Origin: Myxococcota bacterium
GTDB taxonomy: Bacteria; Myxococcota_A; Polyangia; Polyangiales; Sandaracinaceae
Direction of reading: 5' to 3'
DNA length: 39,373 nt
Assembly (NCBI GenBank): GCA_036149055.1
Contig: JAYZQJ010000053.1
Location: forward strand, 1 to 39,373
Part shown: positions 1-39,373 of the stretch, in pieces
Layout: every line of letters starts with the position of its first letter
How positions within the stretch are numbered: the stretch's first letter is position 1
Position numbers and translations under genes: made by a program
The notes under the pieces: model-generated
Seen by the model: only the letters and a program-made list of their open reading frames with translations
Told to the model about the DNA's origin: nothing
Database searches by the model: none

Positions 1-206
1 GCCGCAGCCGCCCCCGCAGCCGCCCCCGCAGCCGCCCCCGCAGCCGCCCCCGCAGCCGCCCCCGCAGCCGCTCTCGCTGCCGCAGCCGCTCTCGCTGTCG
101 CAGCCGCTCTCGCAGCCGCTCTCGCAGCCGCGCTCGCTGCCGCAGCCGCGCTCGCTGCCGCTGCCGCTGCCGCTGCCGCGCCCGCTGCCGCGCTCGCTGC
201 CGCTGC
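1..206. repeat. Low-complexity tandem repeat: 12-bp unit (gcagccgccccc)n grading into gcagccgctctc / gctgcc hexamer variants; truncated at the window edge
   Basis: Directly visible: gccgcagccgcccccgcagccgcccccgca... then gcagccgctctcgctgcc...; no start codon in view, so coding status is unknown. Confidence 0.9.
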
Positions 207-328
207 CCGCGGTCGTCGCCGAGTTCGATGAACGAATAGGATCGTCCCCGAAGAACCGGAGCCGACTCCGCGGTCGTCGCCGAGTTTGATGAACGAATAG
301 GATCGTCCCCGAAGAACCGGAGCCGACT
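207..328. repeat. Head-to-tail tandem duplication of 61 bp (207-267 and 268-328), one mismatch
   Basis: ccgcggtcgtcgccgagtt(c/t)gatgaacgaataggatcgtccccgaagaaccggagccgact occurs twice with no spacer; mismatch at 226 vs 287. Confidence 0.95.
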
Positions 329-807
329 CACGCGCGTTCCTCGGCCGCCCCCTCCCGCGCGGCGGCTCGCTCGTGAGAAGGCATCTTGCCCGGCCAGACG
401 AAGTGGCGCGCATATGCCTCCTCGATCCGACGGTCGCCGGTCTTCGTGAACCGAAGGCGCCGCCGCGGGCCCTTTCCGCGCGTCACGTAGGGGACGACGG
501 ACGGCACGAGCTTCAGATCGTGCGCGTGGTACCGGAGGATGCGGAGCAGGCGAGAGAGCCGCGTGAGGTTCCCCTGGATCACGCGCTCGAGATAGGGGAT
601 CCGGCCGAGTCTCCAGTCCTCTACGTGCGCCGGCGCGAGGATGCTCATGGTGACCAGGACGTCGACGGGAGCGACGACCTTGCCCCGGCGCAGCAGCGCG
701 TCGCACGCGCGAACGATCCGCGGGTACATCGGATCGCTGCGATAGGACTCGACGGACACGTAAGCGGGACCCTTGCGTCCCCGCCTTCCTCTCCGAGCGC
801 TCGGCAC
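328..807 (-). CDS. Conserved hypothetical cytoplasmic protein
   Basis: Protein-like composition with motifs VAPVDVL, DWRxGRIPYLE and LRFTKTGD..EEAYARHF, which I recall from a widespread uncharacterised family; start uncertain. Confidence 0.75.
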   Translation of the reverse strand: MPSARRGRRGRKGPAYVSVESYRSDPMYPRIVRACDALLRRGKVVAPVDVLVTMSILAPAHVEDWRLGRIPYLERVIQGNLTRLSRLLRILRYHAHDLKLVPSVVPYVTRGKGPRRRLRFTKTGDRRIEEAYARHFVWPGKMPSHERAAAREGAAEERA

Positions 808-914
808 GGCGCGAGTATGTACGGACCGGCCCGGCGGCGCGAGCCTCGCTGCTGACGCGACGGTGGCAGGAGCCCGGTTGCGTCCGCGGCGAATCGCTGG
901 ACATGCTCGCGCTC

Positions 915-1280
915 ATGAGCAACCCGCACCATCACCACGGCATCGACTACATCGAGATCTCCGTCACCGACATCGAGGCCGCCAAGGCCTTCTACGGCGG
1001 CGCCTTCGGGTGGAGCTTCAACGACTACGCGCCGGGGTACTGCGGCTTCGTCGACCACTCGAGAGGCGACGTCGAGGCGGGCGGGTTCGCGCGCGTGGAG
1101 GAGGTGACGGGCGGCGGCCCGCTGATCGTCATCTACTCGGTGGCCCTCGAGGCGAGCCTCGCCGCGGTGCAGTCGAACGGAGGGGTCGTCACCAAAGACA
1201 TCTTCGAGTTCCCAGGCGGCCGGCGCTTCGAGCTCACCGACCCCTTCGGCAACCGCCTCGCCGTCTGGACCCCGGGCTGA
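915..1280 (+). CDS. VOC/glyoxalase (bleomycin resistance) family protein
   Basis: IDYIEISVTDIEAAKAFY...FGW and FPGGRRFELTDPFGN.LAVW motifs; ATG at 915 (alternative 903). Confidence 0.9.
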   Translation: MSNPHHHHGIDYIEISVTDIEAAKAFYGGAFGWSFNDYAPGYCGFVDHSRGDVEAGGFARVEEVTGGGPLIVIYSVALEASLAAVQSNGGVVTKDIFEFPGGRRFELTDPFGNRLAVWTPG

Positions 1281-1281
1281 C

Positions 1282-1731
1282 CTATTCCCAGTACTCGCCC
1301 TCGAGCACCGCGACTGCGCCGCCTTCGACCCGGAGCTCCCCCGCGATGACGCCGTCCGGCGACAGCGTCAGCGAGTAGCTCGAGAGGTCGAGCCAGACCG
1401 AGGCGGGGGTGGTCTCGCAGATGGTCCGGGCGAGCGTCCCGGGGGGCTCGCCGGCGGCCGGCTCGACGGTTCGCGCCCCGGCGTCATCTTCGCTCGAAGT
1501 GCAGGGGCCGAGGCCGATCTCGAGGCGGTCGCACATGTCGAGCTGGTCGTCGCCGACGCCGCGCCAGAGCTGGAGCGAGCCGACGCAGCCGTCGGCGTCC
1601 ACGTGCACCTGGCCGTGGAAGGTCTCGCCCCGGTAGTCGACCCGGGCGTCGAGGTCGGAGGCGCGGGGCGCGCAGCGACAGTCACCGCAGCCGGCGAGGA
1701 GCACGGTCGCCAGCAGCGCGGCGCGGATCAT
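1282..1731 (-). CDS. Hypothetical lipoprotein (149 aa)
   Basis: ATGA overlap with the fpg stop; signal peptide MIRAALLATVLLAG-C with a lipobox; only the 3' part of the listed 545-aa ORF is credible. Confidence 0.7.
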   Translation of the reverse strand: MIRAALLATVLLAGCGDCRCAPRASDLDARVDYRGETFHGQVHVDADGCVGSLQLWRGVGDDQLDMCDRLEIGLGPCTSSEDDAGARTVEPAAGEPPGTLARTICETTPASVWLDLSSYSLTLSPDGVIAGELRVEGGAVAVLEGEYWE

Positions 1732-2624
1732 CGACCGCCCTCGAGCTCTTCGAGGGTCTTTGGCCAGCTCTTCTTGAGCAGGCGGGAGAGGGAGCGGTCG
1801 GCGAGGAGCTTCCCGTCGGTCTGGCAGGTGGGGCAGTAGTTCGCCTCGTTCTCGGCGTAGCGGATGCGCATCACCTTCTGGCCGCACACCGGGCACGGCT
1901 CCTTGTACTTGCCGTGCACCGCCATCTCGGGGCGGAAGGCGGTGACCTTGGTGGGGAAGTCGTCGCCGGTCTCCTCTCGGAGGCGCTCGATCCACTCGTT
2001 CAACACGTCCTGCGTGCACTGGTGCAGGCGCGCGATCTCCTCGTCGCTCAGCTGATCCGAGCGGCGCATCGGCGACAGCTTCGCGCGGTGCAGGATCTCG
2101 TCGCTGTACGCGTTCCCGATGCCGCTGAGGAGGCGCTGGTCGGTCAGCGAGCGCTTCAGGGTGTGCCGCTCCCGGGTCAGCGCGTCCTTGAACGCCTCGA
2201 AGCTCGCCTCGAGCGGCTCGGTGCCGCCGCGGTCGAAGTCGGCGAGGTTCTTCTCCCCCTTCACCAGGTGGAGCGAGGCGCGCTTCTTCTTGCTCGCCTC
2301 GGTGAGGATCAGCGTGCCGCTCTCGAAGTCGAAGCCGGCGAGGCCCACCCGGCCGGGGATCTTCGCGTTCGGCGCGTCGTCCCACTTGAAGCGGCCGGCG
2401 ACCATGAGGTGGATGACCACGAAGTGATCTCGCTGGAGCTCGAGCACGATGCGCTTTCCGATGCGGCGCAGGCCCTTCACCTTCCGCCCGACCACGTCGT
2501 CGATCGAGGGCTCGACGCTGCGGAGCAGGAACGGGCTCGCGAGGCGGATGGCGGTGAGCTTCTGGCCCACCACCCGCTGGCCGATGGCGTCGATGTAGAG
2601 CTGCACGTCGGGGAGCTCGGGCAT
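1728..2624 (-). CDS. fpg: Fpg/Nei family DNA glycosylase/AP lyase
   Basis: N-terminal MPELPDV (catalytic Pro-Glu), GKRI, HLMVAG, H2TH motif SGIGNAYSDEIL, zinc finger CPVC...CPTCQ. Confidence 0.93.
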   Translation of the reverse strand: MPELPDVQLYIDAIGQRVVGQKLTAIRLASPFLLRSVEPSIDDVVGRKVKGLRRIGKRIVLELQRDHFVVIHLMVAGRFKWDDAPNAKIPGRVGLAGFDFESGTLILTEASKKKRASLHLVKGEKNLADFDRGGTEPLEASFEAFKDALTRERHTLKRSLTDQRLLSGIGNAYSDEILHRAKLSPMRRSDQLSDEEIARLHQCTQDVLNEWIERLREETGDDFPTKVTAFRPEMAVHGKYKEPCPVCGQKVMRIRYAENEANYCPTCQTDGKLLADRSLSRLLKKSWPKTLEELEGGR

Positions 2625-2689
2625 GGGCCCGCAGCATACCAACCGCTCGGCGGCGTTGCGCGCCGCGACGCGGCGTCCATGTATGGCGT

Positions 2690-2944
2690 ATGAGCAAGAC
2701 CGCCCGAGAGCAGGTGCAGGGGATGCGCGAGGACCTCCAGCAGCTCCGCGACCGCATCCGCGTGAAGATGCACCTCGCGAGCATGGAGCTCCGAGACCGC
2801 TTCGAGTCGATCGAGCCGGACGTGCGCGAGTTCGAGCACCGGGCGGAGAAGGTCACCGAGGAGGTCGGCCACGAGCTGCACGAGGGCTGGGCGCACCTCA
2901 AGAAGGCGCTCACCGCCATCGACGACGAGCTCCGCTCCCGCTGA
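2690..2944 (+). CDS. Small coiled-coil hypothetical protein
   Basis: Helical, charged 84 aa with QLRDRIRVKMHLASMELRD motif; typical high GC3 codon usage; divergent from fpg. Confidence 0.75.
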   Translation: MSKTAREQVQGMREDLQQLRDRIRVKMHLASMELRDRFESIEPDVREFEHRAEKVTEEVGHELHEGWAHLKKALTAIDDELRSR

Positions 2945-2950
2945 AGCTCG

Positions 2951-5140
2951 TCACTCGTTCGGCGGCGGGATCCTCGGGGGGACGAGGAAGAAGACGACGC
3001 GGTCGTCGAGCGGCGTGAAGCCGTCGCCCAGGACGTCGATGCGGGCTCGGAAGAGCTGCGGGTCGAGGGTGGGCATCACCGTGGTGTTCATGCGAGGCAC
3101 GATGTCGAAGCAGACCTCGTTGCCCGGGATGACGTTCTCGAACGTGTCCGGGTAGGCGTCGGCGTCGATGCCCGGGCGGTCGACGGTGGTCCATCCGGTG
3201 GTGCAGGTGCGGCCCGGGGCCGGGGTGCTGCGGGTCTCGAGGCGATCGAGGAAGGCGACCACCGCGTCGACCGTCTCGCCGGGGTCCACGATGTCGGTGG
3301 CGCGGGCCGAGACGTCGAGCGGGACCTGCGCGGCCTGATAGATGGCGTCCACCGCCGCGGTGCCGAGCCCGGTGCCGGTCGAGGAGATGCCGATGACGAA
3401 GGGGTTCGGGCTGCCGCTCGCGTCGAGGGTGCTGGTCTGGCGGGCGAACTCCCGGAGCATGTCCCGCGCGTCGGTGCCGCCGCTGTTGACGCCGACCACG
3501 CGGGCGCCGATGCCGTTCAGCGCGGACATCGCCGCGGCGTAGCTGGGCGGCGTGGGCGAGATGCCCGAGTAGGTGGTGCTCGGGTAGTTGTGGCTGATGG
3601 CGTCGGTGATGACGACGATGACCGGGACCGCGTCGGGGCGGAAGCACGCGCCCGCCCGGTGGCCGGCGGCGCAGCTCGGATAGCTCGGCCCGTACCAGAG
3701 GGAGCCGCGGCTCGCGAGGCCCCAGAGCGCCGGGATGTGGCTCTCCGGGTAGTCGACGCCGAAGTGGGTGACGAGGCCGTTCACCGCGGACTGGGCCGCG
3801 GCCGTGGAGCTGGTCATCTGCTGGCGCAGGTAGAGCGGGCGGTCGCCGTCCGAGAGCGAGCCGTAGCCGCCGGTCGGGTAGTCGTCGAAGCCGCCGACCC
3901 CGAACCATGCGTCCGGGATGCGCATGCGGACCTGCGGGATGATCGTCGAGCTCAGGCTGCTGCGGAGGTTGGCGATCTCGCCGCCCATCGAGCCGGTGGT
4001 GTCGACGAGGAAGTACACGTCGGCCTTCTGCAGGCTCGTGTCGAACTGGAGCGTGTCCCGGGTCGGGTCGGGCGGCGCCATGAAGGGCACCACGAACACG
4101 AAGTCGCCGCGGGTGCGCGGGCTGTCGCTCGGGTCCAGCGCGTCGGTGCCCGCGCCGACCTCGATGAGATCGCTGACGCCGTCGCCGTCGGTGTCCGCGC
4201 GGGTCGGGCTCGTGCCGGCCGTGCGCTCGGCCGCGTCGCTCAGGCCGTCGCCGTCGGAGTCGGTGTCGCGGAAGTCGAAGATCCCGTCCATGTCGGTGTC
4301 GACCGGCGGGGTGGAGATGTCGGTGTCGCCCGCCTCCACGAGGTCGGGGATGCCGTCGCCGTCGGTGTCGAGGTCGTAGCGGTCGTCGAGCCCGTCGGCG
4401 TCGGTGTCCTCGAGGGCCTCGATCAGGTCGCTGATCGTGTCGCCGTCGGAGTCGATCGAGTTGTAGTCGGGGACGCCGTTCCGATCGGTGTCCCGGGGGG
4501 CCGAGGGGTCGCCGCCGATCTCGAACACGTCCTCGAGGCCGTCGCCGTCGTTGTCCCCGTCGCGGAAGGCGGGGCGGCCGTCGCCGTCGAGGTCGGAGGT
4601 GCCCTCGATCGAGTCGGGCACGCCGTTGCCGTCGCTGTCGTCGTCGCGGAAGTCGGGCACGCCGTCGAAGTCGGTGTCGACGGGGGAGGTGATCGGGTCG
4701 GCGTCGCCGGCCTCGTCGCGATCGAGGATGCCGTCGTTGTCGCTGTCGGGGTCGAGGTAGTCGGGCGCGCCGTCCCCGTCGGTGTCGGTCGACGTGCCGG
4801 AGGAGCGACCCTCGTGGAAGTCGCTGATCCCGTCCATGTCGGTGTCGCCGAAGGGATCGAAGCCGGCGTCCATCGGCGGCACCCCGGAGTCGGTCATCGG
4901 CAGCCCGGCGTCGGGCATGGGCGGGAGGCCCGCGTCGCGGCTCACGCCGGCGTCGGTCTCGCCGCCGCCGTCGGTGCTCCCTTCGCCGGCGTCGGGCGGG
5001 GCGACGCAGACGCCGTCCACGCAGCGACCGCTCTCGCAGTCGTCGCCCGTCGTGCAGCCGTCCCCGCCGCCCCCGGGGTCTGCCGCGCAGCCCGCCAGCA
5101 GGATCGTGAGCCCCATCCCGAGCCAGCCGTGACGCCTCAT
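2951..5140 (-). CDS. Lipoprotein adhesin with thrombospondin type-3-like Ca-binding repeats and a beta-integrin-like VWA domain (CglD-like architecture)
   Basis: Lipobox LLAG-C; many DxDxDGxxD repeats; MIDAS-type DVYFLVDTTGSM; DYPES and VVITDA motifs. Confidence 0.85.
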   Translation of the reverse strand: MRRHGWLGMGLTILLAGCAADPGGGGDGCTTGDDCESGRCVDGVCVAPPDAGEGSTDGGGETDAGVSRDAGLPPMPDAGLPMTDSGVPPMDAGFDPFGDTDMDGISDFHEGRSSGTSTDTDGDGAPDYLDPDSDNDGILDRDEAGDADPITSPVDTDFDGVPDFRDDDSDGNGVPDSIEGTSDLDGDGRPAFRDGDNDGDGLEDVFEIGGDPSAPRDTDRNGVPDYNSIDSDGDTISDLIEALEDTDADGLDDRYDLDTDGDGIPDLVEAGDTDISTPPVDTDMDGIFDFRDTDSDGDGLSDAAERTAGTSPTRADTDGDGVSDLIEVGAGTDALDPSDSPRTRGDFVFVVPFMAPPDPTRDTLQFDTSLQKADVYFLVDTTGSMGGEIANLRSSLSSTIIPQVRMRIPDAWFGVGGFDDYPTGGYGSLSDGDRPLYLRQQMTSSTAAAQSAVNGLVTHFGVDYPESHIPALWGLASRGSLWYGPSYPSCAAGHRAGACFRPDAVPVIVVITDAISHNYPSTTYSGISPTPPSYAAAMSALNGIGARVVGVNSGGTDARDMLREFARQTSTLDASGSPNPFVIGISSTGTGLGTAAVDAIYQAAQVPLDVSARATDIVDPGETVDAVVAFLDRLETRSTPAPGRTCTTGWTTVDRPGIDADAYPDTFENVIPGNEVCFDIVPRMNTTVMPTLDPQLFRARIDVLGDGFTPLDDRVVFFLVPPRIPPPNE

Positions 5141-5201
5141 GTGTGCTCCCTCCGTTCGCTCTGGAGGATCACATTACCACCGGACGCACCGGCCGAGGAG
5201 G

Positions 5202-6530
5202 TCAGGGGAGCCGGAGATCGAGCATCACGTAGAAGAACTGGCTGATCTCGTCGTGGCCGAGGTTCTCGGCCGCCGGCCCGGGGAGGAAGAGGGAGTAGCC
5301 GCCCTGCAGCGACACCGCCGGGCTCGGGCGCCAGTTGGCGACGAGGTCGAGCTCGAGGCCGAGCAGGTGCTCCCCGTTGGCGGCGCTCCGCCCGAGCAGC
5401 CGCCCGTTCTGGCCCCGCCACGGGCCCTGCGGCTCGGGGAGCGCGAAGCCGTGCACGTCGAGCCAGACGGCGAGCTTGGTGCCTTCGGGCGCGGTCCGGA
5501 CCCGCACGAAGGCGCTCCCCATGTTGGCCAGCGAGGCGTAGTCGATGATGCCGTAGCGCGCGTGGTTGGCGGGGAAGAGGTTGTCGAAGGTGTCGAGGTC
5601 GTCGCTCGGGCCGGTGCCGAAGGAGCCGCCGCCCCGGAGCTCGAAGCCGAGCGCGCCGGCGAAGCGGTAGCCGGCCCAGCCCGCGCCCGCGAAGGCGAAG
5701 TGCACGTCCCCGCCGTTCGGCTCCTCGCCGATCTGCGCCATCGCCTCGAGGTCGTAGACGAAGCCGCCCGCGACGCCGTGCATGCGGATCGAGCCGGTGC
5801 CGAGGTGGGGCTCCTCGAGGTTGCCGAGGCCGCCGAGGCCGCCCGGCGACGGGTTGTGGTCCGAGAAGCCGTCGTAGCGGTAGAGCACCGTCGGCTCGAG
5901 CACGAGGGCCGGCGAGACGACGGCCATCGCGCGCAGGCCGAAGAGCAGCCGGCCGGGGTGCTCGGTGTTCGGGAGCACGGAGCCGAACCCTCCCGGCTGG
6001 CTCAGGAGCCAGGCGCCGAACGCGTCGAAGCTGATCCCGCCGAGGTCGACCCGGCCGCGCACTGCGTCGAAGGAGATGCCCGGGCCCCAGGGCGCGGCGC
6101 TGATGAGGCGCTGGTTGCCCCACCGGATCTCCTGCCGCCCGACCCGCAGCCACCCCTCGTCGAAGGTGAGCTCGCCGAAGGCCTGATAGAGGTCGGTCGT
6201 CGCCAGCTCCTGACCCGTCTGGCCGAACCGGCGCGCGTCGCGGAGCACGAGGACCGCCCGGAAGTTTCGCCAGCGCGCGTCCGCGCCCATCCACACCCGG
6301 TGCTCGACCCGGAAGCGGTCGAGGTCGTCCACGAGCGGCGGGTCGTCGAGCAGGTACTCGTAGTTGCCCAGCCGGATCTCGCCTCGCTCGCGCACCCGGA
6401 GGATCGGCGAGAGCCACAGCTCACCCTCCCGCAGGACGCTCCGCTCCGATCGCGCCCCGCGCTCCGGCGACTGCGCGGCCGCGACGCTGGCGGTGCAGAG
6501 GAGACCGAGGGCGAGGGCGAGACTGCGCAT
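5202..6530 (-). CDS. Alginate export family (AlgE-like) outer-membrane beta-barrel
   Basis: Signal peptide; LYQAF, LRVGRQEI.WGNQRLI, SFDAVR and FDNLFPANH.RYG motifs; amphipathic beta strands. Confidence 0.8.
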   Translation of the reverse strand: MRSLALALGLLCTASVAAAQSPERGARSERSVLREGELWLSPILRVRERGEIRLGNYEYLLDDPPLVDDLDRFRVEHRVWMGADARWRNFRAVLVLRDARRFGQTGQELATTDLYQAFGELTFDEGWLRVGRQEIRWGNQRLISAAPWGPGISFDAVRGRVDLGGISFDAFGAWLLSQPGGFGSVLPNTEHPGRLLFGLRAMAVVSPALVLEPTVLYRYDGFSDHNPSPGGLGGLGNLEEPHLGTGSIRMHGVAGGFVYDLEAMAQIGEEPNGGDVHFAFAGAGWAGYRFAGALGFELRGGGSFGTGPSDDLDTFDNLFPANHARYGIIDYASLANMGSAFVRVRTAPEGTKLAVWLDVHGFALPEPQGPWRGQNGRLLGRSAANGEHLLGLELDLVANWRPSPAVSLQGGYSLFLPGPAAENLGHDEISQFFYVMLDLRLP

Positions 6531-6610
6531 GGGCGCGACCCTACCGTGACCGCCGGTCGCTTTGGCAAGTCCGCGGCCGGCTCGTTATCTTCGTCTCCGG
6601 GGGGAAGCCG

Positions 6611-7183
6611 ATGTTCGACATCCAGAGCCCGTGCGACGAGCGGTGGGAGGCGATGACCCCGCGGGGCGAGGGGCGGCACTGCGCGCGCTGCGATCGGGTG
6701 GTGGTCGATCTCTCCCGGCTGACCCGGGCGCAGGCGGAGGCGCGGATGAAGCGCGCCACCGGGCGCGTCTGCCTCGCCGTCCGCCGTGACGTCGTGACCG
6801 ATCGACCGGTCTTCCGGCCCGAGCCGGCGGTGGCGCCGCGCTGGGCGGGCGGGCTCGTGCTGGCGGCCGCGCTCGGCGGCGGGTGCGCGTCGGCGGAGGC
6901 GGCGCCGGCGGAGGTCGAGGTGCACGCCGAGCCCGAGCCGCTCCCGGAGCCCGGGCCCCCGATGGAGCCGGTGACCCGCGACGCCCAGGTCGAGCGAGCG
7001 GACGAGGCGCCGACCCTGGTCACCCGCGCCGTCCCGCAGGACGAGCTGGCGCTCGAGCCCGACCCGGCGACGCCGACCGCCGCGCAGCGCCGCCTGACCG
7101 CCGACAAGCATCGCCCCACGGTGTACCCCGCCACAGCGCACCCCGCGCACCCCGGCCGCACCTACCTCACGCTGGGGTTCTAG
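6611..7183 (+). CDS. Hypothetical protein with an N-terminal Cys-rich module (PCxExWxxM...RHCxxC..VVD), a TM segment and a Pro-rich tail
   Basis: IQSPCDERWEAMTPRGEGRHCARCDRVVVDLS resembles a recurrent unnamed N-terminal module; hydrophobic WAGGLVLAAALGGG follows. Confidence 0.6.
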   Translation: MFDIQSPCDERWEAMTPRGEGRHCARCDRVVVDLSRLTRAQAEARMKRATGRVCLAVRRDVVTDRPVFRPEPAVAPRWAGGLVLAAALGGGCASAEAAPAEVEVHAEPEPLPEPGPPMEPVTRDAQVERADEAPTLVTRAVPQDELALEPDPATPTAAQRRLTADKHRPTVYPATAHPAHPGRTYLTLGF

Positions 7184-9005
7184 CTCCGGCGTCCAGGTAG
7201 CTCTTGGCCTGGAGCGACCACATGCGCGCGTAGAGGCCGTCCGCTTCGAGCAGCTCCGCGTGGGTGCCGACCTCGGCGATCCGGCCACCGTCGAGCACCA
7301 CGATGCGGTCCGCCATCGGCACCGAGCTGAAGCGGTGGGTGATCAGGATCGCGGTGGCGTCCTTCTTCAGGTCGGCGAAGCGCTCGAAGATCTCGTGCTC
7401 GCCCTGCGCGTCGAGGGCGGCGGTGGGCTCGTCGAGCACGAGGACCTTGCTCTTGCGCATGAAGGCGCGGGCGAGCGCGAGGCGCTGCCACTGCCCGACC
7501 GAGAGCTCCTCGCCGCCGAACCAGCGGCCGAGCATCGCGTCGTAGCCCTCGGGCAGGCCCTCGATGGTCTCGTCGGCGCCGGCGAGCCGGGCCGCCTCCT
7601 TCGCGCGTTCGCGGTCGTCGATGTCGGGCATCCAGCCGAGGCCGACGTTCTCCTGCACCGAGAAGTGGTAGTGCACGAAGTCCTGGAAGAGCACGCCGAT
7701 GCGCGCGCGGAGCGCCCCGGGGTCGAGCTCGGCGATGTCCTCACCGCCGATCCGGACCTGACCTTCGCTGGGCGGATAGAGGCCGACGAGCAGCTTGATC
7801 AGCGTCGTCTTGCCCGCGCCGTTCGGGCCCACCAGCGCGATGGTCTCGCCGGCGCCGATCTCGAGGTCGATGTCCTCGAGCGCGGTCCGCTCGGATCCCG
7901 GGTAGCGGAAGGTCACGCCCTCGAAGCGGATCGACGGGCCGCTCTCGTCCAGCTCCGCCTCGGCGGGGGTCACCCGCGCGACGTCGTCGCTCTCCACCGC
8001 GAGCAGCTCGAAGAGGTTGTCCATGTAGAGGTTGTCTTCGTAGGCCCGGGCCAGGCTCAGCATCGCGCTCTGGAAGTCGCGCTGCCCCTGCCGGAACACC
8101 GTGAGGTAGAGCGTCATCGAGCCGAGGGTGATCACCCCGGCCGCGGTCTGCCCGACGATCACGACGTAGATGGCGTAGAAGACGAGCACGCTGAACACGC
8201 CGAAGACGGTCACCGCCGCGCCCCGCTTGCGCGCGAAGTCGCGATCCTCCTCGTAGAAGCGCTCGAACAGCGCGCGGTGCTTGCCGAGCAGCCACGAGCC
8301 GAGCGCGAAGAGCTTGATCTCCTTCACGTGGTAGTCGGCGGTCAGCAGCTGCTGCAGGTAATAGGCGCGCCGCTCGTCCTGGGTGCGCCGCACCCGCATC
8401 GCGTACTGCCCCGCCGCGAAGCGCGTGTCGGCGAGGAAGGGCAGGCTCGCGAGCAGCAGCGCCAGCACCGCCCAGACCGAGAACGAGAGCAGGAGCGCGC
8501 AGTAGCCGGTCAGGGTGAGCACGCTGCGGCCGAGCGACAGCCCCTGCGTGATCATCTCGAGGGGGCGCCACGAGCTCTCCTTGCGGGCCCGCTCCACCAC
8601 GTCCATCAGCGCCGGATCCTCGAAGTGCTTCAGGCTGAGCGAGAGCGTCTTCTCGAAGATGAAGGCGTCCACGTGGAGCGCGAGCCGGGTCCGCAGCAGC
8701 TGCGAGGCGTAGCCGAGGTACTGCCCGGAGGTGTGGGTCCCGAGGATGAGCAGCAGCTCGATCGCGACCCAGGTGAGCGCGTCCTCGGTCGGGTGCCCCG
8801 GGGTGTCGATCGCCAGCACCACCGCGTCGACGATCTGCTTGCCGACCCAGGCGATGGCCACCGGCAGGGCGGCGTTGACGATCGAGGCCGCGACGTAGCG
8901 GCCGGTGAGCCCGGGCTCGACTTTCCACGCGATGCCGATCGCGCGGCGCACGTTGCGGCCGAGGAGGCGGATCTGGCGCGCGGTGCTTCTCGGCGGCGAG
9001 GCCAC
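7167..9005 (-). CDS. ABC transporter, fused permease/ATP-binding exporter
   Basis: N-terminal TM domain; Walker A GPNGAGKTT; signature LSVGQWQR; Walker B VLVLDEPT; H-loop ITHR; GTG start. Confidence 0.93.
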   Translation of the reverse strand: MASPPRSTARQIRLLGRNVRRAIGIAWKVEPGLTGRYVAASIVNAALPVAIAWVGKQIVDAVVLAIDTPGHPTEDALTWVAIELLLILGTHTSGQYLGYASQLLRTRLALHVDAFIFEKTLSLSLKHFEDPALMDVVERARKESSWRPLEMITQGLSLGRSVLTLTGYCALLLSFSVWAVLALLLASLPFLADTRFAAGQYAMRVRRTQDERRAYYLQQLLTADYHVKEIKLFALGSWLLGKHRALFERFYEEDRDFARKRGAAVTVFGVFSVLVFYAIYVVIVGQTAAGVITLGSMTLYLTVFRQGQRDFQSAMLSLARAYEDNLYMDNLFELLAVESDDVARVTPAEAELDESGPSIRFEGVTFRYPGSERTALEDIDLEIGAGETIALVGPNGAGKTTLIKLLVGLYPPSEGQVRIGGEDIAELDPGALRARIGVLFQDFVHYHFSVQENVGLGWMPDIDDRERAKEAARLAGADETIEGLPEGYDAMLGRWFGGEELSVGQWQRLALARAFMRKSKVLVLDEPTAALDAQGEHEIFERFADLKKDATAILITHRFSSVPMADRIVVLDGGRIAEVGTHAELLEADGLYARMWSLQAKSYLDAGARTPA

Positions 9006-9045
9006 GGGCCTCGATTACCACGAAGCGTGTATCCTCGCGCGGCGC

Positions 9046-9972
9046 ATGACTCACCGGCCCGTCTTCGGGGTGAACCTGCCCTGGCTCTTCGGCTCGTACG
9101 GCCACGATCTCGCGGTCAACGAGCACTACGCCGACTGGGGCCACGCGTGGAGCGACGCGAAGGCGGCCCGCACCCTCGCCGACGCGCGCGCGCTCGGCTT
9201 CGACGCGGTGCGCATCTGGCTCTGCGAGAACGCCGAGGGGATCCGCACCGAAGGCGGACGGATCGTCGGCACGCACCCGGCCCTCCTCGACCACGTGGCC
9301 CGGCTGCAGGAGCGGCTCGCCGCCGAGGGGCTCGTCGCCTACTGGACCCTGCTGGACGGCAACAGCTGGAAGCGGGAGGCCGACGCGCTCACCCACCGGG
9401 TGCTGAGCGACCCGGAGGCGGCCGCGCGCTTCGCCGAGCGGGTCGCGGCGCCGATCGCCGAGGCCCTCGACCCGGCGCTGACCTTCGGCCTCGAGCTGCT
9501 CAACGAGCCCGAGGTGATGACCCACGAGTGCACCGAGGCCCCCTTCGTCGCCTGGGAGACCCTCGCCGAGACGCTCGGCGTGATCGGCGACGCGGTGAGA
9601 GGGCGGCACCGGGTCAGCGCTGGCACCATGCACGTCTTCTTGCCGAGTCTCTGGGGCGCCGGGCCCCGGCTCGACGCGATCGACGTGCACCTCTATCACC
9701 CGCAGGGCGGCCTCCCTCCGCGCTCGCACCTGGCGCGCTACTGCGAGGACGCGGCGGTGGCCGACGCCTTCCTGATCGGGGGCGAGTGCGGCCTGCCGGA
9801 CGAGGTCGGCGGCGAGGCGCTGCTGAGCTATCTGCAGAACGCGGTGACCGAGCGCTACGACGCGGTGTTCCTCTGGCGGCTCGAGCGGGTGCTCGTCACC
9901 CAGGACGAGGCGCGGGCGCCGACGGAGACCGGCGCGCAGGTCGCGCGGGCCCTCGCTCGGCTGAGGGGCTGA
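9046..9972 (+). CDS. Glycoside hydrolase, clan GH-A (GH5/cellulase-like TIM barrel)
   Basis: GVNLPW, GFDAVRIW, acid/base LLNEPE, DVHLY, nucleophile IGGECG; no signal peptide. Confidence 0.8.
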   Translation: MTHRPVFGVNLPWLFGSYGHDLAVNEHYADWGHAWSDAKAARTLADARALGFDAVRIWLCENAEGIRTEGGRIVGTHPALLDHVARLQERLAAEGLVAYWTLLDGNSWKREADALTHRVLSDPEAAARFAERVAAPIAEALDPALTFGLELLNEPEVMTHECTEAPFVAWETLAETLGVIGDAVRGRHRVSAGTMHVFLPSLWGAGPRLDAIDVHLYHPQGGLPPRSHLARYCEDAAVADAFLIGGECGLPDEVGGEALLSYLQNAVTERYDAVFLWRLERVLVTQDEARAPTETGAQVARALARLRG

Positions 9973-11525
9973 TGGCGATCCGGCTGCCCCGGTTCCTGGC
10001 GCCGCGCGAGCGGCCGACGCGCGAGGCCGGCGACGGGCGCCTGCGCTCGTGGGAGTGGCCGCTCGCCGCCCTGGTGGCGCTGCTGGCGGTGCTCTGGCTC
10101 GGCCGCGCGCCGCTCGACACGCCTTACTGGTGGGACGCGGCCGCGGTCTACGTGCCGGGAAGTCAGTGGGTCCGGGACCACGCCTTCGCCGCGTTCCCGG
10201 GGGTGTTCCCCAGCCTGCTCGCGCGCGGGCACACCACGCTCTTCTACGTGATCACCGCGGGGGCGTTCTCGCTCTTCGGCGACGCGCCGGCGGTCGGGCA
10301 CGCGGTGGTGCTGCTCTTCTCGGTGATGACGCTCGTCTACACCTACGCGCTCGGCACGCTCCTCTTCGGCCGGCTCGCCGGGGCGGCGGGCGCGCTCCTC
10401 GCCGCGGTGGCGCCGCTCTACCTCACGATCTCGTCGATGGTGCTGCCGGAGATCCCGCTCACCGCGCTGACCATGGCCTGCCTCTACGAGTGGGCGCGGG
10501 GACGGCACGTGAGCGCGGCGGTCTTCGGCGTCCTGGTGGTGCTCACCAAGGAGACGGGGCTCGCCTGCGCCTGCGCGGTGCTGGGGGCGACGGCGCTCTG
10601 GTCCTGGCGCGACCGGCGCGTGCGCGGGCGGGCCCTCGCGCTCGGCGGGCTCGCGCCGATGGTCGCGCTGGGGGCGTTCTTCGTCTGGCAGCGCGTGGCC
10701 GAGGGCTGGTGGGTGCTGCCCTTTCACGCGGAGCTCTTCGGGCAGGAGCACGACTATCTCTGGTCGGGCGTGAGCACCTTCCACTCGATGGCGCTGGCGG
10801 ACGGGCGCGCGATCGCCGTCTTCGCCGCGCTGCTGGTGGGCGGGCTGCGCCTCTACCGCGACCGGGAGACCTTCGGCCCGTTCACGCCGGGCCCGGGCGC
10901 GCCGCCGCGCTGGGCGATCGCGAGCGCCCTCGCCCTCGTCTTCCTCGCCAACCAGGTCTTCTTCACCAAGATGTGGTTCCTCGAGCGCTACGCGCTCCCC
11001 GCCCACCCGTGCCTGACGATCCTGCTCGCCGGGGCGCTGCTCCCGCGGGTCTGGGAGGAGGCGAAGGCCTACGCCGCGGTCGGGCTGGTCGCGGTCGCGG
11101 CCACCGCGGCGGTCGCGATCGATCGGGCCGAGGCGGGCGAGGGCTACGCGAGCGGCGAGACGACCTTCCGCTACCTCCACATGGTCGAGGCGCACCGCGA
11201 GATCTTCCGCGACCTCGAGGCCCGCGCCGAGCCGCCGCTGATCCTCTCGACCTGGCCGATCAGCTCCGAGCTCCGGGACCCGACGCTCGGCTGGGTCGAG
11301 CGCCCCTACGAGGTCGTCGGCATCACCGGCTACCTCGACGGCACCGACGAGGTCCGGGGCGACCGACCGATCGAGGCCATCGTCAGCGCCCACGGCATCG
11401 GCGACCACGAGGACCTGATGCGCGTGGCCGAGGAGCTCGGGATGCGCCGGACTCGCCGCGCGGTGGTGCGGGGCGCGGTGGTCGACCTCTACGAGCTCAG
11501 CGGAGCATCTCCGGCTCGTCGCTGA
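9972..11525 (+). CDS. GT-C membrane glycosyltransferase (GT39/ArnT/PMT-like)
   Basis: TGATG coupling to the GH gene; WDAAAVY after TM1, GHTTLFY, LPEIP, LTKETG, ERYALP; multiple TM helices plus a C-terminal periplasmic domain. Confidence 0.8.
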   Translation: MAIRLPRFLAPRERPTREAGDGRLRSWEWPLAALVALLAVLWLGRAPLDTPYWWDAAAVYVPGSQWVRDHAFAAFPGVFPSLLARGHTTLFYVITAGAFSLFGDAPAVGHAVVLLFSVMTLVYTYALGTLLFGRLAGAAGALLAAVAPLYLTISSMVLPEIPLTALTMACLYEWARGRHVSAAVFGVLVVLTKETGLACACAVLGATALWSWRDRRVRGRALALGGLAPMVALGAFFVWQRVAEGWWVLPFHAELFGQEHDYLWSGVSTFHSMALADGRAIAVFAALLVGGLRLYRDRETFGPFTPGPGAPPRWAIASALALVFLANQVFFTKMWFLERYALPAHPCLTILLAGALLPRVWEEAKAYAAVGLVAVAATAAVAIDRAEAGEGYASGETTFRYLHMVEAHREIFRDLEARAEPPLILSTWPISSELRDPTLGWVERPYEVVGITGYLDGTDEVRGDRPIEAIVSAHGIGDHEDLMRVAEELGMRRTRRAVVRGAVVDLYELSGASPARR

Positions 11526-12174
11526 GGAGCAGCGGGCCGTCCTCGGGCGCGTCCATCACGAGCCGCTGCGGCACGTTCGCGTCGCGGTAGCCGGCGCCCG
11601 CGCTCGCCGACTCGTCCGGGTCGCGCTCCCAGCGGCCCACGCCCACGACCGCGACGCGCTCGCCCGGCTCCACGACGCCCTCGCGGTAGCGCATCCCCTT
11701 GTTGAAGACGAGGCCCTGGCTGGTGTGCCCCCGCTCCGAGAGGAAGGCCTCGAGCTCCGGCGAGGCGTCGTTCAGGAACCCGGAGGAGAACTTGCCGTCC
11801 TTCTCGAGCACGCACTGCACGTAGGACGTCTTCACCAGGACCCGGTCGTCCCCGCTCTCGAGGAGGAAGTCGACGCCGTCGTGCTCGTCGATGATCGTGA
11901 CCCAGTGCCGGTTCTTGCCTCCACCGCGCTGCTCCTCGACGACGATCCGCCAGTAGGCGCAGGCGCGACCGCTGAGCGGCGCGCGCACGGTCTGCTCGGG
12001 ACGCGCGTGCCCGACGACGCGCGCGACCTGCCCGTTCTCGACCCGCGCGGCGGGCAGCTTGGGCACGGCCTTCATCGCCCGACGCGCCTTCTGGTCCGAG
12101 GAGAAGTACCAGCGGTAGAGGGCGAAGCCGCCGGCGCCGACGGCGAAGAGCGCGATGATCGTCAGCTTCACCAT
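11497..12174 (-). CDS. GIDE (MULAN-type) domain membrane-anchored protein
   Basis: N-terminal TM; APLSGRACAYW, W..I, F.L.....V.V and RYREGVVEPGERVAVVG motifs. Confidence 0.65.
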   Translation of the reverse strand: MVKLTIIALFAVGAGGFALYRWYFSSDQKARRAMKAVPKLPAARVENGQVARVVGHARPEQTVRAPLSGRACAYWRIVVEEQRGGGKNRHWVTIIDEHDGVDFLLESGDDRVLVKTSYVQCVLEKDGKFSSGFLNDASPELEAFLSERGHTSQGLVFNKGMRYREGVVEPGERVAVVGVGRWERDPDESASAGAGYRDANVPQRLVMDAPEDGPLLLSDEPEMLR

Positions 12175-12190
12175 CTCGCGAGCATACCGC

Positions 12191-12991
12191 TCACGGCGCG
12201 GCGGCGGGGGAGAGCCGGGTCTCGGTCGGCAGCCCCAGCCAGCGCTTCACCTCGGCGCGGAACGCCTCGTAGTAGCTGAGCCGATAGTGGAAGGGGTAGC
12301 GCCCGTAGGGGTGCTCGGGGTCGGCGGCCTGGGCCTTCGCCTCGCCCTGCAGCGTCGTCAGGCGCGGGACCTGCGCCTCGAGGTCGCGCGCGAGCCGCTC
12401 GCAGAAGCGGTAGTAGAAGTCGACCTGGTCGTTCAGCACGTCGACCTTGAAGCGCACGCCGTCGTTGCGGCAGGCGGGCGCGACGTGGAACGCGATCTCG
12501 AGCTCGGGCTTGATGGCGCGCAGGCGCGAGAGGAACTCCACCGCCGCGTCGCGGAACGGCGCGTAGTCGAGCTCCCAGAGGAAGCGGGCCTCGTGCTCGA
12601 GCTCGAGCGCGAAGTACTTCTCGACCTCCCAGCTCGAGAGGAAGGTGCGCCCGTCGGCCGCGTCGAGCTGCCGGAAGATGAAGCTGGTGACGACGTCGAA
12701 CACGAGCACCTGGTTGACGCGCGCCCCGCGCTCGAGCTTCGGGCCGTGGGTCTTGTCGAGCTCACCCTTGGCCATCGCGAAGCCCCAGGCGTTGGTGTCG
12801 TCGACCTCGCGGAGGCGCCGCTCGTCCTCGCGCAGCGCGCCGGTCACCAGGCTCGGGAAGCCGGTGCGCCCGACGTAGTCGAAGATGCGCACCCCCTCGT
12901 CGACGAAGGTGGGCCAGCCCGCGGCGCGGAAGCTGTCCGCGGTCCCGCACGAGCCGAGCACGGTGAGGTAGTGATGCGGCCGATCGGTCAT
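12191..12991 (-). CDS. DUF6270-like protein, possibly SGNH-fold acyltransferase/esterase
   Basis: ATGA overlap with the upstream gene; LGSCGTADSF at the N-terminus, YVGRTGFPSL, and C-terminal ADPEHPYGRYPFHY..SYY resemble DUF6270 as I recall it. Confidence 0.6.
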   Translation of the reverse strand: MTDRPHHYLTVLGSCGTADSFRAAGWPTFVDEGVRIFDYVGRTGFPSLVTGALREDERRLREVDDTNAWGFAMAKGELDKTHGPKLERGARVNQVLVFDVVTSFIFRQLDAADGRTFLSSWEVEKYFALELEHEARFLWELDYAPFRDAAVEFLSRLRAIKPELEIAFHVAPACRNDGVRFKVDVLNDQVDFYYRFCERLARDLEAQVPRLTTLQGEAKAQAADPEHPYGRYPFHYRLSYYEAFRAEVKRWLGLPTETRLSPAAAP

Positions 12992-14352
12992 GACGAGGCG
13001 AGCGCCTGGAGCGCGACCTTGCCGGTCTCGGTGCGCGGCAGGGCGTCCAGCCGGTGGAGCTCGGCGGGGATCATGTACGGGGGCAGCACGCCGGCGCAAT
13101 GGGCCCGGAGCGCGCGCGGCTCGGCGTCGCCCGCGTAGAACGCCTCGAGGTGCTCGCCGCGCGCCACCACCGCGCACTCGACGACGCCCGGGTGACGCGC
13201 CAGCGCGTGCTCGACCTCGCCCAGCTCCACCCGGTGCCCGCGCACCTTCACCATGCGATCGCGGCGACCGTGGAAGCGCAGCACGCCGTCGTGCTCGGAG
13301 ACGAGGTCGCCCGTCGCGTGGCGGCGCGGCGGCGGCGCGAGGGGGGCGCCCCAGTAGCCGGGGGTGACGGCCTCGCCCTCGACGATCAGCTCGCCGTCCT
13401 CGAGGGTGTGCTCCAGATGCGGCAGCACTCTCCCGATCGGGATGGGCGGCGCGTCGGCGGTGAGCGCCTCGACCCGGTGGGCGGCGCAGACGTTGGTCTC
13501 GGTCGGGCCGTACCAGTTCTCGAAGCGCGCCCCCGGGCACGCCTCCATCAGCGCCGCGAGCGCGGGGACGGGGAAGACCTCGCCCGCGAAGACGATGGCG
13601 CGCAGCGACGAGAGCGCCGCGCCCTGCTCGAGGAGCCGCTGCCAGAGCGTCGGCACCGCGTACATCACCGTCGGCCGGGTCTCGGCGATCCAGGCGGCGA
13701 GGGTGGCCGGGAAGAGCAGCGCCTCCCGGGGCGGGTGCAGCACCCGGGCGCCGGCCATCGGCGCGGCGAAGAGATCGAAGGTCGCCAGATCGAAGGTCAT
13801 CGGCGCGACCGCCGCGATCCGGTCGGCGGGGCTGAGCGCGAGGCGCGCGGCGGCCCACCGCGGGAAGGCGAGGGCGCCGCGGTGATCCCAGGTCACGCCC
13901 TTGGGCGCCCCGGTGCTGCCGGACGTGTAGAGGATGAAGGCGAGCCCGTCGGGCGTGGCCCGGTCGACGAGCGGCGCCTCCCCTCTGGCGACCTGCTGCC
14001 GGCGCGGCGCCTCGATCCGGCCGGCGAGCCGGGCGTGGGCCTCGTCGTGGAGGAGCAGCGCGGCGCCGCAGTCGGCGAGCGCGGCGCTCGAGCGGGCGGG
14101 CGGCGCGCTGGCGGAGAGCGGGACCGCGACCGCGCCGGCGGCGAGGATGGCGTGGAAGGCGGCGCTCCCTTCGCCGTCCCGCGCGGCGAGCAGGCCCACG
14201 CGCTCGCCGGGCGCCACGTCGAGCGAGGCCGCGATGCCGCCGACCCGCGCCGCGAGCCCCGCATGATCGAGCACGGCATGATCGGCCTCGATGGCCGCCT
14301 CCTCGCCGAAGCGGGCGGCGGCGTCCGTCAAGGAGGCGGTCAGCGTCGACAC
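12988..14352 (-). CDS. Stand-alone amino-acid adenylation enzyme (PltF/RedM/CloN4- or DltA-like)
   Basis: A3 LYTSGSTGAPKG, A4 FDLATFD, A5 NWYGPTETNVC, A7 TGD, A8 GRRDRMVKVRGHRVELGEVE, A10 LPRTETGKV; GTG start 2 nt after the ACAD stop. Confidence 0.9.
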   Translation of the reverse strand: MSTLTASLTDAAARFGEEAAIEADHAVLDHAGLAARVGGIAASLDVAPGERVGLLAARDGEGSAAFHAILAAGAVAVPLSASAPPARSSAALADCGAALLLHDEAHARLAGRIEAPRRQQVARGEAPLVDRATPDGLAFILYTSGSTGAPKGVTWDHRGALAFPRWAAARLALSPADRIAAVAPMTFDLATFDLFAAPMAGARVLHPPREALLFPATLAAWIAETRPTVMYAVPTLWQRLLEQGAALSSLRAIVFAGEVFPVPALAALMEACPGARFENWYGPTETNVCAAHRVEALTADAPPIPIGRVLPHLEHTLEDGELIVEGEAVTPGYWGAPLAPPPRRHATGDLVSEHDGVLRFHGRRDRMVKVRGHRVELGEVEHALARHPGVVECAVVARGEHLEAFYAGDAEPRALRAHCAGVLPPYMIPAELHRLDALPRTETGKVALQALASS

Positions 14353-14354
14353 GC

Positions 14355-15422
14355 TCAGAGCCCCAGGTGGGCCGCGAGGATCACCCGCTGCATGTCGCTC
14401 GTGCCGCTGTAGAGCACCCCGCCGACCGCGTCGCGGAGATGCGAAGGGAGGCCGGTCTCCTCGAGGTAGCCGGTGCCGCCGTGCAGGCGGATCGCGTCGA
14501 GGTGCTGCTCGAGCGCCCACTCGCTGAGCCGGAGCTTGGTCAGGCACGCGAGCGGCGCGTCGATCGCGCCGTCGGCGAGCGCGGTCGCGGCTCGCTCGAG
14601 CAGCATGCGGGCGAGCACGTAGCGCTCGTACATCTCGACCACCCGGGCGGCGACGAGCTGGTTCTTGCCGATCGGCCGGCCGAACTGCCGCCGGGTGCGC
14701 GCGTGCTTCAGCGCCCGCTCGAGCTGAGCGCGCATCACGCCGACCGCGGGCCCGAGGATGAGGGCCCGCTCGTGCAGCATCGCGGTGTGGAAGACCTTCG
14801 CGCCGCCGCCGGGCTCGCCCAGGATCGCGCTCGCCTCCACGCGGCAGCCCTCGAGGTAGAGGCTGGTGAGGCTCGCACGCGCGAGGCCCATCTTCTCCAT
14901 CGGCGCGCCCACCGTGAGGCCCTCGGCGCCTCGCTCCACCACGAAGCCGGTGACGCCCTCCGGCGCGCGCGCGAAGACCACGAAGACGTCGGCGTCGGCC
15001 CCGTTGGTGACCCAGAGCTTGCTGCCGCTCAGCCGGTAGCCGCCCGCCTCCGGGGTCGCGGTGGCCGCCATGGCCATCGTGTCCGAGCCGGCCTCGGCCT
15101 CGCTCGCCGCGTGGGCGCCGAGCCGCGCCCCGCGCCGCAGGGGCTCGAGGAGGCGCGCCCGGAGCGCGTCGGTGGCGTGGGCCGCGATCGGCGCGACGAC
15201 CGCGAGCGCGTGGGCGCCGAGGGCGAAGCAGAGGCCCGCGTCCGCCGTCTCGCCGAGGCCCTCCCACGCCTGCGCGAGCTCCGGCCCGCTCAGCTCGGCG
15301 GGATCGAAGAGCCCGAACGCGCCGACCTCGCGCGCCGCGTCCCGGAGTGAGCGATCCGCGAGCGTCGCGCCGAGCTTGGCCGCCTCGCGTTGCACCGGGC
15401 CGCGCTCGGGGAGCGCCCGCAT
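14355..15422 (-). CDS. Acyl-CoA dehydrogenase family, L-prolyl-[PCP] dehydrogenase-like
   Basis: SEAEAGSD, GSKLWVTNG, KMGL, RRQFGRPI, HGGTGY, YSGTSDMQR; EGLG....GLCFALGAH..AVVAPI resembles PltE/RedW/CloN3. Confidence 0.88.
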   Translation of the reverse strand: MRALPERGPVQREAAKLGATLADRSLRDAAREVGAFGLFDPAELSGPELAQAWEGLGETADAGLCFALGAHALAVVAPIAAHATDALRARLLEPLRRGARLGAHAASEAEAGSDTMAMAATATPEAGGYRLSGSKLWVTNGADADVFVVFARAPEGVTGFVVERGAEGLTVGAPMEKMGLARASLTSLYLEGCRVEASAILGEPGGGAKVFHTAMLHERALILGPAVGVMRAQLERALKHARTRRQFGRPIGKNQLVAARVVEMYERYVLARMLLERAATALADGAIDAPLACLTKLRLSEWALEQHLDAIRLHGGTGYLEETGLPSHLRDAVGGVLYSGTSDMQRVILAAHLGL

Positions 15423-16897
15423 CAGCCCTTCAGCCTCGCGCGGTCGGGGCTCGCGAGGAGATCGTCGATGCCCCCGGTCCCCTCGTCGAAGAGGAAGGCC
15501 GCGCGGTAGCCGTGCTCGCGCGCCTCGGCGAGCGCGGCCACCGCCGCGTCGACGTCGGCGGCGGGGCGGGTGGCGAGGATGGTGTCGCGCACGAGCGACA
15601 CGTGGCGCGCCGGCCGGAGCGCCTCGGAGCCGTGCGCCGCGTAGACGTCGAGCCCGATCCCGTCGCAGCGGCCGTCCTCGATCGGCCCGAGGCCCTGGAC
15701 CGACGCGGTCACCGGCACCTCGGCGCGGTGGCTGTGCGCCGCGCGGGCCGCCTCGGTGAGCTGGGCGTGGGCCGAGCTCCACGTGACGCCCTCGCCGATC
15801 TCGCCGTCCCAGCCGGAGGCGAGGTCGACCAGCCACGCGCCGGCCGGCGCCTCGAAGCGCTGCACGTCGTCGACGATCCAGCACGCCGCGAGCCCGCGCT
15901 CGTCGATCGCCGCCTGCGCCGCCTGCGCGTTGCCCGCGCCGAGCCGGAGGCGCACCGCGTCGAGCCCCAGCTCCTTGGCGCCGTCGAGCCGGCGTCGGAG
16001 CTTGTCGAGGTCGCCGTCGAAGGAGAGGTTCACGCCGCGCCGGAAGCCGTCGCCGAGGCGCGCGCGCCGCAGCGCGATGGCCTCGGCCGACTCCGGGCCG
16101 TCCGCGGGCGGCTTGCGCAGGGTCACGGCCATCGCCGCGAAGGTGTGGAGCTTGAACGCGCTCATCCGGTGATGGAGCGTGTCCCAGTCGTCCGAGGTGT
16201 AGAGCGTGGTGCCCTCGATCTCGAGCCCGCTCGGCGCGATCGCGTTGCGCTGAAGAGCGAGACGATCGTAGACGACGTCGTCCTCGCTCCGGCGCTCGAC
16301 CTCGTCGTAGTCGACGGTCAGGTAGAGCACGCCGCCCGGCTTGAGCACCCGGTTCATCTCGCGCGCCACGCCGGGCTGGGCCTCGGGATCGATGTGCTCG
16401 AGGACCGAGATGCAGTAGACGCGGTCGAAGGTGGCGTCGGGGAAGCGCAGGCTCGTCATGTCCATCTCGACCGGCACGACCGCGGCGCGGTGAAAGGACG
16501 CGGCCTGCTGCAGCATGGTCAGCCAGCGGAGGTCGTTGTCGATCGCGACCACCGTCGCGCCGAGCTCGGCGAGGGTGATGGGCAGGGCCGAGACCCCGCA
16601 GCCGGCGTCGAGCACCAGCTCGCCTTCGGGCGCGTCGTGGCGGGTGAGCGCCCAGGGGTACTCCCAGACCTTCGACGGGTAGACGAAGGAGAGCTGCTGG
16701 CCCGCCTCCTCCTTCTCCCGCGCGATCTGGGCGGCGATGCGGCGGTTGGCGCCCGCCATCGGCTCGCGGCGGATGTCGTCCGGCTCCAGGATCCGGTTGT
16801 CGGCCTGCTCGGGCCTGGGCTCGTCGCCGGTCGGGTGCACCACCGGCGGCTCGAGCGGGACCGGGCGGTCGGGCTTCTCGAATTCCTCGTCGCTCAC
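15422..16897 (-). CDS. Class I SAM-dependent methyltransferase fused to a degenerate GH5-like C-terminal domain
   Basis: WEYPW, VLDAGCG, FPDATFD.V.CISVLEHI, RVLKPGG; C-terminal GVNL...GLDAVRL...DVY...GYRAAFLF; GTGA overlap with the ACP gene. Confidence 0.8.
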   Translation of the reverse strand: MSDEEFEKPDRPVPLEPPVVHPTGDEPRPEQADNRILEPDDIRREPMAGANRRIAAQIAREKEEAGQQLSFVYPSKVWEYPWALTRHDAPEGELVLDAGCGVSALPITLAELGATVVAIDNDLRWLTMLQQAASFHRAAVVPVEMDMTSLRFPDATFDRVYCISVLEHIDPEAQPGVAREMNRVLKPGGVLYLTVDYDEVERRSEDDVVYDRLALQRNAIAPSGLEIEGTTLYTSDDWDTLHHRMSAFKLHTFAAMAVTLRKPPADGPESAEAIALRRARLGDGFRRGVNLSFDGDLDKLRRRLDGAKELGLDAVRLRLGAGNAQAAQAAIDERGLAACWIVDDVQRFEAPAGAWLVDLASGWDGEIGEGVTWSSAHAQLTEAARAAHSHRAEVPVTASVQGLGPIEDGRCDGIGLDVYAAHGSEALRPARHVSLVRDTILATRPAADVDAAVAALAEAREHGYRAAFLFDEGTGGIDDLLASPDRARLKG

Positions 16898-17127
16898 GCG
16901 CTCTTCTTTCGCTGCACGAACGCGCGGATGGCGGTGAGCGTGCGGAAGTTGCCCGGCACGATCTCGTCCTGCGCGACGGTGATGCCCTCCGCGTCCTCGA
17001 GGTTCGCGACCAGGCGGATGATGGCGAGCGAGTCGAGCATCCCGGGCGCCAGCAGGTCGTCGTCGTCGGTGACGTCCTCGGCGCCGGGCAGCTCGTCCCG
17101 GAGGAACTGACGTATCGCGTCGCTCAC
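16894..17127 (-). CDS. Acyl/peptidyl carrier protein (DltC/PltL-like, 77 aa)
   Basis: LLAPGMLDSLAIIRLV phosphopantetheine Ser motif; EIVPGNFRTL; GTGA overlaps at both ends. Confidence 0.9.
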   Translation of the reverse strand: MSDAIRQFLRDELPGAEDVTDDDDLLAPGMLDSLAIIRLVANLEDAEGITVAQDEIVPGNFRTLTAIRAFVQRKKSA

Positions 17128-18137
17128 GGCGCGGGATGGTAGCGCATGCCGGCCGCGGGGGAGACGGCGCGTTTCCGCCGGTCCCAGACCATGTGCAGCA
17201 TCGCGCCGGTCGCCCACCCCCAGAGCCCCATCACGAAGAGCCCGAAGATGGTCAGCTCGCCCCACCACGGGATCGCCCAGACCTGCAGGAACACGCCGAG
17301 CGCCGCCGACGGAACCGTCCACCGCGAGGCGCGCAGGAAGTAGCCGAGCAGGATCCGGAACTGGGCCCGCGAGAAGAGGCACGGGTAGTAGGCGCTGACG
17401 ATCATCGGGTAGTCCGAGACGTTCATCGTCGAGACCATCGGGTAGTGGAACGCGAAGAGCGTCAGCACCGCGGGGATCCGGAGGCGCGGCACCCGCCAGG
17501 CGATCCAGGGCACGCAGCACTCGACGAAGAGCGTGCCGTAGACCGCGCACCACGCCGCCCAGGTCGGCAGCTCGCTCCCGAGGTCGGCGTAGATCCAGAA
17601 CTGCGCCATCGCGTGGACGGCCGGGCTCGACGGCGCGAGCTCGAGGAAGTTCGCGTTGATCTTGTGGAAGCCCGCGAAGAAGTAGTTGACGCAGAGGATC
17701 AGCGCGAGGCCGTTCACCGCGTGTCGGTCGACCGTGCGCGAGCGCGGCCCGCCGCCCCGGAAGCGGTGCGCGCCCATCAGCCACCCCACGATCCAGACCA
17801 CGCCGAGCATGGTCAGGCCGCTGAACATGTGGCTCATGTGGTTCCGGATCCGGAACGGGTAGGTCAGGTAGTGCGCCCAGTAGATCAGGACGATCGTGAA
17901 GAGCCACTGCCGCCGCCGGTCGAGGGCGAGCCCGATCACCGCCGCCGCGAGCATGAAGGCGAGCACCACCGGCACCCACCCGGGCAGGAGCTGATGCCAG
18001 CCCGGCTGGAACGCCTCGCGCGCCCACGCGTGCGCCTCCCACGGCCGGTCCTCGCCGAGCAGCTGCAGGGTGTGTCCCACGAACGCGGGCACCAGCAGGA
18101 TCCCGAACGCCTGCAGGCGGAGGTCCTTGCTGATCAC
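17124..18137 (-). CDS. HTTM / vitamin K-dependent carboxylase-like (SdpB-like) multi-pass membrane protein
   Basis: Several TM helices; RNH, YFFAGFHKIN (compare VKGC YFIAGVKKLD), conserved E in LFVE, and FH motif. Confidence 0.7.
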   Translation of the reverse strand: MISKDLRLQAFGILLVPAFVGHTLQLLGEDRPWEAHAWAREAFQPGWHQLLPGWVPVVLAFMLAAAVIGLALDRRRQWLFTIVLIYWAHYLTYPFRIRNHMSHMFSGLTMLGVVWIVGWLMGAHRFRGGGPRSRTVDRHAVNGLALILCVNYFFAGFHKINANFLELAPSSPAVHAMAQFWIYADLGSELPTWAAWCAVYGTLFVECCVPWIAWRVPRLRIPAVLTLFAFHYPMVSTMNVSDYPMIVSAYYPCLFSRAQFRILLGYFLRASRWTVPSAALGVFLQVWAIPWWGELTIFGLFVMGLWGWATGAMLHMVWDRRKRAVSPAAGMRYHPAP

Positions 18138-18661
18138 GGATCCTCCGGCGGCCAGGGGTAGGGGTAGTGGCTGTCATAGAGCCGCACCGGGATCCAGCTG
18201 TGCGGATCGCTGAAGCGAGGATCGGCGCAGGCGTCGCCGGTGCGCTGGACCGGGCCGCCCGCGACGGGCCGGCGCGACATGCGCACCGCGTGCCCGGCGT
18301 CGCAGAGCTGCCGAACGGCGACCCGGATCGCCTCGTCGTTGTGCTGGATGCCGTCCCGGTGCAGCCACTCGACGAGGTCGGCCTCGCGCCCCGCCCTCGG
18401 CGCCGGCGTCACCTCGACCTCGAGCTCGATGTAGAAGATCCAGAGCGAGCTCAGCATGCGCTGAGGCGCGATCAGGTGGTTGTTCGACCGCTCCTGCCAC
18501 GAGAGCCCCGAGAACATCGTCTGGCAGCTGTCGTCCCGCAGCCCGATGTAGGGGAGGCTGTTGTTGGTGAACTGCAGCGCGCCGACGATCGCCACCGCGG
18601 CGAAGAGCGCGCGGCGGAGCCGGCGGTCGGCGTCGGGGCTGGTCTCGCGCGGGCGCGGCAT
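18134..18661 (-). CDS. Membrane-anchored protein, probable partner or split C-terminal module of the HTTM protein (SdpA/DUF5819-like position)
   Basis: One TM then PYIGL....QTMFSGL....SNNHL; GTGA overlap with the HTTM gene. Confidence 0.65.
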   Translation of the reverse strand: MPRPRETSPDADRRLRRALFAAVAIVGALQFTNNSLPYIGLRDDSCQTMFSGLSWQERSNNHLIAPQRMLSSLWIFYIELEVEVTPAPRAGREADLVEWLHRDGIQHNDEAIRVAVRQLCDAGHAVRMSRRPVAGGPVQRTGDACADPRFSDPHSWIPVRLYDSHYPYPWPPEDP

Positions 18662-18803
18662 GGGCCCGCAACGATACCTCAGGCGCGGGTCGAGAGGACC
18701 TCGACGTGCGCCCCGCGATGCGCGACATTTGCGACGTTCGGGGAGTCTCGGCCAGGGCGGGGCCTACGGCACGCACCTTGCCCTGACTCCGGGGGGAGGG
18801 ACG

Positions 18804-19184
18804 ATGGCGCGAGCGGCGATGAAGACCCCGGAGTGGCCGACCACTCGCGGCACGAGCGACCGACTGGCACCGGACCCGGACAGTCGGGCGACCGAGGGGC
18901 ACGTGGCGCTCACGGTCGTGAACCGGAGCGCGCAGCCGCTGACCGGGCTGCACATCGTGGGCGCCCTGACCCCGGGCTGGGGCAAGGACTGGCTCGGCGG
19001 CGTCGCGCTGGGGCCGGGAGAGACCGCCCGCTTCGAGTGGCCTCACCGCGGCGGCGCCCACCACCTCCGGGCGTTCGGGGTCGACCGGCAGGCGCTCGGC
19101 TACCGCTCGCTCCGCCCCGAGCCGGGGAGCGCCTGGATCTGGGAGTTCGTCGGGCCGGTCAGCCCTTCTCGGAGATCTTCCTGA
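18804..19184 (+). CDS. Hypothetical small beta-sandwich protein
   Basis: RBS gggaggg before ATG 18804; LTVVNRS..PL..LHI.....WGKDWLG...LGPGET motif. Confidence 0.65.
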   Translation: MARAAMKTPEWPTTRGTSDRLAPDPDSRATEGHVALTVVNRSAQPLTGLHIVGALTPGWGKDWLGGVALGPGETARFEWPHRGGAHHLRAFGVDRQALGYRSLRPEPGSAWIWEFVGPVSPSRRSS

Positions 19185-20730
19185 GCTTGGTGAGCGCGAG
19201 CAGGGCCTTGGGGAGGTTGCCGCCCAGCAAGCCGTGGAACGCCTGGGCCATCGGCGCGTACTTCTCGCGGTAGGGGAACCAGAAGGGCTCGAAGTCGAGC
19301 TTGCCCTTGTCGACCATGATGGCCTTCTGGTGGGTGAAGGAGAGCAAGCCCTCCGGCCCGTGGTAGCGCCCGAATCCGCTGTTCTTCACGCCGCCGAAGG
19401 GGAGCGCGGGGTTGCCGGTGATCGCGACGACGTCGTTGACCATCACCTGCCCGCTCTCCATGCGCGACGCGAGCGCGAGGCCCTTGTCGACGTCGCGGGT
19501 CCACACCGAGCCGTTGAGGCCGTACTGGTGATCGCTCGCCAGCCGCACCGCCTCGTCGGCGTCCTTCACCCGCACCACCGGCAGCACCGGCCCGAAGGTC
19601 TCCTCGCGGTAGATCTCCATCTCGGGGGTGACCTCGGTCACGAGCGTGGGCGCGAAGAACTGCCCGGGACGATCGAGGCGCGCGCCGCCGCGGAGCACCT
19701 TGGCGCCGGCCGCGATCGCGCTCTTCACATGCCGCTCGACCGTCTCGAGCTGCCTCGGGAAGGTCATCGGGCCCATGTCGGCGTGCTCGTCCGGCCCGCC
19801 CACGCGCACCTTGTCGACCTCTCGCTCGAGGAGCGACACGAAGCGGTCGTGCACCGCGTCCTCGACGAAGATGCGCTCGACCGAGATGCACATCTGGCCG
19901 CAGTTCACGAGCCCGCCCCAGACGGCGGCGCGGGCCGCGCGCTCGAGGTTCGCGTCGGCGCAGACGATCATCGCGTCCTTGCCGCCGAGCTCGAGCTCGA
20001 CCGGGATCGGCTTCTTCGCCGCCGCGGCCATCACCTTGCGCCCGGTCGCGACCGAGCCGGTGAAGAAGATCTTGTCGATGTCCGCGTCGCAGAGCGCGGC
20101 GCCGGTGGTCCCGTCGCCCTGGATGACCTCGACGACCCCGCGCGGCAGGCCGATGCGGCGGAAGATCTCGTCCATGATCTCGCCGGTGATCGGCGTGACC
20201 TCCGACGGCTTCAGCACGACGGTGTTGCCGGCGATGAGCGCCGAGACGGTGGGCACCATCGAGAGCTGGAAGGGGAAGTTCCAGGGCGAGATGATCCCGA
20301 TGACCCCCATCGGGAAGTGCTCGATGTAGCTCTTCTTGCCGGGGAAGAGGATCGGCGTGCCGACCTTCTTGCGCGCGAGCGTCTTGGGCGCGGTCTTGCG
20401 GTAGTGATCGATGAAGAGCGGGATGCTCATCAGCTCGGTCAGCAGCGAGTCGACGAGCGGCTTGCCGGTGTCCTCGCTGATGCGGCGCGCGTACTCCTCG
20501 CCGTGGGTCCGGACCACGTCTTTGATGCGCGCGAGCATGCGGAGCCGATCCCCGACCGGGGTGTCGCGCCAGGCGGGGAAGGCGCGGCGAGCGCGGGCGA
20601 CCGCGGCGAAGACCTCGTCCCTCGAGGTGATCGGGAAGGTCCCGAGCGGCTCGCCCGAGACCGGGCTGCGCTTGTCGATCACGGGGCCCTTCGCCCCGCG
20701 CTCGGTGGTCACCGTCTGCGTCGCTTCCAT
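19159..20730 (-). CDS. Aldehyde dehydrogenase family protein
   Basis: ISPWNFP, LKPSE, FTGS, ELGGKD, catalytic GQMC, EETFGP, PFGGVKNSG; RBS ggagggg before ATG 20730 (alternative 20760). Confidence 0.95.
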   Translation of the reverse strand: MEATQTVTTERGAKGPVIDKRSPVSGEPLGTFPITSRDEVFAAVARARRAFPAWRDTPVGDRLRMLARIKDVVRTHGEEYARRISEDTGKPLVDSLLTELMSIPLFIDHYRKTAPKTLARKKVGTPILFPGKKSYIEHFPMGVIGIISPWNFPFQLSMVPTVSALIAGNTVVLKPSEVTPITGEIMDEIFRRIGLPRGVVEVIQGDGTTGAALCDADIDKIFFTGSVATGRKVMAAAAKKPIPVELELGGKDAMIVCADANLERAARAAVWGGLVNCGQMCISVERIFVEDAVHDRFVSLLEREVDKVRVGGPDEHADMGPMTFPRQLETVERHVKSAIAAGAKVLRGGARLDRPGQFFAPTLVTEVTPEMEIYREETFGPVLPVVRVKDADEAVRLASDHQYGLNGSVWTRDVDKGLALASRMESGQVMVNDVVAITGNPALPFGGVKNSGFGRYHGPEGLLSFTHQKAIMVDKGKLDFEPFWFPYREKYAPMAQAFHGLLGGNLPKALLALTKLRKISEKG

Positions 20731-20807
20731 CGCTGTCCCCTCCGGAGTTCGCCGAAGCATGGGCGGCCCTGCGCGGGCGCGCCACCCCGGCTATCCTGCC
20801 GGTGGGG

Positions 20808-21563
20808 ATGAGGAGTCAGGCCTACCGCGAGCCGGCGCGCGAGACGACGGCGGAGCCGCCCGCCGCGCCGGGGCGAGGCGGCGCGGGCGCGTCGGTGGCG
20901 AGCGCGGCGATGCTCGGCGCGGCGGCGCTCGGCGGCGCGACCTCCGCCGCGGCCCTCGGCAGCCTGGAGCTGCTCGTGCTCGCCGGGGCCGGCGCCCTCG
21001 CCGCCGCCACGCACCTCGCCCGGGCGAGCCGCTGCGGACGGCGCCGCCGCGAGGTGCTCGACTTCCTCGGCGACGGCGTCGTGGTGGAGCCCGGGGTCTG
21101 GACGAGCGCGGACGGCAGCCGGCGCGTGCGCGCGGTGCGACGCGACGATCACCTCCGCTTCGAGACCCTCGAGCTGGTCAGCGGGGTGACGCTGAGCAGC
21201 CACCGGGTGCGGCTCGAGCTCCCCTTCGACCCGCCTCGTCGGTCCACGCGGCGGCGCCGGTCGGCGCGGGTCCACGGCCGACCGATCCACCCGTGCTGCT
21301 TCGACGGCCTCCCGGGCCGCGACCCGGTCCTGCGCCACCCGGCCTCGATCGAGCTCGAGGAGTCGGAGAGCGGGGTGCTGCTCCGCCGCCTCGACGACGA
21401 CGGCGCGCTGGTCGGAGACACCTGGCACGCGACGGAGGCCGAGGCGCGCCGGCAGCTCGCTCACGAGCTCGGCCCTCACCTCGGCCCGTGGACGAAGGCG
21501 CAGCGGCGGGCGAAGCCGACGCGCGGCTGGGAGCCCTCCGCCGACGCCCACCTCGGGCTGTGA
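20808..21563 (+). CDS. Hypothetical membrane protein with a C-terminal 'GDTWH...EA..Q' domain
   Basis: Two N-terminal hydrophobic segments; C-terminal LLRRLDDDGALVGDTWHATEAEARRQ; start 20802 or 20808. Confidence 0.55.
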   Translation: MRSQAYREPARETTAEPPAAPGRGGAGASVASAAMLGAAALGGATSAAALGSLELLVLAGAGALAAATHLARASRCGRRRREVLDFLGDGVVVEPGVWTSADGSRRVRAVRRDDHLRFETLELVSGVTLSSHRVRLELPFDPPRRSTRRRRSARVHGRPIHPCCFDGLPGRDPVLRHPASIELEESESGVLLRRLDDDGALVGDTWHATEAEARRQLAHELGPHLGPWTKAQRRAKPTRGWEPSADAHLGL

Positions 21564-21572
21564 GCTTCCCGC

Positions 21573-22010
21573 TCAGCTGAATCGGAAGGCGAGCCGGGCG
21601 CCCTCGTCGTCCACGCCGGCGACGCGCACGAGCGAGGCGCGCGCCCGGGTGGAGCCCTCGTCGCTCTCGAGCACAAAGGTGAGATCGGTCGCGGTCATCA
21701 CGTCGATCTCCGCGCCGTAGGGCACGCAGACGAGCACGCCGGTGTCCGAGATGTCGAGCGTGCGGACCGGCACCTGGGCGCCTCCCGCGATCTCGAGCGC
21801 GGCGCGCCGCTGGACCCGCCGCCGCTCGGCGCGCGGCTGCCAGAAGTGCGCGAGCAGCGCCTCGAGCTCGGCGCGGACCTTCGGCCCTCGCTCCGAGCGC
21901 AGCATCTCGGCGAGCACCGGGTAGGTGTCCGCGTCGACCACGGCCTCCCAGCCGCGGGCCCACAGCGGGCGGTTGGAGGGCGTGGCAGAGGTCGCGTTCG
22001 CAGTCGCCAT
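21573..22010 (-). CDS. PilZ domain protein (candidate c-di-GMP effector)
   Basis: ERRRVQR (RxxxR) and DISDTG (DxSxxG) motifs, VR..., AFRF at the end; start uncertain (22010 or 22076). Confidence 0.8.
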   Translation of the reverse strand: MATANATSATPSNRPLWARGWEAVVDADTYPVLAEMLRSERGPKVRAELEALLAHFWQPRAERRRVQRRAALEIAGGAQVPVRTLDISDTGVLVCVPYGAEIDVMTATDLTFVLESDEGSTRARASLVRVAGVDDEGARLAFRFS

Positions 22011-22081
22011 GCCCACGCCGAACGGCGGAGCGGGCGGGGACCTGAAGCCCTCACCCTTCCGCGCTGCTACTCTCATCCGTC

Positions 22082-23878
22082 GTGCTTCGCTTCTCCGCCC
22101 TGCTCCTCGCGCTGACGGCGTGCAGCCCGCCGCCGGACCCGCCGCGAGACGCCGGCGTGGACGCGGCGCCCGAGCGCCCCGACGCCCGGCCCGGCGTCGG
22201 CGAGGACGCGGGTCGCCTCGACGCCGGCCTGCCCCCCGAGGACGCGGGTCGCGATCTGGACGCCGGCCCTCCGCCCGACGCGGGGCCGACCCTGGCGCTG
22301 CCGCGCTTCGTCGACGTCACCGCCGCCGCCGGCCTCGACTCGCCGCACCGCACGCCGCCGCACTGCGCCCAGGGCCGCGGGGAGGACACCTGCGAGATCG
22401 ACCACATGACCGGCGGCGCCGCGGTGGGGGACTTCGACGCCGACGGCTGGCCCGATCTCTACGTCACGAACCTCGAGGGGCCCGACCACCTCTACCGGAA
22501 CCAGGGGGACGGCACCTTCGTCGACGTCGCGGCCTCGGTCGGGCTCGGGGCGGCGCTCCAGACCAACGGCGCGGCCTTCGTCGACGTGGACGACGACGGC
22601 GATCTCGATCTCTACGTGACCTGCATCGCCGGGCCCGACGATCCGGTCAACCGTGGCCACCGCCTCTACGTGCAGGAGGCCGGCGTGTTCACCGAGGAGG
22701 CGGCCTCGCGCGGCGCCGACCTGAGGCAGGGCGGCTCGCTGTTCGGCGGCGAGAGCGTCGCCGTCGGCGACTACGACCGCGACGGCTACCCCGATCTGCA
22801 CGTGACCGAGTGGCTCGACATCCGCCAGTCCCAGCCGCACACCCGGCTCCTCCGCAACCGCGGCGCGACGCGGCCCGGTCACTTCGTCGACGTCACCGTC
22901 GCGGCCGGCGCGTCCACCTTCTCGCTGGAGTGCTGGGAGGGGACGACGCGTTGCACGAGCTACGCCTTCGCCTCCGCCTTCACCGACCTCGACGGCGACG
23001 GCTTCCAGGACCTCGTCGTGGTCAGCGACTTCGGGACCACGCGCCTGTTCTGGAACCGGGGCGACGGCACGTTCGAGCTCGGGCTCCGCACCTCGACGGT
23101 CGGCGGCGACGAGAACGGCATGGGCTCCACCGTGGGCGACGTCGACGGCGACGGAGACCTCGACTGGTTCGTGACCTCGATCTTCGACCCGATGTTCATC
23201 TGCGCCCGGAACCCCTGCGCGTGGGGCTCGAGCGGCAACCGCCTCTTCCAGAACGACGGCGCCCGCGGCTGGGTGGACGACACCGACCGCGCCGGCGTGC
23301 GCGAGGGCGGCTGGGGGTGGGGCGCCGCGCTCTTCGACGCCGACAACGACGGGGACCTCGACCTGACGATGGTCAACGGCGTGGACTTCCCGCACATCGA
23401 CCTCGACGACGGCTACGCCGCCGAGCCGATGCGCTTCTGGGTCAACGACGGGACCGGGCGCTTCCGAGAGCGGAGCGCGGCGGTCGGGCTCACCGACGTC
23501 GGGCGCGGGAAGGGCCTGGTGGTCTTCGACTACGACCGCGACGGCGACCAGGACCTCTTCGTCGTGAACAACGCCGCCGCTCCGCGCCTCTACCGGAGCG
23601 AAGGCGCCGAGGGGGCCTGGCTCCGGCTGCGGCTCGTCGGCACCGCGAGCAACACCGAGGCGCTCGGGGCCCGGGTGGAGGCCACGGTCGAGGGCCGGCG
23701 GCTCGTGCGCGAGGTCGGCAGCGTGACCCACTTCCTCGGGCAGTCCGAGCGCGAGGTCCACCTCGGGCTCGGCGTCGCCGCGCAGGTCGACCAGCTGCGT
23801 ATCCTCTGGCCCAGCGGCGCCATCACTACGATGGTCGACGTGGCCGCGGGACAGGAGCTGACGATCACCGAGCCGTAG
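22082..23878 (+). CDS. CRTAC1-family lipoprotein (FG-GAP/VCBS repeats plus ASPIC/UnbV)
   Basis: Lipobox LTA-C; repeated DxDxDGxxDL; GMG..VGD; WGWG..LFD; C-terminal SNTEALGARV...VHLGLG...WPSG. Confidence 0.9.
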   Translation: MLRFSALLLALTACSPPPDPPRDAGVDAAPERPDARPGVGEDAGRLDAGLPPEDAGRDLDAGPPPDAGPTLALPRFVDVTAAAGLDSPHRTPPHCAQGRGEDTCEIDHMTGGAAVGDFDADGWPDLYVTNLEGPDHLYRNQGDGTFVDVAASVGLGAALQTNGAAFVDVDDDGDLDLYVTCIAGPDDPVNRGHRLYVQEAGVFTEEAASRGADLRQGGSLFGGESVAVGDYDRDGYPDLHVTEWLDIRQSQPHTRLLRNRGATRPGHFVDVTVAAGASTFSLECWEGTTRCTSYAFASAFTDLDGDGFQDLVVVSDFGTTRLFWNRGDGTFELGLRTSTVGGDENGMGSTVGDVDGDGDLDWFVTSIFDPMFICARNPCAWGSSGNRLFQNDGARGWVDDTDRAGVREGGWGWGAALFDADNDGDLDLTMVNGVDFPHIDLDDGYAAEPMRFWVNDGTGRFRERSAAVGLTDVGRGKGLVVFDYDRDGDQDLFVVNNAAAPRLYRSEGAEGAWLRLRLVGTASNTEALGARVEATVEGRRLVREVGSVTHFLGQSEREVHLGLGVAAQVDQLRILWPSGAITTMVDVAAGQELTITEP

Positions 23879-23881
23879 AGC

Positions 23882-24121
23882 TCACTGCCCGCGGGCCTCG
23901 TCGCGCAGCTCGCGCCGGGACTCCCACTCGTCGACCGCGCGCTCGCCGAGCTCCACGCTCGCCTTCTCCACCTCCCGGCCGAGCTCCTGCGCCGGCTCGG
24001 TCGCCGCGATGCGCAGGGTGTGCTCGTAGAGCGTGAACCGCCCGAGGGGCACGAAGAAGTAGACCACGGTCACGACGGCGAGGCCGACGAGCCACAGGAA
24101 GCCGTTGATCAGGCGGCGCAT
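23882..24121 (-). CDS. Small membrane hypothetical protein
   Basis: N-terminal TM, FFVPLG..TLYEH..RI; fills the gap between neighbouring genes with good codon bias. Confidence 0.7.
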   Translation of the reverse strand: MRRLINGFLWLVGLAVVTVVYFFVPLGRFTLYEHTLRIAATEPAQELGREVEKASVELGERAVDEWESRRELRDEARGQ

Positions 24122-24166
24122 GGTCGCGCCGCTGGTGTAGCACGCCCGCCTCCGGGACGAGACGTT

Positions 24167-24634
24167 TCAGGCGCCGCCGAAGTCGACGCGGATGTAGTCG
24201 CTCAGCAGCCGCTCGGAGATGTGGGTGCGAGCCTCCTCTTCCATGTCGCGCTCCAGGGTGCGCGCGAGATCCTCCACGCAGTCCACCGCCTCGTGGCAGC
24301 TGCAGCGCTCACGCCGCAGCACCCGCTCTGTGCGCTCGATCAGGGCGTGCTGGGCGCGGTGGGTCGCGAGCAGGCGGCGGGCCCGCTCGGGGCCCCAGGC
24401 GTCGATGGCGCGCAGGGTCGGGATCAGCACCTGCTGCTCGCGCGCGAGGTGCTCGCGCACCGCGGACAGGAGGTCGCCGGTCGCCTCGGTCAGCTGCGGG
24501 AGCAGCGCCCCGTTGGTCCGGGTGAACGTCCCGATCCGCCGCACCTCGGAGATGCGAGCCCGGATGCGCTGGTGGCTCTCCAGGATCTCCGTACGTACCC
24601 GGCTCGGGACGATGTCGTCGTTGGGATCATGCAT
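24167..24634 (-). CDS. Hemerythrin-like domain protein
   Basis: H...HLAREQ...H..QH...DMEEE helical pattern; RBS ggagggg before ATG 24634. Confidence 0.75.
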   Translation of the reverse strand: MHDPNDDIVPSRVRTEILESHQRIRARISEVRRIGTFTRTNGALLPQLTEATGDLLSAVREHLAREQQVLIPTLRAIDAWGPERARRLLATHRAQHALIERTERVLRRERCSCHEAVDCVEDLARTLERDMEEEARTHISERLLSDYIRVDFGGA

Positions 24635-24804
24635 GACGGTCCCCTCCAACCGTCAGGTCCAGCATGCGCCGTTCCATCCGTGTAGGGTGGGGTAAGTGCC
24701 GCTACGTCAGGTCCCCCATGACGCACCCGCTGCACGCGAGCGCACCCCCATCGTCGCGGTCGCCTTCGTGGTGTACGATCGGTGCGCGGTGAGGGAGTGG
24801 GCAC

Positions 24805-27800
24805 ATGGGGAACTCTTGTCGGTGGGTGTCGGCGCTCGCGCTGACGGTGGCATGGGGTTGCGCGGCCGGTGACGACCTGCCCGGTCGGCGTGACGCGGGC
24901 GGAGACGCCGGCGGCGCGCTCGACGCGGGCTTCGACGCGGGACGCGGCGACGCGGGCGTGGACGGCGGGCCGATCGAGGAGGTCGGCTTCTGCGAGGAGT
25001 GCGTCGTGCACCCGCAGTGCGGCTCCCTCGGGCGCTGCGTCCCCCTGACCGACGGGCGCTTCGCCTGCGCCGCGGTCTGCAACCCGGACATCCCGAGCTG
25101 CCCGCGCGGCTTCGACTGCGTGGTGCGCCCCGCGAGCCCCGACTTCCCGGTCTGCGTGCCGGTCGGCGAGCGCTGCTGCGTCGACCAGGACGCGGACGGC
25201 TACGGGCGCGGCGTCGGCTGCGACGGGGCCGACTGCGACGACGAGGACATCGACGTGAACCCCGGCGCGGTGGAGCTCTGCAACGGGAGTGACGACGACT
25301 GCGACGAGGCCATCGACGAGGAGGCGACGGACTGCGGCGGTCAGCTCTGCCGGACGGCCGGCATGGGCTACGAGGAGGTCACCCCCGGCGCGTGTGTGGA
25401 CGGCGCCTGCGTCGACGGCGACGCGACGACCTGCGGTCTCTTCAGCTGCGACATGGGCGCCGACGAGGGGGATCGCTGCGCGACGACCTGCACGAACGCG
25501 GGCGAGGACGACGACACGCTCTGCATCGACAGCGCGCACTGCGATCTGGGCGCCTGCGAGCCGGACGAGCCGAACGGCGGCACCTGCGACGAGGACACGG
25601 ACTGCGAGAGCGGGCACTGCGACAACGGCTTCTGCTGTGACGACGGCGCCTGCTGCAGCACCGCGTCCGACTGCCCGGGGAGCGGCAGCGTCGGCACGAC
25701 CTGCGACGACAGCGCGACCTGCCAGGGCACGCGCGGCGAGATCACCTGCGAGATGAACCGCTGCGCGACCCGCTCCGGGGTCCCCGACGACAGCGCCTGC
25801 GACGGCGCGGTCGAGGCGAGCACCTGCGGCTTCTTCACCTCGGTCTTCTGCTCCGGCGCCCCGGACCAGACCCCGCCGACCTGCGCCACGACCTGCGGCG
25901 CGGACTCGGACTGCGACGCCAACGCCCACTGCGACACGGTCTGCGTGCCCGACGTGCCCGACGGCGACGTCTGCGACGAGGACAGCGACTGCATCAGCGG
26001 CCACTGCCAGAACAACTTCTGCTGCGCCGCCGGGGACTGCTGCCGGAGCGCCACCGACTGCCCCGCGAGCTACGCCCGCGCGCCCACCTGCGACACGCCG
26101 ACGAGCTGCCAGGGTACGCGCGACGACGCCACCTGTCTCTCGTTCCGGTGCGGGACGGCGACCGGGGTGCCCGACGACTCGGCCTGCGACGCGGGCGTGA
26201 TCGCGAGCGACTGCGGGCTCTACCCGAGCCGGCTGTGCACGGGCGCGACGAGTCAGACGCCGCCGGTCTGCGCGACGATGTGCAGCTCGGACAGCGAGTG
26301 CGACGCCAACGCGCACTGCGATCTCGGGATGTGCACCGTGGACCTCCCGAGCGGCGCCGCCTGCGACGAGGCCAGCGACTGCGTCAGCGGTCACTGCCAG
26401 AACGGCTTCTGCTGCGCGACCGGGGACTGCTGCGCGGTGGACTCCGACTGCCCGGCCTCGACCTACGGCGAGCCCTCGACCTGCGACGACGCGGCCACCT
26501 GCCAGGGCCGGCGTCGTGACCCGGTGTGCAACCCGGCCAACCAGTGCCAGCTCGGCGGCCTCGTCGACGACGACTCGGGCTGCGCCGGGCTCCAGTCCAA
26601 CGCCTGCGGCCTCTACCCGGCCGTGACCTGCACCGCCGCGACCTCCCAGTCCACCGACCAGATGTCCCGCTGCCGCTCGATGTGCAGCAGCAGCGCGGAC
26701 TGTGATCCCGGCGCGTTCTGCAACGCCATGGGGGAGTGCGCGCCGCGCGGCATGCAGGGCGACGCCTGCACCGCGACCCCGCAATGCGGCTCGGGCCTGC
26801 AGTGCGTCGACGGGGTCTGCTGCGACTCCTCCTGCACGGGGACCTGTCAGGCCTGCAACGTGGCCGGGAGCCTCGGGACCTGCACCCCGGTGCCGAGCGG
26901 CACCGACCCGGCGGGGGAGTGCGGTGGGTTCAGCTGCGCCACCTACTACCAGGGCTGGAGCGGCGACCTCTGCTACCGCCGCGCGGACGCGCCCTCGAGC
27001 GCCGTCGGCTGCGACGGGGCGGGCATGTGTGAGACCCCGGCCGACGTCTGCCCCTCGCAGGGGCGCGGCGGGCTGCAGGTCGACTGCAACGATCTCTGCC
27101 AGTCCCCGAACCTCTCGACGTGCAGCGGGACCACCGCCGGCGTCTGCAACGACACCACGCCGAGCCCGAGCGACCAGACGTGCGGCGTCGGCGCGTGCCA
27201 GCGGACCTTCCCGCGCTGCAACTCCGGGTCGCCCGTCTCGTGCGTGCCGGGCACGCCGAGCACCGAGACGTGCAACGACATCGACGACAACTGCAACGGC
27301 GCGGTCGACGACGGGCTCGCCGGCGACTCCTGGGAGAACAACGGCAGCTGCGGCACGGCGAGCGATCTCGGCCGCCTCTACTCCCAGAACCGACCCGGGG
27401 AGCCGAACTCCCGCTCGGTCACCGGCACGGTCTACGGCTCCGGCGACCAGGACCACTACTTCGTCGACGTCCGCGAGAACGACAGCGGCTGCACCTGCGG
27501 CGTCTCGACCGACGAGGACTACGACCTCGAGATCGAGCTCACCGTCCCGGCGGGCGCCGGCTCCTACCGGGTGTGCGCCAACGACAACAGCTGCACGTTC
27601 GGCGGCCACTGCATGACGGTCCCCGCGGGCACGACCCGCAGCTTCGGCATGCAGGGCATCGATCGCTCCAACTTCGACGGCTGCTGCAGCCCCTTCGGCG
27701 GCTGCGACGACAGCGGCCGCTTCTACATCCGCGTCGCCGGCCAGGGCGCCCCCGGCTTCGAGTGCGCCCCGTACACGATGAACCTCAGCGTCGTGCGAAC

Positions 27801-27810
27801 CTGCAGGTAG
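24805..27810 (+). CDS. Large Cys-rich repeat lipoprotein (1001 aa) with MopE-type putative metal-binding motifs
   Basis: Signal peptide ending AWG-C; DCDD....NPGAVELCNG.DDDCD and ETCNDIDDNCNG motifs; three internal ~130-aa Cys repeats; C-terminal PPC-like domain. Confidence 0.85.
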   Translation: MGNSCRWVSALALTVAWGCAAGDDLPGRRDAGGDAGGALDAGFDAGRGDAGVDGGPIEEVGFCEECVVHPQCGSLGRCVPLTDGRFACAAVCNPDIPSCPRGFDCVVRPASPDFPVCVPVGERCCVDQDADGYGRGVGCDGADCDDEDIDVNPGAVELCNGSDDDCDEAIDEEATDCGGQLCRTAGMGYEEVTPGACVDGACVDGDATTCGLFSCDMGADEGDRCATTCTNAGEDDDTLCIDSAHCDLGACEPDEPNGGTCDEDTDCESGHCDNGFCCDDGACCSTASDCPGSGSVGTTCDDSATCQGTRGEITCEMNRCATRSGVPDDSACDGAVEASTCGFFTSVFCSGAPDQTPPTCATTCGADSDCDANAHCDTVCVPDVPDGDVCDEDSDCISGHCQNNFCCAAGDCCRSATDCPASYARAPTCDTPTSCQGTRDDATCLSFRCGTATGVPDDSACDAGVIASDCGLYPSRLCTGATSQTPPVCATMCSSDSECDANAHCDLGMCTVDLPSGAACDEASDCVSGHCQNGFCCATGDCCAVDSDCPASTYGEPSTCDDAATCQGRRRDPVCNPANQCQLGGLVDDDSGCAGLQSNACGLYPAVTCTAATSQSTDQMSRCRSMCSSSADCDPGAFCNAMGECAPRGMQGDACTATPQCGSGLQCVDGVCCDSSCTGTCQACNVAGSLGTCTPVPSGTDPAGECGGFSCATYYQGWSGDLCYRRADAPSSAVGCDGAGMCETPADVCPSQGRGGLQVDCNDLCQSPNLSTCSGTTAGVCNDTTPSPSDQTCGVGACQRTFPRCNSGSPVSCVPGTPSTETCNDIDDNCNGAVDDGLAGDSWENNGSCGTASDLGRLYSQNRPGEPNSRSVTGTVYGSGDQDHYFVDVRENDSGCTCGVSTDEDYDLEIELTVPAGAGSYRVCANDNSCTFGGHCMTVPAGTTRSFGMQGIDRSNFDGCCSPFGGCDDSGRFYIRVAGQGAPGFECAPYTMNLSVVRTCR

Positions 27811-27831
27811 CCGCTTGGCCGTCGGGCGCGG

Positions 27832-29052
27832 GTGTGCAAGGCTCCGTGCGTGCATGCGAGAGCTGGAGCCGCCGCGCTGCTCGTGGCCTGGAGCTCGCTC
27901 GGCTGCAGTCGCGGGGCGGCGCGCCCCGCCGAGGTCGCCACCTCGTTCGACCTGGGCGACAAGATGCGGCGGCTCGAGCGTGACCTGGGCTTGAGCCGGT
28001 CACAGACCCGCTACTTCCCTCAGGTGCCCGCCCCCGAAGACGTCTCCCCGCCGCGCTGGATGGCCGTGGAGGCGCACGGCGCGCGCGGGCCCCTCGAGGA
28101 GCTCGACGGGCCCGGGGTCGTCGTCGAGGTGAGCGAGCTCGGGGAGCTCGACGTCTCGAGCGCCCACCGCTTCCTGCCGGCGGCCTCGCGCGCCGCGCAT
28201 GGCAAGGACGTGGACTGGATCGCGTTCGTGACGCGCGTGCCGCTGGAGGTGGAGCTGACCGAGGGCTTCGTGCCCTTCGAGCGCGTCGATCTGCGCCTCG
28301 TGCTGGCGCGGTCCGAGCGGGTGGTGGCGCGCGGGACGGTCGAGGCGGTGCCTTCGGGCGCCGTGCGTGTGGAAGGGCACGTACCCGAGGCTGCGGTGGC
28401 CGCGCTCGTGCAGCGGGCCCTCGAAGCCGCCCGCGCCGCGCCCGAGACCCTCGCCGCGGACCCACTGTCGCTGGACGCATGCCTGGCCGACCAGATGACG
28501 AGCCCTCGAGAGGCGGAGCCGAGCCCGGCCTGCCTCGCGGGACGCCTGACCGAGTGTCTGACCAGCTGTCACGCGGGGAACGGGCGCAGCTGCGCGGAGG
28601 CGGCGTACGTCCAGGAGGCGGCCGAAGACGCCTCGACGCTCCCTCTCTACGCCGAGGGCTGCGCCTACGGGGACGTCAACGCCTGCGTCAACTGGGGCGC
28701 CACCGTATGGACGCTGGCCAGGACGGGCCAACTGGAGGCGACCGACGAGGCCATGCGGTGCACGATGCGCGTCTTCGAGCGCGCCTGCGAGCAGGGAGAG
28801 CCGTTCGGCTGCGGGATGTTCGGCAAGGGCCTGGTGACCGGGCTCGACGGGGCGGTGGAGGTGGACCTCGAGCGCTCCGAGGCGCTGCTGGTGGACACCT
28901 GTGAGCGCTACGGGCTGTTCCCGTGCGAGGTCCTGGGCGTCCTGCGGCGGAATGGGGACTTCGGCGAGGACGCCGTGGCGCTCGCCGACGAGGCGACCCA
29001 GCGCGCGTGCGACACCGGCTACACGCCCGCGTGCCACGCGCTCACGCCGTGA
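27832..29052 (+). CDS. Putative lipoprotein with Cys-rich Sel1-like (Hcp-type) repeats
   Basis: Lipobox-like SLG-C; repeated (A/G/S/T)C..G....C motifs (EGCAYGDVNAC, RACEQGEPFGC, RACDTGYTPAC). Confidence 0.65.
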   Translation: MCKAPCVHARAGAAALLVAWSSLGCSRGAARPAEVATSFDLGDKMRRLERDLGLSRSQTRYFPQVPAPEDVSPPRWMAVEAHGARGPLEELDGPGVVVEVSELGELDVSSAHRFLPAASRAAHGKDVDWIAFVTRVPLEVELTEGFVPFERVDLRLVLARSERVVARGTVEAVPSGAVRVEGHVPEAAVAALVQRALEAARAAPETLAADPLSLDACLADQMTSPREAEPSPACLAGRLTECLTSCHAGNGRSCAEAAYVQEAAEDASTLPLYAEGCAYGDVNACVNWGATVWTLARTGQLEATDEAMRCTMRVFERACEQGEPFGCGMFGKGLVTGLDGAVEVDLERSEALLVDTCERYGLFPCEVLGVLRRNGDFGEDAVALADEATQRACDTGYTPACHALTP

Positions 29053-29848
29053 ACGCGAGGACGTGATCGCGGGTGGCGTGGGGGCGCTCGGTCGGGAAGT
29101 CGTGGCCGGCGCCCTCGAGCCACTCGAGGCGGGCGCCGGGGATGCGAGCCGCGAGGCGGCGGCTGTTGTCGGGGTGGATCAGCCGGTCGGCGTCGCCGTG
29201 CAGGAGCAGGGTGTCGTGCTCGATGTGGTGGAGCATCGACCAGGCCTCGTGGCGAGCGGCCGCGTAGAGCTGGCCGAGCACGCCGCGCCGGCTGTGGGGC
29301 TCGCGCTCCGCCACCGCGATCCAGCGATCGACGATCTCGGGGCTGCGGCGGAGGTGCTCGGCGCTGAGGACCCAGGGGGCGCTGAAGCGGATGGCGCGGC
29401 GCTTCGGCATCGTGGCGCTGCGGGCGAGGGCGAGGGCCGCGGCCGGCTCGATGCGCTTGGCGCCGCGGCCGCCCGGGGTGGTGCACGCGAGCATCAACCG
29501 CTTCACCCGGTGCGGGTGCCGGAGCGCCAGGTGCTGCGCCACCATGCCGCCGAGGCTGATGCCGAAGACGTCGGCGCGCTCGACGCCGCTGTCGCGCAGC
29601 ACGTCGGCCACGTCGTCCGCCATGTCTTCGGTGCTCCACGGCCCGCGCGGCGTGCTGCTGCGGCCGACGCCGCGGTTGTCGAGCACGAGCACCGTTCGGT
29701 GCTGCTCCAGGAGATCGCGGAAGTCGAACCAGTAGGCGCTCGAGCGGGAGAGGCCGCGGATGAGCACCAGCGGCGCGCCGCGTCCGCCCACCTCGTAGTA
29801 GAGGCGGCTGCCGTCCGGGCGCTCGAGCGTGCGGGGCTCGCGGCTCAC
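29042..29848 (-). CDS. Alpha/beta hydrolase fold protein
   Basis: GTGA overlap with the upstream gene; DNRGVGRS, nucleophile GISLGG, HGDAD, GAGH. Confidence 0.9.
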   Translation of the reverse strand: MSREPRTLERPDGSRLYYEVGGRGAPLVLIRGLSRSSAYWFDFRDLLEQHRTVLVLDNRGVGRSSTPRGPWSTEDMADDVADVLRDSGVERADVFGISLGGMVAQHLALRHPHRVKRLMLACTTPGGRGAKRIEPAAALALARSATMPKRRAIRFSAPWVLSAEHLRRSPEIVDRWIAVAEREPHSRRGVLGQLYAAARHEAWSMLHHIEHDTLLLHGDADRLIHPDNSRRLAARIPGARLEWLEGAGHDFPTERPHATRDHVLAFTA

Positions 29849-30801
29849 GGGCACCGGCAGCCCCAGCTCTCGGGGAGGCGCGGGCAGATGGTCTCGGCGA
29901 TGACCTGGTGGCCGGCCGGGTTCGGGTGGATGTGGTCGAAGCCGCGGTACTCGCGGCGCAGGAACCAGCGCGGCGCGCTCGCCATCAGCCGCGCGTCGGC
30001 CTCGAGCCGGGCCTCGCGCTCGGCGTCGGACAGCTCCGAGACGCTCGCGCGCCAGCGGGCGTCGCGCTCGATCTTCCGGCGCACGTCGTCGAGCGGCCAG
30101 GGCTCGGCGTCCCGGTCCCGCAGCGGCGAGTCGTAGAGGTCGACGACCACGTCCGGCCGCTCCGCGTCGCTCCAGCCCTGGCCCGGGCTCGACCGCTCGC
30201 GCGCGAACTGGCCGAGCGCCTCGGCGGGGCTGAGCCGGCCGAGCTGGAAGCCCACGACGTTGCGCGTCGCCTTCAGGGCGTGCAGCGCGCGGCCGCCCTC
30301 CCAGCGCTCGTCGTCGTCGCCGTCGTCGCCCCACGGCGTGAGCGAGAGCGAGACCACCCGGACGCCGCGGCGATGGGCCAGCTCGAAGGTGCGGCGGATC
30401 GCCCGGTTGGTCCGGTGCGGCGCGCCGACGCTGTTCATGCCGCCGCCGAACATCAGCCACACCTCGGTCCCCGGCGCGCGGATGGGCACGTTGGGGTTCT
30501 CGAGCACCTCCGAGCGGAAGCGCGACGCCAGCTGCGGGGCGCCGTGCCCCACCTGCGAGAGGTTCCGGACCTCGACGTTCTCGCACCACTCGTGGATGAG
30601 CCGCGGGTACGGGCGGTTGGGCGAGGCGCCGATCGAGCCGGCGAGCAGCACGACCTTGATCGGGCGGTCGTGGTGGGTGAACCGCCAGTCCGGGTCGGCC
30701 CAGGCGTACCCCGCGGTGTGGCGTTGCGCGACCGCCAGCGAGCCCACGCACGAGAGCGCGAGCGCCAGCGCGACGAGGCCGAGCTTTCGGGAGCGCCCCA
30801 T
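29845..30801 (-). CDS. Secreted SGNH/GDSL-like hydrolase
   Basis: Signal peptide; block I LLAGSIG, block II G, block III GGMN, block V DHIHPNPAGH. Confidence 0.75.
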   Translation of the reverse strand: MGRSRKLGLVALALALSCVGSLAVAQRHTAGYAWADPDWRFTHHDRPIKVVLLAGSIGASPNRPYPRLIHEWCENVEVRNLSQVGHGAPQLASRFRSEVLENPNVPIRAPGTEVWLMFGGGMNSVGAPHRTNRAIRRTFELAHRRGVRVVSLSLTPWGDDGDDDERWEGGRALHALKATRNVVGFQLGRLSPAEALGQFARERSSPGQGWSDAERPDVVVDLYDSPLRDRDAEPWPLDDVRRKIERDARWRASVSELSDAEREARLEADARLMASAPRWFLRREYRGFDHIHPNPAGHQVIAETICPRLPESWGCRCP

Positions 30802-30928
30802 GAGGCCGGCAAGGTGAATCCCCCGGCGGCGCTCTGCAAGGGACGGCGAGCGGTCTCGGCACGGGGGTGCCGCGATGTTTGCTGTGTTGATTTCTGTTGC
30901 CGGGCAAGGGTAGTTTGCATGCATCGAT

Positions 30929-31471
30929 ATGGAGGAAGAAGTGTTGTTGTATCGTCAGGTCCTGCTGTTCTGCGCGGTCGCCCTCGGCGTGGTCGCGATC
31001 TCCGGCGGCGCGTCCGCCCAGTCCGCGTGCCCGCCCGGCTCGGTGCTCGACGCGTCGGGGCAGTGCGTCGATCAGGACGTCGCGTACGGACCCCAGGCCG
31101 AGCCGCCGCTGGCGCCCGAAGCGCCGCCTGCCGTCGACTACGGCACCCACATCGACGTCGGCTGGACCGTCGTCGGCGCCGTGACCTTCAGCCTCGGGTA
31201 CGCCGCGTCGGTCATCTTCGGGGTCCTCCGCGACGACCTCTTCTACATCCCGGTCGCCGGTGGGCTCGTGCACGCCATAATCGGCGGCGCCGACGGCGCC
31301 CTCGGGCTGGGGCTCAGCTTGTTCCTCGGCCAGAGCCTGGGGCTCGTCGTGATGATCTTCGGCCTCTCCCAGCGCTACCCGAACGATCCCCCGCCCGCCG
31401 AGGCCTCGCTGCTCCCGGAGGTCGTGGGAGGGCCGGGTGAGCTCGGGCTGGGGCTGCGCTGGCGCTTCTGA
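30929..31471 (+). CDS. Hypothetical exported/membrane protein
   Basis: Signal-like N-terminus, TM hairpins, C-terminal GLGLRWRF typical of myxobacterial hypothetical proteins; start uncertain. Confidence 0.6.
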   Translation: MEEEVLLYRQVLLFCAVALGVVAISGGASAQSACPPGSVLDASGQCVDQDVAYGPQAEPPLAPEAPPAVDYGTHIDVGWTVVGAVTFSLGYAASVIFGVLRDDLFYIPVAGGLVHAIIGGADGALGLGLSLFLGQSLGLVVMIFGLSQRYPNDPPPAEASLLPEVVGGPGELGLGLRWRF

Positions 31472-31486
31472 GCCGGTCGACGGAAG

Positions 31487-31545
31487 AGAAACGCCCCGGT
31501 GGCTCGAGGAGCCGCCGGGGCGTCTTCGCGCGAGGCGCTCGGGGC
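31487..31545. repeat. 59-bp direct repeat, copy 1 (hairpin; probable terminator)
   Basis: Identical to 32411-32469; stem acgccccgg(t)ggctc / gagcc(g)ccggggcgt. Confidence 0.9.
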
Positions 31546-31716
31546 ATCTGCACCCCGTGAGACTCGGGCCACGCGGCCGCAACGAGCCCAATCGCGCGTA
31601 CGGCGGCTGTCGAGCTCCTCGTCCTCGGGCCCACGGATCCCGGCACGGGGTCAGAGACGCCGCTTCGCGGCTGCACGCCTGGCGCTCCGCATGAGCGATT
31701 CACCGCTCGACAACAC

Positions 31717-32157
31717 TCAGGGCCGGCAGTGGTCGACGAGGGCCTCACACGGGCAGTCCACAGCTTCGCGTGGGCCTCCCGCCGTGCACCATCGGAGCCG
31801 CGGGAGGTCGCACTCGACTACGAGGCCGAACGGAGGAGAGCAGAGGGAGGCTCCGGCGATCGACCGCAGATGCTCGTAGCAGCCCTCCGCAGCCTCTGCG
31901 GTGGAGCGTCCGTTCGGGCACACGGGCTCGTCTTCCCCGGCGAGCGCTCGTTTCCACTCGCAATAGGCCCGGGCCTCGGTCTCGGAGAGGGCCGTCATCG
32001 GCGTCTCGGGGGCGATGTCGGGGAACTGTGCTCGGGCCACCTCGAAGCCCGCGTCATGCCGGCACGTCGCAGATCCCGAGTCCACACGGTCGTGGGAGTC
32101 CGCGCAGCCCACGAGTGCCAGCATCGCCACGACCGCAGTCAGGCGCAGGAAGGTCAA
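31717..32157 (-). CDS. Cys-rich hypothetical lipoprotein inside the repeat-flanked insert
   Basis: TTG start with gggag 7 nt upstream; MTFLRLTAVVAMLALVG-C lipobox; more A/T-ending codons than neighbouring genes. Confidence 0.55.
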   Translation of the reverse strand: MTFLRLTAVVAMLALVGCADSHDRVDSGSATCRHDAGFEVARAQFPDIAPETPMTALSETEARAYCEWKRALAGEDEPVCPNGRSTAEAAEGCYEHLRSIAGASLCSPPFGLVVECDLPRLRWCTAGGPREAVDCPCEALVDHCRP

Positions 32158-32410
32158 TTCCTCGCTCCCGGGCACGGAGACTCGCCCGCGTCGTTGCGAC
32201 AGGCCTGATGCGTCGGGGTGCCGTTGGCTGCCATGGTCAGCGGTGCCGCCGCAACGAAGACTAGCATGTACTACCGGTCGAAGACTTGCCTCACGAAGAG
32301 CTCCCGTCTCGCGTCCCAGCTCCCCGTGAGAGCGGTGCGTTGTCACGCTTGCGCTTCGTCGCGCGCCGGCGACGTGGACGGCGAGCTGGGCTCACAGCAG
32401 CGTCGGACGC

Positions 32411-32469
32411 AGAAACGCCCCGGTGGCTCGAGGAGCCGCCGGGGCGTCTTCGCGCGAGGCGCTCGGGGC
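32411..32469 (-). terminator. Rho-independent terminator of the atp operon (59-bp repeat, copy 2)
   Basis: Lies 1 nt past the atpG stop; GC-rich stem-loop followed by TTTCT on the minus strand. Confidence 0.75.
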
Positions 32470-32470
32470 G

Positions 32471-33505
32471 TCAGCCCTTCAGGGCCTCGGCGCCGCCGAT
32501 GATCTCCATCAGCTCGGTCGTGATCGCGGCCTGACGGGCGCGGTTGTAGACGAGCGTGAGGCGGTCGATCATGTCGGAGGCGTTCTTGGTCGCCGAGTCC
32601 ATCGCCGTCATGCGGGCGCCGTGCTCGGAGGCCACCGACTCGAGCAGCGCGCGGAAGACCTCGGTCTCGAGGTACATCGGCAGGATGCGGTCGAGGAGCG
32701 CTCGCTTGCTCGGCTCGTAGATGAAGTCGACCGCCTGGTCCTCCTCGCTCGCGACCTCTTCGGGCACGATGGGGAGGAGCTGCTCGACCTCGACGTTCTG
32801 GGTCATCGCGCTCTTGAACTCGTTGTAGACGAGGTAGACCGCGTCGAGGTTCGGCTCGGCGTCCTCGAACGAGTCGGTGGGCGTGAAGGTCTCGGCGCCC
32901 TCGTCGGTCTCGGCCAGGCCGTGCGGCTTGCCCTCGAGGCTGTCGACGTCGACCGACGGGCCCGGGGCGAGCTTGCGACCCTCGGCCTCGGCGGCCGCGA
33001 GGCGCGCCTGACCGCCCGCGATGTACTCGCCGACGATGTAGCGGCCGATCTCGCCCGCGCTGTCGACGGTGAGGTTCTCGAACACGCCGGTGAAGTCCCG
33101 GCGGATGTTCGCGCCGCGGCGGCGGAAGAAGTCACGCCCCTTGCGGCCGATGACCGCGAAGCTGACCTCGACGCCCTCGTCCTCGAGCGCCTTCCACTTG
33201 AGGTAGGCCGCCTTGTTGACGTTGGCGTTGAACGCGCCGGCGAGGCCGCGGTCGCTGGTGAGGACCACCAGCATGACCCGCTTCGGATCCCGGCGCGCGA
33301 GGAGGGGGTGGACGTCCTCCTCGCCCGCGCGGCTGGCCACGGAGCTGAGGACCTCGAGGGTCTTGAGCGCGTAGGGCCTGAGCTCGGTGATGGCCTGCTG
33401 CGCCTTCGCGAGGCGAGCGGCCGCCACCATCTTCATCGCCCGGGTGATCTTCTGCGTGCTTTTGACGCTTCCGATGCGCTTCCGGATCGCTTTGAGGTTC
33501 GCCAT
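32471..33505 (-). CDS. atpG: F1 ATP synthase gamma subunit (with a ~50-aa acidic insertion)
   Basis: MANLKAIRKRIGSVKSTQKIT.AMKMVAA, SDRGLAG, SEHGARMTAM, YNRARQAAITTEL. Confidence 0.98.
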   Translation of the reverse strand: MANLKAIRKRIGSVKSTQKITRAMKMVAAARLAKAQQAITELRPYALKTLEVLSSVASRAGEEDVHPLLARRDPKRVMLVVLTSDRGLAGAFNANVNKAAYLKWKALEDEGVEVSFAVIGRKGRDFFRRRGANIRRDFTGVFENLTVDSAGEIGRYIVGEYIAGGQARLAAAEAEGRKLAPGPSVDVDSLEGKPHGLAETDEGAETFTPTDSFEDAEPNLDAVYLVYNEFKSAMTQNVEVEQLLPIVPEEVASEEDQAVDFIYEPSKRALLDRILPMYLETEVFRALLESVASEHGARMTAMDSATKNASDMIDRLTLVYNRARQAAITTELMEIIGGAEALKG

Positions 33506-33546
33506 CGAATGCTCCGTGAGGGAAGGGAAGGGGGATCAGCGGAGGA

Positions 33547-35292
<1,746 letters not shown>

Positions 35293-35380
35293 GTCGTCCC
35301 TCTGGGCCTCGCGCCCGACGTGGGCGCGGGATGAAATGTTCTGGTGTCGAGCGGTCGAGCCGGGGCTCGAGCGCGAAATC

Positions 35381-35929
35381 TCAGGTGGCGCTGTCCAGGA
35401 GCTGCGCGCGGAGCTCGCGCAGCCGGTTCTTCAGGCTGCCGTCGAACACGCGGCCGCCCACGGTGGTGACCACGCCGCCGATGAGCGACGGGTCCTCGCG
35501 GCGCACGAGCACCACGTCCTTGCCGGTCGCCTCCTTCAGCGCCGACTGGAGCTGCTGGTAGTAGGCGTCCGAGAGCTTGGTCGCGGTGACGATCTCGGCG
35601 CGCACCCGGCCCGAGCGACGCTCGGAGATGCGCTCGAACGCCTCGGCGATCTCCGGGAGGTGCTTCAGGCGGCGGCGATCCGCGAGCATCATCAGGGTGT
35701 TCTTGAGCAGCGGGTGCACGCCCGCCTTCGCGGCGAGCGCCTCGATGACGCCGCGCTTCTCGGCGACCCCGAACTGCGGGTTCTCGAAGACCGCGCGGAG
35801 GTCCGCGCTCGCGTCCCAGGAGGCCGCGAGGTCGGAGAGATCCTTGCCGATCTTCTCGACGGCCTGCTGCTCGTGCGCGAGCTCGTAGAGGGCGGTCGCG
35901 TACCGCTTGCCGACGGCGGAGCCGATCAT
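35381..35929 (-). CDS. atpH: F1 ATP synthase delta subunit
   Basis: [15 protein letters not shown]...G..FDGS; position in the operon. Confidence 0.95.
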
Positions 35930-36975
35930 GCCCGAGCCTCCTCGTCCTTCATCGCCTGCTGGATCGTGGTCATGTACTGGTCCGCGAGGCGCTCCTGATC
36001 CGCGCCCCCGATCTGCTCGACCATCACCTTCTCGGCCGCCGCGATGGCCGCCTCGATCGCTTCCTTGGTGAGGTCGCTCTTGAGCTGCTTCATCTGCTGG
36101 TCGATGAGGAACTGCGCGTCCTTGCGCATGCGCGCGGAGCGGGCGTTCGCGTCGGCCAGGATGCGGTCGCGCTCGGACTCGGCCGCGTGGACCATCTCCT
36201 TGCGCAGCTCGTCGAGCTCGACGTCGAGCCGCTCGAGCCGCTCGGAGTACTCCTCGTACTTCGCCTCGGCCTCTTCCTTGAGGCGCTTGGCCTCCACGAG
36301 GCCCTCCTCGACCGAGCGGCGCCGGTTGGCGAGGAACTCGGTGAGCGGCTTGCGGAAGAGGAAGAAGAGGATGGCGGCCCAGAGCACGAAGTTGACGAAG
36401 GGCGCCAGGAGCGTGCCGATGCCGGCCGGGTGGTGCTCTTCGCCGTGCTCGGCGGCGTGCTCGCCGTGGCCCTCTTCGCCGTGGGCGACGACCGCGTCCT
36501 CGAGGTGACCGTCGTCGACGTCGATCGGCTCTCCGGCCGTCTCCTCGACGAGCTCCTCGACCGCGGTGTGCTCGTGGTCGTGGGCCTCCTCGTCACCGAA
36601 GAGGACGGCGTCCATCTCTTCGTCGGTGACCTCTTCGAACTCGGGCGCGTCCTCGATCGCCTGCTCGAGCACCTCGGCCTCCGCGGCCGGGGCCTCTTCG
36701 GCCGGCGCCTCGGCGGCGGTCGGGCGAGCCTGCGCCGCGGGGGGCGCGACGAGGCGCGGGAGCGGCTGCGGGCGCTCGGTCGGGGCCGGTCGGGCCTTGG
36801 TCGGGGCCGGGCGGGCGGCGGGCGCCTCCGCGGGCTCCTCGGCCGGCGGCTGCGCCTGGGCCGGCGCCGGGCGGGGCGCCGCGGTCGTCTCTTCGGTCGC
36901 GGGCTCGGTCGGCTCCTGGCCGAGCGCGGGGCTCGCGAAGGCCAGCAGGACCAGGATGAGGAGGCTGCGCTTCAT
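35926..36975 (-). CDS. atpF: F0 ATP synthase subunit b with a signal peptide and ~180-aa N-terminal extension
   Basis: VNFVLWAAILFFLFRKPL..FL..RR followed by a coiled coil; ATGA overlap with atpH. Confidence 0.88.
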   Translation of the reverse strand: MKRSLLILVLLAFASPALGQEPTEPATEETTAAPRPAPAQAQPPAEEPAEAPAARPAPTKARPAPTERPQPLPRLVAPPAAQARPTAAEAPAEEAPAAEAEVLEQAIEDAPEFEEVTDEEMDAVLFGDEEAHDHEHTAVEELVEETAGEPIDVDDGHLEDAVVAHGEEGHGEHAAEHGEEHHPAGIGTLLAPFVNFVLWAAILFFLFRKPLTEFLANRRRSVEEGLVEAKRLKEEAEAKYEEYSERLERLDVELDELRKEMVHAAESERDRILADANARSARMRKDAQFLIDQQMKQLKSDLTKEAIEAAIAAAEKVMVEQIGGADQERLADQYMTTIQQAMKDEEARA

Positions 36976-37433
36976 GCCTGCACCTCTCGGCCGAGCAGCT
37001 TCTCGGCGATCTGTCGCGCGAGCACCGGCGAGGACTTCGCGATCTCCGCGCGAATCTCCGCCGCCTGCTTCGCCATCTCGGCCTCGGCTTCGGCCACGAT
37101 CTTGTCGGTCTCGGCGCGGACCTTTTCGAGCTCGAGCCGCTCCTGGGTGGTCGCCTCGGCGCGCATCTTGTCGCGCTCGACGCCGACCTCGGCCCGGACC
37201 TTGGCCATCTCGCCCTCGAACGCCTCGAGCTTCTCCTCGGCGGTCTTCTCGAGCTTGCGGGCTTCGGCCTTGGCGCCGTCGATCGCCTTCTCGCGCTCGT
37301 CGAACAGCGCCATCGTGGGCTGGAAGACGAGGCTGCGGAGCATGAAGAACAGCAGCCAGAAGACGCCGAAGTAGATGAAGAACGTCGCGTCGACGTCGAG
37401 GATCGGGCTTCCGGAGAGGAGCGCGGTGGGCAT
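36972..37433 (-). CDS. atpF: F0 ATP synthase subunit b'
   Basis: LDVDATFFI.F..F..LF..L..LVFQP.....DER, coiled coil, IAEKLLGREV; first gene of the operon. Confidence 0.9.
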   Translation of the reverse strand: MPTALLSGSPILDVDATFFIYFGVFWLLFFMLRSLVFQPTMALFDEREKAIDGAKAEARKLEKTAEEKLEAFEGEMAKVRAEVGVERDKMRAEATTQERLELEKVRAETDKIVAEAEAEMAKQAAEIRAEIAKSSPVLARQIAEKLLGREVQA

Positions 37434-37604
37434 GTTCGGGGCCTCTTGGCGGCGCGGGGGGCGCCTGGGCTCGGTCGGTGGGCGTGGACGACGCCGGCGG
37501 CGCCGAACGAGGTCCCGCCTGCCTGCGAGGGGGGGACCGGAAGATGGGTGCGGACCGCGAAAAGGTCCGGGAATTCAGGGGCAGAAGTGCCCTGGGGCGC
37601 GCGC

Positions 37605-37633
37605 TATCTAGCAGTGGGGTAGGGGGGAGTCAA
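37605..37633 (-). promoter_or_regulatory. Candidate sigma70-type promoter of the atp operon
   Basis: Minus strand TTGACT-N17-TAGATA with TG just upstream of the -10; the -10 lacks the final T; about 170 nt upstream of the b' start. Confidence 0.45.
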
Positions 37634-37813
37634 GCGAGCCTGGAGCGCCGGTTTTCGCGCCTCCCGTCGGGCGTCGTGCGCGGGCTCTCGGCGCCTCTGT
37701 CCGGCGGGTAGGGTCCTGCGGGGCCGACGACAAGACCTGACCCCAGATGGGGACTCCCGCCTCCCCGGAGAGAGGCTCGACCGGTTCGGACCCGCCGGCT
37801 ATGGTGGCGCGCC

Positions 37814-39082
37814 ATGTCACGGGTCCTGCTCGCCAGCCTCTCCTTTCTGATCGGGTCCACCGCCGCGCTCGCGAGCGCACAGTCGGTGGCGGTGGCGCCC
37901 TTCGAGGGCCGCGCGTCGGGCGCGGTGGAGCGCCTCGTCAGCCGCGCGATCGGCGACCGCGCCGACGTGGTCTCGCGCGGCCGGGTCCGGAGCGCGGCCC
38001 GGCGGGCCGGCGTCGAGGGCACGGCCGAGGCCGGGGTGGCGGATCTGGCGCGGGACGTCGGCGCCGACATGGTCGTGCAGGGCAGCGTCTCGGGGCCGCG
38101 CCGCCGGATGCGGGTCGAGCTGGTGTTCCGCGACGCCGAGGGGCGCGAGCTGGTCCGGGGCGACTCCCAGGTGGCGCGCGGCCGGCGGGCCCAGCGCGCC
38201 TTCTCGCGCGACGTCGAGCAGCTCTTCGACCGGGCCCGGGCCGAGCTCGAGGCGCGCCAGGCGGAGCCGGAGCCGGCGGTCGAGCCGGAGCCGATCGCGC
38301 CGGTCGCCTCCGAGGCGCCGGTCGAGCCGTCCGCCCCCGCGGAGCCGGCGCCCGAGGACGGCCTCGCGCTCGTGGCGGTGACGGCGGGCGCCGTGATCCG
38401 CACCCGGGACGCCGACGTGCAGCTCGCCTCGGGCGGCCACCGCGGCTACGAGCTGGCCAGCGGCGCCTACGCCGAGCTCCTCGCCCAGGCCGAGGTCCGG
38501 CCCTTCGCGGCCGAGAGCCACCTCGGGCGCGGCCTCTGGATCGAGGCGGCCTTCGCCCACTCGGTGGGGCTCCAGTCCGAGACCTCGTCGGGCGGCACGA
38601 TGGTCGAGACGACCAACTTCCTCCGCTTCTCGGCCGGCGCCGGCTTCCTCCTGCCGGCCGACCCGATGGTCGAGATCGGCCTCGGCTTCGGCGGCGGCTA
38701 CGACGGCTATCACCTCGGCTCCAACGTGGTGCTCCCGACCGCGGAGTACGGCTGGCTCCGCCCGGGGCTCCGCGCGCGGATCCGCTTCCTGAAGGACGAG
38801 ACGCTCGTGCTCGACGCGGGCGCGGGCTACCGCGCGGTCCTCGGCGTCGGCGCGCTCGCGACCAGCTTCGGCGAGCAGACCGAGAGCCACGGCTTCGACA
38901 TCGGCGTCGGGCTGACGGGCAACCTGCTGACGGTGGCCGACCTCGGCCTGACCTGGGGCGCCCGCTTCGACTTCGTGGGCTACTGGACGAGCTTCGCCGG
39001 CACGGCGATGGACGAGCCGGCCACGAGCGGCGCCGAGACCTCGCTCCGCTTCACCCTGGTCGCCGGCTGGTCCTTCCGGTGA
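37814..39082 (+). CDS. Secreted protein with an N-terminal alpha/beta domain, Pro-rich linker and probable C-terminal outer-membrane beta-barrel
   Basis: Signal peptide ending ASA-Q; VAVAPFEG; EPEP linker; alternating beta strands ending LVAGWSF. Confidence 0.7.
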   Translation: MSRVLLASLSFLIGSTAALASAQSVAVAPFEGRASGAVERLVSRAIGDRADVVSRGRVRSAARRAGVEGTAEAGVADLARDVGADMVVQGSVSGPRRRMRVELVFRDAEGRELVRGDSQVARGRRAQRAFSRDVEQLFDRARAELEARQAEPEPAVEPEPIAPVASEAPVEPSAPAEPAPEDGLALVAVTAGAVIRTRDADVQLASGGHRGYELASGAYAELLAQAEVRPFAAESHLGRGLWIEAAFAHSVGLQSETSSGGTMVETTNFLRFSAGAGFLLPADPMVEIGLGFGGGYDGYHLGSNVVLPTAEYGWLRPGLRARIRFLKDETLVLDAGAGYRAVLGVGALATSFGEQTESHGFDIGVGLTGNLLTVADLGLTWGARFDFVGYWTSFAGTAMDEPATSGAETSLRFTLVAGWSFR

Positions 39083-39373
39083 GAGGTGGCAAACGACGGC
39101 GCCGGGGCACCCCCGCCCGCTTCCACGACGCTGACCCGAGACGACGGCAGGCGACGAGCGCAGCGAGGTCGCCGCACGCGCCACTCGAGTCGTCCGATCC
39201 CGCGGCAGCGGGCGGCCAGCTCGCGCGAAGCGCGAGCGTGAGCCGCAGGGCCCCCAGCGCCCCGTCGCTGGGGTCGCGGCGCGAGCGCGACGCGCGACGC
39301 GCCGGCGGAGTCGCGAGGGGGGGCCCATTGGCGCTGTGCCCCCGGGGGGGCGGGGTTGCACCACACCCGCCAG

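Follow-up and report, generated by a model that had tools for sequence, protein, structure and literature searches.

A two-module operon of a marine myxobacterium, with a proline-type carrier-protein triad and a cysteine SGNH protein, tentatively linked to glycan acylation

The seven genes g1 to g7 of a marine myxobacterium (genome G000; the window analysed was the whole contig C53, 39,373 nucleotides) formed two modules, g3-g7 and g1-g2, and were tentatively read, at slightly less than an even chance, as serving the cytoplasmic acylation of a sugar with a pyrrolyl (or pyrrolinyl) group and its later export, the sugar being the presumed acceptor. No description of this gene set was found in open-access main texts on HTTM/SdpB, on pyrrole and glycan, or on Sandaracinaceae and pyrrole.

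All seven genes were intact and lay on the minus strand with a GC3 of 0.95-0.98. As the sequence-only reading had claimed, the six junctions were tight, with 4-base stop/start overlaps at 18134, 17124, 16894 and 12988, a 1-base overlap at 15422 and a 2-base gap at 14353-14354. Neither a sigma-70 promoter nor a terminator was found within the operon, nor an Rfam match. Contigs from RNA runs (X1 seawater) spanned the locus with few differences (pieces 15598-17658 and 11341-12514); the same contigs also spanned the flanks, and therefore gave no evidence of transcription or of a single transcript. Pfam cut-offs were exceeded for PP-binding, methyltransferase, acyl-CoA dehydrogenase, AMP-binding and DUF6270. 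None of the 26 KS and 11 condensation matches of the genome lay on C53, and no halogenase or KAS III was found among the 36 window proteins scanned (two short ORFs lay outside the scan), which upheld the earlier remark that KS, condensation, halogenase and CloN2-like genes are lacking. A gene for a GIDE-like membrane protein (11497-12174, minus strand; PF12483 below cut-off), 16 bases behind g7, also followed g7 in the related genome G001 and was absent from that place in the G002 locus; it is probably a co-transcribed passenger. An alpha/beta hydrolase gene lay 10 kb away from the operon.

The proline-type triad proposed earlier was borne out by the pocket code of g6 and by the best matches of g5 and g6, and the two motifs on which it had drawn, YGPTETNVC and GLCFALGAH, were both found. 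The stand-alone adenylation enzyme g6 (12988-14352; 454 aa) had the specificity code DLFYVAWVCK, and its pocket, under a position numbering that we assumed, equalled that of the solved proline ligase 7thn at 8/9 positions and that of 6o6e at 6/9. The best match of its core was an L-proline carrier-protein ligase, and DltA models scored 120-136 bits on it against cut-offs of 476-560. The suggested check by code and phylogeny returned a proline code and a clade of its own (9 rows, support 100/100), separate from that of the KS-linked A domains. Together these sequence features argue strongly for a predicted specificity for L-proline. A 10-residue difference from g6 of a near-identical strain was a duplication in the record of that strain and no lesion here.

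The carrier g3 (16894-17127; 77 aa) matched PF00550 with 26.1 bits (cut-off 20.8), with Ser33 as the phosphopantetheine site and D32-S33 invariant in 7/7 aligned sequences; its orthologue in G002 (61% identity) adjoined the methyltransferase. The dehydrogenase g5 (14355-15422; 355 aa) is probably a prolyl-S-carrier dehydrogenase of PigA/RedW/AnaB type; PigA and RedW were its best NCBIfam families, although it fell short of their cut-offs (PigA 257 bits against 500, RedW 239 against 650; next family 159). Its best PDB match was the prolyl-ACP dehydrogenase 4irn (217.5 bits; the top-ranking ordinary acyl-CoA dehydrogenase scored 158.5), which we take to be AnaB, a two-electron enzyme. The other three of the top four PDB rows were 6cxt, labelled butyryl-CoA dehydrogenase and presumably Bmp3, and two prolyl-PCP dehydrogenases. 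The only close dehydrogenases among 101 belonged to the genomes G000-G002 (82 and 69%), the remainder reaching no more than 50%, and g5 patterns recovered 9 distant loci from GTDB contigs (29-36%). A stand-alone proline-type A domain, a small carrier and a flavin dehydrogenase that is probably of the same subfamily were shared with type II pyrrolyl modules (PltF/PltL/PltE, PigI/PigG/PigA, RedM/RedO/RedW, AnaC/AnaD/AnaB), whereas the present contig lacked KS, condensation and halogenase genes, and the enzymes were shorter (454 and 355 aa), formed their own clade and came with genes for DUF6270 and for a class I methyltransferase.

The DUF6270 protein g7 (12191-12991; 266 aa; PF19786) had been called SGNH-like, and fold searches with its predicted structure (pLDDT 94) agreed. 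It matched SGNH enzymes including PatB, OatA and SsfX3 at Z 9-12, with nearly all of 50 rows SGNH/GDSL (7e16: Z 12.0, rmsd 3.5, 172 aligned residues) and a best Foldseek E of 7e-6; the best structural rows were esterases. The nucleophile slot, assigned by position and not by residue-level superposition, was G13-S14-C15, with C15 in 55/60 rows; H235 was kept in 58/60, with no Asp three residues upstream. The first core strand began at residue 7 with no hydrophobic segment or export signal, and the protein looks cytoplasmic. Since an SGNH fold with a cysteine in the nucleophile slot is combined with this cytoplasmic appearance, g7 likely carries out the acyl-transfer step, and its structural model makes it, with moderate confidence, a candidate acyltransferase. 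Fold (Z 9.2-11.3), block I after the first strand and the block V His were shared with SsfX3, PatB, OatA-C and AlgJ/AlgX, unlike which g7 has Cys instead of Ser in the slot, appears cytoplasmic and would take its acyl group from a carrier thioester. In a survey of 30 SGNH structures, Ser occupies this place in all but Oskar (PMC10792757). Across the phylum (401 genomes), PF19786 exceeded its cut-off in G000 and G001 only. Scanning metagenomes with the alignment of DUF6270 returned only 2 near-identical loci, and no literature on DUF6270 was found among open-access main texts.

The fusion gene g4 (15422-16897) had been described as a methyltransferase-GH fusion. Its class I SAM methyltransferase part stood (residues about 90-195, PF08241, E 5e-20), whereas the supposed GH half resembled the neighbouring GH-A-like family only weakly (hhalign probability 27.6). 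This C-terminal part was shorter in G002, and the barrel-like domain is decaying and probably inactive.

As a conserved unit the seven genes did not hold: they formed a single operon in this species only. Six of the seven were together in G001, and in G002 they occupied four separate places on three contigs, with 4.3 kb between the dehydrogenase and g7 genes and with the carrier gene on a different contig. Orthologues of the methyltransferase and DUF6270 genes were common to the same 3/201 related genomes (G000-G002), which are kin, so that shared presence is partly shared ancestry. The A domain and DUF6270 genes had a 4-base overlap in G000 and G002, and equal longest-contig sizes and contig counts in a further four cases from metagenomes (2759, 86910, 10637 and 17417), the linkage there coming from equal contig sizes and not from DNA sequence. 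Their identity matrices agreed (12/720 permutations as good).

The claimed link to envelope glycosylation gained support from PMT_2 co-occurrence and from neighbouring glycan genes. A GT-C (PMT_2) membrane glycosyltransferase gene (9972-11525, plus strand; PF13231 over cut-off) and a gene for a cytoplasmic GH-A-like protein (8905-9972, plus strand) adjoined the module in G000, G001 (on the g7 side) and G002, the former at most 3 kb from the A domain gene of G002. PMT_2 was present in 30/201 genomes and in 18/19 HTTM genomes; 27 of the 30 were without g7, and the module is therefore optional. In G137, G146, G189, G135 and G139, which had good PMT_2 matches, a search run without a positive control returned neither a g5-type dehydrogenase nor a match to DUF6270. 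The GH-A-like gene occurred in 31/201 genomes, with N200-E201-P202 and E294 invariant in an alignment of seven, one of which matched PF00150, weakly. Among the regions fetched, those of 9 genomes contained homologues of the ABC exporter (7167-9005, minus strand; PF00005). The wider system comprised YfhO, a polyprenol-phosphate GT2, a deacetylase-GT2, a UDP-sugar dehydrogenase, an epimerase and a carbamoyltransferase, located on contigs C240 and C81 in G000. Glycan genes were near only 5/16 HTTM loci. The HTTM pair and the GT-C gene were taken to belong to a larger system of polyprenol-linked glycosylation.

It is rather unlikely that the five-gene module instead makes a small diffusible metabolite, with g7 releasing pyrrole-2-carboxylate or acylating a small alcohol or amine, g4 methylating it, and the glycosylation genes neighbours by chance. 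Most SGNH matches of g7 are hydrolases, SsfX3 acylates a small molecule, an ABC exporter is nearby and gene order in the family is very fluid, all of which would suit such a product. However, proteins in which DUF6270 is fused to GT2/TagF, Asp2 and heparinase domains point to glycans, in G002 the module still lies beside PMT_2 and GH-A-like genes despite the scatter of its own genes, and equal contig sizes tie it to HTTM genes of a second branch of the HTTM tree.

Of the membrane HTTM pair claimed earlier, g2 (17124-18137; 337 aa) proved HTTM-like, with a gamma-glutamyl-carboxylase-like core, whereas its partner g1 (18134-18661; 175 aa) resembled DUF8388 clusters. No Pfam model matched g2 itself, and 12/46 homologues matched PF05090. 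The top 15 Foldseek rows of its model (pLDDT 94) were all GGCX, but at E 0.005 or worse; GGCX headed both fold searches, at modest scores (best Z 7.8). N99-H100, K159 and E206 were invariant in 46/46 homologues, and the spacings of H100, K159 and E206 (59 and 47) compared with 58 and 45 for His160, Lys218 and Asp263 of GGCX, a comparison made without sequence alignment; sequence searches of the PDB with g2 gave no GGCX alignment. For g1 no Pfam or NCBIfam match was found. Its Atlas clusters scored 0.94-0.97, with DUF8388 on 18-36% of members, and a VKGC lumenal domain was a lead only (0.79). Conserved cysteines in the g1 sequence suggest an extracytoplasmic domain; an N-terminal hydrophobic stretch stayed below the 1.6 threshold in the hydropathy scan. 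The HTTM gene occurred in 19/201 genomes, mostly without the triad, and a g1 homologue was near g2 in 14/16 other loci. SdpA/SdpB is a split GGCX-like pair of the same layout, and the role of g1 was considered comparable to that of DUF5819, SdpA and LinL. In two reports, DUF5819 + HTTM, linaridin LinL/LinG and MloH likewise combine a small partner with an HTTM protein bearing a catalytic lysine (10.64898/2026.08.19.745780, 10.1101/2020.07.09.196543). The g1-g2 pair, a small partner gene with an HTTM protein that has a putative counterpart of this lysine, differed in being DUF8388-like in g1, in the company of glycosylation genes and in having no evident peptide precursor in the operon and no LinE-like gene among the seven.

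The sequence-only reading had proposed a Dlt-like acyl relay, in which the HTTM pair, like DltB, would move the acyl group through the membrane and the SGNH protein would complete the transfer outside. DltD-type proteins are SGNH-like, and A domain, carrier and SGNH-like protein near envelope genes recall DltABCD; g1-g2-g3 were coupled in G000 and G001, and HTTM genes matched the A domain and DUF6270 genes in contig size in two distant cases. The relay was nonetheless judged very unlikely, and is unsupported because the locus has no MBOAT (the four MBOAT matches of G000 were all on other contigs, none on C53) and no exported SGNH protein, g7 having neither signal nor membrane segment. The residues kept in g2 appear to be of gamma-carboxylase type and not of acyltransferase type, 16/19 HTTM genomes were without g7, and none of g3-g7 was near the HTTM pair in 16/16 other loci examined. 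A proline instead of a D-alanine code and an oxidation step are further differences from DltABCD. That the triad acts in trans, providing a conventional pyrrolyl starter to a type II or iterative type I PKS encoded elsewhere, fits the KS and condensation matches of G000 and a related triad in G066, directly behind which lie two KS genes and a reductase gene. It is similarly improbable, as the search for condensation domains found none in G002, which has all seven genes and where just two of the 14 KS matches were long frames, KS-linked A domains form another clade and the constant coupling to DUF6270 is left unexplained.

In clorobiocin biosynthesis, CloN1-CloN7 place pyrrole-2-carbonyl on the 3'-OH of a deoxysugar (PMC11218499). 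With this pathway the present locus shares a methyltransferase, a pyrrolyl group predicted to derive from proline, and a sugar as the proposed acceptor. It differs in having one carrier, an SGNH-fold protein instead of CloN7, a class I methyltransferase instead of the radical SAM enzyme CloN6, no aminocoumarin genes and a proposed envelope-glycan acceptor; the CloN2 KAS III-like transferase relay, a second carrier, CloN7 and CloN6 were not found in the operon.

In the preferred reading of sugar acylation in the cytoplasm, the donor arm is four soluble proteins. The adenylation enzyme g6 would activate L-proline and load g3, and g5 would oxidise prolyl-S-g3 to the pyrrolyl-2-carbonyl-S-carrier or stop at pyrroline. 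The acyl group would pass to Cys15 of g7 in the cytoplasm, with His235 as base, and on to a nucleotide-linked or polyprenol-linked sugar made by the lineage-restricted glycosylation system, at one of its hydroxyl or amino groups. The pyrrole or the sugar would be methylated by g4, and GT-C enzymes such as the neighbouring PMT_2 would move the decorated sugar to the envelope acceptor. The g1-g2 pair would be an older part of that system, split and gamma-carboxylase-like, and not a transmembrane acyl carrier. The sugar as acceptor, the target of methylation and the part assigned to g1-g2 are weakly suggested.

A combined reading, in which an envelope glycoconjugate would be built by two chemistries not recorded before, so that the Cys-SGNH DUF6270 protein puts a carrier-bound, possibly methylated pyrrole-2-carbonyl on a sugar and g1-g2 acts on the same glycan by quinol-derived base chemistry (epimerisation, elimination or carboxylation), was considered unlikely. 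If it is true, g1-g2 would be the first such enzyme on carbohydrate, and the DUF6270 family a class of cysteine glycan acyltransferases. Under the preferred reading, DUF6270 would gain a function open to testing, with a cysteine-SGNH mechanism that is unusual, and an antibiotic pyrrole module would have been reused for cell-surface sugar decoration. A glycosylation system not described before, with a bacterial gamma-carboxylase-like pair among its components, is indicated for part of the order to which this myxobacterium belongs.

Contig C53, whose full 39,373 bases make up the window, belongs to a 9.9 Mb genome (G000) that was 96% complete; the source records of close homologues give Sandaracinaceae. 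Seven intact genes, g1 to g7 in reading order, were present on its minus strand at 12191-18661 (GC3 0.95-0.98), and all six junctions between g1 and g7 were as described in the sequence-only reading. A genome-wide domain search placed no KS or condensation match of G000 on C53, again as that reading had it. Elsewhere in the window, an alpha/beta hydrolase and GDSL-like gene pair (29045-30801) was located 10 kb off the operon, and ATP synthase genes occupied 32471-37433, including an ORF of 349 aa (35926-36975) with the b-subunit domain confined to its second half.

The core of the adenylation protein g6 (12988-14352) matched best to 6o6e, a solved L-proline carrier-protein ligase; in pairwise alignments its pocket was equal to that of 7thn at 8/9 positions and to that of 6o6e at 6/9. 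Entries 7thn and 6o6e we take to be PigI and PltF, and the pocket numbering applied to g6 is likewise assumed. Together with eight homologues, g6 formed its own clade (support 100/100), with A-domain codes of DLFY[VLI]A[WFL]VCK. The dehydrogenase g5 (14355-15422) scored highest with PigA (257 bits) and RedW (239 bits; next family 159), under the cut-offs of both, and among solved structures a prolyl-ACP dehydrogenase was best (217.5 bits; first ordinary acyl-CoA dehydrogenase 158.5). The g5 scores are compatible with either a pyrrole or a pyrroline product. A phosphopantetheine serine was present in the carrier g3 (16894-17127). These results upheld the proposed proline-type A domain, carrier and dehydrogenase triad, which is a new member of an already known kind of system.

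Other triads of the order fell into clades distinct from g6, and their neighbours were KS genes at one G066 locus, hydrolases and a halogenase-like gene at a second, and an unassigned protein in G003. At L031:9350-15815 of G066 two KS genes of type II and a ketoreductase gene came directly after the triad, possibly a pyrrolyl-polyene cluster. A separate triad clade (G003, L036:7791-12051; also L032 and L034) was without KS or DUF6270; ahead of the G003 triad was a protein of 379 aa that matched neither Pfam nor NCBIfam. A protein of similar appearance starts at C147:12024 in G000, in front of a carrier and an A domain and near exopolysaccharide genes. In G005 (L098:459-7642), an A domain with a different code, a methyltransferase, a carrier, and asparagine-synthase-like and NAD-synthase-like genes adjoined GT2 and hexapeptide transferase genes, so that here too a carrier-dependent module has glycan genes around it.

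The DUF6270 protein g7 (12191-12991) had a predicted SGNH fold (pLDDT 94; Foldseek E 7e-6), and the anticipated SGNH-like character was supported by matches of the model to a GDSL esterase (Z 12.0), PatB (11.3), OatA (10.0) and the salicylyl transferase SsfX3 (9.2). After the first strand g7 carried G13-S14-C15. The SGNH motif at this place is Gly-Asp-Ser, its last residue being the nucleophile; Thr can precede the nucleophile in AlgJ and AlgX (passages of PMC10792757). Across 60 rows of a DUF6270 alignment, C15 was conserved in 55, H235 in 58 and H227 in 59. We infer a cysteine nucleophile, which would be suited to becoming acylated by a carrier-bound thioester. Neither a signal nor a membrane segment was found in g7 by model and hydropathy scan. 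Glycan-related fusions occurred in 3/19 scanned relatives, the partners being GT2 with a TagF-type transferase, Asp2 and heparinase II/III. DUF6270 was named in none of the open-access main texts searched.

A g5-type dehydrogenase was found in 14/101 genomes and was close only in G001 (82%) and G002 (69%), the only two genomes besides G000, among 201, with g7 or with the methyltransferase domain of the fusion g4 (15422-16897). The g1-g6 order was retained in G001, with g7 on a separate contig behind unrelated genes; genes for an exporter, an HlyD-like protein and a methyltransferase were upstream of g7 (L096:15275-19999), and an unrelated ORF was downstream of g6 at a contig start (L028:142-978). 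The G001 operon was probably split by insertion. In G002 all seven genes occurred in four places on three contigs, as g1-g2, g3-g4 and a still overlapping g6-g7, with g5 4.3 kb from g7. Given these two arrangements, operon order is local and the gene set is kept. The view of all seven genes as a single conserved unit was not supported. In metagenomes, 4/11 A-domain matches and 4/11 DUF6270 matches had equal-sized longest contigs (2759, 86910, 10637 and 17417 bases), an indirect linkage resting on size and not on contig DNA; contig counts were equal in three of the four (2 vs. 1 for 10637). With 2358 bases needed, two genes sharing the 2759-base contig would have to be near-adjacent. Pairwise identities agreed between the matched sets (Spearman 0.57; 12/720 permutations as high).

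At 16 other g2 loci from 15 genomes, several on short contigs, g1 (18134-18661; 175 aa, minus strand) was nearby in 14 and g3-g7 in none; the HTTM pair g1-g2 is a module distinct from g3-g7. Gamma-glutamyl carboxylase was top in both fold searches with the g2 model (17124-18137; 337 aa, minus strand), with modest scores. The HTTM family matched 12/46 g2 homologues, and H100, K159 and E206 were invariant in 46/46, with a spacing resembling GGCX H160, K218 and D263 (passages of 10.1101/2025.02.09.637231; PMC13486548). Split pairs are described in parts of a structure-prediction preprint (DUF5819 with HTTM) and for linaridin clusters (10.64898/2026.08.19.745780; 10.1101/2020.07.09.196543); an acyltransferase role was absent from these passages on GGCX and split HTTM pairs.

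A PMT_2 GT-C gene (9972-11525) occurred in 30/201 genomes, a GH-A-like gene (8905-9972) in 31/201 and a g2 homologue in 19/201, all three tallies taking in the unpublished genome G023. PMT_2 was present in 18 and the GH-A-like gene in 17 of the 19 HTTM genomes, kin that are not independent, and in family f9 all three shared the same 4/40 genomes. In several genomes PMT_2 and GH-A-like genes belonged to a large cluster that also encoded the GT-C enzyme YfhO, a GT2 of polyprenol-phosphate type, a deacetylase fused to a GT2, two radical SAM enzymes, a UDP-sugar dehydrogenase, an epimerase, a carbamoyltransferase and GDSL proteins. This glycosylation cluster was conserved in part of the order (L145, L146, L148, L081), its G000 copy being at C240:15600-52300 and C81:60700-67700; G001 and G002 had the YfhO gene. 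HTTM loci had glycosylation neighbours in 5/16; at four others (L070, L073, L077 and L078), each from a different genome of a single genus, the pair adjoined a bacterial alpha-2-macroglobulin gene. The PMT_2 gene of G002 was <3 kb from g6. Two metagenome HTTM proteins shared longest-contig sizes (10637 and 17417) with the A-domain and DUF6270 sets and fell in a branch of the HTTM tree other than that of g2, so that the pyrrole module appears to adjoin parts of the glycosylation system in two lineages.

Our tentative preference, at somewhat below even odds, is that g3-g7 form an optional tailoring arm of the glycosylation system. Prolyl-S-g3 would be oxidised, g7 would move the acyl group onto a sugar in the cytoplasm, g4 would methylate either the pyrrole or the sugar, and GT-C enzymes would take the product outside; speculatively, the deacetylase could provide a free amine on the sugar. 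The clorobiocin CloN system, in the passages of PMC11218499, has chemistry like that proposed for g3-g7 but differs in the transferase. A small diffusible pyrrole product is rather unlikely, at about one chance in four. The Dlt-like relay of the sequence-only reading, with a pyrrolyl group passed to an envelope glycan, lipid or protein, is improbable and was not borne out, every MBOAT gene of G000 being on contigs other than C53. Equally improbable is the triad as starter for a distant PKS: a genome search found no condensation domain in G002, but its 14 KS matches make a type II KS partner possible.

The literature searched gave no example of such a triad coupled to a cysteine-SGNH DUF6270 protein and to a glycosylation system that includes a GGCX-like pair. 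Module g3-g7 is narrow in range and its acceptor is one we infer, yet it is real, testable and mechanistically fresh.
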